Virus record (IMG/VR): IMGVR_UViG_3300028531_000001
Coordinates: 1-64,000 of that record
Source of the DNA: a virus
Taxonomy: Duplodnaviria; Caudoviricetes
Length of the DNA: 64,000 bases
Reading direction: 5' to 3' (one strand)
Shown here: positions 1 to 64,000 of the stretch, one piece after another
How the letters are laid out: every line of letters starts with the position of its first letter
How positions within the stretch are numbered: the stretch's first letter is position 1
Program-made: the position numbers and the translations under genes
The notes under the pieces: generated by a model
Seen by the model: only the letters and a program-made list of their open reading frames with translations
What the model was told of the DNA's origin: nothing
Databases searched by the model: none

Positions 1-6
1 GCCGAG

Positions 7-339
7 ATGGGGCAGGCCGTCGCCGACGTGACGACCCCGGTCGACGCCGACCTCGCGGGCATCCTCCCCGGCCAGATCCCCGAGTTCCTGAGCCGGGTCC
101 GCCTGCACACGCTGAAGGCCGCCCGGGCCGCCTGGACGAGGGTCGACATCCAGGAGCAGGACTACTCCGAGAAGTTCTCGCAACTCGGCGACCGGATCGA
201 CAAGCAGATCGAGGACCTCGTGGCGGAACTCTCCCCGGAGGCCGCCGCCGAGGCCGCCCAGGGGGGATACCCCCGCGTCGGCGAGATCAAGGCCGGGACC
301 TGCGACTACCGGGTCTGGCCGCCGGGCCTGTTCCGCTGA
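7..339 (+). CDS. Putative head-tail adaptor/neck protein (may start upstream of the window)
   Basis: Helical ~110-aa ORF directly before a head-closure-like gene; position only. Confidence 0.45.
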   Translation: MGQAVADVTTPVDADLAGILPGQIPEFLSRVRLHTLKAARAAWTRVDIQEQDYSEKFSQLGDRIDKQIEDLVAELSPEAAAEAAQGGYPRVGEIKAGTCDYRVWPPGLFR

Positions 340-368
340 CCGACCCGCCCTAACCCACGGAGCCGGCC

Positions 369-731
369 ATGCCCGTCTCGGACCTTCTCGGCGAGGTGGT
401 CGCGATCCAGTTCAACCCCGACGCCCAGGCCGGGGCGATGGGCGGGCCGAAGGACGACTGGCAGCCCGTCGCGGGCAAGGAGTCGGTCCGGGTCTCGCTC
501 CGCGAGCAGAAGCCCACCGAGACGGACCTCGCCGTCGCCGCCTCGCGCGAGTACGTCGAGCGGACCTTCACCGCCCGCTTCGACACGCCGCAGGACCTGA
601 CCTCGCAGCACCGCCTGGCGTGGGACGACCCGGTCACGGGCCGCGTGCGATACCTCAAGGTCGAGGGGCCGCCCCGCCACGGGCGCCACGCCGGCCAGTG
701 GGTCGCGGTGGTGACCGAGATGGCCCAGTAA
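369..731 (+). CDS. Putative head closure (head-tail joining) protein
   Basis: 120 aa beta-rich; 'RTFTARFDTPQDLTSQHRLAWDD...RYLKVEG' pattern typical of SPP1 gp16/lambda FII-like proteins. Confidence 0.6.
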   Translation: MPVSDLLGEVVAIQFNPDAQAGAMGGPKDDWQPVAGKESVRVSLREQKPTETDLAVAASREYVERTFTARFDTPQDLTSQHRLAWDDPVTGRVRYLKVEGPPRHGRHAGQWVAVVTEMAQ

Positions 732-817
732 CGCAACGCATCGCCGCGTGAACGCTCTTTGACATCCCGAACGATCGAACGAACGCGACCGGCGGTGCCG
801 GGCCGGGGAGGGTACGC

Positions 818-3800
818 ATGCCGCAACTCGGGATGAACTTGCAGTGGTGGGACCAGCTCTACCCGATCCGCTACTCGGCCGACATCATCGCCGGGCACAT
901 CACGTCGAACGACCTGCTTCGGCGGCAGACGGTGCTCACCGAGGCCCACGTCGCCGGGTCGGGCGTCTTCAAGGTCGCCGACCTCGACCCGCTGCTCGAC
1001 CAGTACCGCTACACCGGCCACGGCTACACGACCGGCGACACGATCTGGGTCGGCAACCCCGGCTCGGCCGAGAAGTGGCAGTTCCGGCACCGGGCCCTGC
1101 CCCGCACCAACGAGCTCTACTTCCGCGAGCACGTCTCGGGGGCCGACGCCGACTTCCCGGCCGGGAGCGTGATCTGGGCGGCCCGCGGCGGGGCACCCTG
1201 GACCAACTCGCAGTTCCACCCCGCCGAGCCCGAATACGTCAAGGGCGGCCGACGCACCGGGTTCCCGGCCGGGCTGCACGCCGGCCAGATCTACCGCGGC
1301 CAGTGCAACGCCCAGCGGTACACCAACCTCGGCCTGCACACGATCACCGCCCGGGGCACCGGCACGCTCCGCGTCAGCACCGTCGGCGTGACGCCCCAAC
1401 TCTACAAGACGCTCAACTTCATCGAGGGCGTCCCGCAGGGCGACCCCACGTTCACGCTGGACGAGTCGCAGTTCGCCAACAACGACCCGAAATACACCCT
1501 CGCGCTGATCGTCGAGGTGACCGCCTCGGCCTTCCCGTCGGAGGGCGTCGAGCCGTTCCACGACTTGAGAATCATCGCCCCGGACCCCGCAGAGCACACC
1601 GGCCCGTCTTCCGTCTCGCTCTACGCGGCCAACGCGTCGGACCCGGATTACTTCCTCTTCCGCCAGGACGCGGTCCGCATCCACGAGCCGTTCTCGCCGC
1701 TGCGGATCATCCAGCCCTACGGCACCGACGCGGGCATCGACGTGACCACCTGGGCCTCCCGCCCGGTCCCGACGCAGGGCTTCGGGGCGGTCTCGTCCAA
1801 GGGCATCCCGGTCGAGTGGTTCGTCAAGTTCGCCAACGCGTGCAACTCGGACTTCTGGATCGACATCCCCCACCGGGCCACGCTCGACTACTGCGAGGGG
1901 CTGGCCGCCTACGTCCGCGACAACCTCAACCCCGGCCTCAAGTGCTGGGTGGCCGCGGGCAACGAGAGCTGGAACTTCGCGAATCCCTGGGTCTTCGGGA
2001 TGCGCTACTACTGCGCGAAGTTCGTCGAGGACATCTCGGGCACGACCATCACCCGCTCGGGCACGGCCGCGACCGCCGTCCGCAAGACCGCCCACGGCCT
2101 CGCCCCCGGCGACACGGTGACGGTCACGCAGTCGCTCGACGCCAACTTCAACGGCGAATTCGAGGTCCTCTCGACCCCCAACTCCACGACGTTCACCTAC
2201 GCGGTTGCCAACACCGGGCCGACCACGGCGACCCCCCGAGTCGACCGCGAGATCGTCAGCTACAAGATTGAAGCGGCGACCAAGACGCTGCCCGAGGCGA
2301 GCCTCAACTGGCAGTACAACGGGTCGCTCACGATCTCGATCCCGAACTTCCTGGCCACGCTCACGGACGCCAACCCCGAGGTCACGCTCGGCACCCTCGG
2401 CACGGACTCGACGTGGTACTTCCGGTCGGGCGACCTGGTGCTGCTGTCGAACTTCGTCGAGCCCGAGGCCAACGGGTTCTACTGGTTCGACCTGAGCGCC
2501 AGCACCGGGACGGCGACCTTCACCCTGCCGCCCCGCACCAAGCAGGGCCTGCCCCCGCTATCCTTCGGCGCCAACCAGATGGCCACGCGGGACGGCACGT
2601 TCAAGATCAGGCAGGTGATCTACAACAACGTCTCGCGGGCCGCCGACTCCGAGGTCGTCGGCGACGCAGCGATGCGATATCAGAGCCGGATCGGCAAGGT
2701 GTTCGCCGACGCGATGCAGGCGATCGCCCCCGGCAAGATCGTCCCCCAGAACAGCACCGGCGTCTACACGCCCGAGGCCACGATCGAGAAGATGGTCCTC
2801 GAGCTGAAGGCGGGCGGCAGCACCGTCCCGGCCGGCCAGCGGATGGGCTCGGCCCCGTACTTCCAGGCCAGCGGCACGCATGCGACCGACATCGGCAAGC
2901 TCACCGGCTCGATCCGGGCGGTCTCCGCGACGTTCTTCACCTCGGCCGGCGGGCTCGCCACCGCCACCCTGAACTACGACCACGGCCTCACGACGGGCGA
3001 CTCCCTCTCAATCCAGAACGCCGCGGCCCCCGAATACTGCGGAGTCGTCCAGGTCACGGTCACCGGGGCCAGGACGTTCACCTACCCGATCTCCGGAAGC
3101 CCGGCGAGCCCGGCCCTGGCGATCGGCGGGACGTCCGGCAACCCCGGATCGATCTGGATCAGCCGGGCGACCACCGCGTTCCGCGAGCTCACCTCGCTGA
3201 CGCGGTCGGGGGCCTCGGAACTGACGGCCGTCTCCCGCAACCACGGGTACGAGGCCGGCGACGTGATCCGTTTCGGCGGCATCCGGCCCCGGTCCTACGC
3301 GGGCGACCGCACGGTCACCTGGGCCGACGCCGACTCGTTCAAGGTCGCGGTCCCGAGCGGCCTGCCGGACCCCGTGCCCGAGGACTGGAGCACGGTCGGC
3401 GGGACGGGGCGACGCATCTACACGTTCCGGACCGCTACGCTGACGCAGATGTTTGCGGATATGACGCACTACATCGACGTCACGCTCCGGGGCCGGCTCA
3501 CCACGCAGGAGGCGATCTTCGCACGCGAGGGGATCGCCCACTCGTGCTACGAGGGGGGCCACCACCTCACCAACTCGACCGGGGTCAATCACAACGGCCT
3601 GATCTCGCTCTACAACGACGTCAGCGACGACCCCAGGTTCCTCGACCTGATGGACCTGTGGTGGGAGATGGAGGCCGACGCCGGCGTCGAGTCGCAGAAC
3701 TGGTTCAAGATCATCGGCTATCACATGGACGAGAACTGGGGTCTGCTCAGGTCGATGTGGGACGCCGAGTCAATCAAGTACCCGAAGGCCCTGGCGATGG

Positions 3801-3898
3801 CGGCCGGCGGCGGGCCCGACCCCGACCCGCCCGCCGATTTCGCGTGCCTGATCCCCTGGGGCGACGGCCAACTGCTCCGGCTGGCTTACACGAACTGA
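818..3898 (+). CDS. Large virion-associated protein with glycoside-hydrolase-like (clan GH-A-like) barrel and four inserted beta-barrel repeats
   Basis: Motifs WIDIPH...GNESWN, APYF, YEGGHH; repeats HGLxxGD-x-V at 2093, 2420, 2981, 3242; SD GGAGGG upstream. Confidence 0.6.
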   Translation: MPQLGMNLQWWDQLYPIRYSADIIAGHITSNDLLRRQTVLTEAHVAGSGVFKVADLDPLLDQYRYTGHGYTTGDTIWVGNPGSAEKWQFRHRALPRTNELYFREHVSGADADFPAGSVIWAARGGAPWTNSQFHPAEPEYVKGGRRTGFPAGLHAGQIYRGQCNAQRYTNLGLHTITARGTGTLRVSTVGVTPQLYKTLNFIEGVPQGDPTFTLDESQFANNDPKYTLALIVEVTASAFPSEGVEPFHDLRIIAPDPAEHTGPSSVSLYAANASDPDYFLFRQDAVRIHEPFSPLRIIQPYGTDAGIDVTTWASRPVPTQGFGAVSSKGIPVEWFVKFANACNSDFWIDIPHRATLDYCEGLAAYVRDNLNPGLKCWVAAGNESWNFANPWVFGMRYYCAKFVEDISGTTITRSGTAATAVRKTAHGLAPGDTVTVTQSLDANFNGEFEVLSTPNSTTFTYAVANTGPTTATPRVDREIVSYKIEAATKTLPEASLNWQYNGSLTISIPNFLATLTDANPEVTLGTLGTDSTWYFRSGDLVLLSNFVEPEANGFYWFDLSASTGTATFTLPPRTKQGLPPLSFGANQMATRDGTFKIRQVIYNNVSRAADSEVVGDAAMRYQSRIGKVFADAMQAIAPGKIVPQNSTGVYTPEATIEKMVLELKAGGSTVPAGQRMGSAPYFQASGTHATDIGKLTGSIRAVSATFFTSAGGLATATLNYDHGLTTGDSLSIQNAAAPEYCGVVQVTVTGARTFTYPISGSPASPALAIGGTSGNPGSIWISRATTAFRELTSLTRSGASELTAVSRNHGYEAGDVIRFGGIRPRSYAGDRTVTWADADSFKVAVPSGLPDPVPEDWSTVGGTGRRIYTFRTATLTQMFADMTHYIDVTLRGRLTTQEAIFAREGIAHSCYEGGHHLTNSTGVNHNGLISLYNDVSDDPRFLDLMDLWWEMEADAGVESQNWFKIIGYHMDENWGLLRSMWDAESIKYPKALAMAAGGGPDPDPPADFACLIPWGDGQLLRLAYTN

Positions 3899-3907
3899 GG
3901 AACACCC

Positions 3908-5212
3908 ATGCCTCCCACAATCCACCGGGTCGTCACCAGGATCGGCCAGCTCGACGTCACCGGCTCGCCTTCCGACGGCCAGGTCCTCACATGGGACGAC
4001 GCGACGAGCCGCTGGGTCCCCGAGACCCCCACCGCCGCCTCGGCCGCGATCGGCGGGGCGGTCGGGGGCACCCCGGCGACCAACCAGATCCTCTACGTCA
4101 ACGGCTCGGGCAACCTCGCCCAGGGCGGCCCCGCGGTCGTCTCGGGTGTGCTCTCCAGCCCCGGGGCCGGCACCGACTCGCAGGCGTTCGGGGCCGGGGC
4201 CGTCGCCGCGGGGACCGACTCTATCGCGGTCGCCGGGTCGGTCGCAGGGAGCCGGTCGATCGCCATCGGCCGCGGGGCGGCCTCGGGGAGCGCGACCAAC
4301 GACTCGGTCTCCATCGGCCAGAACGTCTCGATGGCCGCGGACTGCTCGCAGTCGGTCGCCATCGGCCAGAACGCCTCGACCTCGCAGTATGGCGGTTCCG
4401 CGGTCGTGATCGGAGCCCTGGCCCGGAGTTCGACCAATTCCACGGTGGCGGTCGGGTACAGTTCGGTCTGCGGCGGGGTCGGTTCCTCGGCCATCGGCCG
4501 GGCCGCGTACAACGTCGTCGCCAACAGCGTCGTCTTCGGCGCGCAGTCGGTGTCCCTCGGCGGCGGGGTCCCGTTCCACGCTGCGGCTTATGTCAACAAG
4601 ATGGTCATCGGCCGGGGCCACGTCGACCCGTCTCCCGTGGCGGCCGTCGCCTACACGACCACCGGCGGGGTCGGCACCGACATCGGCGGCTCGGACGTGA
4701 TCCTGGCCGGCGGGATCAGCACCGGCCTCGGCTCGACCGTCAACGCCCGCGGCGGGGCCGTGCGGCTCCAGACCGCACCCAGGGCCCTGGCGACCGGCTC
4801 CACCGCCGGGACGCTGGTCGACCGAGTGGTCGTCGCCCCCGACAAGACGCTAGCCAACAACACGAACCACGCGGTCGCCACCGTCGCCCTCCCCGCTGGG
4901 GGCCGTGCCGGCCTGACCCTGAAGTGGTCGGTCGAGTCCACCGACGGGACCGACTTCCAGGTCTCCAGCGGGCTGACCACGCTCTCGATGGTCAATAAGG
5001 CCGGCACCCTGACCAAGACGGTCTCCGGGGCCTCGGCCGCCTCGTCGGCCCTGTCCTCCGGGACGCTGGGGGTCTTCTTCGACGTCGGCCTGGCCTCGAA
5101 CGTGGCCACCATCACCTGCAACGCGAACAGCTCGCTCACGCCGAGCACGGGCTACCCCCGGCTCCACCTCGTCCTCGAGAACAACTCGACCCAGGCGGTC
5201 GCCCTCGTCTAA
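3908..5212 (+). CDS. Tail fibre/adhesin-like protein with YadA-head-like repeats
   Basis: ~14-aa repeats 'S(I/V)AIG..A' across ~4170-4550; N-terminal 'PSDGQVLTWD' fibre motif. Confidence 0.65.
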   Translation: MPPTIHRVVTRIGQLDVTGSPSDGQVLTWDDATSRWVPETPTAASAAIGGAVGGTPATNQILYVNGSGNLAQGGPAVVSGVLSSPGAGTDSQAFGAGAVAAGTDSIAVAGSVAGSRSIAIGRGAASGSATNDSVSIGQNVSMAADCSQSVAIGQNASTSQYGGSAVVIGALARSSTNSTVAVGYSSVCGGVGSSAIGRAAYNVVANSVVFGAQSVSLGGGVPFHAAAYVNKMVIGRGHVDPSPVAAVAYTTTGGVGTDIGGSDVILAGGISTGLGSTVNARGGAVRLQTAPRALATGSTAGTLVDRVVVAPDKTLANNTNHAVATVALPAGGRAGLTLKWSVESTDGTDFQVSSGLTTLSMVNKAGTLTKTVSGASAASSALSSGTLGVFFDVGLASNVATITCNANSSLTPSTGYPRLHLVLENNSTQAVALV

Positions 5213-5226
5213 GGAGTCAACCCAGC

Positions 5227-5613
5227 ATGGCCTTTTTGAAGCCTTACCGAGACGGCAGCACGGGCGAGATCATCCCCGAGAGCTACTGGCGGGCGACCGA
5301 CCAGCGGATCGTCAACCGGCTGCACGAGCCCAACCAGCAGTACGCCGAGATCGTCTTCGAGGGGTTCGCCAGCCCCGGGGCGTTCGCCGCCGGCCTCAAG
5401 CCGCTGGCCGACGCCCGCAAGGTCTACTACGTCACCGGCCAGCCGTTCGCGGACATCGCCGGGGCCCCGGCGGTCGGCGAGACGCAGTACGACGCCAACG
5501 CCAACATGCTCGAGGACGCCGCCCTGTCGATCCTCGACACCGACTCGGGCGAGCCCGACGAGGACGGCAACCCGGTCATGGTCAGCTTCTTCCACGACGC
5601 TATCCAGGTCTGA
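5227..5613 (+). CDS. Hypothetical protein (possible fibre assembly chaperone)
   Basis: 128 aa, SD AGGAG, directly after the fibre gene. Confidence 0.5.
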   Translation: MAFLKPYRDGSTGEIIPESYWRATDQRIVNRLHEPNQQYAEIVFEGFASPGAFAAGLKPLADARKVYYVTGQPFADIAGAPAVGETQYDANANMLEDAALSILDTDSGEPDEDGNPVMVSFFHDAIQV

Positions 5614-5659
5614 CGATCGAGGCCGACTTCCAATTCCCGACCAGCCCCAGGGGTGACTC

Positions 5660-6901
5660 ATGGCTTACAGTTTGACGATCGCGATCGACGCCAGGGCCAC
5701 CGGGCTCACCCTCAAGGGGCGATTCTTCGACGGCACGGGCGCGGTCGGATCCGAGATCACGACGGGCTTCACCGCCGACGCTGCGGGCGGCTACCTCTGG
5801 AAGGGCGACTCCCCCAGCGACACCTTCGCCGGGAAGTTCGTCGCCTACACCGGGACGCTGGGCGAGGCCACGAAGATCGGCGAGACGCCCGTCACGCCGG
5901 CCTCGGCCGACTTCGCCCAGTCGGACATCCGCAAGGTCAACGGCTCGAACGTCGGGAGTTCGGCCGACCCGATCCCCGCGGAACTGACCGAGGCCGACCA
6001 CGAGGCCATCGCCGCGGAAGTCTGGGCCGCCACCACCAGGTCGCTGACCGACAAGGCGGGGTTCGCCCCCACCGCCGCGGCCGTCCGCACCGAGATCGAC
6101 ACCAACAGCACGAAGCTCGACGTGGCCGTCTCCACCCGCTCCACCTTCTCCGGGGGTGCCGTCGCGTCGGTCATCGCCCCCGTGACGGTCGGGACCAACA
6201 ACGACAAGACGGGGTACACCGCATCGGTCAACGGGACGGTCGTCCTCGCAGCATCGCAGCCGAACTACGCACCCGCGAAGGCCGGCGACGCCATGACGCT
6301 GACCTCCGCCTACGCCGGGGCCGCTTCCCTGGCCGGCATGATCACCGGCGGGGCGTTCACCGGGGCGGCACTCATCAACACCCCGAACGGCGGCGGCGGG
6401 GGCGGCAGCGTGATCGTCTCCGGCTATGCCGAGGGCATGAGCCCGGCCGAGCAGATCCTGGTCACGCCGGCCAACCCGATCGACACCGACGCCAGCGGCC
6501 ACGTCACCGCGACCAACGGCGGGAGCGGCGGCCCGACCGTCGACCAGATCGCGGCCCGACTCTTCGTCGAGGCGGACCACAAGCTCGACGTGGCCAGCGG
6601 CGGCGGGATCAAGGTCTCCCCGGGCGGGATCACCCCGGCCAGCTACGCCGGGCTCGGCACGCCGGGGACGGTGGCCGGCTCCCCCAGCCCGGCCGCATCG
6701 GGATTCACCGGGTCGTCGGGCTTGGCAGCCGTCGCCAACTTCCACACCGGGGCCTTCCTGCAATTCTCCACCGGGTCGCTCGCGGGCCAGTCCCGCAAGG
6801 TCACCGGCTACTCGTCGGCCCGGGCTCTGTCCTTCGAGACGCCGTTCACCTCGGCCCCGTCGGCGGGCGACGCGTTCGTGATCCTGGGCCGCTCGGAGTA
6901 A
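5660..6901 (+). CDS. Putative virion structural protein (Ala/Gly/Thr-rich)
   Basis: 413 aa, strong GC3 bias, 'VWAATTRSLTDKAGF' and 'VGTNNDKTGY' motifs, poly-Gly linker. Confidence 0.55.
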   Translation: MAYSLTIAIDARATGLTLKGRFFDGTGAVGSEITTGFTADAAGGYLWKGDSPSDTFAGKFVAYTGTLGEATKIGETPVTPASADFAQSDIRKVNGSNVGSSADPIPAELTEADHEAIAAEVWAATTRSLTDKAGFAPTAAAVRTEIDTNSTKLDVAVSTRSTFSGGAVASVIAPVTVGTNNDKTGYTASVNGTVVLAASQPNYAPAKAGDAMTLTSAYAGAASLAGMITGGAFTGAALINTPNGGGGGGSVIVSGYAEGMSPAEQILVTPANPIDTDASGHVTATNGGSGGPTVDQIAARLFVEADHKLDVASGGGIKVSPGGITPASYAGLGTPGTVAGSPSPAASGFTGSSGLAAVANFHTGAFLQFSTGSLAGQSRKVTGYSSARALSFETPFTSAPSAGDAFVILGRSE

Positions 6902-6908
6902 CCCAGCC

Positions 6909-7538
6909 ATGCCGGATCCCGTCCTGTCCGCGTGGTCCTTCGGCCCGGGGCCGGTCACGCCCGCCCCGGAGTCGGGGCCGGGCGGATTCGACCCGATCTT
7001 CGCGTGGCACTTCGGCAAGCCCGCGGCCACCCCGCAACCGCCGGACCTCGCGGGCGGGTTCGACCCGATCCTCGCGTGGTTCTACGGGCCGCCCCCCGCA
7101 GGGCCCGAGCCCGTCCTGCCCATCAACCTCCTGGCCGCGATCCGCGAGTACGCCCTGACGCTCCCGGTCGTCGGCCGCCTGACGGGGGGCTTCCGCACCG
7201 GCATCGCCAGGCGAGGCGGGGTCACGCCCTACGCGGTCATGCGGGTGGAGGGGACCTCGCTCGAAGGCACGACCGCCGACCGCGACCGGCTCCGCGTCAA
7301 CCTGCGGATCTCGGTGTACGACCCCGACTTGGACGAGGCGTCGGAGCTGGGCGAGGAGCTGGCGGACGAGCTCCTGAAGGTCTCATTCCGCTGGAAGCGG
7401 GGCGTCTCGGGCTTCCCGCAGGACCGGGGCCGCGTGCCGTCGGTCGAGGCGGTCCGGGCCCCCGGCGGGTCGCTCGACCTGGCGTGCATGACCCTGCGAT
7501 TCGAGATCCACACGACGAGGGAGAAGCCCGGTGGCTGA
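6909..7538 (+). CDS. Putative tail terminator (DUF3168-like) with Pro/Trp-rich N-terminal extension
   Basis: C-terminal ~140 aa 'PYAVMRVEG...RVNLRISVYD...ELGEELADEL' fold pattern. Confidence 0.55.
   Translation: MPDPVLSAWSFGPGPVTPAPESGPGGFDPIFAWHFGKPAATPQPPDLAGGFDPILAWFYGPPPAGPEPVLPINLLAAIREYALTLPVVGRLTGGFRTGIARRGGVTPYAVMRVEGTSLEGTTADRDRLRVNLRISVYDPDLDEASELGEELADELLKVSFRWKRGVSGFPQDRGRVPSVEAVRAPGGSLDLACMTLRFEIHTTREKPGG
6980..7079 (+). repeat. Two 28-nt direct repeats (period 72) encoding GGFDPI(F/L)AW
   Basis: gggcggattcgacccgatcttcgcgtgg at 6980 and gggcgggttcgacccgatcctcgcgtgg at 7052. Confidence 0.85.
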
Positions 7539-8091
7539 ACCGACGGAATCCGACATCCCGCCGGCCTATCCGGAGCAGCGGCAGAAGGAGGGGGCCAGGG
7601 GCCGGGCGGTGACGCTCGCCGACGGGCGGGAGTGGCTGCTCCACCCGACCTACTTCGAGGCGATCTTCGACGAGGTCCGCGACGAGGTCTTCGACCAGAT
7701 CCACCTGCGGGGACGCGTCGACAAGGAACTCGTCCTGAAGCTCGCGTGGGTCCAGCTCGGATTCAACTACGAGATCACCCAGGCCGAGTTCCTCTTCCTG
7801 GTCAACGCGACCCTCGGCCGCGAGGACCTGAAGGACGGCTTCACGAAGGCCGTTCTGGACCAGGCGATCCTCAACACGAACCAGCAGTGGACCTACTCCG
7901 ACTGGGTCCGCACGGCGTTCTTCGTCGGGGGAGTCGACCCCAGGGCGGCCCACGACCACGACCTGCCCGCCCTGCTCGCCCAGTTGGTCGCGTCCGGTCG
8001 GGTGGCCGACCCTAACCGGTACGTCGCCGCGCTGAAGGCCCGGCAGAAGCGGACCCAACTCGACACGATCGGCCCGCCCCCGGGGGTCTAA
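7531..8091 (+). CDS. Putative tail assembly chaperone
   Basis: GTG start, 186 aa helical, immediately upstream of the tape measure gene. Confidence 0.5.
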   Translation: MAEPTESDIPPAYPEQRQKEGARGRAVTLADGREWLLHPTYFEAIFDEVRDEVFDQIHLRGRVDKELVLKLAWVQLGFNYEITQAEFLFLVNATLGREDLKDGFTKAVLDQAILNTNQQWTYSDWVRTAFFVGGVDPRAAHDHDLPALLAQLVASGRVADPNRYVAALKARQKRTQLDTIGPPPGV

Positions 8092-8103
8092 AGGAGCCAG
8101 GAC

Positions 8104-9927
8104 GTGGCCGACCGCGAGTACGTGATCCGGTACGACACGGCGAACGTGCCGCAGTCGGTCGCCGCGATCAACAGCCTGAAGGCCGCCATCGACGCGCTCG
8201 ACGCGTCGGCATCGAAGAGCAAGAAGTCGCTCGGCGACGTCGGCAAGGCGACCGCCGCGATCGGCAGGACCGACGCCAAGGTCAAGAACCTCACCCAGGA
8301 CCTCGCCGACCTGACGGCCGAGGCGGCGAAGGCGGCGGCGGCCCTCCAGTCGATCAACGGCAACATCGGCAAGGTCGGCAAGTCGGCGACCAGCGCCGGT
8401 GCGTCGATCGGCAAGTTCGTGACGGCCGCGATGGTCGTCTCCGAGGTCAAGCAGGTCTTCGGGGCCGTCGCCGACGAGATGCAGCGGGTCCGCGACTACG
8501 CCCGCGAGACGGCCGAGGAGAACCTGAAACTCTACGACTCGCTGCGGGAACTCCAGAACCTCCGCAAGGAGGGGACGACCGCCGAGACCGCCCCGACCGT
8601 CATGGGGATCATGGCCCGGACGGGCCTCCGCGAGAAGGAGGCCGTCGACCTGCTCGAGTCCTTCGAGGGCTCGTTCCCCGCGGGGCACCAGAAGGGGAAC
8701 ATCCGCCCCGGCGGCGCGGCCGGGCTGAAGGAGGGCGACCCGACGCTGGAAGCCTTCAAGCAGGAGATGGCGATCACCGCGGGCCAGATCGGATTGAAGT
8801 ACGGGATGGACCCGAAGACCTCGGGCGACCTCGCGGGCGTCATGGGCCAGTACATGCCGATCACCTCCAAGGAGGACGTGGCCGGCCAGTTCGCCGCGCT
8901 CTCCTACGCCCTGAACGAGGGCCGCGGCAAGGTCTCGGCCCTGACCAGTTCGTCGGTCGGTCAGGCCGCGTCGCTGATCGGCAACGGCGTGGCCGACCTC
9001 TCGGAGATCGGGGCATTGGTCTCGGTCGGATCGACGATCACCAAGAGCGAGGCAACCGCCGGCACCGAGGTCAAGAGGCTCAATCGCGCCCTGAATCGGG
9101 TGACCGGCAAGGCCGGCGACACGCTCAAGCAGTTCGGCCTGGACAAGGTCGGCAGCGACGTCGAGAAGCTCCGGACCCTGGCCCCGATGATCACCGGCGA
9201 GGGGGGCGACCGCTGGCTCTCCGAGCGAGGATGGGGCGAGCAGGGCGACCGCAAGGCGTTGATCGGATTTGCGAAGAACCTCGACCTGATCGACATCCGG
9301 ACGAAGGACGCGAGGGCCCGGGCCGGGATGGGAGGCCAGGAGATCGCCGCGACCGAGAAATGGATGGCGAACGACCCGGCCGTGGCGGCCCGGATGGGCG
9401 AGAACAGCATCGCGGTGAGCAGGTACATGCGGGGGTTGGAGCAGGAGAACCTCCAGATCGCCCGTAAAAGCGCCGAGGGCCGGTTGCAAAACCCCAATCA
9501 GCCGGGCGGCCCGGGGATCGACACATTCGGGACGGGGACCGGGGACTCCCTCGTGGACTGGTTCACCACGATCGGCGCGCCTACGAGTTGGTTCGACCCG
9601 GCCAACGAAGGGAGCCGGCAGGCCCGGATCGACGTCGAGGCGTCCAGGCAGCTGGCCAAGTCGGCCTCCGACGTCGGGATCGACGTCGAATCCCGCTATC
9701 CGGGCCTGTCCTCCGGGATGGCCACGGGCGGCAAGTCGTTCGCGGAAATCTTCAAGGAACTCTCGCCCGACGTCATCGCCAGGGGCGGCAACCCCTACGG
9801 CGACAACTCCAAGGAAATCCTCAGCGTCCTGAAGGACATTCGCGACCAGGCCAGGCAGCGGGGCGGCGCGAATGCCCCCGGCGGCTTCGGCAACAACGGG
9901 GGCGGGGCCGTCGTGCCCCGACGCTGA
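8104..9927 (+). CDS. Tape measure protein
   Basis: 607 aa, Ala/Gly/Lys-rich helical, N-terminal coiled coil, SD AAGGAG, GTG start. Confidence 0.75.
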   Translation: MADREYVIRYDTANVPQSVAAINSLKAAIDALDASASKSKKSLGDVGKATAAIGRTDAKVKNLTQDLADLTAEAAKAAAALQSINGNIGKVGKSATSAGASIGKFVTAAMVVSEVKQVFGAVADEMQRVRDYARETAEENLKLYDSLRELQNLRKEGTTAETAPTVMGIMARTGLREKEAVDLLESFEGSFPAGHQKGNIRPGGAAGLKEGDPTLEAFKQEMAITAGQIGLKYGMDPKTSGDLAGVMGQYMPITSKEDVAGQFAALSYALNEGRGKVSALTSSSVGQAASLIGNGVADLSEIGALVSVGSTITKSEATAGTEVKRLNRALNRVTGKAGDTLKQFGLDKVGSDVEKLRTLAPMITGEGGDRWLSERGWGEQGDRKALIGFAKNLDLIDIRTKDARARAGMGGQEIAATEKWMANDPAVAARMGENSIAVSRYMRGLEQENLQIARKSAEGRLQNPNQPGGPGIDTFGTGTGDSLVDWFTTIGAPTSWFDPANEGSRQARIDVEASRQLAKSASDVGIDVESRYPGLSSGMATGGKSFAEIFKELSPDVIARGGNPYGDNSKEILSVLKDIRDQARQRGGANAPGGFGNNGGGAVVPRR

Positions 9928-10373
9928 TGGCGTCTCCTCAAGTCGTCCCGATCTTCGGCGACCTCGACCGCCACGTCGACGCCATGCGGCTCGACCGCGG
10001 CGAGTTGGCGACGGACCTCATGGACATCGCCGTCGAGGAGATGAAGGCCAGCATGGCCCGCCAGGAGGACCCCGACGGCAACGCCTGGGCCGACCTCAGC
10101 GAGTCCTACGCGAAACAGAAGGCCCGCACCCACCCCGGCCGGCCCATCTCGGAACTCGAAGGGCTGATGTCCAGCGACGACGAGATGAACGGCTTCCGGA
10201 TCGTGGGCGAGGCGTCCGCCAGCCTGACCTACGGCAACTCCCCCGAGGCCAAGGCCGAGGCCGAGTGGTTCCAGGACCCCGCGAACGACAACCAGCCGCC
10301 CCGCGTCTTCTGGGGGCTGACCAAGGAAGCCGTCCGCCGATCCGGCGAGCGGGTCCATCAGGCGTTCGACTGA
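9927..10373 (+). CDS. Virion morphogenesis/tail completion protein (P2 gpS / Mu gpG-like)
   Basis: 'RQEDPDGNAWADLSESYAKQK' and 'PPRVFWGLT' motifs; TGATG coupling to the TMP gene. Confidence 0.65.
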   Translation: MASPQVVPIFGDLDRHVDAMRLDRGELATDLMDIAVEEMKASMARQEDPDGNAWADLSESYAKQKARTHPGRPISELEGLMSSDDEMNGFRIVGEASASLTYGNSPEAKAEAEWFQDPANDNQPPRVFWGLTKEAVRRSGERVHQAFD

Positions 10374-10402
10374 CCAATCAACATCCGGCGAGGTGACGTC
10401 CC

Positions 10403-10840
10403 ATGCCCGCGACGAAGCTCTACATGAACTGGACCGGCGTGACGGTCACCCCGAACGGCGGGTCCGCGATCAACCTGACCGGCGTGACGGACGTGTCGTT
10501 CAACCGGTCGGGCACCAACAAGCCGTTCTTCGGCGACAACCGCCAGCACGCCAGGGCGATCCGCACGACCAACCAGGCCCGATCGGTCTCGATCTCCTGC
10601 GGCGACCTCTCGGCGCTCGACAGCGTGGCGATCGGCACCGTCTGCACCGTGGTCGGCACGCTCAACGACCTGCACAACGGGACCGGAAGCGGGGCGAGGA
10701 CCTACACCGCGATCAACGCCGTGCTCTCGTCCAAGCCCGACGGCAGCTCGAACGACGACTACGCGGGGACGACCTACTCGTTCGACTGCTTCGGCTCCGC
10801 CCTCGACGCCGACCCGATCTCCGTCGTCAACGCCACCTGA
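10403..10840 (+). CDS. Putative tail tube protein
   Basis: 145 aa, Thr/Gly/Ser-rich beta-sandwich pattern; SD GAGGTGA. Confidence 0.55.
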   Translation: MPATKLYMNWTGVTVTPNGGSAINLTGVTDVSFNRSGTNKPFFGDNRQHARAIRTTNQARSVSISCGDLSALDSVAIGTVCTVVGTLNDLHNGTGSGARTYTAINAVLSSKPDGSSNDDYAGTTYSFDCFGSALDADPISVVNAT

Positions 10841-10855
10841 TCGGGAGGCCGGACC

Positions 10856-11248
10856 GTGCCCGACCCAGCGACGATCTTCCCGCCGACGTTCCACGGCCAG
10901 GCGATCTTCGGGACCGCCTGGGTCGTGGCGGCCATGCCCAACCCCAACGACCGCCAGTTCTTCGCCCCGCCCGGCGTCAACGGGATGTTCTCCAAGAACC
11001 TCGGGAGCCGCGGCGGGCGGACCGTGATCCACGCCATGTGGCTCGGCGAGACGCCCGCCGTGATCGCCGCGGCCGAGCAGATCCTGTTCAACTTCTTGCG
11101 GTCGGGCCTCACGTCGGTCTTCACCGACCTGAACGGCTCGGCCTGGCCGCACGTCTGCATCGAAACGTACGTCTCCGAGGACGAGGTCCAGCCAACCAAC
11201 GGCGGCTGGGGCCGGTCGTTCACGGTGACCCTGTTCCACCACGCGTGA
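10856..11248 (+). CDS. Putative distal tail/hub-associated protein
   Basis: 130 aa between the tube and tail-tip genes; SD GGAGG. Confidence 0.4.
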   Translation: MPDPATIFPPTFHGQAIFGTAWVVAAMPNPNDRQFFAPPGVNGMFSKNLGSRGGRTVIHAMWLGETPAVIAAAEQILFNFLRSGLTSVFTDLNGSAWPHVCIETYVSEDEVQPTNGGWGRSFTVTLFHHA

Positions 11249-11255
11249 GGCCCCC

Positions 11256-13481
11256 ATGCCGCTGACGGACCCCTGGATCGCCCGCGACGAGGAGGGATTC
11301 GCCCTGCTGGGGGTCGACGCGGCCCTGCTCCAGGTCTACCGCTACACCCCGCCCGAGCCTCCCCCCGAGGAGCCGGAAGACCCCGAAGACCCGGAAGACC
11401 CGGAAGAACCGGAGGAGCCCGAAGACCCCGAGGAGCCCGGCCCGCCGCCGCCGGTCTTCGAGGAACTGCCGAACGTCCAGTTCCTGGGCTCGTCGATCCA
11501 GGAGGGGAGCGACCCGGGATCGGCGATGTTCGCCTACATCTTCGGCGGAGATTACGGTCCGCAGTCGGTCGCCCAGGCGCTCGACATCTCGTTCGACCTG
11601 CCCGGCACGGTCGACGCCGGGGACCGGCTCGTCGTCTTCGCCACCCGGCCCGACGGCGGGCGCGAGGCGATCTTCGACGGCATCGCCACCGACTTCTCGT
11701 TCGACCTCTCCGGCCAGTCCGAGACCGTCCAGATTGCGGCGGTCGGCATCGCCCGGGCGCTCTGGGACACCCCGATCGGCGGCCGATACCAGCGGGACGC
11801 CTCCGCCCCGACCGACCCCGAGCGGGACGTCCAGACCGACATCCCGGCCCGGTTCAATCCCGAGGGCCTGGCCAACTGCACGCCCGAGAATGGGGAGAGC
11901 TACCCGAGGTTCCTCGACGAGGGGATGGCCGGGACGCCCGACTACGAGGGCCGCCGCTGGGACCTGGCCGGGGCCGCCTGCTACCTCGTCTGGCACCACA
12001 ACAAGGACCAGCCGCAGGTCGAGAATCCGCTGACGGCCGAGTTGGAGGACCTGCTCGTCGCCAAGGTGCCGGCCGGCGAGGAGGACTTCGACCCGTCGGA
12101 CCCGCTGACCTACGAGGCCAAGCCGATCGTGATCCGGGACACCCCGATCACCGGCCGGGACTGGCCCAACGTCCTGTACGAGCTGATCCGCGACTTCGGA
12201 TTCGGGATGCGGTTCCGGCTCTCGACCACCGAGGACGGCAAGCCGCTGACGACCCTCGACGTCTTCGCCCAGCAGGGCGGCCCGGTCAAGGACCTCTGGC
12301 TCCAGCCCGAGGGCTCCGACCTCGACATGGGCTCGACCAACTTCTTCGCCGGCTCGATCGGCCGCGACGTCACCAACGTCGTCAACCGCTGGGAGGTGCT
12401 CGGGGCGCTCGAACGCAAGGAGGCGTCGTTCATCCTCTACCCCGGCTTCCCGTCCGCCTCGGGAGACTCCGCGTCGATCTCGACCCTCGACATCTACGAC
12501 CGCAGCCACGAGAACTTCAACTCCACCGAGGGCCGCCGCAACAAGTACCGGCTCTACGTCCTGGACGAGACCGGCGAGGGCCACTACGAGCCGGGCGAGG
12601 ACGAGAAGCTGACGACCGTCCCGGACCTCAAGGAGGTCTTCGACCCCGAGGACGAGGGCCTTATGGTGGTCCGCCGCCGCAAGCCGATCCGCGAACTGCT
12701 GACCAGGGACGCCAACGGCACGCCGCTGAGGGCCACGCTCTCGATCTCGAAGGACTATTACGGCGACCCCGGCCTCTGGGACGGATCGGGCACCTGGCAG
12801 GAGTGCCAGGGGGGCTGGGTCCTGCTCCAGGACCGCATCGGGATCTGGGTCAGCTGCGAGCACCCCAACGACTGGAAGGTCGGCGAGTGCAAGACCGCCG
12901 GGGCCCCCTACCCGATGGGCGTGGTCAAGGGGGTCGAGGACCAGGCCCAGGTCGGCACGTCGAACTTCGTGCTGCGGCTGACCTGCGTGGCCGAGACCGA
13001 CGTCCGGCTCCGCGGCGTGGCCGAGCCCACCGAGCGGTCGCCGATCTCGCGATCCATCACCCGGACGATCGACGCGGGCGACCGGCTCCGCAAGGAGACG
13101 ATCACCAACTCCAGCGAGTTCTTCGTCGAGGGGTCCGAGGGCGAGACCGAGATCGTGGTCCGGGACGACACCGAGACCGCCGAGTACGAGGCCGCCGCCG
13201 CCCGCAACGCGACCGAGTTGGGGGTCCTGGAGGGGGACGGGATCACGATCCCCTACCTGACGACCCATTACCAGGTCGGCGACCGCATCCGCTCGATCCA
13301 GGGGCGGGGCCTGTCGCTCAGGACCGACAAGGGGACGCTCATCAATCCCGACCTGCCGGTGGTCGTCGCCGTCCAGCACGACGGGGTGTCGCAGACGACG
13401 CAACTCTCGCTCTCCGACGCCGGGACGGCCCGGGTGAACTACGAACGCCGGACCAAGAGGCGCGGCGATGGGCGGATATGA
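11256..13481 (+). CDS. Putative tail tip/baseplate hub protein
   Basis: 741 aa acidic; C-terminal 'IPYLTTHYQVGDRIRSI' typical of hub proteins. Confidence 0.55.
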   Translation: MPLTDPWIARDEEGFALLGVDAALLQVYRYTPPEPPPEEPEDPEDPEDPEEPEEPEDPEEPGPPPPVFEELPNVQFLGSSIQEGSDPGSAMFAYIFGGDYGPQSVAQALDISFDLPGTVDAGDRLVVFATRPDGGREAIFDGIATDFSFDLSGQSETVQIAAVGIARALWDTPIGGRYQRDASAPTDPERDVQTDIPARFNPEGLANCTPENGESYPRFLDEGMAGTPDYEGRRWDLAGAACYLVWHHNKDQPQVENPLTAELEDLLVAKVPAGEEDFDPSDPLTYEAKPIVIRDTPITGRDWPNVLYELIRDFGFGMRFRLSTTEDGKPLTTLDVFAQQGGPVKDLWLQPEGSDLDMGSTNFFAGSIGRDVTNVVNRWEVLGALERKEASFILYPGFPSASGDSASISTLDIYDRSHENFNSTEGRRNKYRLYVLDETGEGHYEPGEDEKLTTVPDLKEVFDPEDEGLMVVRRRKPIRELLTRDANGTPLRATLSISKDYYGDPGLWDGSGTWQECQGGWVLLQDRIGIWVSCEHPNDWKVGECKTAGAPYPMGVVKGVEDQAQVGTSNFVLRLTCVAETDVRLRGVAEPTERSPISRSITRTIDAGDRLRKETITNSSEFFVEGSEGETEIVVRDDTETAEYEAAAARNATELGVLEGDGITIPYLTTHYQVGDRIRSIQGRGLSLRTDKGTLINPDLPVVVAVQHDGVSQTTQLSLSDAGTARVNYERRTKRRGDGRI
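11364..11435 (+). repeat. Eight tandem 9-bp units encoding PE(D/E)
   Basis: ccc gag gag / ccg gaa gac units read directly. Confidence 0.9.
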
Positions 13482-13800
13482 CGACGCGGAGATCCTGCGT
13501 GCCGAACGCCTGGCCGACGCCGACGCGGCCTCCGGGCCGGCCGACGACGCCGGGCTGGGCCGGTCCACGCTCCTGGCACGCACGGTCTCCGACGGATCGT
13601 ACCCGGCGACGGCCAAGGTCTTCTACGCGTGCGAGATCCTGGGCCTATTGGGCACCGAGGCCGAGGGCGCGTCGGGCGTCGTGGCGGCCGTTTCCGGCTC
13701 CAAGGTCTTCGCCCGCAACCTCGGCGGGGGCGTCCCCCCGGCCGGGACCGAGGTGATCATCACGCGCATCCCGCACCGCTGGGTCTTCCAGTATGATTGA
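13468..13800 (+). CDS. Tail-tip adaptor-like protein, paralog of the N-terminus of the next gene
   Basis: Shares EILRA, LGTEAEG, HRWV motifs with 13793..15115. Confidence 0.6.
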   Translation: MGGYDDAEILRAERLADADAASGPADDAGLGRSTLLARTVSDGSYPATAKVFYACEILGLLGTEAEGASGVVAAVSGSKVFARNLGGGVPPAGTEVIITRIPHRWVFQYD

Positions 13801-15115
13801 CGACGACGCCGAGCTGGAGATCCTGCGTGCCGGCCGCTCCGGACTGGTCGACGCCGGGGGCCGACGCCAGCCCCCGGGCGAACTGGGCAATCAGCGGATG
13901 GTCGGCCGGGTGACGACGCCCACGGCCGAGATCGAGGTCAAGAAATACCTCGTCGTGAACCCCGTCCGCATCCTGGGCACCGAGGCCGAGGGCCAGCCCG
14001 GGACGCTCACGGCGGACACGTCGGTCTCGCAGCCGGTCTACCTCGTCGGGCCGGGCAAGCCGGCGCAGGGGGACGACCTGATTTGCGAGCGGCTGACCCA
14101 TCGGTGGGTCGCACGCAAGAAGGGCGGCGGCGGCCGGTTCCTGATCACCGACAGGGACGGGTGCTCGCTGGCGGCCCGGCCGGGCGTGACGGTCACGGTC
14201 AAGAACGCGTCGAATATCACGGTCGCGACGGGCGTGACGAACTTCCTGGGCCAGTACCTGACCCCCGAACTCCCGTCGTCCGGCAATCCCTACACGATCA
14301 CCGCGCCGGGGTACACGTCGGGCAGCCTGACGTGGGAGGAGGCGACGGCGACGGCGAGCATCGTGACCGGGACGACCCCCGTGGAACTCCTGCACCTGTC
14401 GGAGAACACGGCGTATTTCCGGCTCCGGATCAACAACCCCTGCCCCGTCGGGTTCTCCGACCACGAGCGCCTGCCCGGCGCGACGGTCAGGATCGTCGGC
14501 CCGAACGGGTTCGACGAGACCCGCATCACCGATTCGATGGGGATGGCCGATTTCCCCGAGATCCACCGGACCTTCCAGGAACGCGGCGCCGCATTCGACC
14601 TCACGGTGACCCACCCCGACTTCGCGACGTTCGACTTCCCGAGCTATCTCGTCATGGGATGCGAGACGACCGGGCCTCAGAACGAGACGCTGACGATGAA
14701 CCACAATGAGGACCGGTTCTACTCGGGCCGGCTCTCCGCGGGCAACGCCTGCTGGAATCGCCCGATGCCGGCCCAGGTCTCGATCACGATCCTCTTCGAC
14801 GGGTCCGACCCGGTGATGACGAACGCGAGCGGGACGGTCGTCGCGAACCTCACCAGCCTGGGCGGCACCTGGTTCTATTCCTCCGACCCGGTCGACCTCG
14901 GGACGGGGTACACCGCCGTCTACAACTTCGCGCTCATCGGGGATTGCAATTTCGCAACCGCCCAGGCCGGCGTCGGAGTCGACTTCTACAACACGTTCGG
15001 CCTCGACACCAGCTACGGGACCTCCGACATGACGGGCACGACCTGCCCCGGGCCGACGTTCGGTTATTCCGGGGCGGGAACGGGCATCATTTCCGCATCG
15101 GCGGCCAGCCTCTGA
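13793..15115 (+). CDS. Putative receptor-binding/tail protein
   Basis: 440 aa, last large gene of the tail module; Ig/carboxypeptidase-regulatory-like segments ('LPGATVRIVG...ITDSMG'). Confidence 0.55.
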   Translation: MIDDDAELEILRAGRSGLVDAGGRRQPPGELGNQRMVGRVTTPTAEIEVKKYLVVNPVRILGTEAEGQPGTLTADTSVSQPVYLVGPGKPAQGDDLICERLTHRWVARKKGGGGRFLITDRDGCSLAARPGVTVTVKNASNITVATGVTNFLGQYLTPELPSSGNPYTITAPGYTSGSLTWEEATATASIVTGTTPVELLHLSENTAYFRLRINNPCPVGFSDHERLPGATVRIVGPNGFDETRITDSMGMADFPEIHRTFQERGAAFDLTVTHPDFATFDFPSYLVMGCETTGPQNETLTMNHNEDRFYSGRLSAGNACWNRPMPAQVSITILFDGSDPVMTNASGTVVANLTSLGGTWFYSSDPVDLGTGYTAVYNFALIGDCNFATAQAGVGVDFYNTFGLDTSYGTSDMTGTTCPGPTFGYSGAGTGIISASAASL

Positions 15116-15129
15116 TTGGATGGTGCCCC

Positions 15130-15372
15130 TTGGCATGGAGACACGACCTCTCGTCCCGCGAGAATTTCGACCTGCTCTATCCGACCCATCGGGCCGAGGA
15201 CCTGGCCCCCGACCCCGCATTCCTGGCCGCGAAAGACTGCACCACGTTCGTCGTCGACGAGGCGTGCGGGTGCTGCGACCGTCGGTGTCTCAAGGACGGC
15301 CTGCCCGGCAAGATCGTCTGCATGAAGGACTGCCTCGACTGCAAGTCGGCCGAGATTGCAGCCGACCAATGA
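15130..15372 (+). CDS. Small Cys-rich protein (start uncertain: TTG 15130 or ATT 15115)
   Basis: 8 Cys in ~80 aa, GC3-biased codons, ends just before a terminator. Confidence 0.45.
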   Translation: MAWRHDLSSRENFDLLYPTHRAEDLAPDPAFLAAKDCTTFVVDEACGCCDRRCLKDGLPGKIVCMKDCLDCKSAEIAADQ

Positions 15373-15375
15373 AGG

Positions 15376-15415
15376 ACGCCCGCCTCCCGCGATCTGCGAG
15401 GGGCGGGCGTTTTTT
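15376..15415 (+). terminator. Intrinsic terminator ending the tail operon
   Basis: ACGCCCGCC...GGCGGGCGT stem followed by a T tract. Confidence 0.85.
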
Positions 15416-15613
15416 AGCTGGCATTTTGCCTGATGTCAGTCGTCTTTTCGCTCTCGCACCGGGCCGCGGTATTCCGGCCTGCGCAGCGGCCTGACGTCGG
15501 CCTTCTTGGTACCGCTCGGAGCGTAACCAACAGAGCCGGTGGTGAGCGAGACCGTCGCGGAAAACTCCGGCTGAGCAGGTTTTGACACCCTGACATCTTC
15601 TGGAAGAATTACG

Positions 15614-16036
15614 CTACTCTGGCTCATTGGTAGCCTCCGGTGGCTGGATTAGGAACAGGTTTAACCTTCTCTCCAGCAAGAAAGTGCTGCTTGAGAAAAG
15701 TTGTACGCGGTAGGTGCCTGGTTCAGGAAAGACCACTTGGGGGATCTGAATCATTATTGTATGGACTGCGAGCGGATCGGACGACTCAATTTCCAGTTCC
15801 GCCTTAGCTAATGGCGGCAAGGACTCGTCATCATGGACGAGCAAAAGCGTGACGGGAAACGAGCTTCGAGCATCAGTTAGCTCGGCGACAGCAGCCATTA
15901 GCGGATGCATTGCCGGAAACTTGTGAGCGGGGATGTTTTCAAAGCAACCGATAATCGAGACCTTTCCTGTTAGCTGGTCCCGGATAACTTGGTCGCAGAT
16001 GTGGAGTGACAGGATGAACGGCGGCTGGTTTGTCAT
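15614..16036 (-). CDS. DUF6941-like hypothetical protein (moron)
   Basis: 'LHICDQVIRDQLTGKVSIIGCFENI...FP' and 'FPEPGTYRVQL' motifs; AT-richer DNA. Confidence 0.6.
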   Translation of the reverse strand: MTNQPPFILSLHICDQVIRDQLTGKVSIIGCFENIPAHKFPAMHPLMAAVAELTDARSSFPVTLLLVHDDESLPPLAKAELEIESSDPLAVHTIMIQIPQVVFPEPGTYRVQLFSSSTFLLERRLNLFLIQPPEATNEPE

Positions 16037-16313
16037 TTTGTTTCCCGAAGCTTGCTGAGCCTGACTGCTTTGAATATCCGGGAGTGACGTCTGAAACTTT
16101 AGGTTATTCCGAAGCAAGGAGCGAGCCGGCTACGCGGGAGACACCGCCCATCGTATTTTTCTTTCCTCACCCCCCTATAGACACGTGGAAGGAGGGCTTC
16201 TGCATCCCTCAGGGCGCCACCGTGTTATCTATTGCCACCAACGACTTACATCAAATCCGACCCCTCCAGACCGCCACCCCACCCGCTTATGCGTTCGAGG
16301 CTCAGTCGGCCCG

Positions 16314-16919
16314 TCAGGCGAACCTGCGGGCGAGCCCCAAAACCCCGGCCAGCCCCAGGCCGAGCATGGCCAGCGACGCGGGCTCGGGCACGACCTGCGG
16401 GGGCAGCGTGATCGAGAACTGGATGTCGCCGACGAATCGCCGCCCGTCGGACAGCGTCCCCGACCCCTGCGCCAGGCCCTCGACGGTCCCGACCGCCAGG
16501 AATCCCGTGTCGAGCACCGTCGAGGTCGGGTCGAAGGCCGAGAACCAGCCGCTCTCCATGCGGCTCGTGTAGCTGCCGCTGATCCCGACCCCGTCCGGGC
16601 CGCGGTAGACCCTCGCCGAGTTGACCGCCTCGCCCTGGGTCAGGTCGGAGATGGAGAGGAACGCCATTTCGGGGGAGTCGAAGCCGATCTCGATGTACGG
16701 CGGGAACGGGTCCTCCGGGTCGCGGGTCTCGACCTTGAAGGACAGCGTCCCGGACGACGCGGTACTGAGCCTCTCGACCCCGCCGCCGGGGTTGAAGATC
16801 GTGAGGGTGGCGGTGACCTGGGCGTTCTGGACCTGGAACGTCACGGACTCGGCGGACGCGGGCCGGGCGGCGAACGCGGCGGCGAGCACCGCGGCGAGGA
16901 TGGGCAGGCGGGCGGGCAT
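16314..16919 (-). CDS. PEP-CTERM sorting-domain surface protein
   Basis: Signal peptide MPARLPILAAVLAAAFAARPASA; C-terminus VPEPASLAMLGLGLAGVLGLARRFA. Confidence 0.9.
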   Translation of the reverse strand: MPARLPILAAVLAAAFAARPASAESVTFQVQNAQVTATLTIFNPGGGVERLSTASSGTLSFKVETRDPEDPFPPYIEIGFDSPEMAFLSISDLTQGEAVNSARVYRGPDGVGISGSYTSRMESGWFSAFDPTSTVLDTGFLAVGTVEGLAQGSGTLSDGRRFVGDIQFSITLPPQVVPEPASLAMLGLGLAGVLGLARRFA

Positions 16920-17006
16920 CGGGGTTCCTCCTTGGACGGGCTCCGGGCGGGATCTTCCGGGGGACATTCTGTCGTGCTGACACCACCGATTGCAATCACC
17001 CGGCGA

Positions 17007-17042
17007 ACAAAGCGGGGGCCGGCCATCGCGCGCCGGCCCCCG
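17007..17042 (-). terminator. Intrinsic terminator of the leftward antirepressor operon
   Basis: Perfect 11-bp stem CGGGGGCCGGC/GCCGGCCCCCG (17013-17042), then TTTGTT on the minus strand. Confidence 0.7.
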
Positions 17043-17071
17043 TTCCTGCATTGCGGGGTCGATTATGACGG

Positions 17072-17218
17072 TCACAAGTGCTTGCGCCAGGAGAACATCA
17101 GCAGCGAGCCGAGGACGATCACGCCGGCCAGGGCGGCGGGCATGGACAGGTCGATGACCAGGTTCAGTAGGTCCGAGCCTTGATGGCTTGAGACCGCCAG
17201 GGAGATTCCCAGGGACAT
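17072..17218 (-). CDS. Small membrane protein (48 aa)
   Basis: MSLGISLAVSSHQGSDLLNLVIDLSMPAALAGVIVLGSLLMFSWRKHL; one TM plus basic tail (below ORF-track cutoff). Confidence 0.5.
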   Translation of the reverse strand: MSLGISLAVSSHQGSDLLNLVIDLSMPAALAGVIVLGSLLMFSWRKHL

Positions 17219-17462
17219 CGTCAGCAATCCTTCCGCGGTCGTCGGTCCGGGGCCTTCCCTGCGGTGGTGGGTGAGATCGCCCGCACCATCCCGGCCGGGG
17301 GCGACATTCGGTCAGGCGCGGGCCGGGGCCCGTTCCAGTTCGGTCACTTCGGAGTAGTGGCGGACATACCTCGCGGGGCGGTACGGCAGGGCGTCCGGGC
17401 TGAACTCGCGGACGCATTCTCTCAGGATCGAGCGGAGCGGCCTCGGGGCCTCGGGCTCGACC

Positions 17463-17810
17463 TCAGCGGGCCACGGACGAGGGGAACTCGACGACCGGGC
17501 CGCGTGGGGTCGCCCGGAGCGTCGCGACGTGGAGCGTGCCATCGTGGATCTCGTAGTGCCAGGTGTCGGGGGCATCGTCTCGGCCGTCGGGCAGGCTCTG
17601 CGCCGACCAGGCCAACGCCTTCTCCAATGTCAGGTCGGAGCCGATCAGGAGGGTGATCGAGTTGACCTCCCCCTGCTCCACCCCGAGCCGCGTGAACTGC
17701 CGGAACCGCCTGCCGGGGGCCAGCGGCCCGATCAGGTGGACCGCCCCGTGCTCGTAGGGGTCGGGCTCGGGCAGGTCCTCGCAGCGGACGACGAGCGGGA
17801 CTGGGAACAT
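17463..17810 (-). CDS. Hypothetical protein
   Basis: 115 aa, SD GAGGTGA, GC3 bias. Confidence 0.55.
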   Translation of the reverse strand: MFPVPLVVRCEDLPEPDPYEHGAVHLIGPLAPGRRFRQFTRLGVEQGEVNSITLLIGSDLTLEKALAWSAQSLPDGRDDAPDTWHYEIHDGTLHVATLRATPRGPVVEFPSSVAR

Positions 17811-17835
17811 GCGTCACCTCGTCTCGAGGGTTCGG

Positions 17836-18684
17836 TCATCTCAGGCTCAGGACGGCGGGCGACGGCTCGGGCCCCGCGGCGGGCTCGGCCCGGATCAGGT
17901 CGAGCACCGCGGCCTTCCAGCGGATCGGCTGGATCGGCGTCCCGTCGGAGTGGCGTTTGTTGAGGTCCACGTAGACCCCGAAGACCTTGCTGGCCGGCGT
18001 CATCTCCCAGTGCTTGCGGGGCTTGACCTGGAGCCCGGCGGAGGCGAGCCGGAGGTTGACGTCGCGGGGGCCGATCCCGCCGAGCATCGCGCCCAGTTCG
18101 GTCGGCGTGCACAACTTCTCGTTCTCGGGCGACGGCAGGGCGATGGCAAGCTGATCGAGGACGCTAACTCCCCTGCCCTTGCGGTATCCCTTGTCCGCGG
18201 CGAGCAACGCCTGGTTGCCCTCCAGGCCGCACATGCCGACGATCGCCAGGCAGGCGGCGAAGTCGGTCTGCATCGCGGCGTAGTTGACGCCGGCAGGCTG
18301 GACGGGCGGCAGCAGGCCGAAGTGGCGGGCCAGGGCGTCGCGGCACTCGACCTGGAAAAGCTCGAGTTTCGGGCGGATCTCCGGGCCGACCTTACCGACG
18401 TTGATGGTCGCCAGCCACATGGGGACGGAGTTCAGGTCGAGCAGGAATTGTTCCTGCACATGTCCTCTCTCGTCTGGTGTGGGCATAATGCCCATACGAG
18501 CCCACGAAGATGCCCTGAGCTTCTTGAGTTGGGTCGTCAGGTCGATCCCCAGGCTCTCGCAGATCCGGCGGACGGAGACGAGCACCTGCCCTTCCGGGGT
18601 GCGGATCGCTTGCAGTTGGTCGCCGTGGAACTCGATCGTCTCCAGGCGGTTGCGGTCGCTCGGTAGTACGGGGACGCTGGACAT
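17836..18684 (-). CDS. ant: Phage antirepressor (P22 Ant N-terminal domain)
   Basis: 'IEFHGDQL...VSVRRICESLGID...VPMWLATINVGKV.PEIRPKLELFQVEC'. Confidence 0.85.
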   Translation of the reverse strand: MSSVPVLPSDRNRLETIEFHGDQLQAIRTPEGQVLVSVRRICESLGIDLTTQLKKLRASSWARMGIMPTPDERGHVQEQFLLDLNSVPMWLATINVGKVGPEIRPKLELFQVECRDALARHFGLLPPVQPAGVNYAAMQTDFAACLAIVGMCGLEGNQALLAADKGYRKGRGVSVLDQLAIALPSPENEKLCTPTELGAMLGGIGPRDVNLRLASAGLQVKPRKHWEMTPASKVFGVYVDLNKRHSDGTPIQPIRWKAAVLDLIRAEPAAGPEPSPAVLSLR

Positions 18685-18728
18685 TGTCTTCTCCGGCTTG
18701 GATGGGGTGAGGGCTCGGAGGGGCGGGC

Positions 18729-19220
18729 TCAGGCTTCGAAGACGTAGCAGGACTCTTCCGCCAGGCCGAACTCGAACGCCTCGCGGGCGTCGAACATCTC
18801 GATCAGGCGGTACTGCTCGTCGATCTCGTGATTGGCGATCTCGTCCAGCTCGGCCTCGACCTCGGCGCGGGCGTCCATCTCGGCGCGGAGGCGGACGAAC
18901 TCGGCCGGGGCCATCGCTTCGTCGGCGGCGAAGTCGGCGAGCACGTCGCCGCAAGCCGGGTCGGCCTGGATCGCCCGCAGGTGGCGGTGCAGTTCGGCCG
19001 ACTTCCGCGAGAGTTCGTTGGACCGAGCGAGAATCGCCTTGCGTGCGTCGAAGGCGGCATCGCTGTCGTCGCCCCAGGTGGCGTCAATCTGGTCCGAGAG
19101 GGAGAGTTGGATGAGGGCGATGTCGTCGATCCGGTCGAGGATCTCGATCGCGTCGGTGCCGTAGGAGGAGACGGGGATGGAGGCGTGGACGGACCGGGGG
19201 CGGGAGACTACCATGTTCAT
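18729..19220 (-). CDS. Hypothetical acidic helical protein, first gene of leftward operon A
   Basis: 163 aa, GC3 bias, downstream of a sigma70-like promoter. Confidence 0.65.
   Translation of the reverse strand: MNMVVSRPRSVHASIPVSSYGTDAIEILDRIDDIALIQLSLSDQIDATWGDDSDAAFDARKAILARSNELSRKSAELHRHLRAIQADPACGDVLADFAADEAMAPAEFVRLRAEMDARAEVEAELDEIANHEIDEQYRLIEMFDAREAFEFGLAEESCYVFEA
19186..19214 (+). promoter_or_regulatory. Predicted antisense sigma70-type promoter inside the first codons of 18729..19220
   Basis: TGGACG-17 nt-TACCAT. Confidence 0.5.
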
Positions 19221-19221
19221 C

Positions 19222-19300
19222 AGACCTGACCTCGTGCTAGCGGGGTTTGGTTCAGGCTCGGTCGGGAGGGCTCAATCTCCCGGCCGGGCCGTTTTCGTTT
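19222..19300 (+). ncRNA. Predicted cis-antisense sRNA A (two hairpins, terminator)
   Basis: Starts AGACCTG; hairpin 19255-19290 plus T-rich tail; homologous to 29669..29747. Confidence 0.55.
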
Positions 19301-19326
19301 GTCGCGTCTCTCGACCCGACAAGAGC

Positions 19327-19355
19327 ATATTAACTCTGGGTCTGTACTGAGTCAA
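19327..19355 (-). promoter_or_regulatory. Sigma70-type promoter of leftward operon A
   Basis: TTGACT-17 nt-TAATAT on the minus strand. Confidence 0.75.
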
Positions 19356-19468
19356 CAGAAAAGGGAAATAAAATCCGGTCTGGATTCCTCTCGGGTATTG
19401 CGTAGAGTTAAGTCGGTGCTAGAATCCCGTCAGACTGGATGTTGTCTCGTCTTTATGGATGCCCCGAC

Positions 19469-19678
19469 ATGGCTCCCGACAAACCTAAGAAATCAGTGAG
19501 CAAGCAGCCGACGGCAATCACGGTCAGGGGATCGAAGGAATGGCGCAGTTGGGTTGAGAAGATGGCAAAACACTGCATGACGGACACGTCGAAGCTCGTT
19601 GATGCAGCATTAGCGAGATATGGTAAGGAGCAGGGATTCGATGAGCCTCGACCTGACAGGCAAGGCGAGAACAGCTAA
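19469..19678 (+). CDS. Ribbon-helix-helix-like transcriptional regulator
   Basis: 'TAITVRGSKEWRSWVEKMAK...TSKLVDAALARY' beta-alpha-alpha pattern; divergent from operon A. Confidence 0.6.
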   Translation: MAPDKPKKSVSKQPTAITVRGSKEWRSWVEKMAKHCMTDTSKLVDAALARYGKEQGFDEPRPDRQGENS

Positions 19679-19777
19679 CCGCCTTGCTTCGTGATCTGGC
19701 TTACCCTTGCCGAATCGCCTCATAACCCGCAAGAATGGTTGCCATCAATCAACGGCACCATCCCTGCGGGTTTTCTC

Positions 19778-20884
19778 ATGCCGATTTCAGTGACCTGCCC
19801 ATGCGGCAAGAAACTCAAGGCACCCGACGAACTGGCGGGCCGGGTGGCCAAGTGCCCGAAGTGCGGGGCGAATCTGGATATTCCGGTCGAGTTCGCGGTC
19901 CCGGTGCTTGAAGCGGAGCCCGAGCCCGAGCCTGAGCCGCAGGCCGCGACGGCAGCCGATTCCCGGCCCGACGGCTGGATCGTCCGGTGGATGAAGGACC
20001 CGGTTGCGTTCGGCGGGACGCTCGTCATCGTGCTCCTGGTCGTTGGAGGAGGCATCTTCGTCTCCAACCACAACATCCGCATGGGCAAGATCGACGAGAT
20101 CCAGCGGCTGCACGAGCAGGGCCACGGACTGATCCGGGAGGGCGAGATCCTGGACGGCTATGCCACGCTCATGGAGTCGATTCGGATGGCCTCGCCCGAC
20201 GGCCTCGGGGACGAGGGGACGCGTCAGACGCTCGATTCCGACCGCGAGACGGTTGCCAGGATCCTGCCGCAGGTCGAGGCCGAGCGGAAGAAGCTGATCG
20301 AGGAACGGCGAGCCGCGGAACTGGCCGCACTCCGGGAGGAGCAAGGGCGTCGCGAGGCCGAAGAAGCGGAGGCCCGATCCAGGCTCAAATGGAGCGTCGA
20401 GGGCCAGGTCGTGCTCGAGCTCAAGAACGGCAAGGCGATCACGCTGCCGGACCTGAGCGTGCGGATCCTCAAGCCGATGGTCCCGATCGGGGACCTCGGG
20501 GAAGAAGAGAGCGGTGCCCTGCTCTCGACCGTGGCTTTCGCCGGCAAGACGGTCCGCGACGACGTGAACCTCCTGCTGGTCTTCCTGGCCTGCCGCCACG
20601 AGATGATCACCAGCACGGCCTACACGGACTTCCAGAAGATCCGCAAATACACCGACGACCCCACCTGGCCGCCGATCGCCGGGAAAGCCACGGTCGCCCG
20701 GGCCGTGACCGACCATAGCGGCCGGTTCAGGATCGCCGACGTCCCCGACGGCAAATACCTCGCCTACGCCAAGTATCGCTCCGAGGCGGATTACATCGAA
20801 TGGTGCACGCCGATCGAGGTCCACGCCGACACGAAAATCGAGCTCAATAACGAGAAGGCCGCGATCCTCCTGGACGGACGGTGA
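19778..20884 (+). CDS. Zn-ribbon membrane protein of planctomycete type
   Basis: N-terminal CPCG...KCPKCG, one TM helix, coiled coil, C-terminal 'TDHSGRFRIADVPDGKY' prealbumin-like domain. Confidence 0.75.
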   Translation: MPISVTCPCGKKLKAPDELAGRVAKCPKCGANLDIPVEFAVPVLEAEPEPEPEPQAATAADSRPDGWIVRWMKDPVAFGGTLVIVLLVVGGGIFVSNHNIRMGKIDEIQRLHEQGHGLIREGEILDGYATLMESIRMASPDGLGDEGTRQTLDSDRETVARILPQVEAERKKLIEERRAAELAALREEQGRREAEEAEARSRLKWSVEGQVVLELKNGKAITLPDLSVRILKPMVPIGDLGEEESGALLSTVAFAGKTVRDDVNLLLVFLACRHEMITSTAYTDFQKIRKYTDDPTWPPIAGKATVARAVTDHSGRFRIADVPDGKYLAYAKYRSEADYIEWCTPIEVHADTKIELNNEKAAILLDGR

Positions 20885-21028
20885 TCCGCCCCCCGCCCCG
20901 CGCGAAACGCCCCTCCGGTAGGCGTTGCCAAAATTCAACATCGATCCCGCAAACCTAACGCCCAACCCGCCTAAATCGCCCTCGGCTCCCACCCCGCGTC
21001 GTTTCGGCCGAATCCGGGCCCGAAATGC

Positions 21029-21057
21029 TTGCATACTGAATATCAGTACACTAAAGT
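21029..21057 (+). promoter_or_regulatory. Sigma70-type promoter with palindromic operator in the spacer
   Basis: TTGCAT-17 nt-TAAAGT; TACTGA-ATA-TCAGTA at 21034-21048. Confidence 0.55.
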
Positions 21058-21216
21058 CTGCCTGTGAGGGGCGGCCCCGGGGTCTTCACACGCCGCCTTG
21101 CGGGCGTCGGCGGGGCGTCCGACGGATCGTGATACTTGGGGGTTTGTGCGAGAATTGACGCGAACACGTCTCATGAATAAGCTGGCGTCTTCATCGTTGT
21201 TTGCCAGCATGACTCG

Positions 21217-21546
21217 GTGCGGGGTGATCCATTGGAAGTTCAAGCGGAAGACATCGCGGCGGACTTCGATCCCGGCCTAGGGGGCGGGGTGTACCGCTGG
21301 TCCGGCGGCGGCGAGACGGGCCCGGTCCTGTCCTACTTGGCGGTCGAGGGCGCCGGCGACGAGGTGATCTGTACGCGCTGTTATTGGGGCCGCCGGCTGA
21401 CGCTGGGGCCCGTGCTGGAGGCGGAGGGTCGCCGGGCGTCGGGAGGGGGGAATCCCGACCGCTCGACGGTGATCTGGCGCGACGGCAGGCCCGCGGCGTC
21501 GGTGAGCCTGAACGCCGACGGGAGCCTGTGCTCGGTCGAATTCTGA
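21217..21546 (+). CDS. Hypothetical protein
   Basis: 109 aa, abuts the repressor stop convergently; start uncertain. Confidence 0.45.
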   Translation: MRGDPLEVQAEDIAADFDPGLGGGVYRWSGGGETGPVLSYLAVEGAGDEVICTRCYWGRRLTLGPVLEAEGRRASGGGNPDRSTVIWRDGRPAASVSLNADGSLCSVEF

Positions 21547-21876
21547 CTACTTGCTGGCCTCGGGCGGCTCGATCTGCGTCAGGAGCCGCCAGGCTTCCTT
21601 GTAGCCGATGAACCGCACGTACCCCAGGATCTTGTTCTCGAACTCCTGGTCGTACCGGCTCATCGGCGGCAGGGCCGACTGGTCGTCGTCCAGGAAGTAG
21701 GTGACCGGCACCGAGAAGAGTTCCGCGATCTTCTCGATCGTGGCCAGTTGCGGGCGGTGCTCGCCGCGCTCCCAGCGGGTGACGTTCGACCGCGAGACGC
21801 CGACGTAGTCGCCGACCTCACGCTGGGTGAGTCCGCGACGTTCTCGCAGCAGGGCGACCTTTTTTGCGAAGTCCAT
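21547..21876 (-). CDS. XRE-family (CI-like) repressor
   Basis: 'LRERRGLTQREVGDYVGVSRSNVTRWERG' HTH_3; divergent from the early operon. Confidence 0.85.
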   Translation of the reverse strand: MDFAKKVALLRERRGLTQREVGDYVGVSRSNVTRWERGEHRPQLATIEKIAELFSVPVTYFLDDDQSALPPMSRYDQEFENKILGYVRFIGYKEAWRLLTQIEPPEASK

Positions 21877-22114
21877 AGCCCCAGACTTAATCTCTGCGCA
21901 CGAAGTTTCCAAGTCTAGCGTCCCATCTAAAAGCCGGATTGTCACACTTCCTCACCAAGCCATCTTGTTCTTGCCGTCGCCGGTGAGCTTTTGATACATT
22001 CTCTCGGTGCGATGCGGGGACCTTGCTCACCGGCCCGACGTGAATCATTCGCGGGCAGAGGCCGGATCTTTCCCGCGTCGCGTGGAATCAACATTTGTTC
22101 CAGAAGAGGTGAGA

Positions 22115-22660
22115 ATGGGTCACCCCCTGCTCGCGGGCGAGGTGAGGCCGCGGCCACACTCGGACCTGCCGCTGAGGCCGACGGTGCGTTGGATGACCGC
22201 CGAGCACATCCGGGCGGCGGCGGAGATCGACTTCGCGGGCACGCCCTGGGACTGGACGGGGCCCCGCATGGCCGAGTTCCTGGCCCGACGCGGCTGCATG
22301 GGCCGGGTGGCCGAATCGGCCGGCTCGGCGGTCGGGTTCGCGTTGTACGAGGCGAGACGGCCGACGATCGAGGTGCACAAGCTGGTCGTGGACGCCGAAT
22401 ACCGCGGCCTGGGCGTCGGGGAGGCGTTGGTCCGGGCCCTCGCGGCGAAGCTCGACGGGGCGACCTGGGGGCGGCTGCTGATCAACGTGCGCGAGACCAA
22501 CCTGGACGGGCAGCTGTTCCTGCGCGAGCAGGGATTCCTGGGGCGGCGGGTGATCCGGGGCCACTTCCCCGACTCGGGCGAGGACGCGTTCGAGATGGTG
22601 CTGACGGCCGACCGGGCGAGGCTGGCCCGGCCGGGGTTCCTGGGGCGGAGGCCCGCATGA
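22115..22660 (+). CDS. GNAT acetyltransferase, RimI-like
   Basis: 'VDAEYRGLGVGEAL' motif A, 'VRETNLDGQLFL...GF', 'GEDAFEM'; SD GAGGTGA. Confidence 0.8.
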   Translation: MGHPLLAGEVRPRPHSDLPLRPTVRWMTAEHIRAAAEIDFAGTPWDWTGPRMAEFLARRGCMGRVAESAGSAVGFALYEARRPTIEVHKLVVDAEYRGLGVGEALVRALAAKLDGATWGRLLINVRETNLDGQLFLREQGFLGRRVIRGHFPDSGEDAFEMVLTADRARLARPGFLGRRPA

Positions 22661-23490
22661 GGCAGTATCTCGACCTCCTGCGGCACGTCATGGACCACGG
22701 CGAGGACCAGCCGTCGCGTTCCGTCCTGGCCAGCACGGGCGAGCGGCCGTCCACGCGGAGCGTCTTCGGCCATCAGTGCCGCCACGACCTACGCGACGGC
22801 TTCCCGATCGTCACGACGAAGTACGTCCCGTTCCGCCAGGTCGCCGCGGAGCTGGCGTGGTTCCTGAGCGGATCGACCAACGTCGCCCCGCTCCACGAAT
22901 CGGGCGTCCGCATCTGGGACGCCTGGGCGACGGAGGGCGGCGACCTCGGGCCCATCTACGGCGCGTTGTGGCGGAACTGGCAGGGCCGGGGCGGGCGTGT
23001 CGACCAGATCGCGGAACTGGCGGCGGGAATCCGGGCGGTGGCCGACGACCCGCACGACTCGCGGGCGAGGCGGCTGGTCCTCACGTCCTGGGACCCGTCG
23101 GCCATGCGGCAGGTCAAAGGCCCGTCGGGATGCCACACGCTCTGCCAGTTCTACGTCAGCAAAGGCCGGCTGTCCTGCCACCTCTACCAGCGGTCGGCGG
23201 ACCTGTTCCTGGGCGTCCCCTGGAACATCGCGTGCTACGCCCTGCTGACGCACCTGATGGCGAGCCTCTCGGGGCTCGAGCCGTTCGAGTTCATCCACTC
23301 GTTCGGCGACGCCCACATCTACGCGAACCACCTCGATCAGGTGGCCGAGCAACTCACGCGCGACCCCCTGCCCTTGCCGACGCTGAAGATCGACTCCCGC
23401 TTCGGCTCGATCGACCGGTTCGACCCGTCGTGGGTCTCACTCGATAGTTATGCGTCCCATCCCAGGCTCTCGGGCGAGGTGGCTATATGA
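22657..23490 (+). CDS. thyA: Thymidylate synthase
   Basis: MRQYLDLL, LGPIYG, catalytic GCH, YQRSADLFLGVPWNI, GDAHIY. Confidence 0.95.
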   Translation: MRQYLDLLRHVMDHGEDQPSRSVLASTGERPSTRSVFGHQCRHDLRDGFPIVTTKYVPFRQVAAELAWFLSGSTNVAPLHESGVRIWDAWATEGGDLGPIYGALWRNWQGRGGRVDQIAELAAGIRAVADDPHDSRARRLVLTSWDPSAMRQVKGPSGCHTLCQFYVSKGRLSCHLYQRSADLFLGVPWNIACYALLTHLMASLSGLEPFEFIHSFGDAHIYANHLDQVAEQLTRDPLPLPTLKIDSRFGSIDRFDPSWVSLDSYASHPRLSGEVAI

Positions 23491-24029
23491 TCGTCTGCGC
23501 GATCGTGGCGATGGACCGCAACGGACTGATCGGGGCCGGCGGGAAGCTCCCCTGGCACCTGCCGGGCGACTTGAAGCGGTTCCGGGCCCTGACGATGGGC
23601 TGCCCGGTCATCATGGGCCGGAAGACGTTCTGCTCGCTCGGGAAGCCGCTGGATGGCCGGGAGAACATCGTCCTGTCGCGGTCGGGACCGAAGATCGGCA
23701 AGGGCTTCCGGGTCTCCCCGTCGATCGAAGACGCGATCGGCTACCACGAATATTGGGGTACGCCTCGTGTCTGGATCATCGGCGGGGCCGAGGTCTACGC
23801 GGCAACCTGCCACCTGTGGGACGAACTGGCGATCACGAGCGTCGCTGGAGACTACGCGGGGGACGCCCACTTCCCGCTAGACGCGGTCGACGCGATCGGC
23901 TGGAAGCTCGTGAAGCACGCCGGCTTCGTTGTCGGCGGCTTGCCCTTCCACACGGCGAGCAAGTTCCGCCGGATCGAGCCGGGCGAGGCCCCCGTCTCGA
24001 TCAACCCCGCCATCCCGCTCGGATCTTGA
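23487..24029 (+). CDS. folA: Dihydrofolate reductase
   Basis: IG..GKLPWHLPGDLKRFRALT, IMGRKTF, WIIGGAEVY. Confidence 0.95.
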   Translation: MIVCAIVAMDRNGLIGAGGKLPWHLPGDLKRFRALTMGCPVIMGRKTFCSLGKPLDGRENIVLSRSGPKIGKGFRVSPSIEDAIGYHEYWGTPRVWIIGGAEVYAATCHLWDELAITSVAGDYAGDAHFPLDAVDAIGWKLVKHAGFVVGGLPFHTASKFRRIEPGEAPVSINPAIPLGS

Positions 24030-24069
24030 GCCCGCCCTGTCATCAACTTGTCACCGGGAAGTCATCGCC

Positions 24070-24468
24070 ATGTCACTGAACACGCCCGAGCCCGCGCCTA
24101 TCCCGATCGCCGGCCAGCCGGTCTGGCCGCTGGTGATCGCGGACATGAAGGAATACGCCGGCCAGTTCTCGGAAGGGACCAAGACCGCCGAGGTCGCGTG
24201 CCTCATCGCCCTGGACGCATGCGAGCGGGATTCGATCGGCGCCAAGAAGTACGGCACCCCGCTCTGCGTTGGCGACGGCCGGAACGCCCTCGTGGACGCC
24301 TATCAGGAATCGCTCGATCTGATAGTCTATCTCCGTAAAGAGATCGAGGAGTGCCAGGGCGCATCCTTAGCCGATGACGACGGCTTGGCGGTCGCTTACG
24401 AGGACGCGATGAGTGCTGCCCTGCTCCTCAAGACGATCCTGCTCCGGCGCGAAGCCAAGCCCGCCTGA
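24070..24468 (+). CDS. All-alpha NTP-pyrophosphatase (MazG-like) phage protein
   Basis: 'RDSIGAKKYGTPL...DAYQESLDLIVYL' motif. Confidence 0.5.
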   Translation: MSLNTPEPAPIPIAGQPVWPLVIADMKEYAGQFSEGTKTAEVACLIALDACERDSIGAKKYGTPLCVGDGRNALVDAYQESLDLIVYLRKEIEECQGASLADDDGLAVAYEDAMSAALLLKTILLRREAKPA

Positions 24469-24862
24469 CTCCCCTGCCCTGCCCGGCCCTGGAAACACAG
24501 CCAGCCCGCCATCTCCAACGAGGGATGACGGGCTGGCATGGCTCACTTGCCCCGGCAGGGTCGAGACAAGCAATATAGGGCAGCTTTCAAGGCGTGGCGA
24601 CCAACGGACGGGTCCTGGAATCGCCTACTGGCGGTTCGCTGTTGGCCGCGAAGGCGTCCGGGAGGACTGGCTACCCCCGCGGGCACCATAAGAGGGATCG
24701 AACCGCATTCTAGCCAGCGTCGTTTCGCTGAGAGACCTGTGGCCTCGGCACAACCGTGCCCCATGTACGATGCGACCCCGGTGGGATCCTACTGACCAGA
24801 CTGGCCGGCGCTCAGATCCGACAATGCAATAATAGGTCGCTCACCACCGCAAGTCAACACGA

Positions 24863-25273
24863 CTACGACACTGAATCCGTCGAATCGTCCTCAATCGGGA
24901 TCAACTCCATCTTGACCGCCTTCCCATAGATCGCTGCGATCTTGTAGAGCGTATCGAGCGTCGGATTCAGGTGGCGGGCATTCTCCAGTTTGGAGATCGC
25001 CACGCGAGACACGCCCGACTTCTCGGCTGCCTGGTCGAGAGTCCAGCCATGCTCTTCCCTGGCGGTCTTGAGTTCAGACGCGACCTGCGTGATGAAGTAC
25101 CATTGCGGCTGGTACACCGTTCCGCCTTGGTCCTCAAAAAATCCCATCGCCCGTAGCCGCTCTTCGCTCGGCTGCTCCTTGTCGAGCCAGGCAATCTCGG
25201 CCCCTTCAGGCGTGTTGGGATCATAGTACGGATCGTATCCCGGTTCTCCCGGTTTTGGCGTTGGCTTGTCCAT
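24863..25273 (-). CDS. XRE-HTH antitoxin-like regulator
   Basis: 'LKTAREEHGWTLDQAAEKSGVSRVAISKLEN' HTH after an unstructured N-terminus; follows a toxin-like gene. Confidence 0.75.
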   Translation of the reverse strand: MDKPTPKPGEPGYDPYYDPNTPEGAEIAWLDKEQPSEERLRAMGFFEDQGGTVYQPQWYFITQVASELKTAREEHGWTLDQAAEKSGVSRVAISKLENARHLNPTLDTLYKIAAIYGKAVKMELIPIEDDSTDSVS

Positions 25274-25316
25274 ATCGGCTTCCCTTGTTCTCGGGTTGTG
25301 TGTCAGAATGAAAGAG

Positions 25317-25346
25317 GCTGGCCGGGGGTTGCAGCCCCCAGCCAGC
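25317..25346 (-). promoter_or_regulatory. Hairpin between the toxin and antitoxin genes
   Basis: GCTGGCTGGGGG-CTGCAA-CCCCCGGCCAGC then CTCTTTC on the minus strand. Confidence 0.6.
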
Positions 25347-25369
25347 GGTCAGGTTTGCGGCCCACCCCT

Positions 25370-25612
25370 CTAGACGAGGTAGGCTGTGATCACCCGGACC
25401 AGCTTAATCGGCTGGTGTCGTTTGACCCTGTAGACGACTAAGAACCGCTTTCCTTTGGCGGTCCACCCGAACCCGATCGGAAGTCCGCTTGATCGGCTTG
25501 CTTCCGGTTCGTGGTTCGGGTCGCTTATCACTCGCTCGCAGTCCTCCTTTGTGATTGGCCTGTGGGCGAAATGCCCCAGGTTCCATTCGTCCCACTCGAA
25601 CTCAATTTTCAA
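25370..25612 (-). CDS. BrnT/RelE-like toxin
   Basis: 'EFEWDEWNLGHF..RPITKEDCE' and 'FLVVY...VRVITAY'; TTG start with SD AAGGAGG. Confidence 0.7.
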   Translation of the reverse strand: MKIEFEWDEWNLGHFAHRPITKEDCERVISDPNHEPEASRSSGLPIGFGWTAKGKRFLVVYRVKRHQPIKLVRVITAYLV

Positions 25613-25791
25613 AGAGCCTCCTTTCGTCCGATCACCGATCGAACGAGTACACTTTAATGTTCGTCACGAATTAGTTCAAGATCGAAGTTTGAAAACTGTG
25701 AATTTTCGACGCATAAATGACTCATAAACGGCGCATAAAAACAGGGGCCGCGATGGGCCCCCGTGCTGCGACGATGGTGTGTGGCTGAGCT

Positions 25792-27162
25792 TTATCGCAG
25801 CGTCCCCTTCGCGAAGTTCGTCAGGTTATCCCCCTCCGAATCATTCCGCACCGTCGAAGGCTGAGCCGGCCCGCCCGCCTGGACCGTCCCGATGGCCGGG
25901 TACGGCAGCTTCTCGATCACGTCCTCGGCCACCCACCATCCCCCCGGCCCGTAGACGCCGTCCCGCCCCGCCGAGACGATCTGATACGTGTCCGGCTTGT
26001 GCCACCGGCTGTTGGGGATCGGCGGCGGCTTGAGCCCGCCCGTCGCGTAGGGCTCGGCCACCGGCAGGCTCGGCCCGCTGGTGTACGGGTTCGGGCCCGG
26101 CGAGACGACCAGCCCGCGGTACGTGGCGAAGGCACCGACGGGCTCCCCGTCCAGGTTGCAATCGTCGGGGTCGTAGCCCGATCCGTTGTAGGCGGAGAAG
26201 TAGGCGTAGGCCCGCCGCCCCGTCCCCGACCCGAGCGGATCGACGTAGCTGGGGAAGCCGTCCCCGTCGAGGTCCACTAATCGCCCGGCCTGGAACTCGA
26301 ACAGGGGCTTGTCGCGGTTGAGTTCGACCGAGTCGCCGATGAAGGGCTGGGTCTGGCTCTTGGCGAACCCCTGCGTCCCGAAGCCCCCGGCGTGTGGCGC
26401 CGGAAGGCCCCCGAGGAAGAACACCAGGCATTCGTCGCCGGTCAGCAGGACGGGGACGGGGTTGATCTTGCCGTCCCCGTCGAAGTCGTAGCCCCCGCCC
26501 CGCACCGGCAGCGGCTCCTCCAGCGGGATCGTGGACAGGACGACGCGGGGGAATGCCGCGTTCAGCCGACGCCGGGATTCCTCGCGGAACGGGGCCAGCT
26601 CGGGCGCCAGGTCCAGCCAGGTCGCGGCGGAGTAGTCGCCGGTCTCGCACAGGGCGATCTTGCTGGGCGGGTAGTGGCCACGCATCGACTTGTACGCCGC
26701 CTGCCCGGTGGCGAGCATGTTGATCTCGGCCGTGACCGTTGCGTCCTTGGCCGATCGAACCGCCCCGTTGATCGCGGGCAGCAGCAGGGCGATGAGGATC
26801 GCCAGCACGAACATGACGACCAGCAGTTCGACTAGGGTGAAGGCGTTGCGGGATGCTCGTTGATCGAGGTGGCAGCGATCGATTTGATCCCGGAGATTCC
26901 GCCCCACCGTGTTGGCAGTCAGCGTCTGGCCCGAAAGGTGGCCGCTGACGCGGTCAGCCCAATCCTTTGCGTCGGCGATATGAGTAATGCCAGCCTCTTC
27001 ATAGAGGTTAGAGTTGGTGACAATCGTGACTTTGTATTTCGTTTGCCCGAGGCAATCGATGGCCGCCCTGATATCGCCTCGCCGGGCCTGCCATTGGGAC
27101 GGAATTCCGTCTTTCCAGTTCGTCACAGTCCAATCCAGTCTCTTCACGTCGGTCGTAGCCAC
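25792..27162 (-). CDS. Fusion: 107-aa N-terminal domain + type IV pilin/pseudopilin (N-methylation motif)
   Basis: Internal RNA|FTLVELLVVMFVLAILIALLLPAI (Phe108 at 26841); 'YQIVSAGRDG' and 'DNLTNF' C-terminal motifs. Confidence 0.8.
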   Translation of the reverse strand: MATTDVKRLDWTVTNWKDGIPSQWQARRGDIRAAIDCLGQTKYKVTIVTNSNLYEEAGITHIADAKDWADRVSGHLSGQTLTANTVGRNLRDQIDRCHLDQRASRNAFTLVELLVVMFVLAILIALLLPAINGAVRSAKDATVTAEINMLATGQAAYKSMRGHYPPSKIALCETGDYSAATWLDLAPELAPFREESRRRLNAAFPRVVLSTIPLEEPLPVRGGGYDFDGDGKINPVPVLLTGDECLVFFLGGLPAPHAGGFGTQGFAKSQTQPFIGDSVELNRDKPLFEFQAGRLVDLDGDGFPSYVDPLGSGTGRRAYAYFSAYNGSGYDPDDCNLDGEPVGAFATYRGLVVSPGPNPYTSGPSLPVAEPYATGGLKPPPIPNSRWHKPDTYQIVSAGRDGVYGPGGWWVAEDVIEKLPYPAIGTVQAGGPAQPSTVRNDSEGDNLTNFAKGTLR

Positions 27163-27188
27163 AGTCCTGCCCTTTCAAAAGAAGCCGA

Positions 27189-27320
27189 TCAGTCCGCCAT
27201 CACGCTCACGGCCCACCCGTCGTTTGCAGCCTCGGCCCACTTGTATCCCGCCACCGCGACCGCCATGCAGAGCAGCAGGGCGGCCAGGATCAGGCGGGCG
27301 TCGGAGAGGTCAAGTCGCAT
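27189..27320 (-). CDS. Small membrane protein (43 aa)
   Basis: MRLDLSDARLILAALLLCMAVAVAGYKW... Confidence 0.45.
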   Translation of the reverse strand: MRLDLSDARLILAALLLCMAVAVAGYKWAEAANDGWAVSVMAD

Positions 27321-27669
27321 CGGCTCCGGCCTCCGATGAATGTTCCGCCCGAAGCACCTGGATTGCGTCAGCAAAGGTGAACCAGCGAAGCCGGTCGTAT
27401 TCGATCGTTGCGGAGTCGCCGTCGTCTCGGTCCTGAGAAGGCATTCTCTGGACAACGACATTAGCGGGACCAGATGTGTCGCGCGTGATCCCGTACGGGC
27501 CAGTCCTGCCACGCCCAACGCAGAGAACCGTCCCCTCGCTGAACAAAAGAAGCGTGCCCGGATCGCGATGCGGCTCCCTGCTATCGAGGCAGATCTCGGC
27601 AAACGTGGTCTCGCGATCTTCGGAGACCACGGACAAGACGCCGCTGCTGATGAAGATTAGGAGTTTCAA
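27310..27669 (-). CDS. Hypothetical protein
   Basis: 119 aa, coupled to neighbours, TTG start. Confidence 0.45.
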   Translation of the reverse strand: MKLLIFISSGVLSVVSEDRETTFAEICLDSREPHRDPGTLLLFSEGTVLCVGRGRTGPYGITRDTSGPANVVVQRMPSQDRDDGDSATIEYDRLRWFTFADAIQVLRAEHSSEAGADAT

Positions 27670-27890
27670 ACTTCAGCTCCAATGTTTTCGGTGTGTGCGA
27701 AGCAGGGATTCAAGCCATCGTTAAACGCCCAGATAACAAGATCAGCTTCCGCTCCACCCGGCTGATCGCTGAAATACATCAGGTTGCCCGAGAATCGCTT
27801 GACAAATACGAACTTTGGATTCGCTTTGCTGCCAACGGCACTCGGGTCATACAGGAGTCGCTCGCCCACTTTAGGCTTTCGAGTAAGCAT
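27666..27890 (-). CDS. Hypothetical protein (small beta domain)
   Basis: 74 aa, SD AAGGAG. Confidence 0.55.
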   Translation of the reverse strand: MLTRKPKVGERLLYDPSAVGSKANPKFVFVKRFSGNLMYFSDQPGGAEADLVIWAFNDGLNPCFAHTENIGAEV

Positions 27891-27940
27891 TCACTTGACT
27901 CCTTTCCTTGACCTGATAGTAAACTTCGCAACCTTGCTGC

Positions 27941-28228
27941 TCACTTCTCGCCCCCTTCCTTGACCACCGTCAGATCCTTCTCGCCCGTCAGCACCCACCG
28001 GCCGGTCTCCGCATCCCACGTCGCGGGGCTGCCTCCGATCCCTGTCGGCCCATTCTCCGCGCCGATCCCGACCACCGGATACCTCGGCCCGGTGAACCGA
28101 TAGCCGTCCGCATAGACGAGGTAGGCCAGGCTGCACAGGGTAGCCACCACGACCGCCGCCAGGCCGTAGTTCCGAACCCTCAGGCCGGCGCCCGATCCGC
28201 CCTCGCTGATCCCATTCGAGTCAGTCAT
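27941..28228 (-). CDS. Single-TM hypothetical protein
   Basis: 'YGLAAVVVATLCSLAYLVYA' TM segment. Confidence 0.5.
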   Translation of the reverse strand: MTDSNGISEGGSGAGLRVRNYGLAAVVVATLCSLAYLVYADGYRFTGPRYPVVGIGAENGPTGIGGSPATWDAETGRWVLTGEKDLTVVKEGGEK

Positions 28229-28461
28229 CCCAGCCAACTCCCATCCCAAAAGCGCGCGGACCTGCCCTGCGGCCCGAGCCACGCCACGCCCCATGTCGGA
28301 CCCCGGAAACGCCCGGGACCCTCCCCATTCCTCATAGCCCAGAACTTCGATACGATTCGATTCGTCGGAACGGACGGAATATTCTAACGCTTATGTTGTG
28401 AAAACAAGTTCAAGTCTCAAGTTCGGCGCGATTCGGAGTTTTTCTCGCCCAGGTCCTCCGG

Positions 28462-28746
28462 TCAATTCCTCGCCGCAATCCTGTCCTGCCCCGCCTCGCT
28501 CTCTCCTTCATCCAGGCTCGCCAGCCACAGCCTCGCCGGCATCCGGAACGGCACCGGCTTCGCGTTCACGACCTTGAACCACCGCCACTCGAAGCACCTC
28601 CTCACCTTGAACACCCGGCCCTCGTGCGGCCTGAGGACCGACTCAAGCCGGTCCCCGATCTCGGCCAATTGACACGCCGCCTGCTGGCCCGACTCGATCA
28701 TCTCAAGCAGCTTCGTCGCATGGGCGACCAGTTCCGCGTTCGTCAC
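28462..28746 (-). CDS. Hypothetical protein
   Basis: GTG start, 94 aa, GC3 bias. Confidence 0.5.
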   Translation of the reverse strand: MTNAELVAHATKLLEMIESGQQAACQLAEIGDRLESVLRPHEGRVFKVRRCFEWRWFKVVNAKPVPFRMPARLWLASLDEGESEAGQDRIAARN

Positions 28747-28975
28747 TTCGTTCGCTCCCCTCGCGCCTTCGGTCCCCGTGCTTCTCCGTCCGCTTCTGTT
28801 CCAGTTGCTCCCTGGCGAGCCGGGCATCCTCGGTCTCGCCCGGCTCGCCGTCCGCCATGAATGCCAATGTGCCCACCACGACCCCGCCCACGATGATCGG
28901 GCCCCACACCACGAGGAACACGATCACGACGATCTGCTGCGGTAGAGTCAGTTCCACGTCCAAGCTCCGTCCCAT
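28703..28975 (-). CDS. Membrane protein
   Basis: 'IVVIVFLVVWGPIIVGGVVVGTLAF' hydrophobic stretch plus charged tail. Confidence 0.55.
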   Translation of the reverse strand: MGRSLDVELTLPQQIVVIVFLVVWGPIIVGGVVVGTLAFMADGEPGETEDARLAREQLEQKRTEKHGDRRREGSERSDERGTGRPCDEAA

Positions 28976-29053
28976 GAGATGGCCAGGTTCGTCGCGCACC
29001 TTCCACGCGGCCGGGCGAGCATGGGCCCCGCCCGGCGTCCCGCACTCGCCGGA

Positions 29054-29668
29054 TCAGACCCGGCCCAATCGCAGTTCCAGTTCGTCTTCCAGCACGTCGC
29101 CCGGCATGCAATCCATCAGCCAGGCGTCTTCCTCGGCTTCGACCCGGGCCCAATACTCGGCCGCGGTCAGCGTGCGGCCTTCCAGGTACGCGAGGCGGTC
29201 TTCCTCGGACAGGCCCGGGCCATGCGAGGCGGCGGGCTTCCGGTGTGCGGCCTTGTTCCGCTCGAGTTTCCGGACGAACCCGCCGAGGAAATCGGCGAAC
29301 TCGGCGGCGGTCATGTCCCGCGTCAGTTTCGAGGGGCGATCGGCCGTCTCGGGCGAGTAGGCCAGGCCGGACAGGTCGAAGGCGGGGCCCATGTCCGAGA
29401 TACGGCCGAAGTGCGGGGCGGGGGCCTCGTGGGCGGCGTCGACCCGAAGGGCGGGGGAGGGCTCGACCTCGGTGGCTACCTCGACGGCCTCGGCCTGCTC
29501 GACCTCGGCGAAGTATTCCTCGATCCCGTGGCCGAAGTGGGGGAGGCGGTCCCGGTAGTTGCCGCCGTCGAACAGGACCTTCGAGGTGGAGGTGATCTGG
29601 CGGGCCGCGTGGATGGCTTCGGTGGAGGCGGACTTGACGCGGCCGGTGCGTGCGAAGATAGTGCTCAT
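29054..29668 (-). CDS. Hypothetical protein, first gene of leftward operon B
   Basis: 204 aa, GC3 bias, downstream of a consensus promoter. Confidence 0.7.
   Translation of the reverse strand: MSTIFARTGRVKSASTEAIHAARQITSTSKVLFDGGNYRDRLPHFGHGIEEYFAEVEQAEAVEVATEVEPSPALRVDAAHEAPAPHFGRISDMGPAFDLSGLAYSPETADRPSKLTRDMTAAEFADFLGGFVRKLERNKAAHRKPAASHGPGLSEEDRLAYLEGRTLTAAEYWARVEAEEDAWLMDCMPGDVLEDELELRLGRV
29634..29662 (+). promoter_or_regulatory. Predicted antisense sigma70-type promoter inside the first codons of 29054..29668
   Basis: TTGACG-17 nt-GATAGT. Confidence 0.55.
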
Positions 29669-29747
29669 AGACCTGCTCCCACTTATCCTGGGGGTCTGGT
29701 TCAGGCCCGGTTAGGAGTTGGCGCTCCTGGCCGGGCCGTTTGTTTTT
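29669..29747 (+). ncRNA. Predicted cis-antisense sRNA B (homolog of sRNA A)
   Basis: Starts AGACCTG; AGACC/GGTCT hairpin, then hairpin 29704-29737 plus TTTGTTTTT. Confidence 0.6.
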
Positions 29748-29772
29748 GAGGGCTTTCGCTCTCGACAATCAG

Positions 29773-29801
29773 ATAGTACGCCGCATTTCTGGTGATGTCA
29801 A
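29773..29801 (-). promoter_or_regulatory. Sigma70-type promoter of leftward operon B
   Basis: TTGACA-17 nt-TACTAT on the minus strand. Confidence 0.8.
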
Positions 29802-29928
29802 TATTCTGTGTCAGAAATAAATTTTGAACGCCACTCTTATTGACCCGGTGGTATCATGTCTTTGATGTTGTCGAGAACTTGGGTGAGCACTAAATTTCAT
29901 CCCTGAACCGAATCGCGAGGGTCCTGAA

Positions 29929-30153
29929 TTGAGGCTTCAAGTGAAAAAGGGTAGGGGGCGACCGAAGAAACCGACAGGCGAAGGCATTCAGGTCCGGATC
30001 GACTCCGACCTTGTCAGGAAGGCTAAGTTCTTAGCTGCCCTAGAGAACATGGAGCCTGCCGCCTACATTAGTCATCTCTTAAGGCCGGCCGTAGAGCAGG
30101 CATTCAAAAAGGCCGGCAGGGAATTTATCGAGGACGCCCAACCAGAGGAGTAA
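29929..30153 (+). CDS. RHH-like regulator with AT-hook-like KKGRGRPKK (start 29929 TTG or 29941 GTG)
   Basis: 'IQVRIDSDLVRKAKFLAALE...ISHLLRPAV' pattern; divergent from operon B. Confidence 0.6.
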   Translation: MRLQVKKGRGRPKKPTGEGIQVRIDSDLVRKAKFLAALENMEPAAYISHLLRPAVEQAFKKAGREFIEDAQPEE

Positions 30154-30265
30154 TTTGCAACTTGCAAATAACCCCGGAACCATCCGCCTCGTTCAGTCTT
30201 TTGCAAGTTGCAAATAACCACCGCCGGGCCTGACCGGCACAGCCCTCTTTTGCAAGTTGCAAATA
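30153..30265. repeat. Three parS-like 15-bp palindromes TTTGCAA(C/G)TTGCAAA
   Basis: Copies at 30154, 30200 and 30249, each followed by TA, directly upstream of parA. Confidence 0.85.
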
Positions 30266-30343
30266 GGCCGAGTCGACTCCAGACGCCAGCGACCAACCGC
30301 CGATCCTCTCTAATGCCCCAATGACGGGGCAGGGGAGGATCGC

Positions 30344-31135
30344 ATGCGTTCGATCGTGCTGCTGAATCAGAAGGGCGGGGTCGGCAAGACCTCGACCTGC
30401 CACCATCTCGCGGGGACGCTGGCCAAGCGGGGCCGGCGCGTCCTCTGCCTGGACGTCGATCCCCAGGCCAGCCTGACGCAGGGCTTCTTCGGGCCCGAGT
30501 GGACCCGGTCGCTCGACCCGTCGCGGTCGATCGCGGCGTACTACACCGAGGAAGGATTCGACCCGTCGATCCCGATGGCGGTCGAGACGCCGGTGCAGGG
30601 GGTCTCCATCATCCCCGGCTCGGCCCGCCTGAACTCGTTCAACCTGCCGGACCCCGAGGGCGACCACCGGCAGTTCGTCCTGCGCGAGGCCCTGGCGGAC
30701 CTGGAAGGCCAGTACGACGACGTGCTGATCGACTGCCCGCCCAATCTCTGCTTGTGCTCGTGGTCGGCCCTGGCGGCGGCGGACGGGGTCATCGTTCCGC
30801 TCCAGGCCGAGGACTACGGCGCGCAAGGGATTTTCGCGATCACCGGCGCGATCGAGGCCGCCCGCCAGCAGGTCAACGCCTCGCTGGAGCTCTACGGCTT
30901 CCTGATCACGATGTACAACAAGGCCCTGTCGATCCACGTCGCCTACGCGAGCCAGCTCCGCGACCTCTACGGGGCGAAGGTCTTCGCCACCGAGATCCCG
31001 CTGGCCAAGGACTTCAAGGAGGCCGTCGCCAGCCGCCTGCCGATCTCGCACTACAAGCCGAAGTCCGCACCGGCCAGGACGCTGGCAGCCCTGGCCGCGG
31101 AGCTCGACGCGCTGACCATGACGGAGGCCGCGTGA
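30344..31135 (+). CDS. parA: ParA family partition ATPase
   Basis: Deviant Walker A KGGVGKTS, DVDPQASLT, LIDCPP. Confidence 0.95.
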   Translation: MRSIVLLNQKGGVGKTSTCHHLAGTLAKRGRRVLCLDVDPQASLTQGFFGPEWTRSLDPSRSIAAYYTEEGFDPSIPMAVETPVQGVSIIPGSARLNSFNLPDPEGDHRQFVLREALADLEGQYDDVLIDCPPNLCLCSWSALAAADGVIVPLQAEDYGAQGIFAITGAIEAARQQVNASLELYGFLITMYNKALSIHVAYASQLRDLYGAKVFATEIPLAKDFKEAVASRLPISHYKPKSAPARTLAALAAELDALTMTEAA

Positions 31136-32040
31136 TGGCGAAGGGTGCCGACATGCTCCGCGCGAAATTCGGCGCGAACATGGCCGAGTCGATGGCCGCC
31201 AGCACGACCGCCCACGCCCCGCACATCATGCCGGGGGCCGGGTCCGCCCAGGAGAAGCAGGAGGGGACCAAGGCCCTCCGCGACGGGAAATTGATCGAGC
31301 TCCGGAAGATCATGCCCGACCCCGACCAGCCGCGCAAGGCGTTCGAGCCCGAGGAACTCGAGCGGCTCTCGTCGTCGATCCGGGACAGGGGGGTGCTCCA
31401 GCCGATCCGCGTCCGCTGGTCGGACGAGCACAGGATGTGGGTCATCATCGCGGGCGAGCGGAGGTATCGGGCCGCACGGATCGCGGGCCTGTCCGAGCTG
31501 CCGTGCGTGACGGTCCACGCCGAGCAGGACGCGGGCGAACTCCTGATCGACCAGCTGATCGAGAACTGCCTCCGCGAGGACCTCCAGCCGATCGAGCAGG
31601 CCAACGCGTTCAAGGCCCTCATGGACCGCAACGACTGGCCGGCCTCGCGCCTGGCGATCGAGTTGAACCTTTCGAACTCGATGGTCAGCCGGGCCCTGGC
31701 GCTCCTGAAGCTCGCCCCGGAACTCCAGGCGCAGGTGGACGCGGGCGAGTTGCCGGCATCGACCGCCGTGCAGATCGCGAGGGTCGAGGACCCCGCCGCC
31801 CAGGTCGAGCTCGCCGAACGGTCCAGGACCGAGAGCGTCAAGGCGATCAAGGCCGAGGTCGCGAGCGAGGCACCCAGGGGCAGGGGGCGCGTGGCCACCC
31901 GCATCACGATTTCCAGGGCATACGGCCAATCGACCCTAACCTACGCAGGTCCGGTGGGGGCATCTCGCCAGGAAGCGATCGAGGCCGCGAAGAAGTTCCT
32001 GAAGGACCTGGCGAAGGACCCGAAGCTGTCGGACGGCTGA
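31135..32040 (+). CDS. parB: ParB family partition protein
   Basis: PDPDQPRKAF, IAGERRYRAA CTP-binding motif, REDLQPIEQA, HTH. Confidence 0.95.
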   Translation: MAKGADMLRAKFGANMAESMAASTTAHAPHIMPGAGSAQEKQEGTKALRDGKLIELRKIMPDPDQPRKAFEPEELERLSSSIRDRGVLQPIRVRWSDEHRMWVIIAGERRYRAARIAGLSELPCVTVHAEQDAGELLIDQLIENCLREDLQPIEQANAFKALMDRNDWPASRLAIELNLSNSMVSRALALLKLAPELQAQVDAGELPASTAVQIARVEDPAAQVELAERSRTESVKAIKAEVASEAPRGRGRVATRITISRAYGQSTLTYAGPVGASRQEAIEAAKKFLKDLAKDPKLSDG

Positions 32041-32701
32041 CCATAGGGCCCCACTTCGACCGGTCGACCGCCGCGTCCTCGGGCGGCAACCCCGCCAGCG
32101 ACCTCCACAGCCCCCGCATCGGGTGTCCCGGCGGGTACTCCGCCAGCTTCGCCAGGGCCTCGGCCTTCTCCGCCTCGGGCATGGCGACCGACGCGGGCTC
32201 GGGCGGGGCCTGCGGTCCGGGGGGCTTCGCTTCCGTCTCCCCCCGGACCGGCCCGGGGCTCCCCAAGCCCACGGGGCCGGTTTCTCCTTTTCTCTTCCCT
32301 TGTGGATCTAATTCGGGTGCGAGCGATTTCACCCCGGGGGATGACGCCGATTTCACCCGGGGCGTGTCAGGAATTTCACCCCCCCTCCAAATGAGATAGA
32401 TCAGCCGGCCGCTGGCGAAACGGCCCGAGGCGTCGTCCTCGCGGCGGATGTGCCCGGCCTTCTCGAGCCGCGAGAGGCTCGACTGGATCGTCCGCTCGGA
32501 GCACCGGCCCATGCCGGCCAGGGTGCGGTTTCCCATCGAGGCCCAGTCCTTCGACCGGGCAAATCGGAGGATCGACGCCAGCGTCTGGATGTCCCGGGCC
32601 TTCAGCCTCGGGTCGTCCTGGACGTGATGGGGGACCGCCGAGAAGAACGGCACTTTCGGCTTGCTTCGCGCGGTCGGGCGCGTACAATCGACGTAGCTCA
32701 T
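31904..32701 (-). CDS. Winged-HTH plasmid-type replication initiator (putative); 3' end overlaps parB
   Basis: 'FSAVPHHVQDDPRLKARD...RTLAGMGRCSERTIQSSLSRLEKAGHIRR' HTH_36-like. Confidence 0.65.
   Translation of the reverse strand: MSYVDCTRPTARSKPKVPFFSAVPHHVQDDPRLKARDIQTLASILRFARSKDWASMGNRTLAGMGRCSERTIQSSLSRLEKAGHIRREDDASGRFASGRLIYLIWRGGEIPDTPRVKSASSPGVKSLAPELDPQGKRKGETGPVGLGSPGPVRGETEAKPPGPQAPPEPASVAMPEAEKAEALAKLAEYPPGHPMRGLWRSLAGLPPEDAAVDRSKWGPMVSRPTASGPSPGPSGTSSRPRSLPGEMPPPDLRRLGSIGRMPWKS
32325..32383. repeat. Three iteron-like ATTTCACCC repeats inside rep
   Basis: Copies at 32326, 32350 and 32373 (period 23-24). Confidence 0.6.
32661..32688 (+). promoter_or_regulatory. Predicted countertranscript promoter inside the 5' end of rep
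   Basis: TTGCTT-16 nt-TACAAT. Confidence 0.55.
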
Positions 32702-32805
32702 TGGGCCTGATTCCCGTTGAGTGCCACGCTCAGGCGGTGCGGGCAAGCACCGACCCCGAGCAAATCAATGCCCCGCGGACGCTGCAAACGTTCGCGGGGT
32801 TTTTT
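32695..32805 (+). ncRNA. Predicted countertranscribed RNA antisense to the rep leader
   Basis: Ends in CCCCGCGGACG-CTGCAAA-CGTTCGCGGGG-T6 (32771-32805). Confidence 0.55.
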
Positions 32806-33042
32806 CGTACCCTCATATCTATCGCGCCCGGTCTCAATTGGCAAGCTCCAGTAATACTGGAATCTCCGCCGACCGATGCGCGGTAATACCGAGGTCCCGA
32901 ATCCTATCCCGTAAACGCAAGGCTGCCGCGGCCTCCGCCGCTCGGTGCATGCGTTCAGTTTACTCGATCAGGCCGGCCGATCAAGGCCGATGATCCATTT
33001 TCTCACCTACAGTCTCAATTGCGACAATTCTGCATTTCCGCC

Positions 33043-33071
33043 TTGCTGGCGGGTGGGGCGGGGCCTATACT
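33043..33071 (+). promoter_or_regulatory. Sigma70-type promoter of the rightward early region
   Basis: TTGCTG-17 nt-TATACT. Confidence 0.75.
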
Positions 33072-33164
33072 GACTCATAACGAGGTGAGAAGATGTTGCC
33101 TGTCGTGCGAGCGGGGTGAGCGGAAAGCTCCCGCTCCCGGCGGGATACAGATGGATGGGCTCCC

Positions 33165-33932
33165 ATGAGCGATGCGCCGACCCTTGCCAGCCCCGACGAC
33201 ATCCCCTACGACCTGGCCTATGACGCCTATCGCCACACGAGCCATTTCCCAGAGGACCGGGCGGAGCGGGCCAGGGCGGATTACGCAGAGGCCGTGAACG
33301 GCTTCTACGCCGAGTGCTGGAGGAGATGCGTCTCGGACGAGCAGAGGGAGATCCTTGCGGCCGAGATGGCTGCTTACCGCGAAGCCTACCTGGCTAGACG
33401 CAAGGCCCTTCTGTCGGGCCAGTCCCGCCTCGTCTCGGCCCACATCGCCGGGCCGTCCAACTTCCCAGTGCGGCAGATGCGGAAGCGGTATGACGCGGAT
33501 CACAGCCGCACGATGGACTTCCTCGAGTGGGACCGCAAGGCCAGGGCCGCCATCCTTCGGAAGATCAAGGAGGCGAGGCCGGCGGAAGCGATCGAGAACG
33601 AGCGGGTACTTTCTTTCACGAGGGACATCGCCGACATCCTCGTATCGATCCACCACACCGACACGGGGAAGCACTACTCCGACCGCTCGTTGCTGGTGAG
33701 GTCGATCGCCAGCAAGACGAGGCGGCGGGCGATGGCGGGCGATGTCCGGGCCGTCGAGAAGGCCATCGAGATCGTCCAGGTCTACAACCGGAAGTATTCG
33801 CCGGCCGCTATCGCGGAGCGGCACAAATTCTGGGGCTTCGCCGACCTGGCCCGCGAGAAGGCCGGCCTCGTGTGTGCCGAAGCGGCAGAAGGGCACGCGC
33901 AAAGCGGGTTGGGCGCGCCGGATGAGCATTAA
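33165..33932 (+). CDS. Hypothetical phage/plasmid protein
   Basis: 255 aa helical; 'SAHIAGPSNFPVRQMRK' motif. Confidence 0.65.
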   Translation: MSDAPTLASPDDIPYDLAYDAYRHTSHFPEDRAERARADYAEAVNGFYAECWRRCVSDEQREILAAEMAAYREAYLARRKALLSGQSRLVSAHIAGPSNFPVRQMRKRYDADHSRTMDFLEWDRKARAAILRKIKEARPAEAIENERVLSFTRDIADILVSIHHTDTGKHYSDRSLLVRSIASKTRRRAMAGDVRAVEKAIEIVQVYNRKYSPAAIAERHKFWGFADLAREKAGLVCAEAAEGHAQSGLGAPDEH

Positions 33933-33974
33933 GCCGACCGAGGTCTGAATCCTTTCGCTCCCCGAGGTGAGAAA

Positions 33975-34307
33975 ATGATACCTCCGACGCAGGAACCCCC
34001 GATGACGCAGCAGCAGCAAGCCCCCGGACGATTCGGCCCCCTGGCCAACCTGTACTACCTGCTCTCGAGCGAGTCCCGGCTGGCCCTGCTCGAGCGGATG
34101 GCGAAGGGCGTGACCGCCCGGAGCGAACTGATCGACCTGGAGGGGATCGGCCAGTCCAGCACGGCCCACAACCTCGGGCACCTCCGCCGGGCCGGCCTGC
34201 TGCGGCGGTCGGTCGGGCAGGGGGGCGTCCGGTACGAGATCGTCGAGAGCCGCGTGCGGGAATTGATGGACCACCTGGGATCGCTGATCGGATCGAGCAC
34301 CAATTGA
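33975..34307 (+). CDS. ArsR-family wHTH regulator
   Basis: 'LSSESRLALL...QSSTAHNLGHLRRAGLL...VRYEI'. Confidence 0.75.
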   Translation: MIPPTQEPPMTQQQQAPGRFGPLANLYYLLSSESRLALLERMAKGVTARSELIDLEGIGQSSTAHNLGHLRRAGLLRRSVGQGGVRYEIVESRVRELMDHLGSLIGSSTN

Positions 34308-34319
34308 AGGGAGGCATTC

Positions 34320-34703
34320 ATGAAAGCCTGCTGCTTCTGCCAAGGACCGCTGCACCCCGATCCCGGCTTCGGGGTTTGCGAGGAATGCTCGGGGTCCATC
34401 CGCAAAGAGATGGTCTTCGAGGGCGATGAACCGAGCGAGCACGAGGACGAGCCGAAGGTCTGCGAGTGCAACGCCACCATCGATGAGGTGAACGTCGCCA
34501 AGCGATGCGGCTGCTGCAAATCTGAAGGATGCAGTGTGTGCCTGCCCCAAGGGGAGTGCGAGGAGTGTTTTGTCGAGAACGCTCAGGAGAGGGCTAAAGA
34601 GGAATACGAGAGTGACAAGTGGTCGATGAAGCGTGTCCTGGAAAAGAGACGGGCTTCGGTCCAACTCAAGCACCAAGAAGAACTGCAAAACGCCTTCAAA
34701 TAA
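34320..34703 (+). CDS. Cys-rich metal-binding protein
   Basis: 14 Cys in 127 aa (CCxC, CxxC, CxC, CxCC); SD GGAGG. Confidence 0.6.
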   Translation: MKACCFCQGPLHPDPGFGVCEECSGSIRKEMVFEGDEPSEHEDEPKVCECNATIDEVNVAKRCGCCKSEGCSVCLPQGECEECFVENAQERAKEEYESDKWSMKRVLEKRRASVQLKHQEELQNAFK

Positions 34704-34731
34704 TCATCCCCAACTGAGAAGGACACCATCC

Positions 34732-35868
34732 GTGGCGACCGCGACCGAAAGCCTGACCTTCCGCTGCAACCGGGCTCTGCTCCAGAGGGCCTTCGCCGAG
34801 ATCGTCGGCGTCGCCCCGTCGCGCAGCCCCAAGCCGATCCTCCAGAACATCAAGATGGCCGTCGGCCCCGATGGCGCATCCCTGATCGCGACCGACCTCG
34901 AAGTGGCGATCACCCGCGAGGTCTCGGGCGTGACGTCCGACCGGCCGGCGAGCCTGATCCTGCCCGCGGCGAAGGTCGGCCAGATCCTCCGGGCCAGCTC
35001 CGACGACGACCTGACGATCGACCTGGAAGACGGCAACCTGACGATCCGAGGGGCCCGGAGCAAATTCACGCTCCCCTCGAGCGACCCGGCCGAGTTCCCC
35101 GAGCCGCCCGCGTTCGACTCCGAAGACTTCGCCTCGATCCCGGCGGCGGACCTACGCCGGCTGATCCGGCGGACGACGTTTGCCACCGACGTCGAGAGCA
35201 CCCGATACGCACTGGGCGGGGTGCTGTTCGAGTTCGGCGACGGGACGCTGGCGGGGGTCGGGACCGACGGCCGGAGGCTGGCACGCGTCGTCGTCCCGTG
35301 CGAGGGGCAGGGGGGATTCACGCCGCCCGGGAAGGCCCCGGTCATCCCCACGAAGTGCCTGAACCTGCTCCTGAAGTCCCTGGAAGACACCGACCCGCCC
35401 GTGCACGTCCGCGTCGACGCCGACCGGTCGGTGATGTTCCGCACGCACAACGCGACCATCTACAGCCGCCTCGTCGAAGGCCGCTTCCCCCGCTACCAGG
35501 ACGTCTTCCCGGCCGAGGCGACCGCCGTCATCCCGGTCGGCGTCGGGCCGCTCCTGGCCGCCACGCAGCAGGCCATGATCGTCACCAGCGAGGAAAGCCG
35601 GGGCGTCGATTTCCGCTTCGACTGCGGCATGCTCTCGCTGTCCAGCCAGGCCCCCGATGCGGGGAGTTCGACGGTGGACCTGCCGATCGACTACGACGGC
35701 CAGGCGATCGAGATCACGTTCGACCCGCGGTATCTGATCGACGCGCTGAAGGTTTTGGATGAATCCGCGAATATCTCGGTCGAGCTGATCGACCACAAGA
35801 ACGCGGCCGTCTTCAGGACCGAGGACGATTACACCTATGTCGTCATGCCGCTGACGTCGCGGCGTTAG
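34732..35868 (+). CDS. dnaN: DNA polymerase III beta sliding clamp
   Basis: 'PKPILQNI..ATDLEV..STRYALGGV..GTDGRRLA..SRLVEGRFPRY..FDPRYLIDAL..YVVMPL'. Confidence 0.95.
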   Translation: MATATESLTFRCNRALLQRAFAEIVGVAPSRSPKPILQNIKMAVGPDGASLIATDLEVAITREVSGVTSDRPASLILPAAKVGQILRASSDDDLTIDLEDGNLTIRGARSKFTLPSSDPAEFPEPPAFDSEDFASIPAADLRRLIRRTTFATDVESTRYALGGVLFEFGDGTLAGVGTDGRRLARVVVPCEGQGGFTPPGKAPVIPTKCLNLLLKSLEDTDPPVHVRVDADRSVMFRTHNATIYSRLVEGRFPRYQDVFPAEATAVIPVGVGPLLAATQQAMIVTSEESRGVDFRFDCGMLSLSSQAPDAGSSTVDLPIDYDGQAIEITFDPRYLIDALKVLDESANISVELIDHKNAAVFRTEDDYTYVVMPLTSRR

Positions 35869-35876
35869 GAGGGGCC

Positions 35877-36065
35877 GTGGCATACATGCGTTGGGCGGAA
35901 GTGGCCGAGACGGCGGCCGTGCTGGGCGCCGTAATCGTCGGGATACCCGCCATCTGCGGGTGGGTCGGGTACAGGTGGGGGAAGCGGGCGAGGCCGGGCC
36001 CGGAGCGTGAGCCATTCGGGGGTGAGCAGACGTTCGAGATGCCTGGATCTGAGGGGAGGGACTGA
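35877..36065 (+). CDS. Small membrane protein
   Basis: One TM plus basic tail; SD GGAGG. Confidence 0.5.
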   Translation: MAYMRWAEVAETAAVLGAVIVGIPAICGWVGYRWGKRARPGPEREPFGGEQTFEMPGSEGRD

Positions 36066-36307
36066 TGGCGACCGAGACGACGGGGCTGGAGTGGGAGGAA
36101 ACGCAGATCGACGGCAAGTCGTTCTGGGTGACCGAGTCTGGCGAGTTGGGACTGTCGATCGGAGTTTCCGGCAATGAGTATGTGTGGGAGATGTGGTGCT
36201 TTTGCTGCAACAACAAGCTCGACGACGGCTCTGAACCCACCCTCGAAGCCGCCAAGGCCGCCGTTGAGCGGATCGTGGGGCAGGACCAGCCGGGAGGTGC
36301 CGGATGA
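36065..36307 (+). CDS. Hypothetical phage protein
   Basis: 'GLEWEE...TLEAAKAAVE' motif. Confidence 0.6.
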   Translation: MATETTGLEWEETQIDGKSFWVTESGELGLSIGVSGNEYVWEMWCFCCNNKLDDGSEPTLEAAKAAVERIVGQDQPGGAG

Positions 36308-36870
36308 GCGACGAGACTGCGGCGGCGATTCCTGATGAACTGTGGGGGCTGCGATGGAAGGGCAAGGAGAGCCAATGGCTTTCTGAGGGCGACTGGGATA
36401 TCGCAGCCTGCGTATCGAGAGAGGCGACTCAATCGGATGCGTTCTGGAGCAAACCGCAGCACCGGGACTTATGGGAGCCCGTCCTCATCGGCGTGAGCCC
36501 CGCCATCCGCGACGAGCGTGACGCACTGCGGGCGGAGAACGAGAAACTGAGGTCGGCCGCTATCAACATGGCTCGGGCGGCGGGGAATGAGTCCGAGAAG
36601 TGCGATCACTGGATTGCCGAGCATATCAGGTTGGCCGATCGCATCGCGGAACTAGAAGCCGAGCTTGCCACGCTGCGGGGCGAGGGGCCGCTACGGGTCG
36701 GGGATGTGGTGCAGATGCTGTCCCCAGACGGGATGCGGTGCATGTTCATCGTCGAGCCGAGCAACATTGCTCCAGGCGGGTTCATCCAGCAGTCCCTGCA
36801 TTTGGGAGCCCAGATCCATCGCATCGGCCGAGCAGTCCGCATGCCCGATGGGACGCCCGTGGACCAGTGA
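36304..36870 (+). CDS. Modular coiled-coil phage protein, paralog of 42381..43112
   Basis: Shared DNA blocks; SD GGAGG. Confidence 0.6.
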   Translation: MSDETAAAIPDELWGLRWKGKESQWLSEGDWDIAACVSREATQSDAFWSKPQHRDLWEPVLIGVSPAIRDERDALRAENEKLRSAAINMARAAGNESEKCDHWIAEHIRLADRIAELEAELATLRGEGPLRVGDVVQMLSPDGMRCMFIVEPSNIAPGGFIQQSLHLGAQIHRIGRAVRMPDGTPVDQ

Positions 36871-36899
36871 CCCAGGCCAGCAGGGGAGGTGGGGGATCT

Positions 36900-37595
36900 A
36901 TGCGAGTCTACCTGGCCAGTCCGAATACGCAACAACAGGCTGAGCACGCCTGCGACATGCCGGTCCTGCTGTCGTTCGGCTGCTGGTCGGACTGGATGGA
37001 CCGCTACCAGGCGACGTTCTCGCGGTTGTTGATCGATTCGGGAGCTTACAGCGAGTTGAACTCAGGTAAGAAAATCGATCTCGATGCCTACATGGATTGG
37101 GCCGGTCGGTGGGTCGGGCACGCCGACGCGATCGCGGGGCTGGACGACATCTCGGGCGACTGGCGGCGGTCGCTGGCCAACTACGAGCGGTTCGTTTTGG
37201 GCTTCCCGACGTATCACGACACGGACCCGCCCGAACTCCTCGACGACCTGATCGAGATCGCCCGCGAGCGTGGACGCTGGATCGGCCTGGGCGTCAAGCC
37301 GCCGCGAGAGGGCAAGGAGCGATGGATCCGAGACGCATGCGAGCGAATTCCCGAGGACTTCCACATCCACGGCTGGGCGCTCAGGCGATACACGCACGTC
37401 AGGCGGATGGACTCGGCCGATAGCACTAACTGGTGGCGGGACGCGATGAAACTCCGCGTTACAAGCGGGCTGGAACACCTGACCTACGGCGAGTGCCTCG
37501 GAATCGTCGTCAAGCGATATCAGCGGTGGGAGAGGACGATCAAAGAGCCCGCAAAGCAGCCGAGCCTGTGGGATTCGCTGGAGGTGGCCTTGTGA
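36900..37595 (+). CDS. TGT-superfamily transglycosylase, DpdA-like
   Basis: LLIDSGAYS, LDDI, FPTYH, IHGWA and DSADSTNW motifs; coupled to queE. Confidence 0.7.
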   Translation: MRVYLASPNTQQQAEHACDMPVLLSFGCWSDWMDRYQATFSRLLIDSGAYSELNSGKKIDLDAYMDWAGRWVGHADAIAGLDDISGDWRRSLANYERFVLGFPTYHDTDPPELLDDLIEIARERGRWIGLGVKPPREGKERWIRDACERIPEDFHIHGWALRRYTHVRRMDSADSTNWWRDAMKLRVTSGLEHLTYGECLGIVVKRYQRWERTIKEPAKQPSLWDSLEVAL

Positions 37596-38206
37596 AGACT
37601 TACGCGGTCAAGGAGATCTTCTACTCGATCCAAGGCGAGGGGGCCAAGGCGGGCCAGCCTGCGGTCTTCGTCCGCCTCAGCGGCTGCAACCTCTGGTCGG
37701 GCCGCGAGGAAGACCGGGCCACAGCAGCCTGCCGGTTCTGCGACACCAACTTCTCGGGCGGCGCCAAGTTGACCGCCGAACAGATCGCCGACCAGGCCCG
37801 GTCGCTCTGGCCCAACGAGACTCCGGGCTGGTGCGTCCTGACGGGCGGTGAACCGGCCTTGCAGGTCGATCGGGAGTTGGTGGCGGCACTCCGGGCAAGG
37901 GGATTCCGGGACGCGATCGAGACCAACGGGACCGTGCCGCTCGGCCTCCGCCATGACTGGGTCACGCTCAGCCCGAAGGCCGGGACGACGATCGAGCAAA
38001 CCTACTGCGATGAACTCAAGGTCGTCTACCCGCAGGAGGGATTGGACCTCGAAGACCTGGGCTCGATCGCCACGACGCGGCGGTATCTCCAGCCGATGGA
38101 CGGGCCGGACCTCGATCGAAACCGGGCGTCGGCGGCGGCGTACTGCCTGGCCCATCCCGAATGGGCGTTGAGCCTTCAGATTCACAAGATCCTGGGGGTG
38201 GCCTGA
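37592..38206 (+). CDS. queE: 7-carboxy-7-deazaguanine synthase (radical SAM, CX14CX2C type)
   Basis: KEIFYSIQGEG, CNLWSGREEDRATAACRFCDT, TGGEP, IETNGT, SPK, QIHK. Confidence 0.92.
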   Translation: MKTYAVKEIFYSIQGEGAKAGQPAVFVRLSGCNLWSGREEDRATAACRFCDTNFSGGAKLTAEQIADQARSLWPNETPGWCVLTGGEPALQVDRELVAALRARGFRDAIETNGTVPLGLRHDWVTLSPKAGTTIEQTYCDELKVVYPQEGLDLEDLGSIATTRRYLQPMDGPDLDRNRASAAAYCLAHPEWALSLQIHKILGVA

Positions 38207-38697
38207 TGCCCCGCCTCAAGCTGACCCCCGAGCAGCGGGCCGCGATCGCAGCGGCCCCGAAGCCGCCGACGATCGAAACGCTGGGGCTGGGCGAGCCGAA
38301 GCCCCGCAAGCCACGCCGGTCGATGCTGGGCACGCTGGGCGGTCCGGGCCCGTGGCGGATCGTGATCGAGGGGTGGCACCCGGAAGGGACCGTCAACAAC
38401 CTGATCGGCAAGTCAATCGGACACATCACCGGGCTCAAGCGGAAGGACGAGGCGACGCTGTTCGCACACCTGCTGGGCGTGGTCCCGGCGGCGACGGGGC
38501 GGAGGCGGCTCCGGGTGACGCTGGTGTATCCGAAGGGGCGGAAGTCCCACGACGCGGACAACCCGGAGAAGTCGATACGGGACGGGCTGGTCCGAATCGG
38601 GGCGTTGGTGGACGACTCGCGTGAGTGGCTGGACTCGGCCGAGTCCCAGGCGGCGGTGGGCGGCAAGGCGACGATTCTTGAGATGGAGGATTGCTGA
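38206..38697 (+). CDS. RusA-like Holliday junction resolvase
   Basis: 'HDADNPEKSIRDGL...LVDDS'. Confidence 0.7.
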   Translation: MPRLKLTPEQRAAIAAAPKPPTIETLGLGEPKPRKPRRSMLGTLGGPGPWRIVIEGWHPEGTVNNLIGKSIGHITGLKRKDEATLFAHLLGVVPAATGRRRLRVTLVYPKGRKSHDADNPEKSIRDGLVRIGALVDDSREWLDSAESQAAVGGKATILEMEDC

Positions 38698-38975
38698 TGT
38701 CGGAGGTTGCTGCCCGAATGCCGGTAGAGGTGAACCTGGCCGGGATCATGCACGATGTTCGTGAGTCCGAGGGGCTGATCGTGTTCGTTCAGCAAGATCC
38801 GTTCGGCCCGATCCGGTCGCGGTTCTCATTCCGCCGAGAATGCCAGTGCTGGTACGTCTCGATCGAAGGGACCGAAGATTCGGTCAGCGTGACGCACATT
38901 GCCCGAGCGTATGAGGAAATCTGCAAGGTGTTCGGCGGAAACTTTGAAGGCAGGAATGGAGAGCACAACCCATGA
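38697..38975 (+). CDS. Hypothetical protein
   Basis: 92 aa, coupled. Confidence 0.5.
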   Translation: MSEVAARMPVEVNLAGIMHDVRESEGLIVFVQQDPFGPIRSRFSFRRECQCWYVSIEGTEDSVSVTHIARAYEEICKVFGGNFEGRNGEHNP

Positions 38976-39223
38976 GGCGACTTTCTGACATGAGCGGCGA
39001 AGAAAGAGCCGCATACCTCAATATGCTGTGTGCCGCGACCCAGGCTGTCGTCCCGCCCGGGGTCACGCTGGTGATTGGACTGTTGGATGAGGACAAGTCG
39101 CGAGGCCACTGGGTCGGAAACGGAGAGTATCCGGACATGGCCCGGCTTGCGGCCGAGATTGCCTCGGACATCGAGCGGGATAGTAAGAGCGGCAGCAACC
39201 AGTTTCCGCCCTCCGAGAACTAG
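38972..39223 (+). CDS. Hypothetical protein
   Basis: 83 aa, ATGA-coupled. Confidence 0.55.
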   Translation: MRRLSDMSGEERAAYLNMLCAATQAVVPPGVTLVIGLLDEDKSRGHWVGNGEYPDMARLAAEIASDIERDSKSGSNQFPPSEN

Positions 39224-39304
39224 CCTGGATGCCGTGACCGCTGCCTGCGGGCTGGCCCTGGTGGTGGACGACGTGGCGACGCTGGTGGGCGCACTGGAGG
39301 GGAT

Positions 39305-39587
39305 ATGAGAGAGCGGCGAGAGTTCAGCGAAGGCGAATGGGATTCTGAGTTCGACGGCGACGGCTATCTCATCAACGGGATCATCCGTGTCCCGATGACC
39401 TACGATGAGTATCCAGCCGACGCCAAACTGATCACGGCGGCCCCCCGACCTGTATCGAGCCTGCGAGGCCGCACTGGCGAAACTGGACTACATTCGCGGC
39501 GTCTGGGGCGACGAGGGCGTGACTCGATCAGTCGCGGATCAACTTCGCTCGGCTGTCGAAAAGGCTACCTTGATTGAGACCGACTAA
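39305..39587 (+). pseudogene. Frameshifted small phage protein (+1 C in a C6 tract)
   Basis: Removing one C at 39441-39446 restores 'DAKLITAAPDLYRACEAALAKL' and a stop at 39585-39587. Confidence 0.65.
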
Positions 39588-39629
39588 CACCACCGCCCGC
39601 GTGGCGGCCGACGAGGGAGGCGGGGCGAG

Positions 39630-40076
39630 ATGGCAGAGCAAGAAATGGATGCGATGACGAGAGCGGGCAAGCAAATGGCCTCTTGCTTCGGCGGTGGGTA
39701 CGTCGTGGGTGACGACGAACGCATTGCCCGGCAGGCCGCCGAACGCCGGGCCGAGGCTGCGGAGGCGAGGCTGGCGGAGTTGATCGCGGCAGCGAAGGTG
39801 GCGTTCGACGCGATGAATGACGCCTACTACGGGATCAGCCGAAGCCTCGACTATGAGAAGGTGGCCGGCTTCGAGGCAGCCATTGCCAAGGCCGAGCGTG
39901 AGCCCGCCACGCCGCCGGCGGATGCGGCCGGGGCGGAGGGAGGGGAAGTCTGCGAACAGATCACGCCTGACGACTTTGATGGCATGATCGACGTCGCAAA
40001 CGACCCGGAGTCGGCTGTCGGAAGGCTCAGGACTGAGACCCGAAGGATTCCGATGCGAGAGGACACCGACCAATGA
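39630..40076 (+). CDS. Hypothetical coiled-coil phage protein
   Basis: 'RAEAAEARLAEL...FEAAIAKAE'. Confidence 0.6.
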   Translation: MAEQEMDAMTRAGKQMASCFGGGYVVGDDERIARQAAERRAEAAEARLAELIAAAKVAFDAMNDAYYGISRSLDYEKVAGFEAAIAKAEREPATPPADAAGAEGGEVCEQITPDDFDGMIDVANDPESAVGRLRTETRRIPMREDTDQ

Positions 40077-40246
40077 CCGAGAACCGTGTGCTCATCGCCC
40101 TCTACGCGATCCTGCTCACGCTCTGCCTGCACGTCGCCCTCGCCCCGCTGATCTCTTGGGCCTGCGAGCGGTGGGTGGACTGGCGACGCGAGCGAATGTG
40201 GCGGCGATGGCAGGACAAAGCCAAGGCGGAGGGAGGGGACTCGTGA
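40073..40246 (+). CDS. Small membrane protein (57 aa)
   Basis: TM 'VLIALYAILLTLCLHVALAPLI' plus Arg/Trp tail; coupled at both ends. Confidence 0.55.
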   Translation: MTENRVLIALYAILLTLCLHVALAPLISWACERWVDWRRERMWRRWQDKAKAEGGDS

Positions 40247-40449
40247 AAACCTTGATCGAAATCGCACTGTCGGCCTGGTGCATGATTGGCCTGATACTGG
40301 CAGTCCTCGCCTCCCTCGCCTTTATGCTCTGGGTCGGGGAGAAGCTAATCGACTTCATTCTGATCCGACTCCAACTGAAGCGTGAATTCTTGGCATTCGC
40401 CTATCAGCGAATCCGATCGAGACAGCAGACGCAGGACACCACCCGATGA
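40243..40449 (+). CDS. Small membrane protein
   Basis: GTG start; TM 'AWCMIGLILAVLASLAFMLWV'. Confidence 0.5.
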   Translation: MKTLIEIALSAWCMIGLILAVLASLAFMLWVGEKLIDFILIRLQLKREFLAFAYQRIRSRQQTQDTTR

Positions 40450-40688
40450 CCGCCGACCAATTCGCCGCCCGATTCTCCACACGCCTCTCCGAACTGATCG
40501 ACGACCGGGGGCTCAGGCTGCACGACGTGATCGACGCCTCGGGGCTGTCGCAGAACGTCGCCGGGGCGATCTCCGGCGGCCGACGCGAGCCGACGTTGCG
40601 GGAGGCGATGGTGCTGGCGCGGGCGTTGGGCGTGTCGCTGGACGTGCTGTGCGAGGGGCTGCTGGACTTCGAGTGGGAGGGGGAGTGA
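40446..40688 (+). CDS. XRE-family HTH protein
   Basis: 'LSQNVAGAISGGRREPTLREAMVLARALGVSLDVL'. Confidence 0.75.
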   Translation: MTADQFAARFSTRLSELIDDRGLRLHDVIDASGLSQNVAGAISGGRREPTLREAMVLARALGVSLDVLCEGLLDFEWEGE

Positions 40689-40996
40689 TGAATATGCGAC
40701 GCAAGTCGGCTGTGAAATGGACGCACCTTCCCAGTGGAATTTCGGCCGTGGCCGAAGCCGATCGGGATGTTCGTCTTCCGGGAGTGTCAACGATTGCCAA
40801 GAAGTTGCTCGCCGCTCGGGTCTGGGCGTCAACGCAAGAGCGACCAAAGGGGAATCGACGCTCCTACGTGTGCTGCCCATATCAGGCCGTGAAGGACCAC
40901 AGAAACGGCCAGGTGCTCATGGAAGATCCGGCACGTTTTCTGAGTGGCGACCTCGACCCGCTGCTCAGACTAGCCCTGAAGGAGGCCAGGCCGTGA
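40688..40996 (+). CDS. Truncated release-factor-2-like protein lacking GGQ
   Basis: 'SAVKWTHLPSGI', 'AKKLLAARV', 'RSYVCCPYQAVKDHRNG', 'FLSGDLD' parallel the RF2 C-terminal region; SD GGAGG. Confidence 0.7.
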   Translation: MNMRRKSAVKWTHLPSGISAVAEADRDVRLPGVSTIAKKLLAARVWASTQERPKGNRRSYVCCPYQAVKDHRNGQVLMEDPARFLSGDLDPLLRLALKEARP

Positions 40997-41181
40997 GCCA
41001 GCGAACGGCGGCGGAGATCCGGCGGGAGATCGAGGAACTCACGCGGCAACACGACGATCGGCTGGGGCGATCGACCAATCGTGCTCTCCAAGCGTACCTG
41101 ATGCGGACGCACGATGAGACTTTCGGCCGGCTGCGGGCCGAACTCGCGGCAGCCGAGCGGCGGGAGGTGGGGAATGGGTGA
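40993..41181 (+). CDS. Hypothetical helical protein
   Basis: GTG start, 62 aa, coupled. Confidence 0.5.
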   Translation: MSQRTAAEIRREIEELTRQHDDRLGRSTNRALQAYLMRTHDETFGRLRAELAAAERREVGNG

Positions 41182-41524
41182 GATCGACGACATCCAGGCC
41201 AAGATCAAGCAACTTGACGACCTGGAGTCCTGGCTGGAAGCCTCCGGGTCGGATTACGAAGACGGATGGTCTCCCACCTTCGCGGGCGTGATTGCGATGG
41301 TCAACGGCTACGCCATCTGGTTGGGAGAACGGGCCGAGCGGGGAGGCCGACCGAAACGAGAGACGTCGGCTTGGCTGGACGCCGAGATCGCCGACGTGCG
41401 GCGGACACTCGGCGCTTACGAGGCGGACTGGGATGAGTCGCCGCTGCTGGAGGCTGTGCGGAAGGCGGCCCAGGATTACATCGCGGAACTAGAAGCCGAG
41501 CGGCGGGAAAGGGGCGAATCATGA
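41174..41524 (+). CDS. Hypothetical protein
   Basis: 116 aa, SD GGAGG. Confidence 0.6.
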   Translation: MGEIDDIQAKIKQLDDLESWLEASGSDYEDGWSPTFAGVIAMVNGYAIWLGERAERGGRPKRETSAWLDAEIADVRRTLGAYEADWDESPLLEAVRKAAQDYIAELEAERRERGES

Positions 41525-41766
41525 GCACCGCGACGAAGATCCCCCACATCGAGGCCAGCCTGAAGGGGCGGCGGGTCACCATCACGTTCGACCGGCACCC
41601 CGACACGATCGAGGGCGTGACCGTGCTCGGACAGGTCTGGATCGGGAGCGACGCGTACCTGCGGGTGGCCTATTCGGACGGGCGACGGAGTTCGATCAAG
41701 GCGTCGGCGATCCTGGTGATCGAGGAACTTGAGGTGAGGGAGGACGAGGAGGTCAGCCGGGAATAA
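41521..41766 (+). CDS. Hypothetical small beta-barrel protein
   Basis: 81 aa, coupled. Confidence 0.55.
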   Translation: MSTATKIPHIEASLKGRRVTITFDRHPDTIEGVTVLGQVWIGSDAYLRVAYSDGRRSSIKASAILVIEELEVREDEEVSRE

Positions 41767-41894
41767 TCGGCACAAACGGACTCGCTAATGAGACTTGAAT
41801 CTTAGTAATCATTATCGGACCCGACTCCGACGCCGATTCTTGCCTCCCTTTCCGCAATCCGAGCCGCCCGAGGATACATTTTCTCACCTCGCCC

Positions 41895-41923
41895 TTGACG
41901 ATCGCCTGCGATCAGGCTACCTT
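41895..41923 (+). promoter_or_regulatory. Sigma70-type promoter with palindromic spacer
   Basis: TTGACG-17 nt-TACCTT; GATCGC-CT-GCGATC overlaps it. Confidence 0.6.
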
Positions 41924-42069
41924 ACCCATGCGAAGGTGATATTATGTTGCCAGCGCGGGCCGGAAGCGTGGCCCTCCCCCGTCCGGACCTGTCCGAACCC
42001 GCCGACTCATCGTCGGCTTTCTTTCGGGGGTCGAGGTGAGGAAATGGATCTACACCAGAGGAGTCGGGA

Positions 42070-42363
42070 ATGAGGATCATCGCTGAGACGAAGAATCTGG
42101 CCCTCGACTCCCGGGGGCGGGTGTACCTGCGGACGTTCTGGGGCGGCGAGTTCAAGTCATCGGAGGGGTGGGAGGAGGACCTGATCCAGTGTGACCGGTT
42201 CGCGGGCTCGGAACTGGTCGGCATGCGGTCGCCGAAGTTCTCGGTGCTGGTCGAGGCGAATGAGTTCGCCCGGCTGGACGACGCCTGGGCTGAGGCCCGT
42301 GGGGAGACGCTGGACGACGTGCATGCGGAATGGGAAGCGGGATATGTGGCGGGCGTGGCCTGA
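42070..42363 (+). CDS. Hypothetical protein
   Basis: 97 aa, SD AGGAG. Confidence 0.6.
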   Translation: MRIIAETKNLALDSRGRVYLRTFWGGEFKSSEGWEEDLIQCDRFAGSELVGMRSPKFSVLVEANEFARLDDAWAEARGETLDDVHAEWEAGYVAGVA

Positions 42364-42380
42364 GTATGGGGAGGTGGGGG

Positions 42381-43112
42381 ATGGGTGACGAGAATCTACC
42401 GGCCGAGATTTACTGGGTTGTGGACAGCGATGGGAGTTTCGTCCGGTCGGGCAATTGGGAATTTCTCTATTACACGCATCCGGATAACGCCAGTCTATCT
42501 CTCGGGCGTGGTGAGCGGGTTGTCCTGGCCGGCGTGAGCCCCGCCATCCGCGACGAGCGTGACGCGTTGCGGGCGGAGGTGGAGCGGCTGGATATCGGCG
42601 ATGCAAAGATGGCGATCCGAATTGCCGAACTCGAAGCATCTATTCGCGTGTTCCTATATGCCACCCACAGCCCTGAGACGCCCCATCATCAGCAGGAGGC
42701 CCTTACTGCAAAGATGGAACTGTGTGCTCAGGTTGGCCTCATGGGAAACGCCAAGCCGACCAAAGGGTGGGCTTTAGCTATGGCGGCGGAGATTGATGCG
42801 CGGGCCAAAGTTTCACCGTTCGCTAAACCGGAGGATCGCCCAGAACAGAGAATCGCCTCGGGTGTCGAACTCGATGCGACTCAGTGCTTATCGGCCGAGA
42901 TCGCCAGCCTGAAGGCCGAACTTGCCACGCTGCGGGGCGAGGGGGCAATCGAAATTAGCAAGAGAATAGCCATCGGTGACCCAGTCGAGGTGATTCACGC
43001 TGGGGTTCGATACGTGGGGGCTATCTCCGGGGGCGAACTCAAGAGCGACGGAGCAATCCGCCACGACGCGTCCTTCGACACGACGACCAATCGTTCGCCC
43101 GGCACCGTCTAA
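42381..43112 (+). CDS. Modular coiled-coil phage protein, paralog of 36304..36870
   Basis: Shared DNA blocks; SD GGAGG. Confidence 0.6.
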   Translation: MGDENLPAEIYWVVDSDGSFVRSGNWEFLYYTHPDNASLSLGRGERVVLAGVSPAIRDERDALRAEVERLDIGDAKMAIRIAELEASIRVFLYATHSPETPHHQQEALTAKMELCAQVGLMGNAKPTKGWALAMAAEIDARAKVSPFAKPEDRPEQRIASGVELDATQCLSAEIASLKAELATLRGEGAIEISKRIAIGDPVEVIHAGVRYVGAISGGELKSDGAIRHDASFDTTTNRSPGTV

Positions 43113-43133
43113 ACCTGCCACTTTGGAGCCCCA

Positions 43134-43346
43134 ATGAACCTCTCAAACCTCATGCCGATCGCCTTCGCCTATCTCTCATTCGTCGGCGTGGTCACCACCC
43201 CGATCGTCTGCAAGAGCCTCGCGGCCATATGGCGTGAGCCGAGGCCCTGCCCGGCCAACTCCGGCTACCGCCGCCATACTGCCGCCTATCTACGGACGAC
43301 GCAGCATATCCACGAATCGCTCCGCCGCATCCCCGGCGGGAATTGA
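43134..43346 (+). CDS. Small membrane protein
   Basis: N-terminal hydrophobic helix. Confidence 0.4.
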   Translation: MNLSNLMPIAFAYLSFVGVVTTPIVCKSLAAIWREPRPCPANSGYRRHTAAYLRTTQHIHESLRRIPGGN

Positions 43347-43353
43347 GGGCACT

Positions 43354-44229
43354 ATGAGCATCGCCACCATCGACCCGACCCTCGACCGCAACGCCTGGCT
43401 CCAGGCCCGCATGAGCGGCATCGGGGCCAGCGAGATTGCCACCGCAGTCGGCCAGAACCACCGCAAGTCGCCGCTGGAACTCTGGCTGGAGAAGACCGGC
43501 CAGAAGCCCCGAGACAGGGCCACGATCCCGATGCGGGCGGGGAACCACCTGGAGCCGCTGCTGGCCGAACTGTACCAGGAGGAGACGGGCCGGGAACTGC
43601 TCAGCCAGCAGGTCTTCCTCCGGGGCGAGGATCGGCCCCACCTGCTCGCCACGATCGACGCACTGACCGAAGACCGCGTGGTCGAGTTCAAGACGACCAC
43701 CGACCGCAACAAGGACTTCGAACTGGACGCCGACAACCTGCCCGAGACGTGGCAGTGCCAGGTCCAGCAGCAGATGTACCTGGCCGAGAAGGACCGGGCC
43801 GACGTCGCGGTGCTCGTGAACTGGACCCAGTTCCACGTGATCCCGGTGTTCCGAAACGACGACCTGATCGCCGCGATGCTGCCGCACGCGGACAAGTTCT
43901 GGAGGTGCGTCGAGACTCGGACGGAGCCGACGTCGCGGACGGGGGACGGGGAACTGTATCAGTACCTCCCGGCGCGTCCCGAGACGATCACGCTGCACGA
44001 CCAGGCCCAGGCGTGGGCGGACGAGTATCACCAGATCTCGGGCGAGTGCTCAGGACTGGACAAGCGGAAGAAGGAACTGCGGGGGCTGCTGCTGGACGCG
44101 ATCGGTCCGTTCGAGGCGGCGTACCTGCCGGACGGGCGGCTGCTGACGCGGAAGGTGATCCGGACGAAGGGGCATACGGTGGGGCCGGGGCAGTATGTGA
44201 AGTTGGCTTTCGGGAGGGCGGAGGGATGA
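43354..44229 (+). CDS. YqaJ-like viral recombinase exonuclease
   Basis: 'WLQARMSGIGASEIA...SPLELWLEKTG', 'TIDA...VEFKT', 'QVQQQM'. Confidence 0.9.
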   Translation: MSIATIDPTLDRNAWLQARMSGIGASEIATAVGQNHRKSPLELWLEKTGQKPRDRATIPMRAGNHLEPLLAELYQEETGRELLSQQVFLRGEDRPHLLATIDALTEDRVVEFKTTTDRNKDFELDADNLPETWQCQVQQQMYLAEKDRADVAVLVNWTQFHVIPVFRNDDLIAAMLPHADKFWRCVETRTEPTSRTGDGELYQYLPARPETITLHDQAQAWADEYHQISGECSGLDKRKKELRGLLLDAIGPFEAAYLPDGRLLTRKVIRTKGHTVGPGQYVKLAFGRAEG

Positions 44230-44585
44230 GCGAAACGAAACGCAAGACGATGGCGGAGTGCATCGAGGACGGGGTCAAGTTGCTGGATGAAAAGCGGCCC
44301 GGCTGGCTGGAGAAGATCGACCTGAGCCGCCTTCGACTCGACGAGCACTGCAATTGTGTCCTGGGCCAATGCTTCGGTGATTATGAGGAGGCGTGCGGCC
44401 GGCTCGGCTTATTTGCATACCGGAATGAGGACGAGGCAAGCGTGTCGGCAACGCAGTTTGGTTTTATGTCGAACCGGCTATTCCGACCCGTCAACGACGA
44501 CATCGAATATTTCGAGATGCCGGCTCTCCAAGAAGCCTGGATCCGCCGCCTGATCCAACTCAAACAAGAACGCGGCATCGCCTGA
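44226..44585 (+). CDS. Hypothetical phage protein, paralog of 59292..59657
   Basis: 'GVKLLDEKRPGW...IDL..L...CVLGQ'. Confidence 0.65.
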   Translation: MSETKRKTMAECIEDGVKLLDEKRPGWLEKIDLSRLRLDEHCNCVLGQCFGDYEEACGRLGLFAYRNEDEASVSATQFGFMSNRLFRPVNDDIEYFEMPALQEAWIRRLIQLKQERGIA

Positions 44586-44617
44586 ACCTCTCAACTCTCC
44601 CTCTCTTAAGGAATCCC

Positions 44618-45541
44618 ATGAGCATCGCCCCCTACGACCGCGACACCGAAATCGAAGCCTACGACGACGAAGAGACGCAGGAGGTCAACCTCGGCGGGAC
44701 CGCGATCGAGCTTGCGACGCGTGCCGAGATCGCCGCACAGGTGGCGGTGGCTCGCCAGTATCCGAGGTCGATCAAGCGATTCCTTAACACGGCACGGGAA
44801 ATGGCCACGCTCGACCCGCGCATGGCCGAGGCTTGCAACTACGCGGTCCCTCGCGGCGGCAAGATCATCGAAGGGCCGTCGGTCCGACTCGCCGAGATCG
44901 CCGCTTACGCCTGGGGCCACCTGAGGGTCGAGGCGAAGATCGTTTCCGAGGATGAGCGGTTCGTGACCGCCAGGGGCGTGTGCCATGACATGCAGACCAA
45001 CGTCTTCGTGGCTTACGAGACCAAGCGCAAGATCAGCTACTCCAACGGCCGCCGATACAACGACGACATGATCGCCACGACGGGCAACGCGGCGGCTTCC
45101 ATCGCCCTGCGCAACGCGATCTTCCGGGTCATCCCCAACGCCCTGATCAAGCCGCTGGCCGACGAGGCGAAGATGTGCGCCAAGGGGGACGTCAAGACGT
45201 TGTCGGCCCGCCGAAGCGCGTTGCTCGAGCACTTCGGCCGGCTCGGCGCCAAGCCGGAGGACGTCTACCGCGTCCTCGGTGTTGCCGGGGTGGAGGACAT
45301 CACCCTCGATCACCTCCTGACCATGCAGGGGATCGCCGCGGCCATCAAGGACGGCGAGACGACCTTCGAGTCTGTCTTCACCGTGCCTGTCACGGTGGCC
45401 AGCAAGTCCGAGGGAATCACGGCCACCCTGACGGCCAAACTCGCCGAATCCCCCGCCCCTTCGAAGGCCGAGCCCGCCCCGGCCGCGACGCCGAAGGTCG
45501 AGCCGGCGAAGAAGACCCGCGAGCCCGGCGAGGACGGCTGA
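44618..45541 (+). CDS. Putative single-strand annealing protein (YqaJ partner)
   Basis: 'RAEIAAQVAVARQYPRS...YAVPRGGKIIEGPSVRLAE'; near YqaJ. Confidence 0.6.
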   Translation: MSIAPYDRDTEIEAYDDEETQEVNLGGTAIELATRAEIAAQVAVARQYPRSIKRFLNTAREMATLDPRMAEACNYAVPRGGKIIEGPSVRLAEIAAYAWGHLRVEAKIVSEDERFVTARGVCHDMQTNVFVAYETKRKISYSNGRRYNDDMIATTGNAAASIALRNAIFRVIPNALIKPLADEAKMCAKGDVKTLSARRSALLEHFGRLGAKPEDVYRVLGVAGVEDITLDHLLTMQGIAAAIKDGETTFESVFTVPVTVASKSEGITATLTAKLAESPAPSKAEPAPAATPKVEPAKKTREPGEDG

Positions 45542-45549
45542 ACCACCGA

Positions 45550-45586
45550 GGGGCCTGCGGCGTGGGTCGCGGGCCCCCTGCTCTTT
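45550..45586 (+). terminator. Hairpin after the SSAP gene (weak U tract)
   Basis: GGGGCCTGCGGC-GTGG-GTCGCGGGCCCC then CTGCTCTTT. Confidence 0.45.
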
Positions 45587-45615
45587 CCCAAGACCGATCG
45601 GCACCGAGGTTCCCC

Positions 45616-48600
45616 ATGCACCAGCCGAGTATCCGAGCGTCGATCATCACCCGCAGGACGTACTGCCGACCTCTCGACGACGAGGGGACCGTATTCGAGA
45701 CCTGGCCGCAGGTGATCGACCGGGTCAAGTCGCATCAGCGATGGCTCTGGGAGAACGCCCAGGGGTTCAGCCTGTCTCCGAGTCAGGAAGACGAACTGGC
45801 GGAACTATCCGGCCTCATGCTCGACCGGAAGTTGATGCCCGCGGGCCGGACCCTCTGGCTCGGCGGGACGGACATCGTCAAGCGGCGGGCCGCATCCAAC
45901 TACAATTGTTCGTTTCTCAAAACGAAATCGGTCCACGACATCGTCGACGCGTTCTGGTTGCTGCTCCAGGGCTGCGGCGTCGGGTTCAAGATGGAGACGG
46001 GCGGGCTCAGCGGATTCAACAGGAAACTCGAAATCCAGGTCGCCCCCTCGACCCGGACCGACGCCAACGGGCGGGACACGAACGAGGAGCACTTCGACTC
46101 CGAGAGCGGCGTATGGACGATCAACGTCGGCGACTCTGCCGAGGCGTGGGCCAAGGCGGCCGGCAAACTCGTCGTCGGAAAGTTCCCCGCGAAGGTGCTC
46201 CGGATCGAGACGACCGAGGTCCGCCCGGCCGGGACTCGGCTCAAGGGTTACGGCTGGATCTGTGCTGGCGACTCGCAACTCCTGAAGGCGTTCACGGAGA
46301 TCGCCGGCATCCGCAACCGCAAGGCCGGGAAACTGCTCACGAAGCTCGACGTGCTCGACCTCGTGAACTGGCTCGGGACCGTGCTCTCGACCCGCCGCTC
46401 CGCCCAGGCCGCCCTCATGGATTACGGCGACAAGGAGTGGGAGGACTTCGCCACGGCCAAGGCCCCCGGCTATTGGGAGAAGAACCCGCAGCGGGCCCAG
46501 AGCAACAACGGCCTGATGTTCTGGGAGAAGCCGAGCCTTCGTGAAATCCGCTCGATCTTCAATATGATGGTCGAGCACGGGGGGGGCGAACCGAGCTTCA
46601 ACAACGCGGCCGAGGCCAGGCGTCGGGCCCCTTGGTTCGACGGTTTCAACCCCTGCGTGACCGGAGACACCTGGGTCCTGACCACCGAGGGGCCGAGGAA
46701 GGCTGTCGACCTCGTCGGGCAACCCTTCACGGCGATCGTCGATGGCCTGCCGCACGACTCGACCGACCGCGGGTTCTACCCGACCGGCGAGAAGATGGTC
46801 TACCGGGTCGAGACCGATCGGGGGTACTCGTTCGAGTGCACCGACAACCACCAGATTCAGGAGGTCTATTCGCTTACCGCGAAGTCGCGTCGGACCCGAT
46901 GGACGGAACTCAAGGATCTCAAGGTCGGAGACCGGATCAGCCTGCACAACCACGAGGACGCCGCGTGGTCAGGGGCCGGGAGCCGCGAGGAGGGCTGGCT
47001 GGTCGGCAGCCTTCTCGGAGACGGTGTCTTCATGGGTGGGAATGTCGAGACGGCCCGCCTGTCCTATTGGGGGCCGACGAAGGAAGTGATGGCCGGGATC
47101 GCCCGGGATTCGATCCTCTCGACCGTTAAGGCCCGATCGGACTGCGGGCGACGATCCCCCGGCGGGGTTCAGGAGATCAAGTATGATCGAATGAACCTCA
47201 GCAGCACCGGCCTGCGGTCGATGGCCGAGTCCTTCGGGCTAACCGCGATCAAGACCCTGGGGGATGAGGTCGAACATACGTCGTCGGACTTCCACGAGGG
47301 GTTCCTCTCGGGATGGTTCGACGCCGACGGATCGGTGTGCGGCGGTCAGTCACACGGCGTCTCGGTCCGCCTCACCTCGGTCATACTGAAGAACCTCTAT
47401 GCGGCTCAACGCATGCTGGCCCGGCTCGGGATCATCTGCAAGGTCTACAAGGATCGCCAACCCGAAGGACCTCGCACGCTCCCGGACGGCAAGGGCGGGG
47501 TCAAGGACTACAACTGCCAGGCCGGTCACGAATTGATCATCTCGGGCAGGAGCCTCGCCAGGTTCGCGGAACGTGTTGGCTTCCGGCATCCGGCCAAGAG
47601 TAAGAAGCTCGCGGCCAGGATGGACGCATACCAGCGAGGGCTCAACCGCGAGCGATTCACGGCCCGGATCAAGTCGATCAGGCCGGTCGGCGTCCAATCT
47701 GTCTACGACTGCACGATCCCGACGGCCAGCCAGTTCGACGGGAATGGGGTGAACCTCCACAACTGTTTCGAAATCATCCTGGCCGACCGTGGTTTCTGCA
47801 ACCTCTTCGACATCAACGTACTGCGGTTTGTTGATGACCATCATGGCCTGCACCGGGCGATCTATTTGGCCGGCAGGGCGAACTACCGCCAGACGCTCGT
47901 GGACTTGCGTGACGGCATCCTCCAACACTCGTGGCACGAGAACAACGAGTTCCTGCGGCTCTGCGGCGTGGGCCTGACGGGGCTCGTGACTCGGCCCGAC
48001 CTGGACGACTATGCGCTTCGGCAACTCCGCAACTCGGCGACGGCCGGGGCCTACTCGATCGCGGACGAACTCGGGCTGGAGCGGCCCAAGAACGTCACGA
48101 CGATCAAGCCGTCGGGCACGGTCTCGAAGATCATGGACTGCACCGAGGGGGCCCACAAGCCTCTCGGCCGGTACATCTTCAACAACGTCAACTTCTCCAG
48201 GCATGACCCGCTCGTCGGCATGCTCACCGACGCCGGATACGACGTGCTGGACAATCCCACCGACCCGGCGGCCGTGCTGGTCAAGATCCCGACCTCGTGG
48301 CCGACCGTGCCGTTCGGGCTCTCCCCCGCCGGAGTCCCGGTCAATCATGAGTCGGCGGTCGATCAGTTGGAGCGATACCGCAAACTCCAGAACAGCTACT
48401 GCGATCAGAACACGTCGATCACCGTCAGCTACGACCCGTCGGAAGTCCCGGCGATGTCGAAGTGGTTCGACAAGAACTGGGACAGCTACGTCGGTGCCGC
48501 CTTCCTGTTCCGCAACGACCCCACGAAGACAGCGGCCGACCTCGGGTTCGCGTATCTCCCGCAGGAGGTGGTCGACGCGGAGACGTACCGGAAGTACGAG

Positions 48601-48690
48601 AGTCGATTGAAGCCGATCGACATCGACGCGGCGTCGGGTGAGGACCTGATCGACGCGGACTGCTCGACCGGCGCGTGCCCGGTCCGGTGA
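45616..48690 (+). CDS. nrdJ: Class II (B12-dependent) ribonucleotide reductase, intein-containing
   Basis: TRRTYCR, MPAGRTLW, YNCSF, GCGVG, NP[intein]CFE, TTIKPSGT, CSTGACPVR. Confidence 0.92.
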   Translation: MHQPSIRASIITRRTYCRPLDDEGTVFETWPQVIDRVKSHQRWLWENAQGFSLSPSQEDELAELSGLMLDRKLMPAGRTLWLGGTDIVKRRAASNYNCSFLKTKSVHDIVDAFWLLLQGCGVGFKMETGGLSGFNRKLEIQVAPSTRTDANGRDTNEEHFDSESGVWTINVGDSAEAWAKAAGKLVVGKFPAKVLRIETTEVRPAGTRLKGYGWICAGDSQLLKAFTEIAGIRNRKAGKLLTKLDVLDLVNWLGTVLSTRRSAQAALMDYGDKEWEDFATAKAPGYWEKNPQRAQSNNGLMFWEKPSLREIRSIFNMMVEHGGGEPSFNNAAEARRRAPWFDGFNPCVTGDTWVLTTEGPRKAVDLVGQPFTAIVDGLPHDSTDRGFYPTGEKMVYRVETDRGYSFECTDNHQIQEVYSLTAKSRRTRWTELKDLKVGDRISLHNHEDAAWSGAGSREEGWLVGSLLGDGVFMGGNVETARLSYWGPTKEVMAGIARDSILSTVKARSDCGRRSPGGVQEIKYDRMNLSSTGLRSMAESFGLTAIKTLGDEVEHTSSDFHEGFLSGWFDADGSVCGGQSHGVSVRLTSVILKNLYAAQRMLARLGIICKVYKDRQPEGPRTLPDGKGGVKDYNCQAGHELIISGRSLARFAERVGFRHPAKSKKLAARMDAYQRGLNRERFTARIKSIRPVGVQSVYDCTIPTASQFDGNGVNLHNCFEIILADRGFCNLFDINVLRFVDDHHGLHRAIYLAGRANYRQTLVDLRDGILQHSWHENNEFLRLCGVGLTGLVTRPDLDDYALRQLRNSATAGAYSIADELGLERPKNVTTIKPSGTVSKIMDCTEGAHKPLGRYIFNNVNFSRHDPLVGMLTDAGYDVLDNPTDPAAVLVKIPTSWPTVPFGLSPAGVPVNHESAVDQLERYRKLQNSYCDQNTSITVSYDPSEVPAMSKWFDKNWDSYVGAAFLFRNDPTKTAADLGFAYLPQEVVDAETYRKYESRLKPIDIDAASGEDLIDADCSTGACPVR
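46654..47763 (+). mobile_element. Intein (370 aa) with LAGLIDADG endonuclease in nrdJ
   Basis: CVTGDTWV...VYDCTI...NLHN|C; GSLLGDG and GWFDADGS motifs. Confidence 0.93.
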
Positions 48691-48713
48691 CTAACCTTCC
48701 CGGAGTCCCCTCA

Positions 48714-49025
48714 ATGACCCAACTCACCTACGGCGATCCCAGCCTCAAACACCTCAAGCAGAACCTCGGCCTGATCCTCGGCAGTGCCGCCTACGTCACG
48801 CACCGGGCGATTCTCGAGACCCTGCACGAGCGGGGCACGGTGACGTCGGCCCAGCTCAACGCGTCGAATCTCGACCGATCGAAGGTCGCCGTGGCGTTGG
48901 CGGAACTCAGGCGGGCCCACCTCATCGACCTGATCATGGGCGACGGGCCGCTGCCGGACTGGCCGATCCGGCTGACGAAGGCGGCGGCGGAGCGGATGGG
49001 GCGGCGGCTGGAACGGGCGAAATGA
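48714..49025 (+). CDS. Winged-HTH protein
   Basis: 'RAILETLHERG...DRSKVAVALAELRRAHLI...IRLT'. Confidence 0.6.
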   Translation: MTQLTYGDPSLKHLKQNLGLILGSAAYVTHRAILETLHERGTVTSAQLNASNLDRSKVAVALAELRRAHLIDLIMGDGPLPDWPIRLTKAAAERMGRRLERAK

Positions 49026-49243
49026 TGATCCTTCAAGGGGACGCGCGGGGAACGGCCGGTTTCGGGGATTCTGTCCGCGTAAGTCGTTAGGAGGAAGCGG
49101 TTTCCGGGTGCGCGAGGATGGCGAGAGATCGGCGCGGCGGGAAACGCCGATTTTGGGGGCTTGATCGACGCAAGTCCTTGACACGAAACGACTCGATCGC
49201 GCGACAGTGCTTGGGTTCGGAAACTCCTTCAAGAAAGGCTCTC

Positions 49244-49744
49244 ATGGACTTCTGCAAGATTGACGATCGGGCGATCACTCCGAAGCGGGCCCACAAGAAA
49301 GACCTCGGGCAAGACATCTACGCGCTCGGAGATGTGACGCTCCGACCCGGCGAGAAGAAGCGGATCAAGACGGGCATCAAGATCGCCCTGCCCCGCGATT
49401 CCAGCGGCCTGTTCTGGGACAAGTCCGGCCGGGCGGATGCCGGGCTCGTGGTCCACGCCGGGGGAATCGACAACGGGTACATCGGCGAGCTGGAGGTGAT
49501 CGTCCAGAACCTCCAGATCGGGGACCTCCTGGAGGCCCTGATGGCGAGACTGGCCGGGGACCTCGACGTCTCGCCCTCTTTTATCTACGAGCGGGACACC
49601 ATCCACGTCCCCTACGGCAAGCCCCTGACGCAACTCCTGATCGCGGACCTGGCCTTCGACGAGGCTAACGAGGTGGACCGGGAGACGTTCGAACGGCGGA
49701 CCACCGAGCGGGGCGAGGGCGGGTTCGGATCGACCAGCCGATGA
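49244..49744 (+). CDS. dut: Trimeric dUTPase
   Basis: GQDI, DKSG, GGIDNGYIGE, TQL, RGEGGFGST. Confidence 0.9.
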   Translation: MDFCKIDDRAITPKRAHKKDLGQDIYALGDVTLRPGEKKRIKTGIKIALPRDSSGLFWDKSGRADAGLVVHAGGIDNGYIGELEVIVQNLQIGDLLEALMARLAGDLDVSPSFIYERDTIHVPYGKPLTQLLIADLAFDEANEVDRETFERRTTERGEGGFGSTSR

Positions 49745-49974
49745 GACCACCCCCGGACATGCCCCTGGACTGGGAGGAGCGGCCCGGCGGCTGGCGGACG
49801 ACCGCCGGCACGTTCGTCGCCGTGGTGATCCCCCTCCCGTCCGGCGGGTATTCCTGGGTGGCGGTGGACCTGGAGCCGCATGGGGTCCACGGCAAGGGCA
49901 AGGCGGGGACGTTCCGCGGGGCGTTGGACGGGGTCGATGGGATCTACAAGAGGGGGAAGGACGGATGGGGATGA
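49741..49974 (+). CDS. Hypothetical protein
   Basis: 77 aa, ATGA-coupled. Confidence 0.55.
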   Translation: MRPPPDMPLDWEERPGGWRTTAGTFVAVVIPLPSGGYSWVAVDLEPHGVHGKGKAGTFRGALDGVDGIYKRGKDGWG

Positions 49975-50127
49975 GCCTCGCGGCGGATTGGATTCGACAT
50001 CTGCTCAGGTGGATGAAGTTCGAGATATGCCTGCTCTATAGGGAGTGCTTCATCGAGGAAATCTGGCCCTGGCTCTATGCGATGCTAGAGGCCGAACAAC
50101 GCAAGTTGGAAAGCGAGGGGGGCGAGG

Positions 50128-50415
50128 ATGTGCACTGACATCTACATGCCGGACGGCGGCGAAATCTCGAATCGACGCGAGATCAAAAGGGCACTACCGA
50201 AGATCATCTACCGGCAGGACTACTATATCGACGACTATGACCCGGCCGACGACGATGGCGAAATCTGCCTCTGTGCCGTGGATATGCGGGCGACCGCCAA
50301 GGCCAACGGGTATCGCGTCATCCCCTTCGGGCCGGGCGACGTCTACTTCGTGAAGCGAGGCCAGAGGCTGAGGAATCACGCGGAAGTGAAGTTTCAGGAG
50401 GCTCACCGACGATGA
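50128..50415 (+). CDS. Hypothetical protein
   Basis: 95 aa, GAGG upstream. Confidence 0.55.
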   Translation: MCTDIYMPDGGEISNRREIKRALPKIIYRQDYYIDDYDPADDDGEICLCAVDMRATAKANGYRVIPFGPGDVYFVKRGQRLRNHAEVKFQEAHRR

Positions 50416-50597
50416 CCATCGACCAACTCCAGGCCCACGTCCAGTACCTCAACCTCCTGCTCCGGCGCGAGACGGCGAAGTCGAACCCCGACCGGACGCA
50501 GGTGGCCATGCTCACGTCGCAGCGTGATGCGGCGGTCGGGCGGATCAATCGGGCCAGAAATCATGGCGATCCCTTGATCAGTACGATACCCTTGTAG
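50412..50597 (+). CDS. Hypothetical protein
   Basis: 61 aa, coupled. Confidence 0.5.
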   Translation: MTIDQLQAHVQYLNLLLRRETAKSNPDRTQVAMLTSQRDAAVGRINRARNHGDPLISTIPL

Positions 50598-50672
50598 GGC
50601 TCGCCTCTTTTTTATTTGTACCCGAGGTGAGGTTGTGATACCTCACCGGATCAGTCGAGATTGGGGTGAGTC

Positions 50673-51062
50673 GTGGCGTGGCCCTATCAGCGGATCCAGG
50701 CGAGGACGGGGCCGAGACGCCCGGCCACCCGGCCCATCCGGCGTGACATCCTCACCGCCCTGGCCTGCCTGGGGCTGGGGAAGTACGAGTGGATCGTCGT
50801 GGCGAAGGTGCTGCTGGAGACCGACCCGGAGGTCCAGCGGGCCACGATGGTCAATCAATCCAGCCTCGCCCGGGATTACGGCGTGCCGAAGCAGCGGATC
50901 TCGGAGGCGATCCGCAGGCTCAGGGACCGCGGCATCCTGAGCCTGCACGGGGACGCTGCCGGACTCTACGCGATCAACCGGGACGTCTATTCGTGGCTCG
51001 CGACGGACGGCCAGGCGGCCCTGTCGGACGATCAAATCGCCCAGGTCAACCTGGCAAACTGA
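50673..51062 (+). CDS. Stand-alone lambda-O-like N-terminal wHTH domain
   Basis: Aligns with the N-terminus of 51074..52294 (LGKY, PKQRIS, N..V..W..DGQ). Confidence 0.65.
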   Translation: MAWPYQRIQARTGPRRPATRPIRRDILTALACLGLGKYEWIVVAKVLLETDPEVQRATMVNQSSLARDYGVPKQRISEAIRRLRDRGILSLHGDAAGLYAINRDVYSWLATDGQAALSDDQIAQVNLAN

Positions 51063-51073
51063 GGGGGCCGGTC

Positions 51074-52294
51074 GTGGCTTATCGCTGGGGGAAGATCAAC
51101 GACGGGGATCCATTCCACCGGATCACCAAGGACCTGCTCAGGCCGCTCCTGACGGCCGACCTAGGCAAATACGACGGGTGCCTGATCGCCAGCCTGATCG
51201 ACGAGAGTTGGACGAAGCCCTACGTGGAGTCGAAGCGGCGGCCGAATGCGGAGGTCGAACCCGTCCCATTCCGGGTGCCGTGCAGCCAGATCGCCCGCGA
51301 CTTCGGCTGCCCCAAGCAGCGGATCAGCAAGGCGAAGCGGACCCTGATCGCCCGCAGGATCATGATCGAATTGCCCGACGGGACGGTCCTCTTCAACAAG
51401 AATGTCGACGACTGGATCGGCCTGGACGGCCAGCCCCAGTTCACCGAAGGGCAACTCCAATTGTTTATACGGGATGGGATGGCATCGTCGAAGAAAACCA
51501 AGACGACACACAACTGTGTGACGAAAAAGGGGCGGTCGAAGCCAAACGACACACTCCAGGGTGACGAAACCGGGAAATCGGGCGGCCCCGACACACAACT
51601 GTGTGACGTTCTGCATGCCAGCGAGAATCCCGTATCCGGCGACACACAACTGTGTGACGCTCGACCGGAAAACGACACACAACTGTGTGACGCAACGACA
51701 CACTCGGCTGTGTCGTCCCACTATATAGGAACGCGCCCGTCAGAAGACTCAGAAGACTTCAATACAAGAGGTGCTACGCACCAATTCGCGGGCGGGCGCG
51801 ATGCCGGCGGCGGGGAGACCATCGGGGAGGGGCCGAGGAAGGTGCCCGACTTCCCCGCGGTGCTGCCCAGGCCGACCGACGTCCACCCCGGCCCACACGA
51901 GCCGGACTGGGAGCGGGTCGACTTCGCCCGGGGCCTGGCGATGAAGCTCTGGATCAACGACCGGCTGGGGCTGGACATCCGGGCCCACGCCCGCCAGTGG
52001 CCGAGCGAGTGGTTCGTGAGGGTCGTCAAGCGGCTCTGGGCCCAGCAGGCGTACCCGCACAGCTTCAAACTCCTGCGGACCATCCTGAACGGCTGGGACC
52101 GCAAGGGCGGGCCCGACGCGGGGCCGGAGGACGACTACGACGACAGGCTCGAGTTCATCCCGCAGTCGAAGCGGGGAGTCCTGCCCCTGTCCAAGCCGGG
52201 ACCCAGGCCGACTTCGGATGACAAATCCCTGAATGAGTTCATCCCCATATCCAAACGATTCGCCCAAGCCCAGGCCAACGGGAGCCCACTGTGA
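51074..52294 (+). CDS. Phage replication initiator (lambda O-like) with internal origin
   Basis: wHTH 'SQIARDFGCPKQRISKAKRTLIARRIM...FNKNVDDW'; iterons in the linker; directly upstream of dnaB. Confidence 0.75.
   Translation: MAYRWGKINDGDPFHRITKDLLRPLLTADLGKYDGCLIASLIDESWTKPYVESKRRPNAEVEPVPFRVPCSQIARDFGCPKQRISKAKRTLIARRIMIELPDGTVLFNKNVDDWIGLDGQPQFTEGQLQLFIRDGMASSKKTKTTHNCVTKKGRSKPNDTLQGDETGKSGGPDTQLCDVLHASENPVSGDTQLCDARPENDTQLCDATTHSAVSSHYIGTRPSEDSEDFNTRGATHQFAGGRDAGGGETIGEGPRKVPDFPAVLPRPTDVHPGPHEPDWERVDFARGLAMKLWINDRLGLDIRAHARQWPSEWFVRVVKRLWAQQAYPHSFKLLRTILNGWDRKGGPDAGPEDDYDDRLEFIPQSKRGVLPLSKPGPRPTSDDKSLNEFIPISKRFAQAQANGSPL
51505..51714. repeat. Origin iterons: four exact 19-mers GACACACAACTGTGTGACG plus two degenerate copies
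   Basis: Exact at 51505, 51590, 51641, 51674; degenerate at 51548, 51697. Confidence 0.92.
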
Positions 52295-54894
52295 GCCGCG
52301 AACCCAGGAACAATCATCCGCTTTCCGGCAAGATGCCGCCGTCGAATGTCGCCGTCGAGGCCGAGGTGCTCGGGGCGTGCCTGATGAGCCGGGAGGCGAT
52401 CGACGAGGTAGCCGACGTGCTCAGGTCCGAGGACTTCTTCCGGGCGTGGCACGGGGAAGTCTGGTCCGCGATCAAGGGGCTCTGGTCGAAGGGCGAGCCG
52501 GTCACAATCGCGTCGGTCGCCGAAGCCCTGAAGGGCGAGGACAAGGCCGCCGACTTCGCCTCGCTGGCCGAGATCACCGCGAACACGCCGCACTCGGCGG
52601 ACGCCCGGTACAACGCCGAGATCGTGAGGCAGAAGGCGGTCGGCCGGGAATTGATTCGCTGGTCGAACGAGGTCCTTGCGGCGGCCTACGCCCAGCAGGA
52701 CACGAGCAACGCCCAGGTCCAGGACGCCCTCTCCGGTTTACTCAAGATCGCGGACCGCGGGGCGACCTCCCGGGTGTATGACGCCCCCGCGTTCATGGAG
52801 ATCGCCTGGAACGGACTCCAGGAGCGACGCCTCGGCAAGGCGACTGGGCTGAAGATCGGATTCCCCCAACTCGACGAACTGATCGGCGGGTTCGCGAATC
52901 AGCAACTGATCATCGTCGCGGCCAGGCCGGCGATGGGCAAGACCGCGTTCGCCATGCGGATTGCCGAGGCGTTCGCCGTAGACCAGGGACTCCCGACGCT
53001 GATGTTCAGCATGGAGATGGGGGTCGAGGAATTGGCGGACCGGCTGTGGAGCGGCCGCTCCCAGGTCATGGCCGACAAACTCAAGAACCCGATGTACCTG
53101 AACGACTCGGACGAAAACAGGCTCGGCAAGGCCCACCGGGACCTGGCGGATTCGGCCCTCCACATCGACGACACCGCGGCCCGGAGCGTGGAGCAGATCG
53201 CCGCGACCGCCAGGCGTCATGCCGGCCGGGGCGGGCTGAAGGCGGTGATCGTGGACTATCTGCAATTGATCGAGGAGGACTCCGATCGGTCCAGCCGGCA
53301 GGAGGAGGTCGCCCGGATCACCCGGTCGTTGAAGGCCCTCGCCAAGGAACTCAACCTGCCAGTCGTGGCGCTCTCGCAGTTGAACCGCAAGAGCGAGGAT
53401 CGCCCGGATAAGAGGCCGAAGCTGTCGGACTTACGGGAGTGCGTCACGGCCGACACGACGATTTACTGCTCGAGGACCGGTCGTATCCGGACCGTCGGCG
53501 AGTACGTCTCGTCCGGCGTCGGGCCGTCGGTCTACGGACTGGACGATCGGGCATCGTCGGGGCCGTGGAAGGTCGGGACGTCCAAGGCCGAGCCGTTCTG
53601 GTCCACCGGGGTCAAGCCCGTGTTCCGAGTCAGGACGGCCACCGGCCGGCAGATCCGCTGCACCGCGAACCATCCCCTCCGGACGATCGGCGGGTGGAAG
53701 CCCCTGGAAGAAATCCGGGTCGGCCAGCGGATCGCCTCGCCCCGATTCCTCCCCGAGCCATCGTCGGCGGCCGACCCGATGCACCGCGACGAGGCGAGGC
53801 TGCTGGGCTACCTGATCAGCGACGGCACGTATCTCCCGCAGCGGAGCGTCGGGTATGTGAAGGCCGACCCCGCGATGGTCTCCGAGGTCGAGCGGATCGC
53901 GAGGGATCGGTTCGGGATCGAGGCGAAGGACCATGCGTGCCGGGGGCCGGCGAGGCAGATCGAACTCACCCGGAGGGATTGCGGCCCCGGCGGGAACCCG
54001 GTCATCGAGTGGCTGAAGTCGCTGGGGATTCACGGCCAGAAGGGCCACCGGAAGACGATCCCGGATGCCCTGCTCTCCTCGCCGAACGAGATCGTCTCCG
54101 AGTTCATGGCCACGCTCTGGGCGGGCGACGGGTGCGTGACGAGGCGGAAGCACGGCGGGTACGCCCTGAAGTTTAGTTCCACGAGCATGCGGCTCCTGGA
54201 GCAGATGCAGATGCTCCTGCTCCGGTTCCGGATTGTCTCGGTGCTCGGCAAGCCCGGCCGCAACACGAAATCGACCCGGGACATCGCGTTGCTCTCGATC
54301 TCGGACTCGAGGCAGGTCATCCGCTTCTCGGAGCACTTCGCCCTCCCCGGCCGGAAGGGCGAGCAACTCGAGTACGCCGCCGACGAGTGCCGGATGATGG
54401 ACGAGAACTCGCACATCGACCGGATGCCCATCGAGGCCACCGCGATGATCTCGTCGGCCAAGCGGGAGGCCGGACTGTCCTGGTCGGGCCTCGGCTACCG
54501 GTGCCAGGGCAAGGAGATCCACCCCGGCCGATTCGCCGAACTGGCGGACCGGCTCGGCCACCGCGGGATGCAGTCGGTCGGGGCGGCGGACGTGCTCTGG
54601 GACAAGATCGTCTCGATCGAACCCGACGGCGAGGCCGAGACCTTCGACGTTCGGGTCCCGGGCATCCACAATTTCGTCGCCGGCGGGATCTTCGCCCACA
54701 ACAGCGGCGCGATCGAGCAGGACGCCGACAAGGTGATCCTACTCCACCGTCCCGAATACTACGACCCGACCGACATGCCCGGGACCGCCGAGGTGATCGT
54801 CGCGAAGAACCGCAGCGGGCAGACCGGGACCGTGCGGCTGAGGTGGGACAAGGAGACAACCAGATTCTCCGTCGATCCCGACGAGCAGTTCTGA
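52291..54894 (+). CDS. dnaB: Replicative DNA helicase, intein-containing
   Basis: AARPAMGKT, FSMEM, VDYLQL, LSQLNR, LRE[intein]SGAIEQDAD, KNRSG. Confidence 0.95.
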   Translation: MSREPRNNHPLSGKMPPSNVAVEAEVLGACLMSREAIDEVADVLRSEDFFRAWHGEVWSAIKGLWSKGEPVTIASVAEALKGEDKAADFASLAEITANTPHSADARYNAEIVRQKAVGRELIRWSNEVLAAAYAQQDTSNAQVQDALSGLLKIADRGATSRVYDAPAFMEIAWNGLQERRLGKATGLKIGFPQLDELIGGFANQQLIIVAARPAMGKTAFAMRIAEAFAVDQGLPTLMFSMEMGVEELADRLWSGRSQVMADKLKNPMYLNDSDENRLGKAHRDLADSALHIDDTAARSVEQIAATARRHAGRGGLKAVIVDYLQLIEEDSDRSSRQEEVARITRSLKALAKELNLPVVALSQLNRKSEDRPDKRPKLSDLRECVTADTTIYCSRTGRIRTVGEYVSSGVGPSVYGLDDRASSGPWKVGTSKAEPFWSTGVKPVFRVRTATGRQIRCTANHPLRTIGGWKPLEEIRVGQRIASPRFLPEPSSAADPMHRDEARLLGYLISDGTYLPQRSVGYVKADPAMVSEVERIARDRFGIEAKDHACRGPARQIELTRRDCGPGGNPVIEWLKSLGIHGQKGHRKTIPDALLSSPNEIVSEFMATLWAGDGCVTRRKHGGYALKFSSTSMRLLEQMQMLLLRFRIVSVLGKPGRNTKSTRDIALLSISDSRQVIRFSEHFALPGRKGEQLEYAADECRMMDENSHIDRMPIEATAMISSAKREAGLSWSGLGYRCQGKEIHPGRFAELADRLGHRGMQSVGAADVLWDKIVSIEPDGEAETFDVRVPGIHNFVAGGIFAHNSGAIEQDADKVILLHRPEYYDPTDMPGTAEVIVAKNRSGQTGTVRLRWDKETTRFSVDPDEQF
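53440..54702 (+). mobile_element. Intein (421 aa) with LAGLIDADG endonuclease in dnaB
   Basis: CVTADT...TANHP...FAHN|S; GYLISDG and LWAGDG motifs. Confidence 0.93.
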
Positions 54895-55172
54895 CCTCCT
54901 CACCCCGCACGGCCAAGGACGGCCCTCTCCGCCCCGCTGACGCGATCCCGCCGCCAAACCCGATAGATCCCGCCTCCTATCCTTCCTGACGCCGTAGCGA
55001 GCCCGCCAGGCCCCTTGGAGCGAACGCCTGATTAGGCCGAGGTGAGCAGATCTGCCCTCACCTCGCCTCACCTGCCCTGTCCTCAGGCCCGCATTCGGCC
55101 CGCCTCGCATCGACGCCGATGCCACGCGACCCCGGCGATTCCGGGGCGAAACACGATTTCCGGCCGCCCCGC

Positions 55173-55201
55173 TTGACATCGGAGGGACAAGGCGGTATTG
55201 A
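55173..55201 (+). promoter_or_regulatory. Sigma70-type promoter
   Basis: TTGACA-17 nt-TATTGA. Confidence 0.6.
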
Positions 55202-55250
55202 TTGGAGGGCGGGTAACATCTCCTCACCTCGTTATGGATCGGAAATCGAT

Positions 55251-55556
55251 ATGACCGGAGCCACGAACACGATCGCGGACCAGGCCGGCGCCATGAAACT
55301 CCTCTCCGACGAGACGCGGCTGAGGACGCTGGTCTTCCTGAAGGACGGCGAGAAGAACGTGACGGAGATCTGCGGGCACCTCGGGCAGAGCCAGCCGGCG
55401 GTGAGCCACCACCTCGCCCTGCTGCGGGTGTCGGGGCTGGTGGGGTCGCGGCGTGAGGGGAAGCACAATTATTACTCGATCCAGCGGGGCCGGTTGAAGG
55501 AGCTGACGTCGGTGATCGGGGAGATCTCGGGGCGGGCGAAGCGGAAGGGGGCGTGA
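55251..55556 (+). CDS. ArsR-family regulator (host-like)
   Basis: 'LLSDETRLRTL...NVTEIC..LGQSQPAVSHHLALLR..GLV..RREGKHNYY'. Confidence 0.9.
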   Translation: MTGATNTIADQAGAMKLLSDETRLRTLVFLKDGEKNVTEICGHLGQSQPAVSHHLALLRVSGLVGSRREGKHNYYSIQRGRLKELTSVIGEISGRAKRKGA

Positions 55557-55557
55557 C

Positions 55558-56568
55558 ATGGGAGAGGCCACCAAGATCCAGTGGGCGCACGACACGTTCA
55601 ATCCCTGGCGGGGCTGCACGAAGATCAGCGACGGATGTACCCACTGTTATGCCGACACGATGGCCAAACGGAATCCCGCCGTGCTCGGCATCTGGGGCGA
55701 CAACGGGACGCGGGTTTTCGCCAGCGAGGCGAAGTGGAAGGAACCGCTGAAGTGGAACAAGGAAGCTCGCATGGCGGGCGAACGGCGTCGCGTGTTCTGC
55801 GCCTCGATGGCCGACGTGTTCGAGGACTGGGATGGGCCCATGGTGAGCCACAAAGGCTTGCCTTACTGGTGGTGCAAAGGCTCGATCTCGAACTCCCCGA
55901 TCCCCTCGACCGGCCTCGGGGAGGGCTGCCGCCTGATGACCATGCGAGACGTGCGCGAGCACCTCTGTGAATTGGTCTGGGATACCCCGCACCTTGATTG
56001 GCTCCTCCTAACGAAGCGGATCGAGAACGCGGCCCGGTTGCTCTGGGAGATGGGTTTCATCAACTCCCCGCTGACGAATTACTGGCTCGGCACCACGACC
56101 GAGAATCAGGAGCAGGCCGACAAGCGGATCCCGATCCTGCTGAAGACCCCTGCCCCGATTCGCTGGTTGTCGATGGAGCCGCTGCTTGGCCCGGTCAATC
56201 TCAACGCTCTTAACTGCGTAGGAGAACCCGGAGAAGGGGGCGAGGAAGGTTTCTACCGCGACTGCCTGAGCGGCAGAGATTGGCATCCCGAGTGGGAATG
56301 CGGCGAGTCCTGGTCTGGCCCCTTAATCAACTGGGTGATCGTCGGCGGCGAGTCCGGCCCCAAAGCTCGCCGCTGCGACCTCGGATGGATTCGCTCGATC
56401 GTCGATCAGTGCCGGGCGGCCGGGGTTCCGGTCTTCGTCAAGCAGCTCGGCACCGTCTGGGCCCGCGAGAACGGGGCCAGGGACAACCATGGCGGCGACC
56501 CGGACGAATGGCCGAGCGATCTCCGCGTCAGAGAATTCCCCCAGCCCGTCGCATCGGAGGCCACCTGA
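55558..56568 (+). CDS. DUF5131 (phage gp37/gp68) family protein
   Basis: 'TKIQWAHDTFNPWRGCTKISDGCTHCYA', 'VFCASMADVF', 'WVIVGGESG', 'FVKQLG'. Confidence 0.9.
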   Translation: MGEATKIQWAHDTFNPWRGCTKISDGCTHCYADTMAKRNPAVLGIWGDNGTRVFASEAKWKEPLKWNKEARMAGERRRVFCASMADVFEDWDGPMVSHKGLPYWWCKGSISNSPIPSTGLGEGCRLMTMRDVREHLCELVWDTPHLDWLLLTKRIENAARLLWEMGFINSPLTNYWLGTTTENQEQADKRIPILLKTPAPIRWLSMEPLLGPVNLNALNCVGEPGEGGEEGFYRDCLSGRDWHPEWECGESWSGPLINWVIVGGESGPKARRCDLGWIRSIVDQCRAAGVPVFVKQLGTVWARENGARDNHGGDPDEWPSDLRVREFPQPVASEAT

Positions 56569-56569
56569 C

Positions 56570-56728
56570 ATGGGAGCCATGAAACGCATCTACACCGACC
56601 GCCTGTTGGGCATCGTGCGGACCGAGCCCAAGACGACCGAGCCGAAGCCGAAGCCGCCCCGCAAGGCGGAGCCGAGGAAGCCGGCCGGGGGCGAGACGAT
56701 GATGTTCCGGTTCGGGGAGGAAGGATGA
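56570..56728 (+). CDS. Small basic hypothetical protein
   Basis: 52 aa, coupled to the next gene. Confidence 0.4.
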   Translation: MGAMKRIYTDRLLGIVRTEPKTTEPKPKPPRKAEPRKPAGGETMMFRFGEEG

Positions 56729-56931
56729 GCGATCTTCCGCTATCTATCGCCGCAGTCGGGTTGATCCAGGCTGGGTTCACCCTCGTCGGAATGCTTCACT
56801 CCGTCGCCAGCAGTTCGACACCGAAGCCGAAAGTGAGCGTTCAAATCTGGCTATCGTTCCTGTTCTGGGGCCAAGTGTTCTGGATGCTCTGGTCAATCGG
56901 CTACCTCGCATATAGGGCATTCACCGCATGA
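56725..56931 (+). CDS. Two-TM small membrane protein
   Basis: Two hydrophobic stretches. Confidence 0.55.
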   Translation: MSDLPLSIAAVGLIQAGFTLVGMLHSVASSSTPKPKVSVQIWLSFLFWGQVFWMLWSIGYLAYRAFTA

Positions 56932-57362
56932 GCAAAGCCTTCGACAAGTATCGAGAGAATCCACACCTTCCCGAAACCTTCCGCCGGAGAGTCGAGGCTA
57001 TGGCGAATGGGGTGAGTCTCGAAACGGTGTGCATCCGTCTTCACGGTGCCCTGAACTCGATGCCGGAAGACCGCTTCGAGATCATGCACGACCTGTACCG
57101 CGACCTATGCAAGCGGTTGGACCTGCCCGACGACGATATCGGGGATGTTACTCGGCCGCTCCGGATCATCAAGCGGATCAAGCAGGAGGCGGGTGCGTAT
57201 CTCGCGGAGGATCGAGGCGGCCACGTCGTGGTTGTCAGGGAGCCGTTCGGACTCGACGACGAGCCTCGCGTGAAACTGTTCAAGCACCATTGGTATCTGT
57301 GCAAACTGGACGGTGAATGGTGGATCGCCGACCCCAGCACATGCGAAGGGGACACGGACTGA
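56928..57362 (+). CDS. Hypothetical protein
   Basis: 144 aa, coupled at both ends. Confidence 0.6.
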   Translation: MSKAFDKYRENPHLPETFRRRVEAMANGVSLETVCIRLHGALNSMPEDRFEIMHDLYRDLCKRLDLPDDDIGDVTRPLRIIKRIKQEAGAYLAEDRGGHVVVVREPFGLDDEPRVKLFKHHWYLCKLDGEWWIADPSTCEGDTD

Positions 57363-58450
57363 TGACCAAAGCATTCGAGATCTACATCAAGCCCGAAGAC
57401 TTCGCCGCGATGGTCCAGCGGGGCTGGCACCTGTGGTCCGGGTTCAGCGCGGAGTACGGCTGGGATGCCGGGCTGGGGATGCACCGGGTGAGGCTGGAGG
57501 AGTCTGGCAAGGACAGGCTCAATCTCCCGAACTGGTGGGAGGCCGAGCATGAGCAAGCGAGTGAGCGTATGCATGAGAAGTTAAACCGGAAGATAGCTGA
57601 GGAGGTGGCTCGGATCAAGAAAACGAGGCCCAAGCCCCCGGCTCCCGGCCCGCAGGGAGATACCGACTCCCCCCGCTGGCCCCAGTCGTTCGCCGATGGC
57701 ATCGAATCCGTGTTCCTGGGATGGCTTGATGGGCGCGATGGCTACCAAGACCTCTACGCGTTCCGGCTATCGGAAGGCGAGTCCTGGCGAGTGCTCGTAA
57801 GGTGGGGCGAGTGGACGGGCTACACGCGATCGAAGAACGTCAGGGAGATCGACAACAAGGATGCCGATCCGTCGCTCTGGGAGGCCAAGCAGCGGGCGAT
57901 TGCGAAGGGGCTGATCCCGTCCGAGACCAAGGCTGACGACGACGACGGCGAGTCCCCCCGCTGGACGACGGGCTTCACCAGCGACAACGGCATCACATTC
58001 CTCGGCCGCTATGACACCGTGGGCGGCAAGTACGACCTCTATGCATACCGCGACCACACTCCGCTCTGCGTGCTCTTTGCGAGGTTCGGCGAGGACCGCT
58101 GCGACTTCCACGCGACGACCCCCGACCAACTGAGCGGCGACAGCCACGACGCCCTGCAAGAGGCGAGGACGCGGGCCGAGGCGAGGGGACTTCTGGGTAA
58201 GCCTAGGTGGGAGCACGATTCGGCATGCTGCACGTTCCTTGGCTGCTTCAACGGACACGACCTCTATTTCTGCGACAAGGACGAGATGGGTGGTGCGGTG
58301 CTCGCCCGTTACGGAAACGAAGGCAGCAATTACAGGTCGGCGGTGCTCTTCGCTGGCATCGAGAAGAATTTGAGTATCCCCGGGCTGGCCGAAGCCTACC
58401 GCCGCGCCGTCGCCCGAGGACTGATCGAAGCACTCACCCCAACGGAGTAA
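57362..58450 (+). CDS. Protein with three tandem ~85-aa domains
   Basis: PRW...FLG...DLY...R(W/F/Y)G...L.EA..RA.A(K/R)GL three times. Confidence 0.7.
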   Translation: MTKAFEIYIKPEDFAAMVQRGWHLWSGFSAEYGWDAGLGMHRVRLEESGKDRLNLPNWWEAEHEQASERMHEKLNRKIAEEVARIKKTRPKPPAPGPQGDTDSPRWPQSFADGIESVFLGWLDGRDGYQDLYAFRLSEGESWRVLVRWGEWTGYTRSKNVREIDNKDADPSLWEAKQRAIAKGLIPSETKADDDDGESPRWTTGFTSDNGITFLGRYDTVGGKYDLYAYRDHTPLCVLFARFGEDRCDFHATTPDQLSGDSHDALQEARTRAEARGLLGKPRWEHDSACCTFLGCFNGHDLYFCDKDEMGGAVLARYGNEGSNYRSAVLFAGIEKNLSIPGLAEAYRRAVARGLIEALTPTE

Positions 58451-58454
58451 GCCA

Positions 58455-58685
58455 GTGGACGAATCCCCCATGAACTTCCTGGAAACCGTCGAGAACATCG
58501 AGCGGAAGTTCGATGCCATCGCGGCCACGCTCGTCATGATGTACGCCGGCAGTTCGGAGCTTGAGGCGAGCTTCGACATCTACTGGCAGTTCTTCGTGAA
58601 GCCCTACGTCAAGTGGGTGGAAGCCTACTCCAAACGGGCGACCGAACGCATCCTCACCCAACACGGCCTCGCCCACCTCATCTGA
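58455..58685 (+). CDS. Hypothetical protein
   Basis: 76 aa, SD GGAG. Confidence 0.5.
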   Translation: MDESPMNFLETVENIERKFDAIAATLVMMYAGSSELEASFDIYWQFFVKPYVKWVEAYSKRATERILTQHGLAHLI

Positions 58686-58698
58686 ACGGAGTAATCCT

Positions 58699-58911
58699 AT
58701 GCTCGTCCTGGCCCGAGCCGAGAGCGAACGCATCAAGATTGGCGACGACATCACCATCACCGTGACGGAGATCAACTGCCGCCGGAAGGTCGTCCGGATC
58801 GGCATCGACGCGCCGGCCCACATCCGGGTGGATCGGGAGGAAGTCCGGCGGGAGATCGACCGGGTTGCCCGCGAGAACAGCGAACAGGCCCAGGGGGACG
58901 GTGCGGCCTGA
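58699..58911 (+). CDS. csrA: Carbon storage regulator (CsrA/RsmA family)
   Basis: 'MLVLARAESERIKIGDDITITV...VRIGIDAPAHIRVDREEV'. Confidence 0.9.
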   Translation: MLVLARAESERIKIGDDITITVTEINCRRKVVRIGIDAPAHIRVDREEVRREIDRVARENSEQAQGDGAA

Positions 58912-58977
58912 GCGTCGGTCGTTGAGGTGAGGCAATGAATCATTCGCAGTTCGGTGAACATTTCCAGGGGAGACAGC

Positions 58978-59295
58978 ATGAGTGACCAGCCGATCGTCGC
59001 CGACGCATGCACGGACCACGACACCACTGAGCGGGGGCGACGCAAGGACGAGGCCCTCGCCATCCTCGACGCGGCCATTGCCGTCGCATTCCACGCGGGC
59101 CTGCCCAGCCTGGCGATCGCTAACCAGATCACGCGGACTCGGGCGGCGGTGTTCGCCTCGATCGCGGGACAGTGCCCCGGCCAGAACCTCCAGTGCCTCG
59201 AAGTCGAGACCGAGCTGGCGAAGGGGTACGGCGAGGCGGTGAAGCAGGTCATCGGGCTGTGCTCGGACGTGATCTTCGAGGAGGACGGGGCGTGA
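58978..59295 (+). CDS. Hypothetical protein
   Basis: 105 aa, GGAG upstream. Confidence 0.55.
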   Translation: MSDQPIVADACTDHDTTERGRRKDEALAILDAAIAVAFHAGLPSLAIANQITRTRAAVFASIAGQCPGQNLQCLEVETELAKGYGEAVKQVIGLCSDVIFEEDGA

Positions 59296-59657
59296 TCGAG
59301 ACTCTCGCCCAATGTGTCGACCGGGGCGTCCTATACCTCGACAACAAGCGGCCCGGCTGGCCCGGCCGGGTCGATCTCTCCACCCTCGACATGGGCAACG
59401 GGTGCTTCGACCTGCTCTCCCAGGTGGAGGGCGTCAACTACCGGCAGGCCCTCGTCCGGCTGGGGCTGAGCGACGGCGAGACGCGGGGCCGGGACGGGCG
59501 GCAGGCGTACCCCGACCTGGCGGGCATCCCCTATGGGTACATGGCCCACGCGTCGGAGCCGCCGCAAGAAGGGATCGAGCGGTTCGGGGTGGCCGAACTC
59601 AATGCGGCCTGGGCGGAACGGATCGGGCAACTGAGGGATGAAAGGAAGGTGGTGTGA
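59292..59657 (+). CDS. Hypothetical phage protein, paralog of 44226..44585
   Basis: 'GVLYLDNKRPGW...VDLSTLDM...LNAAW'. Confidence 0.6.
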   Translation: MIETLAQCVDRGVLYLDNKRPGWPGRVDLSTLDMGNGCFDLLSQVEGVNYRQALVRLGLSDGETRGRDGRQAYPDLAGIPYGYMAHASEPPQEGIERFGVAELNAAWAERIGQLRDERKVV

Positions 59658-59872
59658 TGACGGCGTACCAGTATCTGCTTTTCGTGTTCGTCGCGGCGTG
59701 CTTCTCGGCAACATTGCTCGCTCAATGGTACGCCCTTTGGGTCGTCAGGAGGGACATCGACAACCTCTCTTCTCGCGTGAACATGCTGGAGTTCATGAAC
59801 GACATGACGCCAGAGAGCAGAGAGTCCTTCGATGCGTATCGCGAAAAGTTGAAGCAGACCTATGGAGCCTGA
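59657..59872 (+). CDS. Single-TM protein
   Basis: 'YLLFVFVAACFSATLLAQWYALW' plus coiled tail. Confidence 0.55.
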   Translation: MTAYQYLLFVFVAACFSATLLAQWYALWVVRRDIDNLSSRVNMLEFMNDMTPESRESFDAYREKLKQTYGA

Positions 59873-59874
59873 CC

Positions 59875-60432
59875 ATGCCCGCCTACTCCCACGCCGACGC
59901 CGATACTATCGACCTGATCAACCGCACGATCGACGCCTACCATCCCGAGCTGGCGTCCCACGAGGTCATCGTCGCCGCCCAGATGTGCGAGCCCAGCGAG
60001 AAGGAAGCGGTCAAGGCCGAGAAGGAAGGCCGAGTCCCCCGCCCGCTCAAGCTCAACGGCTGGCCCTGCCACGCGACCGTCCGGAAGACCACCGTGCAGG
60101 AGCGGATCGGCGGGATGGCCGATGCCCTGATCACGCTGGACGCCCTGCACTGGCGGGAACTGGACTTCGCGGGCCGCATCGCCCTGCTCGACCACGAACT
60201 GACGCACCTGGAGATCGTCAGGGACAAGGAGGGGTTCCCCAAGTCCGACGACGCGGGCCGGCCGGTCTTGAAGATGCGGCTGCACGACTGGCAGCTCGGC
60301 GGCTTCCGCGAGGTGGCGGCCCGGCATGGGCAGGCGGCCCCGGAGGTGGTTTCGTTCCGCGAGGTGGCGACGGCGTATAAGGATCAACTAATGTTCGCGT
60401 TCGATCGGGTGCCGCAGGAGGTGGGGGTATGA
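59875..60432 (+). CDS. Putative phage metallopeptidase
   Basis: 'ALLDHELTH...RLHDW..GFREVAARHG'. Confidence 0.75.
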   Translation: MPAYSHADADTIDLINRTIDAYHPELASHEVIVAAQMCEPSEKEAVKAEKEGRVPRPLKLNGWPCHATVRKTTVQERIGGMADALITLDALHWRELDFAGRIALLDHELTHLEIVRDKEGFPKSDDAGRPVLKMRLHDWQLGGFREVAARHGQAAPEVVSFREVATAYKDQLMFAFDRVPQEVGV

Positions 60433-60542
60433 CACCCGACCAGGCTGACGACGCACTCACGATCATCGCCGCCCTGCTGATGTTCATCGGACTCATCATC
60501 GCAATCCATTCGATCCGGGAACGCAAGGGGACCAACGCATGA
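60429..60542 (+). CDS. Small membrane peptide (37 aa)
   Basis: MTPDQADDALTIIAALLMFIGLIIAIHSIRERKGTNA; coupled at both ends. Confidence 0.55.
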   Translation: MTPDQADDALTIIAALLMFIGLIIAIHSIRERKGTNA

Positions 60543-60892
60543 CCACCGCCACCGCAGTCGAGCCCAAGATCCACCTGCACGTCGACCGCGTCGTCCGCTG
60601 GGCACTCGCCCGCATGTTCGACTCGCCCGGCAAGTTCGGCGTCGTCAACCTCTCGCCCGAGCACGACGAGCAGTGGTCGCACGACTACGCCGCGATCGGC
60701 TTCCGCGTGATCCCGCCGGAGGGCTACCTCGACTCGCAGTCGTCGGCCTACGCCCGGCGGCGGGCGGACGGCGTCGCGGCCCACATGCTGGCGTCGTTCT
60801 ATGGGATGCCGGGGTTCGCCGTGCGGCACACCGAGCGGCAGGGGCGGTACGTGGTCGAGGTGTTCCGCGTGAAGCCGAGGGAGGCCAACTGA
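60539..60892 (+). CDS. Hypothetical protein
   Basis: 117 aa, GC3 bias. Confidence 0.55.
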   Translation: MTTATAVEPKIHLHVDRVVRWALARMFDSPGKFGVVNLSPEHDEQWSHDYAAIGFRVIPPEGYLDSQSSAYARRRADGVAAHMLASFYGMPGFAVRHTERQGRYVVEVFRVKPREAN

Positions 60893-61719
60893 TGATTGCG
60901 AAGGCGAAGACGAACACGGAGATAGTCCGCGAAGCCTACCGGGCCCTCGCCATGGAGGTGCCGACGTTCCGGTCCGGGGAGGTCGTCGGGCGGACGGGCC
61001 TGGAATCCCTGATCGTCACCAAGGTGCGCCAGGATCTCCTGAGGCGGGGCAAGATCGACCCCGCGATCTGGCTCCCGACGGTCGGCTCTCGCCCCAGGGC
61101 CGGGGCCGCGTCGCGTTCTCCCCAAATCCGCCGGCTGTTCGAGGCGTACGAGGCACTCGCGTCCGGCGGTAGCCGGTTCGACTCGCGGACGATCGTCGAA
61201 CGGACGGGGATGGAGTTCGTCTTCGTCCAGAGGATGCGATATCGCCTCCTGAAACGCGGGAAGATCGACCCGAGGCGATGGGTGTCCACGAAGGTCGAAA
61301 ATTCCGCATCGGTCGCGTTGAAGGCCGACTGCGAACGCGTGCTCGACCACCTGGACGACGCCTGCCGCCAGCGGGAGGTCCAGGTCCACGCGTACCTGCG
61401 AGGGGTACTCGGCCTGTCGGCGACCTCCCTGAGCCGGATCAGGAAGCACATGCTCGCCACCGACCAGATCCTCCCGTCGGACTGGCCGACGGGGCGGGAC
61501 CTGAGACTGAGGCCCGAGCCCGAGCCGAAGCCATCCGAGCCGGAAGAGGTCGGTTATCGCCCGACCCCCGACGAGATCGCCGCCGCGTGCGCCGAGATCC
61601 GGGCGGAGCACGAGGCGTCGGGGCGGAGGTCGAAGTCCATGGCGGCGACGTGGATGCCGAAGCTGGCTCGGATCTATCACGACGGGCGGAATCGGGGGCT
61701 GCGAGGAATGGCGGATTGA
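60892..61719 (+). CDS. Putative DNA-binding protein with three wHTH-like repeats
   Basis: 'EAY.ALA...RTG.E...R..LL.RGKIDP..W' twice plus a degenerate third copy. Confidence 0.6.
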   Translation: MIAKAKTNTEIVREAYRALAMEVPTFRSGEVVGRTGLESLIVTKVRQDLLRRGKIDPAIWLPTVGSRPRAGAASRSPQIRRLFEAYEALASGGSRFDSRTIVERTGMEFVFVQRMRYRLLKRGKIDPRRWVSTKVENSASVALKADCERVLDHLDDACRQREVQVHAYLRGVLGLSATSLSRIRKHMLATDQILPSDWPTGRDLRLRPEPEPKPSEPEEVGYRPTPDEIAAACAEIRAEHEASGRRSKSMAATWMPKLARIYHDGRNRGLRGMAD

Positions 61720-62055
61720 GACGAAAGGTTGTGCGGCGTGTAGTGGGGTGGAGGGAAAATTTAAGTTCTGGACGCTTGCGACCGACAGGTTTTGGGCGAG
61801 CGCTCAACACACCTAGGTCCACAAACCGAATATACGGTAGACCAAGGATGTTGCGAGGAGACAACACGAATGCTAGGCGGGTCCGAAATCAGCAATGGCG
61901 GGCGATGATTCAAGGTTTCGCTCGGAAAGGCAAGGGCTGTTGGGATTTCTCGAAAAACATCCAAAGTCCCATAGAGAAACCAACGAGAGTCAGCCTATCT
62001 GTTCTATGCGGGTGGTGACGGAGCGAGTTTGGTCCTTGCACCAGGAGATCACAGT

Positions 62056-62850
62056 ATGATGGGGATGCCGGCGAAGAAGATGCGTGGGGAGGTTGCCTTC
62101 ACCTACGAAGGCGCTGACGTACTGTTTAACGACAACCGCCTCGTCTCTCTGACGGACATGTGGAAGGCGGCGGGAAAGCCCGCCACAAAGAAGGTTGCAC
62201 ACTGGCGTCAGATCGATGAGACCGCCGATTTCGTCGCCTCGGTTGCGGAGAAACAAAAGGTACGCCCTGGGTACCTTTTCGCCGTAACCCCAGGCCGCAA
62301 CGGGGGAACCTTCGCTCACTGGCAGATTGCCCTTGCCTACGGCAAGTATCTCAGCCCCGAGTTCCACCAGCACGTCAACTCTGCCTATCGAGAGTGGTGC
62401 AGGGAGGAAGCTGACCCCGGCTTGAAGGTGGAGAGGGGGATCCAGGGCTACAAGCGGAAGGGGTACGATCCAGCCTGGATCAAGGAGCGGGTTGAGGGGA
62501 TTGACGAGCGAAACCACTTCACCCAAGTCCTGAGCAACCATAACGTCAAGAACAATGGGAAGCATGATAACGGCTATGCGGAGGTTTCGCGGACCGTCAG
62601 CCTCGGCGCGACTGGATTCACCCCCTCGGAATTCAAGAAGCGGAATGGGTTAAAGCCTTCCGCACGAACCCGAGACCACTACGACCGTGTTCAGCTGCAT
62701 CGTGCAAAAAACATCGAATTTGAAGCAGGGCATCTGATTCAAAACACTGCCGCCGACGGGAATTCAGAGTGCGCCGAATGCTGCCGCAAGGTCGTTCGCG
62801 AGACCAAGCGATACCTTGAAGCTATCCACGGCAGCGTCGCGATCCACTGA
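62056..62850 (+). CDS. KilA-N domain protein
   Basis: 'VSLTDMWKAAG...HWRQ...GRNGGTFAHWQIALAYGKYLSPEFH'. Confidence 0.88.
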   Translation: MMGMPAKKMRGEVAFTYEGADVLFNDNRLVSLTDMWKAAGKPATKKVAHWRQIDETADFVASVAEKQKVRPGYLFAVTPGRNGGTFAHWQIALAYGKYLSPEFHQHVNSAYREWCREEADPGLKVERGIQGYKRKGYDPAWIKERVEGIDERNHFTQVLSNHNVKNNGKHDNGYAEVSRTVSLGATGFTPSEFKKRNGLKPSARTRDHYDRVQLHRAKNIEFEAGHLIQNTAADGNSECAECCRKVVRETKRYLEAIHGSVAIH

Positions 62851-63416
62851 TCCACCAATACACAGCGGACAACGCCGAGGCGGACGAGTCGTTGCCGCGA
62901 GGGCCAGCCGGGGCTCATCACCCCGGCCCCGGTCCAGATCGCCGCCAGCCTGGGCGGGCTGAATGCCTTTCCGGCCCGGCCCAGGCATAAATTTTCCCAC
63001 GTCTGCTGGACATTGGTTTATCGAGGGATAGTATTCACACGGCGTGATGGCATCCACGGGAACGGACAAAGCCAAACGAGGTGCGGGATGGGATCGAGCG
63101 GATTCGGCGGCACGGTTGCAAGCCTCACTAATCCGAAGGCTGAGGTCGCGCAAATCGGACGATGGACTATCAGCGATCACTCTAGCGGCGGTCTGCGAGG
63201 TATTTCCGTGTCCTTCGGCCTGCAAAGCGAGCAACTTGTACCAGGGGTAGTCGGGGAAGACTTCATGATCACACTGGACGATGCCGGTGGCGCGCATAAA
63301 GGGGTTGGGATTCTCAAGAGCTTCCATATAAGCAGCCACGCGCCAACGTCCTATGTGGCCATGAGTCAGGGGAAATGGGATTCCCCACTTTTTGATTGAC
63401 GTACGATGATCCCATC

Positions 63417-63455
63417 GAGGGCCGCCCCGGATCGAATCGGGTGCGGCCCTCTTTT
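63417..63455 (+). terminator. Intrinsic terminator
   Basis: GAGGGCCGC...GCGGCCCTC then TTTT. Confidence 0.6.
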
Positions 63456-63469
63456 CGTTGAGGCGTGAT

Positions 63470-63964
63470 ATGCCCCTCCACCGCATCATCTCTGGAGGCC
63501 AAACCGGCGTCGATCAAGCCGCACTCAAGGCCGCTCGGCTAGTCGGACTCCAGACCGGCGGATGGGCCCCTGCCGGTTACCTCACCGAAGACGGGCCCGC
63601 CCCCGCCCTGCTCCGCTCCTTCGGCCTGGCCGAGCACGAGTCGCCCAAGTATCCGCCCCGCACGCGGGCGAACGTCCTGGAGGCGGACGGGACGCTGATC
63701 CTGACGACCAATAAGATCAGCCGGGGGACGAAACTGACGGTGGACGAGGCCATGCGGTCGGGCAAGCCGTGGAAACTGGCGATCGAGGGCGAGAACGACG
63801 TGACGCCCCGGGACGTGGCCGAGTGGATTGCGGCGAATGGGATCGGGTGTTTGAATGTGGGCGGGCCTCGGGATTCGTCGGCACCGGGGTTCGGGGAGAA
63901 GGCGGAGCGGTTTTTGGAGCGGGTGTTTCGGCTGGCGGTGGGTGACGGGGAGGCGACGGGATGA
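63470..63964 (+). CDS. Circularly permuted YpsA-type SLOG protein ('molybdenum carrier' family)
   Basis: 'IISGGQTGVDQAAL...GGWAP.G..TEDG...RTRANV..ADGTL...GT..T...LNVGGPR'. Confidence 0.85.
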   Translation: MPLHRIISGGQTGVDQAALKAARLVGLQTGGWAPAGYLTEDGPAPALLRSFGLAEHESPKYPPRTRANVLEADGTLILTTNKISRGTKLTVDEAMRSGKPWKLAIEGENDVTPRDVAEWIAANGIGCLNVGGPRDSSAPGFGEKAERFLERVFRLAVGDGEATG

Positions 63965-64000
63965 AGGGAAAGAGACGGTCAGCGAAAATGCGGAAGGTCG
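63961..64000 (+). CDS. Start of an ORF running off the window
   Basis: ATGA-coupled, MKGKRRSAKMRKV..., open to the edge. Confidence 0.35.
   Translation, partial: MKGKRRSAKMRKV

Follow-up and report, generated by a model that had tools for sequence, protein, structure and literature searches.

A predicted cis-antisense RNA opposite the leader of a phage antirepressor operon and its covarying relatives in Planctomycetota

Introduction

RNA-OUT of IS10/Tn10 is about 70 nt long, forms a stable stem-loop and is complementary to RNA-IN at its 5' end, the ribosome-binding site included. Its promoter is located within the beginning of the target gene, face to face with the sense promoter, and the overlap takes in the start codon and the opening stretch of an mRNA whose leader is short. 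In pMV158 the ribbon-helix-helix (RHH) protein CopG is encoded first in the controlled operon, and the antisense RNAII targets the start of repB further downstream. P1 and P7 possess the small RNA c4, which restricts the synthesis of the antirepressor by masking a ribosome-binding site; c4 of P1 is cut from the sense transcript upstream of its target, pairs through short boxes and acts in trans. In P22, sar lies between arc and ant and targets the start region of ant itself. The immI region of P22, as described in PMC2629481 (citing Liao et al. 1987 and Wu et al. 1987), contains the RHH repressors Mnt and Arc, the promoter Pant and the sar antisense RNA, which controls ant.

The regulatory RNAs of Planctomycetota are almost uncharted. 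A review table (PMC9029176) gives 8 annotated sRNAs in total for the PVC group, and a literature search on planctomycete antisense RNAs, those of prophages included, returned no description of an RNA such as the one considered here.

The DNA analysed, referred to below as the window, comprises the first 64 kb (64,000 nucleotides) of a 76.9-kb IMG/VR virus record (IMGVR_UViG_3300028531_000001). Its G+C content is 60-70%, and it contains tail-like genes as well as genes for ParA, for an antirepressor of P22 type, for a PEP-CTERM protein and for a product with the N-terminal methylation motif of prepilins (N_methyl). The relatives of a small regulator encoded divergently at the locus under study are found in Isosphaeraceae and in other metagenome-assembled genomes of Planctomycetales; because of these relatives, and because the RNA family described herein is common in Isosphaeraceae, the host of the phage is almost certainly an Isosphaeraceae planctomycete. 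A preliminary description of the locus, named copy A below, had proposed an antisense-RNA switch in front of the antirepressor operon. Each of its elements was found again at the position proposed, and the antisense-RNA reading is now supported by comparative evidence.

Organization of the operon and its leader

The operon is read from the minus strand in the order 163-aa gene, P22-type antirepressor, 115-aa gene. Its features are the following:

19327..19355, minus strand: sense promoter of the antirepressor operon, TTGACT-17-TAATAT (TTGACT 19355..19350, 17-nt spacer, TAATAT 19332..19327), 9/12 in the promoter scan
19221..19320, minus strand: 5' leader of the sense mRNA, about 99 nt, with a 5'-terminal hairpin (19299-19322) followed by the region complementary to the antisense RNA
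18729..19220, minus strand: first gene, 163 aa, predicted direct target of the antisense RNA
17836..18684, minus strand: antirepressor gene, 282 aa, P22_AR_N domain, with its own Shine-Dalgarno (SD) sequence GGAG
17463..17810, minus strand: third gene, 115 aa, unknown; the gene order is the same in the related locus L006
17042..17013, minus strand: terminator after the 115-aa gene, from the terminator scan

The leftward promoter that had been proposed was thus recovered by the promoter scan, and its leader, put at about 100 nt in the preliminary description, is estimated at 99 nt. The leader ends with the SD sequence GAGG (19233..19230), a 9-nt spacer and the ATG (19220..19218, minus strand). 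The 163-aa product belongs to no Pfam or PHROG family. The gene that follows it after 45 nt, behind a separate SD sequence, has as its 282-aa product a genuine antirepressor, matching P22_AR_N (Pfam, 9.4e-27) and PHROG 524 'anti-repressor Ant' (3e-26).

Both leader and promoter are kept in the family. Among the 45 members examined, the sense promoter scores at least 8/12 in 36, many of them reaching 10-11/12, and the leader has a median length of 97 nt, mostly 91-105 nt.

The predicted antisense RNA

Opposite the leader the following features were located:

19222..19300, plus strand: predicted antisense RNA of about 79 nt (75-80), from the fold, the terminator scan and the covariance models
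19223-19252, plus strand: hairpin 1, carrying the anti-SD CCUC in its 5' arm, from the fold
19255-19290, plus strand: terminator hairpin, 15 bp, GC-rich, from the fold and the terminator scan

The predicted 5' end, AGACCUG, is at 19222, just outside the ATG as had been suggested, about 7 nt past the -10 element and 1-2 bases past the complement of the ATG (19218-19220). Hairpin 1 consists of an outer GACC/GGUU stem enclosing an 8-bp stem; the 15-bp hairpin is followed on its 3' side by a U-rich tail, GTTTTCGTTT / GUUUUCGUUU, present on the antisense strand only. The fold of the preliminary description (AGACC/GGTTT, then a hairpin at 19255-19290 and a T-rich tail) was reproduced, the outer stem being GACC/GGUU and the second hairpin, given there as 14 bp, having 15 bp. 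In 48 members of the family the tail has the consensus TTTtcgTTT, and the 3' end of the antisense RNA appears to be set by this intrinsic terminator on the antisense strand.

The stretch 19222-19300 folds on the plus strand with -48.5 kcal/mol (z = -6.6, none of 200 shuffles being as good), the reverse strand giving z = -1.7. The RNA would be perfectly complementary to most of the 99-nt leader, SD sequence included, and about 20 nt would separate its 3' end from the start of sense transcription. Every instance read contains within the RNA an anti-SD sequence, CUCC or UCCU, which is placed in the 5' arm or the loop of hairpin 1. Copy A scores 94 bits with the covariance model R1 and 79.7 bits with the model R2, which are described below.

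The predicted antisense promoter

A promoter facing the sense promoter had been proposed within codons of the first gene. It was placed at 19186-19214, inside codons 3-12 of the 163-aa gene on the opposite strand:

19186..19191, plus strand: antisense -35 element TGGACG, on codons 10-12 (S-V-H) of the 163-aa gene
19209..19214, plus strand: antisense -10 element TACCAT, ending 3 nt before the start-codon complement, with a spacer of 17 nt

These hexamers (TGGACG, TACCAT) score only 8/12 against a sigma-70 consensus that is assumed for Planctomycetota. Sites of at least 8/12 occur in the window at 5.3e-4 per nt per strand, and the chance of such a site in the 11-nt interval around the start-codon complement is P ~0.006. 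For the family, 45 instances were aligned on the start-codon complement, the promoter region lying outside the covariance model. Columns -32 to -27 read TTGACG (T in 32, T in 23, G in 33, A in 29, C in 31 and G in 31 of the 45) and, after a 17-nt spacer, columns -9 to -4 read TAnnnT (T in 19, A in 35 and T in 36). The antisense promoter of the family is therefore TTGACG-17-TAnnnT in a fixed register, with 3 nt between the -10 element and the start-codon complement; among the first 12 instances, this distance to CAT is exactly kept in 8. Since these columns are outside the covariance model, the conserved promoter is evidence independent of it. The -10 hexamers vary among instances (TACCAT, GATAGT, TAAAGT, TAGCAT, GAGAAT, AAGAAT, TAGAAT), which is the pattern expected from selection for function and not from recent common descent. 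Judged by consensus and by conservation, the antisense RNA appears to possess its own promoter opposite its target.

The codons of the first genes bear traces of the same elements. At codon 4, on the -10 positions, GC3 is 0.40 as against 0.85 in the gene bodies (P = 1e-11), a value to be read with the caveat that AT-richer early codons are common at gene starts for reasons of translation initiation; codons 5, 7 and 8 have normal GC3. Val-11, at the core of the -35 element, is encoded by GTC in 21 of 23 cases, compared with 62% in the gene bodies (P = 0.002). The largest cluster of first genes has in common the N-terminal peptide MTT[IL]FDSAxPVK, which could be conserved for protein reasons.

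The divergent regulator

On the other side of the sense promoter lies a small gene of opposite orientation:

19469..19678, plus strand: 69-aa RHH-like gene, divergent, from alignment of homologues and a structure model

No Pfam match of the 69-aa protein passes the threshold. Its AlphaFold model (pLDDT 71.7) has a basic N-terminal stretch followed by two helices; a profile search of the PDB gave CopG as best match at only E = 1.7, and the top ranks of Foldseek are taken by CopG, Arc, ParD and omega, none of them significant (E >= 0.8). From this modest model, and from the fact that CopG, Arc, ParD and omega prevail in the non-significant fold matches, the protein is probably of the RHH class, and it is presumed to be the repressor of the sense promoter. 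A regulator of the 69-aa family is found downstream in 11 of the 31 top RNA hits; other members of the family, like copy B, presumably use different repressors.

A second copy in the window

A paralogous switch, copy B, is present about 10 kb further on:

29634..29801, plus strand: copy B, with the antisense promoter TTGACG-17-GATAGT
29669-29747, plus strand: copy B RNA, 66.8 bits, with the 5' end AGACCUG adjoining the start codon
29704-29737, plus strand: terminator of copy B, from the terminator scan
within 29634-29801, minus strand: sense promoter TTGACA-17-TACTAT

The identity between copies A and B is highest over the predicted RNA and drops on either side. By BLASTP there is no homology between their first genes (163 and 204 aa), nor between their small divergent RHH-like genes. 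Since the flanking genes are not homologous, the piece that was duplicated or exchanged is the regulatory segment together with the first dozen codons. The two copies have exact blocks of 7, 10 and 13 nt in common, mostly inside stems, and the predicted A/B cross-duplexes amount to -100 to -110 kcal/mol, compared with about -185 kcal/mol for the cognate pairs.

A candidate third copy at 25303-25391 on the minus strand (16.6-18.2 bits) was discarded, since it corresponds to a terminator that separates two minus-strand genes and adjoins no gene start.

Relatives and layout of the cassette

The viral contigs gave no match in a first DNA-pattern scan, and the two loci returned by a second one (L004 and L005) are chance matches in coding sequence; the 56 matches of the pattern scan in metagenome contigs are all chance terminators or coding sequence. 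The 163-aa protein has no relative among the viral contigs. Two homologues of it are encoded in L006 (94% identity) and in the diverged L007 (67%), both with the same leader. The terminator stem of L006 differs from that of copy A by two transitions swapping U-G and C-G, and pairing is kept on the plus strand only.

Homologues of the 69-aa regulator led to loci with the same intergenic layout and a very different sequence. The layout consists of the start-codon complement, the anti-SD hairpin, the GC hairpin with its U tract and a small third hairpin ending in CGACA, then the sense -10 and -35 elements, often spanned by an inverted repeat (TCTGTACCA-N11-TGGTACAGA), and finally the regulator gene. 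The loci encode integrases, a resolvase, excisionase-like HTH_17 genes and primase-polymerases, and are therefore mobile elements. One of them, L079, keeps the operator and the sense promoter, has only a short hairpin and shows no obvious antisense promoter, an architecture suggesting that some contexts can do without the antisense RNA. Five loci with homologues of the RHH-like protein and a different upstream arrangement (L072, L074, L075, L077 and L078) were excluded from the RNA analysis.

The covariance model R1 was built from four sequences, namely those of copy A, copy B (29669-29747) and two relatives from metagenomes. With it the diverged loci were found again, together with new ones in Isosphaeraceae genomes. 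The matches of the model R2 in Isosphaeraceae number 115 and are spread over 58 of the 121 genomes, a single genome having up to 7; several of them are on multi-megabase contigs. In a sample of genomes across the class there were matches in 40 of 151, scores being weaker outside Isosphaeraceae; the full layout is present in 4 of the 11 class-level hits inspected, and four other hits at this level (L116, L117, L120 and L123) look like unrelated terminators.

Each of the 31 top genome hits has CAT or CAC at its start, and in 30 this is exactly the start-codon complement of an opposite-strand ORF of 77 aa or more. The products of 43 first genes fall into 22 sequence clusters, mostly unrelated and nearly all without a Pfam or PHROG family; searches of the first genes of about 20 cassettes against Pfam and PHROGs yielded only one tyrosine integrase and one weak SWIM match. 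An antirepressor is within the controlled operon in copy A and in L006, and most other members of the family control other, unknown genes.

Covariation and strand of the folded molecule

In 12 diverged instances the antisense strand folds with z-scores from -4.1 to -6.7 and contains 61 G-U pairs, compared with 12 on the complement; it is more stable by about 7-24 kcal/mol in 9 of the 12. An alignment of 13 sequences has 95.8% of its stem cells paired as against 69.6% in shuffles, with compensatory changes in 22 of 25 pairs, and an alignment of 48 sequences obtained with R2 has 96.5% paired as against 68.6%, with compensatory changes in 24 of 25 pairs (10 of 10 in hairpin 1) and 280 double-change cells compared with 82 +/- 8 in shuffles, all of which are generous figures, because the fitting of the alignments (A6 and A7) to the model raises the paired percentages artificially and favours G-U over A-C, and because the sequences are related, so that shuffle controls overstate significance. 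None of 500 shuffles reached the 48-sequence values, and slid registers pair at most 52%.

The two strands can be told apart in the 48 sequences by G-U cells (188) and A-C cells (10), stem pairing being 96.5% on the antisense strand and 80.7% on the mRNA strand. This asymmetry indicates that the folded molecule is the antisense-strand RNA, and its direction and size would be hard to explain otherwise.

At the gathering score Rfam 15 has no family matching in the window or in 20 related loci. The comparison with Rfam that had been called for at copy A itself, carried up to E = 10, gave no relevant match, the C4 model included. The suggestion of a possible new RNA family has been strengthened by the number of matches, the covarying antisense structure and the promoter in fixed register, and it is strongly supported that the RNA gene exists and that its family is new and absent from Rfam 15, the kind of regulation being one that is already known.

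Proposed mechanism and other explanations

The region is most simply read, with a probability of roughly 0.8, as the gene of a cis-antisense sRNA of about 75-80 nt, which would most likely act by hiding the ribosome-binding site of the first gene. The sRNA would be transcribed rightward from a sigma-70-type promoter within codons 3-12 of the 163-aa gene, starting a few bases from the start codon and ending at the intrinsic terminator. By pairing with the leader it would block binding of the 30S subunit at the first gene, and the duplex of about 80 bp would be exposed to double-strand RNases; pairing would in this way lower the output of the whole operon, antirepressor included. The facing promoters, about 100 bp apart, might also interfere with each other. 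If the divergent RHH-like protein shuts the sense promoter, the operon would be under control at two levels. The module, made up of repressor gene, operator/promoter, leader, antisense RNA and the first 12 codons or so, recurs before unrelated genes in prophages and further integrative elements of planctomycetes. We infer production of the sRNA, and repression by it, from comparison of sequences; silencing of the operon, in particular, is deduced from the complementarity to the SD region.

The RNA could be made and act mainly in another way, by transcriptional interference in cis, by action in trans between the copies of one genome, as a signal of cross-immunity or coordination, or by stabilizing or remodelling the leader to positive effect. 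Promoters converging at about 100 bp in nearly all members would suit the first of these modes, and the occurrence of up to 7 copies per genome, together with the blocks of 7, 10 and 13 nt and the stable cross-duplexes of copies A and B, would suit the second. These blocks, however, are mostly within stems, and the anti-SD inside the RNA in every instance read points to translational control, so that a different main mode is considered unlikely. Even less probable is the view that there is no antisense RNA gene at all, the hairpin and T tract merely shielding the repressor promoter from stray rightward transcripts and the hexamers being a by-product of the N-terminal peptide. The hairpin is indeed a good intrinsic terminator, many first genes begin with M-[TS]-[TI]-[LI]-F-D-S-A-x-P-V-K, and the hexamers of copy A match at 8/12 only. 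Hairpin 1, however, would be superfluous for a mere terminator and covaries equally strongly (10/10 pairs); the geometry of the promoter, with its 17-nt spacer and invariant-type A and T, is kept in unrelated first genes; and the rare AT-ending codons fall exactly on the -10 positions and not on codons 5, 7 and 8. Moreover, the genes upstream of the antisense RNA in the rightward sense are all leftward, and therefore no obvious source of a rightward transcript would be left without the promoter.

A role of the conserved structure within the sense mRNA leader, such as that of an element of translation or stability, or as a DNA palindrome bound by a protein, might be thought of in view of the conserved leader length (about 97 nt), the small hairpin with which the leader opens and the fact that DNA hairpins form on both strands. 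It is however very improbable on account of the 188 G-U and 10 A-C cells, which would leave about 17% of the stem cells mismatched in an mRNA or in a symmetric DNA site. The mRNA-strand fold is also poor (z = -1.7 compared with -6.6), the U tract occurs on the antisense side only, and the operator-like inverted repeats sit elsewhere, spanning the sense -35. The antisense RNA acting on the ribosome-binding site is retained as the preferred reading.

It is tempting to go further and to regard the evolutionary unit as a portable switch cassette (repressor gene, operator, sense promoter, leader of about 97 nt, antisense RNA gene and the first 12 codons or so with their promoter) that planctomycete mobile elements graft before unrelated genes, and whose RNAs might act in trans. 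This extension is speculative and, as it stands, rather doubtful. If it were true, a promoter-shaped N-terminal peptide (M-T-T-[IL]-...-V-K) would be imposed on unrelated proteins, and the RNAs of co-resident elements, with up to 7 copies per genome and common blocks, might form a code of immunity or coordination in trans.

Significance

For Planctomycetota the model R2 provides a covariance model of a family with strong covariation and more than 100 members, together with a target rule that can be tested, each copy opposing the gene whose first codons hold its promoter. The family would mark the switches by which prophages and integrative elements are controlled in Isosphaeraceae and related families, and could help to find these elements and those of their early genes that otherwise lack annotation. 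It also suggests that a non-coding constraint shapes codon choice, and probably the amino-acid sequence too, at the N-termini of proteins. For the phage carrying copy A, the antirepressor operon would be under two layers of control.

Comparison with known systems

Copy A resembles immI of P22 in having an antirepressor operon, a divergent repressor of RHH type (here RHH-like and predicted), a short hairpin-rich antisense RNA over a ribosome-binding site and convergent sense and antisense promoters; in both, a temperate phage carries the module, which has the behaviour of a moron-like unit. The differences are that the RNA of copy A has no sequence or Rfam similarity to sar, covers the leader of the first gene (163 aa) and not ant itself, and belongs to an operon with no Arc-like first gene, in a phage of Planctomycetota and not of Enterobacteria. 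Since Rfam has no match in the window or in the 20 related loci, the RNA is not taken to be a homologue of sar or of c4, and the two-layer control of the antirepressor, like that of P22 immI, looks convergent rather than homologous.

The preliminary description had named sar of P22 and c4 of P1 as analogues. The former fits well. The latter has in common with copy A a small RNA that would hold down antirepressor synthesis at a ribosome-binding site. It is a poor analogue, because c4 matures from the sense transcript and works in trans, whereas the RNA of copy A is on the opposite strand with its own predicted promoter and terminator; RNA-OUT of IS10 and RNAII of pMV158 are also closer than c4. 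With pMV158 the locus would share dual control by an RHH repressor at the promoter, here a presumed one, and by a short, terminator-ended antisense RNA over a ribosome-binding site; unlike in pMV158, the presumed repressor of copy A is encoded divergently and it is the first gene that the RNA would target. With IS10 it has in common an antisense promoter within the 5' end of the target gene, a stem-loop RNA matching the mRNA's 5' end and ribosome-binding site, promoters that are face to face, and carriage by a mobile element, so that copy number matters in both. It differs from IS10 in that the overlap is the whole leader of about 80 nt and stops at the start codon, and in that the RNA of copy A has two hairpins instead of one and is coupled to a protein repressor.

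Sequence patterns of the target genes and the predicted antisense RNAs

In the 45 loci aligned on the start-codon complement, target proteins that are otherwise unrelated begin with a common pattern, M-[TSA]-[TI]-[LIV]-[FL]-[AD]-[SR]-A-A-P-V-K, encoded by the first ~12 codons of their genes. This pattern matches the embedded antisense promoter, with the -10 element falling in codons 3-4 and the -35 element in codons 10-12, so that the N-terminal sequence of the target proteins seems to carry the imprint of a non-coding constraint.

The terminator hairpin, the second hairpin of the predicted RNA, carries an apical sequence GUGUUnnCAGCAC (often GUGUUACCAGCAC) that is conserved in many members of the 48-member family alignment A7, and the stems beneath it vary freely. 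The mRNA loop complementary to this apex would be CUGGUAA, which includes the YUNR-type CUGG, and the conserved apex may be the start site of a kissing-loop interaction. The apex is not kept in the two copies of the window, copy A and its paralogue copy B.

Variant cassettes in relatives

Cassettes of two related loci
L068, 4492-4567 (-): first of two cassettes on one metagenomic element
L068, 2242-2319 (+): second cassette on the same element
L079, 390-470: reduced natural variant of the cassette

The second L068 cassette is devoid of hairpin 1, the 5' hairpin that carries the anti-Shine-Dalgarno sequence, and the unstructured 5' tail of its predicted RNA is complementary to the Shine-Dalgarno sequence and start codon (GTG) of a gene for a 113-aa product; the cassette has a good antisense promoter (TTGCCC-17-TAAAAT). 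The L079 variant retains the operator palindrome and the sense promoter, its leader is only ~45 nt long and forms a hairpin of 6 bp, and an antisense promoter could not be recognised at 390-470.

Further elements of the window

Additional features of the window
24469-24862 (-): ~390-nt stretch without a convincing ORF, promoter at its head
24863-25612 (-): gene pair, 80-aa product and then 136-aa product
30149-30268: three ~20-nt copies, each with palindrome TTTGCAAGTTGCAAA, spaced 46-49 nt
32661-32812 (+): third countertranscript-like design (promoter, hairpin and T6)
51500-51695: 27-nt unit with palindrome ACGACACACAACTGTGTGACG, present five times at a spacing of 33-51 nt

The third countertranscript-like site has its promoter, TTGCTT-16-TACAAT, within the opening codons of a gene on the minus strand whose start is at 32701, followed by ~110 nt that end in an 11-bp hairpin and T6. 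Since its score against the family covariance model is weak (13.8 bits, E = 0.15), the site may be a distant or an independent analogue.

The TTTGCAAGTTGCAAA repeats are flanked by copy B's RHH-like gene on one side and a ParA ATPase gene (30344-31135) on the other; they have the look of a set of operators or a partition site, as in a plasmid-like prophage. The ACGACACACAACTGTGTGACG array resembles a series of iterons or operators.

The stretch at 24469-24862 may be a non-coding RNA gene. Its promoter is leftward and near-consensus (TTGACT-17-TATTAT, 24857..24829), with a CCGACAA-(-10)-(-35) context similar to that of the cassette sense promoters. In the adjacent gene pair the 80-aa product begins MKIEFEWDEW, the 136-aa product has an HTH-like C-terminus, and a hairpin at 25346..25317 (-) separates the two genes; we take this pair to resemble a toxin-antitoxin pair of the BrnT/BrnA type.

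Follow-up and report, generated by a model that had tools for sequence, protein, structure and literature searches.

The locus described here lies in the window, namely, the stretch of 64,000 nucleotides that was analysed (bases 1-64000 of a linear, 76.9-kb IMG/VR virus record with a CheckV completeness of 83%). PHROG matches across the window indicate a tailed phage. Genes for virion proteins and the tape measure occupy 0.8-10 kb of the window, and to the right of the virion genes are found those for an Ant-like anti-repressor, thymidylate synthase (ThyA), ParA, a sliding clamp, a RecE-like exonuclease, ribonucleotide reductase, an O-like initiator, and DnaB. The carrier of the pilin gene that is the subject of this work is probably a temperate, plasmid-like phage of Isosphaeraceae-type planctomycetes.

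The ORFs for ribonucleotide reductase (45175-48690, plus strand, 1171 aa) and DnaB (52291-54894, plus strand, 867 aa) are far above the usual length, and both contain an internal stretch matching the same PHROG (30356), with the DnaB match itself split into two parts; both ORFs probably carry inteins. In the TTG-initiated, 499-aa ORF at 21991-23490 (plus strand), only residues 223-498 match thymidylate synthase, which reflects either an N-terminal fusion of about 220 residues or read-through of a separate upstream gene.

An accessory operon that ends with a pilin gene

Between the gene for a putative XRE repressor and parA, the latter located across the promoter, lies a leftward accessory operon of small genes, including two for single-pass membrane proteins, with the pilin gene in the last position. 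The operon is headed by a sigma-70-like promoter, TTGACA-17-TACTAT (29773..29801, minus strand), and ends at a terminator-like hairpin with a T-run (25741..25764, minus strand), 28 nt past the pilin stop codon. Directly upstream of the pilin gene is the gene for a 43-aa single-pass membrane protein (27189..27320, minus strand) that is kept in all close relatives (the contigs or loci denoted L001, L089, L112, and L113). Other loci that carry a related pilin also have small membrane proteins nearby: L087 encodes one of 65 aa at the position of the 43-aa protein, and L086 encodes two tiny ones just downstream of its pilin gene. A 21-nt direct repeat of 86% identity (26780-26800 and 27271-27291) joins the helix-coding portions of the pilin gene (ILIALLL) and the gene for the 43-aa protein (ILAALLL), and probably represents merely similar hydrophobic coding.

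Beyond the operon terminator follows a small toxin-like gene, with a terminator-like hairpin of its own (25317-25346), which encodes an 80-aa protein (25370-25612, minus strand) that weakly matches DUF4258 (E 0.036) and, by eye, is BrnT-like. After it comes the gene for a 136-aa XRE-type HTH protein (24863-25273, minus strand). The two may form a toxin-antitoxin pair or belong to a phage repressor region; the gene pair is 96.6% identical in L112.

The small neighbour genes vary from one relative to another, encoding 74 aa in the window, 148 aa in L001 and L113, about 115 aa in L089, and 79 and 107 aa in L112. In the interval between the genes for a 117-aa membrane protein and the 43-aa protein (27666-27932 in the window), the window has the 74-aa gene, L112 none, and L001 and L113 the 148-aa gene; L112 also has two additional genes behind its pilin gene. 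Given these differences, the pilin operon is a hot spot at which accessory genes are exchanged. Polymorphic toxin-like systems, in which an adjacent immunity gene varies together with a variable domain, offer a possible comparison for this neighbourhood and for the variable cassettes of the pilin gene described below, but no family of toxins or immunity proteins was recognised.

The pilin body and its class III signal

The last gene of the operon is a single ORF encoding 456 aa (25792..27162, minus strand; GTG start at 27162-27160, stop at 25794-25792) that comprises an N-terminal domain, a class III signal, and a GspG-like pilin. The original prediction, made from this sequence alone, described one ORF with an intact motif at residue 108, and its coordinates hold: the Pfam N_methyl model (PF07963) matches residues 104-128 (26779..26853, minus strand) with 27.1 bits against a cut-off of 21.2 (31.7 bits in a six-frame search), and the NCBIfam GspG, ComGC, and IV_pilin_GFxxxE models match from residue 106-108. 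The predicted cleavage site, RNA/FTLVE (the slash marks the scissile bond), falls between A107 (26844-26842) and F108 (26841-26839), with E112 as the Glu at +5. A type IV pilin signal comprises Gly or Ala at -1, a Phe at +1, a Glu at +5, and about 20 hydrophobic residues thereafter that form the alpha-1N helix. The protein in the window has all of these features but not the usual short, hydrophilic leader at the N-terminus: its leader is 107 residues long compared to 4-23 residues in the pilin family. We considered the possibility that the Ala at -1 was a phage-specific, disabling change and rejected it, given that this residue is common in the family (16 of the 111 members). Neither a prepilin peptidase (Peptidase_A24) nor a second prepilin was found to be encoded by the phage record.

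In the 120 listed of the 761 homologs (the window's own cluster aside), the similarity covers only residues 105-456 or thereabouts, with 37-46% identity in the pilin body, and the named cellular homologs, from Isosphaeraceae (Paludisphaera and strain EP7), show 38-41%. The homolog from Paludisphaera borealis (P0108) is encoded directly after a run of pilB-pilT-pilB-pilC-like genes (with MshEN/T2SSE, T2SSE, MshEN/T2SSE, and T2SSF domains, respectively) and is followed by four further, larger prepilin-like genes. Its place as the first prepilin gene behind the assembly genes, a position that applies to the homolog and not to the phage gene, marks the members of this family as probable major subunits of type IV filament systems.

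The AlphaFold2 model of the pilin, built on 112 sequences, has a pLDDT above 90 across the body. It comprises a 52-residue alpha-1 helix (residues 110-161; 26680..26835, minus strand; pLDDT above 94) and a predicted periplasmic head of 295 residues (162-456; 25795..26679, minus strand). Among the top VIA-align matches of the model are the major pseudopilins EpsG (4lw9_A; Z 6.9, rmsd 3.2, 104 of 119 residues aligned, 22% identity) and PulG (5wda_A; Z 6.1, 120 of 130 aligned), both below the level of Z 8 at which a match is clear; the model suggests a GspG-like core with large insertions. The curated GspG model, TIGR01710, scored 37.2 bits against a cut-off of 88.85, over residues 107-168 only; Pfam T2SSG did not match the ORF; and PHROG 3433, annotated as 'pilin' in the category of moron, auxiliary metabolic gene and host takeover, matched weakly (E 6e-4) over residues 104-146, that is, the N-terminal helix only, no PHROG being matched by the pilin body or by the extension.

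When the window is compared to L001, dN/dS in the body (residues 105-456) is about 0.20 along the whole length. The phage pilin as a whole, including its head, is therefore a functional protein.

Other copies of this pilin family in phage-like contexts have ordinary short leaders, namely, those in L086 (with genes for a D5-type primase and a UvrD helicase nearby), L087 (with ParB, ThyX, and dUTPase), and L005 (an IMG/VR contig). One candidate sister of the window's pilin, P0004, has the highest identity to it, yet is not its sister in a FastTree tree of 112 bodies and was rejected as such. Because the support near the phage pair in this tree is weak (0.54), we make no claim of a single phage clade.

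An exchangeable N-terminal cassette

The extension contains no hydrophobic segment and is predicted by AlphaFold2 to form a beta-meander (strands at about residues 31-59) followed by a helix (62-75) and a second helix that runs into the cleavage site, with pLDDT of 65-80. It matched nothing in Pfam, NCBIfam, or PHROGs, nor did word-indexed searches, either with the single sequence or with an alignment of its two related types (A and A', see below), or Foldseek. Against 1.84 billion representatives, phmmer retrieved only repetitive Ig-like adhesins, aligned over about 35 residues per repeat, which we rejected as motif or repeat matches, and in the ESM Atlas, the best score was 0.85, to unnamed clusters, with nothing above background. 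Two folds proposed by VIA-align were likewise rejected as lying within the stated background: that of the TriTu immunity protein (Z 5.3, with the stand-alone model of the extension) and that of PSRP-3/Ycf65 (Z 8.0-7.2, with the domain taken from the full-length model). Given scores in the background range and two models that disagree over the N-terminal 30 residues, no fold is assigned.

The most informative feature of the extension is beyond the reach of any reading of a single sequence: as judged by comparison of related loci, the extension is an in-frame swappable, polymorphic cassette (type A in the window, 26852..27159, minus strand). The window and L112, from ENA, are 93% identical from the gene for the 43-aa protein through the GTG start of the pilin gene and, from codon R105 onwards, again 93% identical through the remainder of the pilin; in L112, the GTG and R105 are separated by 260 unrelated bases that encode a different, 91-aa extension without similarity to that in the window. 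The same type of replacement is seen in a second lineage, the pilin body of which has 78% protein identity to that of the window. In this lineage, L001, L113, and P0133 encode an extension of 105 aa that is distantly homologous to the one in the window (type A'), with conserved islands LDW and AG..IADA, and L089, the body of which is 98.9% identical in DNA to that of L001, counted from the Phe+1 codon, encodes an unrelated one. The extension in L089 (L089:851-1114) is ACP-like, with a weak PP-binding match (E 0.03, below the cut-off) and a GxxDS motif, and leads into MKLSRG/F. In P0018/L002, a pilin further removed, the extension is RHH-like and 58 aa long (L002:1381-1554; RHH_1, E 0.0017, just below the cut-off), and an ATG preceded by a strong SD is its sole plausible start.

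In both close pairs, window/L112 and L001/L089, the flanks share 93-99% identity, which breaks off precisely at the start codon on one side and at position -3 or +1 relative to the cleavage site on the other, and no notable repeats were found at the cassette borders when a palindromic or hairpin element was sought. BLASTP detected no similarity between the cassette types. The upstream border is formed by a ribosome-binding-site-like sequence, GAAAGGGCAG (27176-27167), and the GTG start, which together (27160..27176, minus strand) are kept with identical spacing, GAAAGGGCAG-N4-GTG, in L001, L089, and L112, that is, in four cassette variants counting the window, even though the sequence downstream differs. 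At the other border, all five cassettes end canonically before the Phe, in RNA, RKA, SRG, or RSG ([RKS][RKNS][GA]/F), with a net positive charge in the last 15 residues and no hydrophobic stretch, properties that fit an N-in topology and recognition by the peptidase.

The original prediction had held that the N-terminal part was compositionally distinct from the pilin part, and the difference is real: codons 1-107 have a GC3 of 0.67, compared to 0.92 for the body. It extends to the relatives, where all four cassettes from the close phage relatives have a GC3 of 0.50-0.66, below the 0.92 of the window-type pilin body. Between the window and L001, dN/dS of the extension is saturated and uninformative; the extension either evolves very fast or is replaced. 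The turnover of the cassettes could be neutral. Searches for close relatives found none in IMG/VR beyond the window's own record, none among GenBank phages, and none among GTDB species genomes.

Predicted processing of the precursor and comparison with known systems

The most likely outcome, somewhat more probable than not at roughly 0.55, is that a prepilin peptidase of the host cleaves this precursor, yielding a phage pilin and setting a cytoplasmic domain free, essentially as the original prediction had it, and this plausible reading is the one we prefer. Cleavage is judged most likely because every cassette keeps a canonical leader end and because the entire pilin is under purifying selection. 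Prepilins are inserted with the leader in the cytoplasm and are cut at the cytoplasmic face after Gly or Ala, and only processed pilins are assembled (reviewed in PMC10191384). In the scenario that we envisage, the phage would have captured the probable major type IV filament subunit of its host, a GspG-like pilin, and would translate it from the conserved ribosome-binding site and GTG that precede the class III signal by 107 codons. The product, therefore, would be a three-part precursor, with a cytoplasmic domain of about 100 aa, the alpha-1 helix, and the periplasmic head, in which the hydrophobic helix would serve as an N-in signal anchor; nothing in the sequence conflicts with a cytoplasmic domain ahead of such an anchor. 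The host peptidase would then cut after Ala107 at the cytoplasmic face, so that the phage would exploit a host enzyme to process a two-in-one precursor. The mature phage pilin would enter the filament machinery of the host or compete in it, re-surfacing or disturbing the filament in the manner of the published phage pilins, and, by the same analogy, might jam the pilus or type II secretion system or cause superinfection exclusion, as originally suggested. The N-terminal polypeptide freed into the cytoplasm could have an activity of its own or be a tolerated passenger.

Distinctly less probable, although the strongest of the alternatives, is an uncleaved or slowly cleaved tethered inhibitor or decoy. 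Under this alternative, the N-terminal domain would be too bulky for the precursor to be processed or extracted from the membrane; guided by its pilin moiety, the protein would reach the pilus platform or the peptidase, where the cytoplasmic domain would block PilB, PilM, PilC, or PilD, so that pili would be shut down and pilus-dependent phages excluded. Tip, Aqs1, and PfsE, known phage inhibitors of pili, indeed target components of the machine in the cytoplasm or inner membrane; polymorphism of a cytoplasmic domain is in keeping with an arms race against a target in the same compartment; and the conserved 43-aa membrane protein encoded directly upstream is compatible with such a role. Furthermore, we know of no reported prepilin with a folding leader of about 100 residues, and peptidase cleavage behind a folded domain of this size is without known precedent. 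Conversely, a mere anchor would not need a head, whereas here the whole body, including the 295-residue head, evolves with a dN/dS of 0.20; the canonical leader end and the F+1/E+5 pair are found in every independent cassette; and ACP-like and RHH-like cassettes are unlike variants of a single inhibitor.

That the gene is an ordinary phage prepilin started at an internal GTG, with the 85 upstream codons untranslated or only incidentally translated, is unlikely. The original prediction saw no separate ATG or SD just before the motif, and, indeed, there is no in-frame ATG within the 107 extension codons; it did not mention, however, the in-frame GTG at codon 86 (26905..26907, minus strand), the sole candidate internal start, 22 codons before the cleavage site. 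The resulting 22-residue leader would fall in the modal range of the family (4-23 residues), and other candidates exist in the relatives: in L001, GTG and TTG codons occur at a distance of 26-30 codons from the site, one of them near a GGAG, and L089 has an ATG six codons before it, where dual initiation is possible. Nevertheless, GTG86 has no SD-like sequence, although purine-rich sites similar to GAAAGGGCAG precede many genes of this phage, and no positional counterpart in the relatives, the candidate starts not being conserved in position. Because the constant region begins only at -3 or +1, that is, 0-3 codons ahead of the cleavage site, there is no conserved internal initiation region. 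In contrast to the gene in the window, an ATG lies no more than about 20 codons from the motif in nearly all of the other prepilin genes that were examined, at 80 viral and 24 metagenome loci. The upstream frame, moreover, is open in all five cassette variants; an extension frame as long as this is open by chance in 1.9% of shuffles for the window and 1.1% for L001; and the codon-usage log-likelihood, trained on the lower-GC genes of the phage, is positive in frame 0 only, in the window and L001 alike. Together with the conserved ribosome-binding site and GTG ahead, these coding statistics make translation of the 107-codon extension the most likely case. The original prediction had itself named internal initiation near 26860 as a threat to its reading; such a start is not supported by the data, the only conserved start signal being the upstream one; in the window, internal initiation might at most yield a minor second product.

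An assembly, frameshift, or gene-calling artefact that fused two separate genes, the other threat then foreseen and one to which the GC3 step at the junction (0.67 to 0.92) might seem to point, is extremely improbable and can be excluded, as far as sequence data permit, because the same fused layout recurs in at least six independent assemblies, namely, a 63-kb Logan/ENA contig that encodes an identical protein and L001, L113, P0133, L112, and L089, the homologs with the same fusion for which the original prediction had called, which come from ENA and JGI assemblies of other samples and represent four cassette types, all in frame.

Returning to the preferred reading, in which the precursor is cut, it would follow that prepilin peptidases tolerate large N-terminal cargo, that phages exploit a host signal peptidase for polyprotein-like processing, and that nature offers a portable module for membrane tethering and release; if the precursor is not cut, it would represent a novel route by which an inhibitor is directed to the pilus machine. 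We tentatively consider a broader possibility, doubtful as it still is, that the class III signal of these leader-domain prepilins is a fixed docking and cleavage module through which interchangeable cytoplasmic effector domains (the beta-rich orphan of the window, ACP-like, RHH-like, and others) are brought to the inner membrane face at the pilus machine, to be released or held there. Should this be the case, such proteins would form a new class and would be the first prepilin peptidase substrates in which the leader is a functional protein. Either way, pilin leaders are usually treated as short, disposable tags, whereas here a predicted folded domain of 58-107 residues is swapped between near-identical phages, and a precursor of this design apparently is maintained by selection in several uncultured phages.

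Tip, Aqs1, PfsE, and PlzR are small phage inhibitors of type IV pili, and PfsE, in particular, is a small membrane protein of Pf phage that blocks them. Like the gene in the window, these are phage accessory genes; their products, as that of the window gene might, target the pilus machine from within the cytoplasm or the membrane, and the 43-aa neighbour resembles PfsE in size and topology. Unlike the protein described here, none of the four is a pilin or a pilin fusion, and no sequence similarity to any of them was found.

The long pilin leaders known so far extend over some tens of residues and are not known to form folded domains. Those described as 'very long' in type IVb pilins and in pilins of Streptococcus sanguinis (PMC10191384) share with the present ones a variable length, a hydrophilic character, and a Gly or Ala end, along with a cytoplasmic location and removal by prepilin peptidase, both of which are predicted here (PMC10191384); in contrast to them, the leaders here comprise 58-107 residues, are predicted to fold, and are exchanged as a module. 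In the literature searched, no pilin precursor with a long, folded, polymorphic N-terminal domain was found described.

The closest relatives in kind are pilins carried by viruses. According to the accessible part of Sztanko et al. (Cell Rep 2026, PMC12952977), pilins encoded by phages, namely, the prophage-encoded P-FimU of Pseudomonas F10-like phages and P-PilA, the genes for which are found in Xylella prophages and in some virulent phages, enter the pilus and block adsorption of competing phages. The window phage similarly encodes a pilin that has diverged from a type IV pilus subunit of its host, and by analogy, entry into the pilus and blocking of competitors is the most likely kind of benefit here as well. 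The differences are that P-FimU and P-PilA are ordinary or truncated pilins, for which that part of the paper mentions neither a long N-terminal domain nor leader cassette exchange, both of which are seen in the window and its relatives, and that the present case involves a planctomycete host and a GspG-like subunit with a head of about 300 aa. Likewise, the SNJ2 provirus of Natrinema, in the portion of Xiang et al. (Cell Rep 2025, PMC12426801) available to us, encodes major type IV pilins that use the secretion and assembly machinery of the host, and the window phage resembles it in bearing a major pilin; SNJ2, however, is archaeal, and in the same portion, no domain before the signal is reported. 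Planctomycetes, in which pili and phages have barely been studied, thus join the few systems with phage-carried host pilins. Phage-borne pilins as such are already known; the polymorphic leader domain appears to be new.

Follow-up and report, generated by a model that had tools for sequence, protein, structure and literature searches.

A covarying family of predicted cis-antisense RNAs opposite start codons in a putative planctomycete phage-plasmid, its relatives and Isosphaeraceae genomes

Two paralogous elements, copies A and B, lie in the 64-kb window analysed here (the whole stretch of DNA under study, which is the first part of a 76.9-kb IMG/VR virus record), and each specifies an RNA that we take, with a probability of roughly 0.7, to be a cis-encoded antisense RNA of ~80 nt blocking translation initiation of the first gene of its target. 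The RNA family is previously uncatalogued and the proposed mechanism is classical. The family is supported by covariation and has clear targets: the two RNAs would gate two leftward operons, one encoding an Ant antirepressor (copy A) and one lying beside an RHH-like gene and the phage-plasmid partition genes parA and parB (copy B).

Two paralogous elements and the leaders that they oppose

The target of copy B is a 204-aa gene on the minus strand (29054-29668; ORF list and GC3), the first in a leftward operon of four genes without assigned function that reaches ~27941; homologues of its product were recovered (P0002, P0003). The promoter scan, which returned 5 sites in 12 kb where 1.4 are expected, places at this locus both of the facing promoters that the sequence-only reading had described. 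The target mRNA promoter (29801-29773, minus strand) consists of TTGACA (29801-29796), a 17-nt spacer and TACTAT (29778-29773), while the antisense promoter (TTGACG-17-GATAGT; 29634-29662, plus strand) is embedded within codons 3-12 of the target gene. The predicted antisense RNA (~80 nt, 29669-29748, plus strand, its ends placed from promoter and terminator) starts one base beyond the complement of the start codon (29666-29668) with AGACCUG, the plus strand reading AGACCTG from 29669 as had been noted from the sequence, and overlaps nearly all of the ~97-nt leader of the target mRNA.

The plus strand of 29669-29750 folds into two hairpins followed by a U tail (-45.1 kcal/mol, z -4.5), and the RNA scores 92.5 bits against our covariance model, R1. 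Hairpin 1 (29670-29701) is built from an outer GACC/GGUU helix, an inner 7-bp stem and a 7-nt loop, CUUAUCC (29682-29688). Its 5' arm CUCCC (29676-29680) is the complement of the Shine-Dalgarno sequence GGGAG, 7 nt before the AUG, so that full pairing of the RNA with its target would occlude the ribosome-binding site. The compensatory change of GGGAG/CUCCC to AGGAG/CUCCU between the two copies stands as first proposed, whereas the outer helix drawn at that time as AGACC/GGTCT is better placed in the GACC/GGUU register, since this register is common to both copies and is the one used by the covariance model. A GUUCA linker joins hairpin 1 to hairpin 2 (29704-29737; 14 bp in the model and 15 bp in the MFE fold and the terminator scan), which together with the U-rich tail GUUUGUUUUUG (29704-29748) is called as an intrinsic terminator by the terminator scan. 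The tail that follows the 15-pair hairpin is GTTTGTTTTT, and a terminator is seen on the plus strand only.

Copy A (19186-19301, plus strand) is a paralogue of copy B with the same layout. Its antisense promoter (TGGACG-17-TACCAT, 19186-19214) precedes a predicted RNA running from 19222 to ~19301, which folds at -48.5 kcal/mol (z -6.2) with hairpin 1 at 19223-19252 and the terminator hairpin at 19255-19290, and it faces a target mRNA promoter on the minus strand (TTGACT-17-TAATAT, 19355-19327). The target operon (17836-19220, minus strand) begins with a 163-aa gene (18729-19220) and continues with Ant, whose ORF stops at 17836 and which spans ~17836-18684 by homology to the metagenomic relative L124; the assignment follows from a P22_AR_N domain (Pfam PF10547, E 1e-26) and from PHROG 524, ‘anti-repressor Ant’. 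No Ant is present at the copy B locus. The two sequence motifs that the first reading had pointed out as common to both copies were confirmed, each occurring exactly twice in the window (19249/19277 and 29698/29724; 0.00 and 0.02 matches expected by shuffling), and the whole 76.9-kb record contains copies A and B only.

The similarity between the copies is confined to the control region. Target proteins A (163 aa) and B (204 aa) have no detectable relationship, nor do the divergent small proteins of the two loci, and the DNA can be aligned from ~15 codons inside the targets, across the leader, to the leftward -35 box. The repeated unit is thus a regulatory cassette and not a gene; homology of proteins A and B beyond the ~15 N-terminal codons was considered and rejected by protein comparison. 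Within those first ~15 codons (19176-19220 and 29624-29668) the otherwise unrelated proteins follow a pattern of approximately M-x-x-V/I-x-S/A-R-P/T-x-R-x-V-H/K-x-S, the conserved residues of which overlie the antisense -35 box, so the peptide conservation may be due to the promoter.

From this layout a sequence of events can be proposed. The RNA would be transcribed from a σ70-type promoter within the first dozen codons of the target, begin beside the start codon, run against the mRNA leader and stop at its own intrinsic terminator ~20 bp short of the mRNA start site. The apical loop of hairpin 1 would make the first contact with the complementary loop of the leader, and pairing would then spread across the ribosome-binding site, so that the first gene could not be translated; the duplex would probably be cleaved, and expression of the downstream genes lost through polarity. 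A constant scaffold and terminator would be supplied by the GUUCA linker together with the 3' hairpin, while the differing tops of hairpin 1 would keep channels A and B apart. Convergent promoters may add transcriptional interference, and the divergent RHH-like gene may add repression at the protein level, as in the Arc/Mnt/sar system of P22 and the CopG/RNAII system of pMV158 (PMC2629481, PMC4485353). At the copy B locus this small gene (29929-30153, plus strand) is followed by ParA and ParB, and its product weakly resembles ribbon-helix-helix or HicB-type repressors (PHROG 9151, E 0.0037; PHROG 4738, E 0.028).

The promoters of copy B face each other ~97 bp apart, and copy A and the homologues share this geometry, which is also what would be found if the antisense transcript were real and acted mainly at the level of DNA or transcription, through collision, occlusion or duplex-triggered decay of the mRNA, and hindered ribosome binding little in a direct way; known antisense systems often mix such effects. 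However, the strong terminator ends the antisense RNA before the mRNA promoter, limiting interference by that route, and interference alone has no need of a precise two-hairpin fold with an anti-Shine-Dalgarno arm and a variable loop, so that we consider an effect of this kind unlikely to be the main function.

The copy B leader region contains one further element. A perfect 9-nt inverted repeat, TCTCGACAA / TTGTCGAGA (29760-29768 and 29868-29876), is located just downstream of the -10 boxes of both divergent promoters and flanks both transcription starts. A related sequence, CTCTCGAC, is kept in copy A and in its relative L125. The repeat may serve both promoters as an operator, or may be a motif common to the two 5' ends.

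Distribution of the family and conservation of its promoter

Besides copies A and B the family comprises 13 members, which come from metagenomic relatives of the phage, other mobile elements and Isosphaeraceae chromosomes. Homologues of the target proteins in metagenomes led to relatives of copy B (L005-L008 at 92% identity and L009 at 59%) and of copy A (L124 at 94% and L125 at 67%), and the leftward target promoter is conserved in both L124 and L125. A pattern scan added L023/L035, L029 and L108, each on an unrelated gene: respectively, a GerE/LuxR-type HTH gene in another phage (by eye, possibly σ70 region 4), a 72-aa gene ahead of a dnaB-like gene (judged from its translation) and, in an Acidobacteriota MAG, a 165-aa gene ahead of what is by eye a radC-like gene. 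Conservation of GUUCAGGC...GGGCCGUU in these three pattern-found members is not independent, because the pattern forced the linker and the base of the stem. They are what was kept from genome and metagenome pattern scans that returned 56 matches each, mostly ordinary terminators or coding sequence. A second, stricter pattern scan gave no convincing member, exact-pattern scans of IMG/VR gave chance coding matches only, and an IMG/VR search for loci related to proteins A and B found none.

The search with the covariance model, which the sequence-only reading had suggested for finding covarying homologues and which was here built from the members named so far, did recover them, with matches in 13 of 121 Isosphaeraceae genomes. 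The same model gave two weak matches only in 151 genomes sampled across Planctomycetota, and one weak match in the five genomes that hold the closest relatives of the viral β clamp. The clear members from the Isosphaeraceae search are L170 and L171, with two copies each, L167 and L161. The paired copies of L170 and L171 are 1.4 kb apart on their chromosomes, and each copy faces the beginning of a different gene. In L170 (7360-9823, chromosome G211) the targets are tandem ~330-aa paralogues starting M/V-TTL-H/L-D; in L171 (6729-8782, chromosome G263) one target of the ~330-aa type is accompanied by an unrelated 201-aa target, and a DDE transposase lies alongside. The L161 member (1501-1594, minus strand) has the same hairpin 2 loop as copy A (GGGCUCAAU) and is without a U tail, and its target, of 118 aa, weakly resembles protein B towards the C-terminus (E 0.002). 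Across the family the target proteins range from 72 to 337 aa, and proteins A and B and the 330-aa Isosphaeraceae targets have no Pfam, PHROG or Atlas match. One further candidate, L014/L031, has the right fold and scores 34 bits; it was excluded as ambiguous, since it follows a higA-like gene, no target ORF is evident and the U tail is weak.

No sequence anywhere in the window matches Rfam 15 at gathering score, hence the RNA falls outside the curated families. With E values of up to 5 allowed, the region 18600-30400 gives nothing relevant, and two chance matches fall elsewhere. In the literature that we searched, a set that left the viral RNA-structure catalogue PMC10690425 outside, no account of RNAs of this kind in phages of planctomycetes came to light.

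Members of the family share both the promoter and its position relative to the target. In all 15 an ORF on the opposite strand, 72 aa or longer, has its start codon between -9 and +10 relative to the predicted first base of the RNA. The -35/-10 pairs are separated by spacers of 16–18 nt and end 6–9 nt ahead of that base (for instance, TTGACG-17-GATAGT, TGGACG-17-TACCAT, TTGACG-17-TAGCGT and TTGTCG-17-TACCAT). A positional σ70 score of at least 8 is found in 14 of the 15 members and at 8.8% of background positions, and a score of at least 10 in nine members and at 0.5% of the background; the non-redundant mean promoter score was reached in none of 20000 resamples. Relatives of copy B keep the -35 box and the 17-nt spacer (L005, TTGACG-17-GACGAT; L009, TTGACG-17-GAGGAT), and across six variants of the A and B types -11A and -7T are invariant while the other -10 bases differ. 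The -10 boxes GATAGT, GACGAT and GAGGAT are weak, and the promoter rules of planctomycetes are poorly known.

Terminators of the form GGCCCGG...CCGGGCC seem to be common in Isosphaeraceae, so some of the 30–35-bit matches may be generic terminators. The whole element could be a terminator or insulator of a generic Isosphaeraceae type that guards the operon boundary against stray antisense transcription and has no regulatory role, the likeness of the copies being that of a widespread kind of terminator, and it is true that many of the weak model matches in this family of bacteria are GGCCCGG...CCGGGCC hairpins with GUUUUCGUUUG-like tails and that the genome pattern scans returned mainly ordinary terminators or coding matches. 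Yet hairpin 1, the GUUCA linker, the upstream promoter and the abutment to the start codon are foreign to a plain terminator, and the plus strand upstream of the copy B RNA has no gene that would require termination (ORF list and GC3), making such a role very improbable. Elsewhere in the window a near-perfect GC-rich palindromic hairpin (25317-25346; GCTGGCTGGGGG...CCCCCGGCCAGC) weakly matches helix 2 of the model, whichever strand is read, and is probably an ordinary terminator.

Covariation, the folded strand and the variable loop

The sequence-only reading had proposed a structurally conserved small RNA family, and the 13 further members bear this out. In an alignment of 16 rows (the 15 members and one reverse-strand partial match) 93% of cells are paired and 18 of 25 pairs are changed on both sides, counts that lean toward structure because the alignments are model-fitted and contain relatives. 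The same caution applies to a 9-member alignment, in which 92% of cells are paired and 14 of 25 pairs are changed on both sides, and to helix 2, which is 99% paired with 10 of its 14 pairs changed on both sides. The covariation score is 0.563 as against 0.246 in shuffles, none of 500 shuffles reached any of five measures, and slid-partner controls pair at only 34–58%. Double changes in helix 2 can be read directly in the raw sequences, both in L009 (G-C to A-U and A-U to G-C) and in L125 (C-G to U-A and A-U to U-A).

Wobble pairs identify the strand on which the fold is selected. The alignment contains 68 G·U pairs, 39 of them in hairpin 1, versus 2 A·C, which argues for selection on the strand antisense to the mRNA; pairing is 92.7% on this strand and drops to 74.9% if read on the mRNA strand. 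Folds of the antisense strand have z values of -3.9 to -6.2 while the mRNA strand is often near random. For L009 the antisense fold is -43.3 kcal/mol (z -6.1) versus -25.5 kcal/mol (z -2.1) for the sense strand, and for L023 the corresponding values are -37.8 kcal/mol (z -4.4) and -22.3 kcal/mol (z -0.6).

These comparisons bear on the opposite assignment, in which the functional structure is a hairpin of the mRNA leader that hides the Shine-Dalgarno sequence (as a thermometer, a protein site or a riboswitch-like element) and the plus-strand promoter is fortuitous. The copy B leader can indeed pair part of GGGAG (-40.4 kcal/mol, z -3.3), and the first reading of the sequence had included a mirror hairpin in the mRNA covering the ribosome-binding site. 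As a selected structure, however, the mirror hairpin did not hold up: it is far less stable, since on the sense strand G·U pairs turn into A·C mismatches, an imbalance of 68 to 2 in the alignment, and the comparative data do not support it, sense folds of the homologues being near random (z -0.6 for L023, -1.8 for L125 and -2.1 for L009). The U tail follows the hairpin on the plus strand only and the promoter position is kept in 14 of the 15 members, which leaves the leader assignment a slim chance. Two other readings of the element were rejected, a DNA palindrome serving as operator since pairing is maintained by G·U pairs and covariation and not by sequence, and a leftward terminator or attenuator since the minus strand is without a U run after the hairpin.

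While the stems of hairpin 1 are retained among close relatives and paralogues, the loop differs. L005 and the copy B region share ~99% identity across 3.6 kb, and the RNA element itself is altered solely at two loop positions, 29684 and 29687 (CUUAUCC in copy B and CUGAUAC in L005); L009 carries UUCACAG on the same stem. The two paralogues on chromosome G263 have identical hairpin 1 stems with the loops GUGAUAU and GUUAAGA. Since the RNA is cis-encoded, a change in the loop alters the RNA and its target together, and the combination of loop divergence among close relatives with cis-encoding favours pairing that is initiated by the loop and followed by a block of translation. Loop-encoded specificity, as suggested from the sequence of the two copies, is consistent with these data. 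A YUNR U-turn motif is present in the hairpin 1 loops of copies A and B, L005, L009, L029, the second L171 copy (L171b) and the first L170 copy (L170a), though not in all members, and is suggestive only.

The differences between copy B and L005 cluster at two places, the loop positions 29684/29687 and the antisense -10 box and spacer (29648-29661). The latter stretch has 9 changes in 14 nt and also spans codons 3–7 of gene B, so that the N-terminus of the protein reads MSTIFAR in the window and MSIVATR in L005. This hot spot is either a recombination patch or the result of selection on promoter strength.

A broader interpretation, which we hold only tentatively, is that the element is a portable antisense cassette that has moved onto at least six unrelated genes, with the hairpin 1 loop under diversifying selection toward orthogonal channels. 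The cassette so defined would consist of a promoter in ~15 N-terminal codons, an anti-Shine-Dalgarno hairpin that varies, and a GUUCA linker and terminator that stay fixed, carried by phages, plasmids and chromosomal islands of Isosphaeraceae. If this were true, the loop variants of copy B and L005 would define heteroimmunity or incompatibility types, and no RNA-based immunity code would have been described before in mobile elements of planctomycetes.

Relation to known antisense systems and setting in the virus

A close parallel in an antirepressor operon is phage P22, where ant is controlled by the repressors Arc and Mnt plus the antisense sar RNA (PMC2629481, citing Liao et al. 1987 and Wu et al. 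1987). Like sar, the RNAs predicted here are short cis-antisense RNAs with their own promoter and terminator, complementary to a ribosome-binding site and, for copy A, associated with an antirepressor operon; small repressors may act alongside. They differ in showing no sequence or Rfam covariance-model similarity to sar, in covering the ribosome-binding site of the first gene of the operon and not that of ant, in having the promoter within the first codons of the target, and in their likely planctomycete host. In comparison with the P22 immI region the RHH-like small gene is divergent, and its Arc-like or HicB-like PHROG matches are weak (E 0.05 and 0.004).

The placement of the promoter is that of RNA-OUT from IS10, which is transcribed from just inside the 5' end of its target and fires outward over the start codon and ribosome-binding site. 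RNA-OUT forms a stable stem-loop; pairing begins at the loop and leads to a block of translation. The likeness to IS10 lies in promoter position and in the outward direction across start codon and ribosome-binding site, whereas the targets here are not transposases (no Pfam match), there are two hairpins with a separate terminator, and Rfam gives no match.

CopG of pMV158 is an RHH protein. This repressor and the antisense RNAII jointly control repB (PMC4485353), and in the related systems of plasmids R1 and pIP501 loop mutations create new incompatibility groups (PMC4485353). With such plasmid countertranscripts (pMV158 RNAII and R1 CopA; PMC4485353, PMC5415839) the present elements would share the pairing of a small repressor with a translation-inhibiting cis-antisense RNA, a terminator hairpin that doubles as scaffold, and recognition-loop changes of the kind that give rise to new specificity groups. 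The plasmid RNAs control replication initiator genes, however, while those described here oppose an antirepressor operon and an operon without assigned function.

Heteroimmunity between P1 and P7 rests on a few base changes in an RNA and its target. The c4 RNA of these phages and the CA RNA of N15 arise by processing of the sense transcript, upstream of their targets, with which they pair through short patches. Both silence the antirepressor operon of a plasmid prophage via its first cistron, with a polar effect on ant (PMC8201110, PMC4488713). In contrast to c4, the predicted RNA of the present family is a true countertranscript from the opposite strand, and the Rfam C4 model does not match it. 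On the best reading of these likenesses, the family would work in the manner of P22 sar, IS10 RNA-OUT and pMV158 RNAII, as a functional analogue of P1 c4.

The proposed mechanism being textbook, the value of the finding lies in the new family and the new lineage. The family illustrates neatly how nature can reuse one antisense scaffold and entails no new principle, and it leads to predictions on lysis-lysogeny control and on the means by which closely related elements escape cross-talk. How Planctomycetota and their phages regulate their genes has hardly been explored.

The window encodes structural genes, the Ant antirepressor, the partition proteins ParA and ParB and a β clamp, a gene content that points to a temperate phage kept as a plasmid. 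ParA (30344-31135, plus strand; AAA_31/CbiA) and ParB (31135-31947, plus strand; ParB_N and HTH_ParB) are assigned by domain matches, and this cassette (30344-31947) together with a putative rep gene marks the virus, by gene content, as a presumptive plasmid prophage. The closest relatives of the β clamp, at 57% identity, are in Isosphaeraceae (Planctomycetota) assemblies, making this the likely host family. The position on a phage-plasmid beside parA and parB and the antisense-over-ribosome-binding-site layout would also suit an addiction module (type I toxin-antitoxin or of the hok/sok kind, with a toxic target and an unstable antisense antidote that together stabilise the plasmid prophage), but the targets are soluble-looking proteins of 72–337 aa from several unrelated families, one of them in an operon with Ant, and not hydrophobic peptides of less than ~60 aa such as type I toxins usually are, so that this has little to recommend it.

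A third candidate countertranscript is encoded further to the right (32660-32806, plus strand) and is unrelated to copies A and B, covariance model R1 giving no match to it. Its promoter, TTGCTT-16-TACAAT, is positioned within the initial codons of a gene read leftward (CAT at 32698-32700), a possible rep with a weak HTH_36 match. The candidate RNA is predicted to form three hairpins, the last a 12-bp stem followed by T6, with a folding energy of -54 kcal/mol (z -3.4).

Follow-up and report, generated by a model that had tools for sequence, protein, structure and literature searches.

Two overlapping phage genes, one encoding a short DpdA-like transglycosylase and the other the 7-carboxy-7-deazaguanine (CDG) synthase QueE, appear on balance to form a two-gene 7-deazaguanine DNA-modification module that draws on a preQ0-type base completed by the host, with QueE raising the flux. 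7-Deazaguanine DNA modification is a major counter-defence of phages, and the mechanism proposed here is an ordinary one; the novelty, of moderate interest, lies in the breadth of a branch of short DpdA proteins and in the minimal enzyme that it offers.

Genomic setting of the cassette

The window, meaning the whole 64,000-nucleotide stretch that was analysed, covers positions 1 to 64,000 of an IMG/VR virus record that is 76,864 bp long. This record is linear and has no end repeats, and CheckV estimates it to be 83% complete; the host of the phage is probably a planctomycete. The following features are relevant to the cassette:

30314-31135: ParA
31294-31566: ParB N-domain
34633-35868, + strand: DnaN-like sliding clamp (phrog_947), given as the longest ORF, the true start probably lying later
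36885-36889, + strand: Shine-Dalgarno-like GGAGG in the sequence, 10 nt 5′ of the DpdA-like start
36900-37595, + strand: short DpdA-like transglycosylase, 231 aa (P0001), activity predicted from homology and a structural model
37035-37037 and 37419-37421: codons for the predicted catalytic residues D46 and D174 of P0001, its predicted base-recognition residue being D82, together with H106
37580-37584, + strand: GGAGG, 7 nt 5′ of the QueE GTG start, within the end of the DpdA gene
37592-38206, + strand: QueE (7-carboxy-7-deazaguanine synthase, Cx14CxxC type), 204 aa (P0002)
38206-38697, + strand: RusA-like resolvase directly 3′ of QueE, start at 38161 or 38206

The GTG start of QueE at 37592 overlaps the TGA stop of the DpdA-like gene at 37593-37595 (GTGA), and the two genes are translationally coupled. 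If the RusA-like gene starts at 38206, it shares a one-base overlap with the QueE stop. The cassette sits within a co-directional block of about 9 kb (~33.1 to 41.8 kb) that terminator-like hairpins delimit at 32.8 and 42.0 kb and that also includes an ArsR-like HTH gene, the DnaN-like clamp and the RusA-like resolvase; it is a block of replication and recombination genes (DnaN, RusA). Outside it lie a RecE-like exonuclease, a ribonucleotide reductase, ParA and the ParB N-domain. The element resembles a phage equipped with partition functions of the plasmid type, and its initial annotation as temperate and plasmid-like is plausible because both ParA and the ParB N-domain are present. The genes flanking the cassette (36065-36870 and 38691-40076) have no Pfam or PHROG match and are not kept next to DpdA in relatives; they were excluded as parts of the module.

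Identity of the two proteins

The initial annotation described a 231-aa TGT-fold protein overlapping a CX14CX2C QueE, and both halves of that description were borne out. Against TIGR04508 (queE_Cx14CxxC, an NCBIfam equivalog) P0002 scores 256.7 bits with a cut-off of 240, the match spanning model positions 1-207 of 208. Its cluster motif is C32-x14-C47-x2-C50, with the cysteines encoded at 37685-37741. Residues 3-203 align with the solved QueE of Burkholderia multivorans (4NJG, E 6e-61), and the CX14CX2C columns of the two proteins coincide; many cellular QueE proteins are 55-60% identical to P0002. At the level of homology, it is settled that P0002 is a bona fide Cx14CxxC-type QueE.

P0001 contains the motifs DSGAYS (aa 46-51), HGW (157-159) and DSADSTNW (171-178). 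It matches phrog_887 (E 2.8e-12, 47 bits), which scores 227-336 bits on the DpdA of Dp-1, 9g-like Salmonella SE1, Pseudomonas PaMx25 and Mycobacterium Bipper; the DpdA genes of Cluster-B-type mycobacteriophages match phrog_7068 and not phrog_887. The score of 47 bits places P0001 at the far edge of DpdA1, and intermediate relatives with 100-129 bits on phrog_887 bridge the gap. Direct comparison with the DpdA of Streptococcus phage Dp-1 gave E 2e-7 by tblastn and E 5e-14 by BLASTP, and a 46-sequence family profile matched the same protein in hhalign with a probability of 99.5% (E 2e-22), the match ending at residue 223 of 311. When this profile was aligned to E. coli Tgt, only the DSGGFQ motif was recovered, at a probability of 11%. 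With E values up to 1 allowed, Pfam returned no family for P0001, which thus has no PF01702 (TGT) match; ten longer remote relatives likewise gave nothing with Pfam. Sequence searches of the PDB with P0001, a 20-sequence profile or the 46-sequence profile returned no TGT or DpdA, and neither did a search with Dp-1 DpdA, such that solved structures were reached by fold comparison only and not by sequence. Taken together, these comparisons support P0001 as a homolog of phage DpdA1, and hence a DpdA, that does not group with tRNA TGTs.

The AF2 model of P0001 (pLDDT 82, pTM 0.75) contains the eight strand-helix units of a (beta/alpha)8 barrel. Structures were ranked by re-aligning Foldseek candidates with VIA-align. 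The top 50 PDB entries all belong to the TGT family (Z 13.0-14.0, rmsd 3.1-4.0), with ~208 of the 231 residues aligned; they include Cap10 (9ntn, Z 14.0), Thermotoga TGT (13.8), human QTRT1 (13.7) and archaeal TGT (13.6). In the ranking by Foldseek on the PDB, unrelated TIM barrels (tryptophan synthase alpha, dehydroquinase) had appeared at E-values like those of TGT, an ambiguity that the re-alignment removed. In a viral structure library, the named matches were actinophage ‘queuine tRNA-ribosyltransferases’.

A joint MAFFT alignment placed P0001 alongside E. coli Tgt and six DpdA1 proteins. Its D46 (DSGAYS) occupies the column of Tgt D89 (DSGGFQ) and its D174 (ADSTNW) that of Tgt D264 (FDCV), predicting that P0001 keeps the catalytic Asp pair. 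In the six DpdA1 proteins the counterparts of D82 (LDD) and H106 (PTYH) lie in LD.IGD and P.FH, and H157-G158 match their HGFG motif, HG(W/F) being common to both groups. The conserved His equivalent to H106 is absent from DpdA2. The 46 divergent relatives show no variation at G48, H157 and D174, and conservation of at least 90% at each of D46, S47, D82, H106, G131 and G158. In TGTs the loop after strand 6 reads the 7-substituent; here this loop has a family-specific PPR, the Arg of which, R136, is invariant in 20 close homologs. For bacterial DpdA, the general acid/base is Asp95 and the nucleophile Asp256, and base recognition falls to Asp130 and His181 (PMC10164549). The identification as DpdA-like made in the initial annotation is thereby upheld by the phrog_887 match, the hhalign match to Dp-1 DpdA and the predicted Asp pair.

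P0001 is considerably shorter than the six DpdA1 references (231 aa versus 303-357 aa). It ends ~55 residues past the nucleophile Asp, whereas DpdA1 proteins run 80-130 residues further. The zinc CxCxxC...H subdomain is absent from P0001, which has four Cys residues, no such motif and only C199 conserved. Because the C-terminal part and the zinc are missing and the phrog_887 score is low, activity and DNA specificity could differ from those of known DpdA proteins. Among the DpdA proteins seen, P0001 represents the smallest form.

Companion genes in relatives and the inserted base

Homologs of P0001 form more than 1,000 clusters at 90% identity, of ~220-245 aa and none with a Pfam domain, and an exhaustive profile search returned 1,448 representatives at E up to 0.001. 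The single organism name among the clusters is a Gemmataceae MAG. A scan of genome contigs for relatives yielded two MAG contigs only, and hardly any relatives were found in the cultured-phage records searched; the branch is known almost exclusively from metagenomic sequence. Cultured phages are the source of nearly everything in the published subfamilies, bDpdA and DpdA1 to DpdA4.

We collected 97 related loci, 88 of them non-redundant, and searched them with que proteins. In 21 of the non-redundant loci DpdA is flanked by 3 kb or more on either side, and the genes beside it there were:

QueE only: 10/21 loci, the commonest layout
No que gene: 5/21 loci
QueD and QueE: 2/21 loci
QueC and QueE: 1/21 loci
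QueC, QueE and gene X: 1/21 loci
Gene X only: 1/21 loci
QueD only: 1/21 loci

A further locus with shorter flanks (L051) reads QueC-QueE-QueD-DpdA. Overall, relatives have two unrelated QueE types, QueC, QueD and a QueF-L-like gene near DpdA in varying order, QueC being the gene of the set that is carried least often. FolE was never found in related loci, as judged by weak tblastn with Dp-1 proteins for the metagenome loci and at Pfam level for 15 viral records. The canonical Cx14CxxC QueE lies downstream of DpdA in 11/11 loci after removal of duplicates, and because these 11 loci share a short DpdA followed by this QueE, the pairing is more than chance. The divergent QueE type, which scores below every equivalog cut-off, lies upstream of DpdA in 24/29. 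Apart from DpdA and QueE, the window genes flanking the cassette have no counterpart in related viral loci, from which it follows that the module moves between unrelated phages. An ISL3 transposase follows the module in one locus (L003), a Lar-like restriction-alleviation gene lies upstream of DpdA in another (L001), a C5 DNA methylase lies downstream in a third (L007), and one distant relative carries a fused Mom-like domain (22.6 bits, below the Pfam cut-off of 27.1). Repeated independent linkage to genes of 7-deazaguanine synthesis and anti-restriction, as read from these gene neighbourhoods, is the strongest evidence for function here.

The absence of folE, queD and queC, reported initially for the window, extends to the whole 76,864-bp record, where Pfam-level six-frame searches found no FolE, QueD/PTPS, QueC, QueF or YhhQ and hence no que gene beyond QueE. 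Such a short gene list could reflect an incomplete contig, with QueC, QueD and FolE lying on the missing ~17% of a genome that is linear and lacks end repeats, in which case the cassette would not be minimal. This is very improbable, as every que gene found in the 88 non-redundant loci lies within 1.1 kb of DpdA, and here flanks of more than 25 kb are empty of them. Furthermore, G001, a relative of 69,197 bp that has direct terminal repeats and is rated 100% complete, encodes DpdA at positions 22311-22973 and QueE at positions 23003-23626, and lacks QueC, QueD and FolE throughout. Because this complete genome has the pair alone, the ‘DpdA and QueE only’ arrangement is genuine and no by-product of a truncated contig. 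Neither the record nor G001 carries the whole phage preQ0 module (FolE-QueD-QueE-QueC-DpdA). It is also most unlikely that the pair acts on RNA or protein instead of DNA, either by boosting queuosine in host tRNA or by Cap10-like handling of 7-deazaguanine-modified proteins against type IV CBASS/Qat. The best structural match of P0001 is indeed Cap10, which also lacks zinc, but it is tied with tRNA TGTs, and the sequence homology is to DpdA1 and not to Cap10. P0001 lacks the tRNA-binding zinc/C-terminal subdomain and a PF01702 match, the catalytic Asp pair is kept, the record contains no QueC-like Cap9 partner, and the DpdA of 9g fails to complement a tgt mutant (PMC6884629). Moreover, the linked QueE, QueC and QueD imply a demand for base of the kind expected from stoichiometric DNA modification.

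A more serious contender, though in our judgement still an unlikely one, is that the module stops at CDG and that the short DpdA inserts this base or a derivative directly. QueE would then be the sole dedicated enzyme needed beyond host FolE and QueD, consistent with the absence of QueC from both the record and G001, with its rarity among companions, and with the QueE-only and QueD and QueE layouts, although the QueD and QueE layout fits flux boosting just as well as a CDG end point. There are precedents: dCDG occurs in Sulfolobus virus STSV-2 and DpdA3 phages end synthesis at CDG (PMC10516641), the DpdA2 of VH7D inserts CDG in a queC mutant, at low efficiency (PMC10516641), and in phage Bipper QueC alone is missing (PMC6884629). 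Speculatively, the invariant Arg of the PPR loop could bind a carboxylate. Somewhat more doubtful is the bolder proposal that the short zinc-less branch as a whole takes CDG itself, perhaps from the coupled QueE, and writes dCDG or a new derivative. Against insertion of CDG stands the company kept by close relatives. DpdA proteins 66-73% identical to P0001 adjoin QueC, which in one locus (L005) passes the equivalog cut-off of TIGR00364, or a QueF-L-like T-fold gene. The latter, gene X, encodes 108 aa with an invariant Cys-Glu, and is modelled as a single T-fold (pLDDT 92) whose best structural match is archaeosine synthase QueF-Like (5jyx, Z 12.1, rmsd 1.9, 97/105 residues), followed by GTP cyclohydrolase I (Z 11.8, rmsd ~3). 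QueF-type enzymes act on the nitrile of preQ0, and the presence of either gene beside such similar DpdA proteins argues for preQ0 as substrate in these relatives. In the DpdA tree, the backbone of which is poorly resolved, the accessory sets are interspersed and do not divide it, which argues for one substrate; the nearest rows to P0001 include a locus with QueE only (L020) and one with QueC and QueE (L033). Finally, a host that gives CPH4 via QueD would normally also have QueE and QueC. By this analysis the substrate of P0001 is likelier to be preQ0 or a base made from it. The initial annotation had offered two alternatives, host precursors with QueE as the boosted step or insertion of CDG or another derivative, and it is the former that the QueC and QueF-L-like companions of close relatives better support.

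Host supply was also considered for relatives found in MAGs. For a DpdA-only relative (L017), the MAG that contains it also encodes tgt and a queD-queE-queC operon, which fits supply by the host, binning being weak evidence. An apparent QueC of MAG G017 was rejected: it lies with a QueE-like match on a short contig (C457) that matches the DpdA-QueC-QueE contig L018, and it is probably the phage contig's own gene. The phage pilin had no match in 81 genomes of the phylum of MAG G017.

Returning to a host-completed preQ0-type base, the pathway may be outlined as follows. Judged by homology, QueE would convert host-made CPH4 to CDG, and host QueC would convert CDG to preQ0, assuming that the host provides FolE, QueD and QueC. 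The short DpdA, a predicted TIM-barrel transglycosylase with D46 as general acid/base and D174 as nucleophile, would then remove guanine from double-stranded phage DNA after replication and insert the 7-deazaguanine base, presumably by double displacement, the established mechanism of TGT and bacterial DpdA. By analogy with phages 9g and CAjan, the modified phage DNA would resist restriction. A further suggestion of the initial annotation is that DpdA might, in lysogeny, act on host DNA as well. Leaving FolE, QueD and QueC to the host, the phage would carry the committed radical-SAM step to raise flux during DNA synthesis; QueE is plausibly limiting, as tens of thousands of guanines per genome copy may be open to exchange.

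As a minimal enzyme, P0001 lends itself to structural and mechanistic studies, and the shifting que subsets of its relatives amount to a natural experiment that bears on which pathway steps are limiting for DNA modification in phages. The branch is also grounds for expecting that phages of planctomycetes and of other soil and freshwater bacteria have modified DNA, which has consequences for sequencing, for restriction-based methods and for inferring host range. Should CDG prove to be the inserted base, the pair would define a genetic route to dCDG for the first time, the dCDG of STSV-2 having no explained origin.

Comparison with known modification systems

Phages have been divided into four classes, namely those with DpdA and a G+ pathway, DpdA and a preQ0 pathway, DpdA only, or a pathway without DpdA (PMC6884629), and DpdA3 and DpdA4 were added by Cui et al. 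2023 (PMC10516641). No description of a ~230-aa DpdA branch or of a DpdA and QueE-only layout was found in these two papers or in a non-exhaustive full-text literature search. The DpdA1 systems of 9g, CAjan and Dp-1 (PMC6884629) resemble the present one in PHROG, Asp/His motifs, linkage to preQ0 genes and proximity to the clamp gene, which DpdA directly adjoins in SE1 and PaMx25 and from which it is separated by two short genes in Dp-1. They differ in size (about 300-360 aa versus 231 aa) and in carrying FolE-QueD-QueE-QueC with or without an amidotransferase, whereas here QueE stands alone.

Two non-phage systems share parts of the design. The DpdA/DpdB system of Salmonella Montevideo (7UI4; PMC10164549) has the mechanism that is proposed here, with an acid/base Asp, a nucleophile Asp, and a base-recognition Asp and His, but its bDpdA needs the DpdB ATPase and lies in a restriction-modification island; no DpdB-like partner was found beside P0001, the sole ParB-like gene belonging to the parAB pair ~5 kb upstream. 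Cap10 of type IV CBASS (9NTN; bioRxiv 10.1101/2025.04.06.647259) is likewise a TGT fold without a zinc site, but its binding target is a deazaguanylated CD-NTase and its partner the QueC-like Cap9; no sequence-level similarity of P0001 to Cap10 was found, nor any Cap9-like (QueC-family) gene in the 76.9-kb record.

The closest parallels in gene content are phages whose own synthesis is partial. Phage-encoded synthesis also ends at QueE (CDG) in Bipper and in the DpdA3 phages Campylobacter CP220 and Cellulophaga phiST (PMC10516641), but these three additionally encode FolE and QueD, phiST adds DpdL, and DpdA3 is another subfamily; no candidate for a decarboxylase or an amidotransferase came to light here. 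The ‘DpdA-only’ phages, the third group of Hutinet 2019, similarly take their base from the host or the environment. The present system differs from them in that one biosynthetic gene, QueE, is kept and is coupled to DpdA.

Possible gene coupling and partition genes in the phage

The stop codon of the QueE gene overlaps a possible ATG of the RusA-like resolvase gene by one base (TGATG, window 38204-38208), and because of this overlap DpdA, QueE and RusA may form a translationally coupled gene chain. Upstream, the phage record carries a partition pair, consistent with a plasmid-type prophage:
30314-31135, ParA-like gene
31294-31566, gene for a ParB N-terminal domain, following the ParA-like gene

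Mobile and anti-restriction neighbours in related loci

Several genes flanking the short DpdA gene in related loci were identified:
L003:10691-12013, ISL3-family transposase (PF01610, E 3e-57)
L001:9356-9979, Lar-like restriction-alleviation gene (PF14354)
L007:11054-13282, protein of 742 aa that includes a C5 cytosine methylase domain

In L003, a provirus locus (contig JAESGS010000108.1; the same DNA as L026), the short DpdA gene is directly followed by the transposase, and an insertion element may carry it as cargo. The surroundings in L001 and L007 look like small anti-restriction islands. Separately, P0268 (556 aa), which is distantly related to the short DpdA, was observed with a Mom-like domain fused at its C-terminus (PF25680, E 9.5e-5, 22.6 bits, under the 27.1-bit cut-off); such a fusion would unite two different DNA-modification enzymes within one protein.

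A conserved gene with a predicted T-fold product, adjoining DpdA in relatives

In some relatives the short DpdA gene is adjoined, with or without QueE and QueC, by a conserved gene encoding 108 aa (gene X), found also in L006, L043, L050, L056, L057 and L073:
L005:9082-9408, gene X
L007:9047-9373, gene X

Its product matched nothing in Pfam or NCBIfam, and none of its 78 homologues has a name. Cys28-Glu29 and His93 are invariant, and the predicted model is a single T-fold whose best match is the archaeosine synthase QueF-Like (5jyx; Z 12.1, rmsd 1.9, 21% identity). Gene X was sought in the record of this phage and was absent.

The loop after barrel strand 6

The short DpdA of the phage (P0001) contains the following element:
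37302-37313, in the loop after barrel strand 6 (residues 134-137)

The loop sequence is GLGVKPPREGK, in which P134, P135 and R136 are invariant or nearly so among 20 close homologues. TGTs use the equivalent loop to read the base's 7-substituent. Proteins of the phage DpdA1 subfamily have a Gly-rich LGG at the position of the PPR loop.
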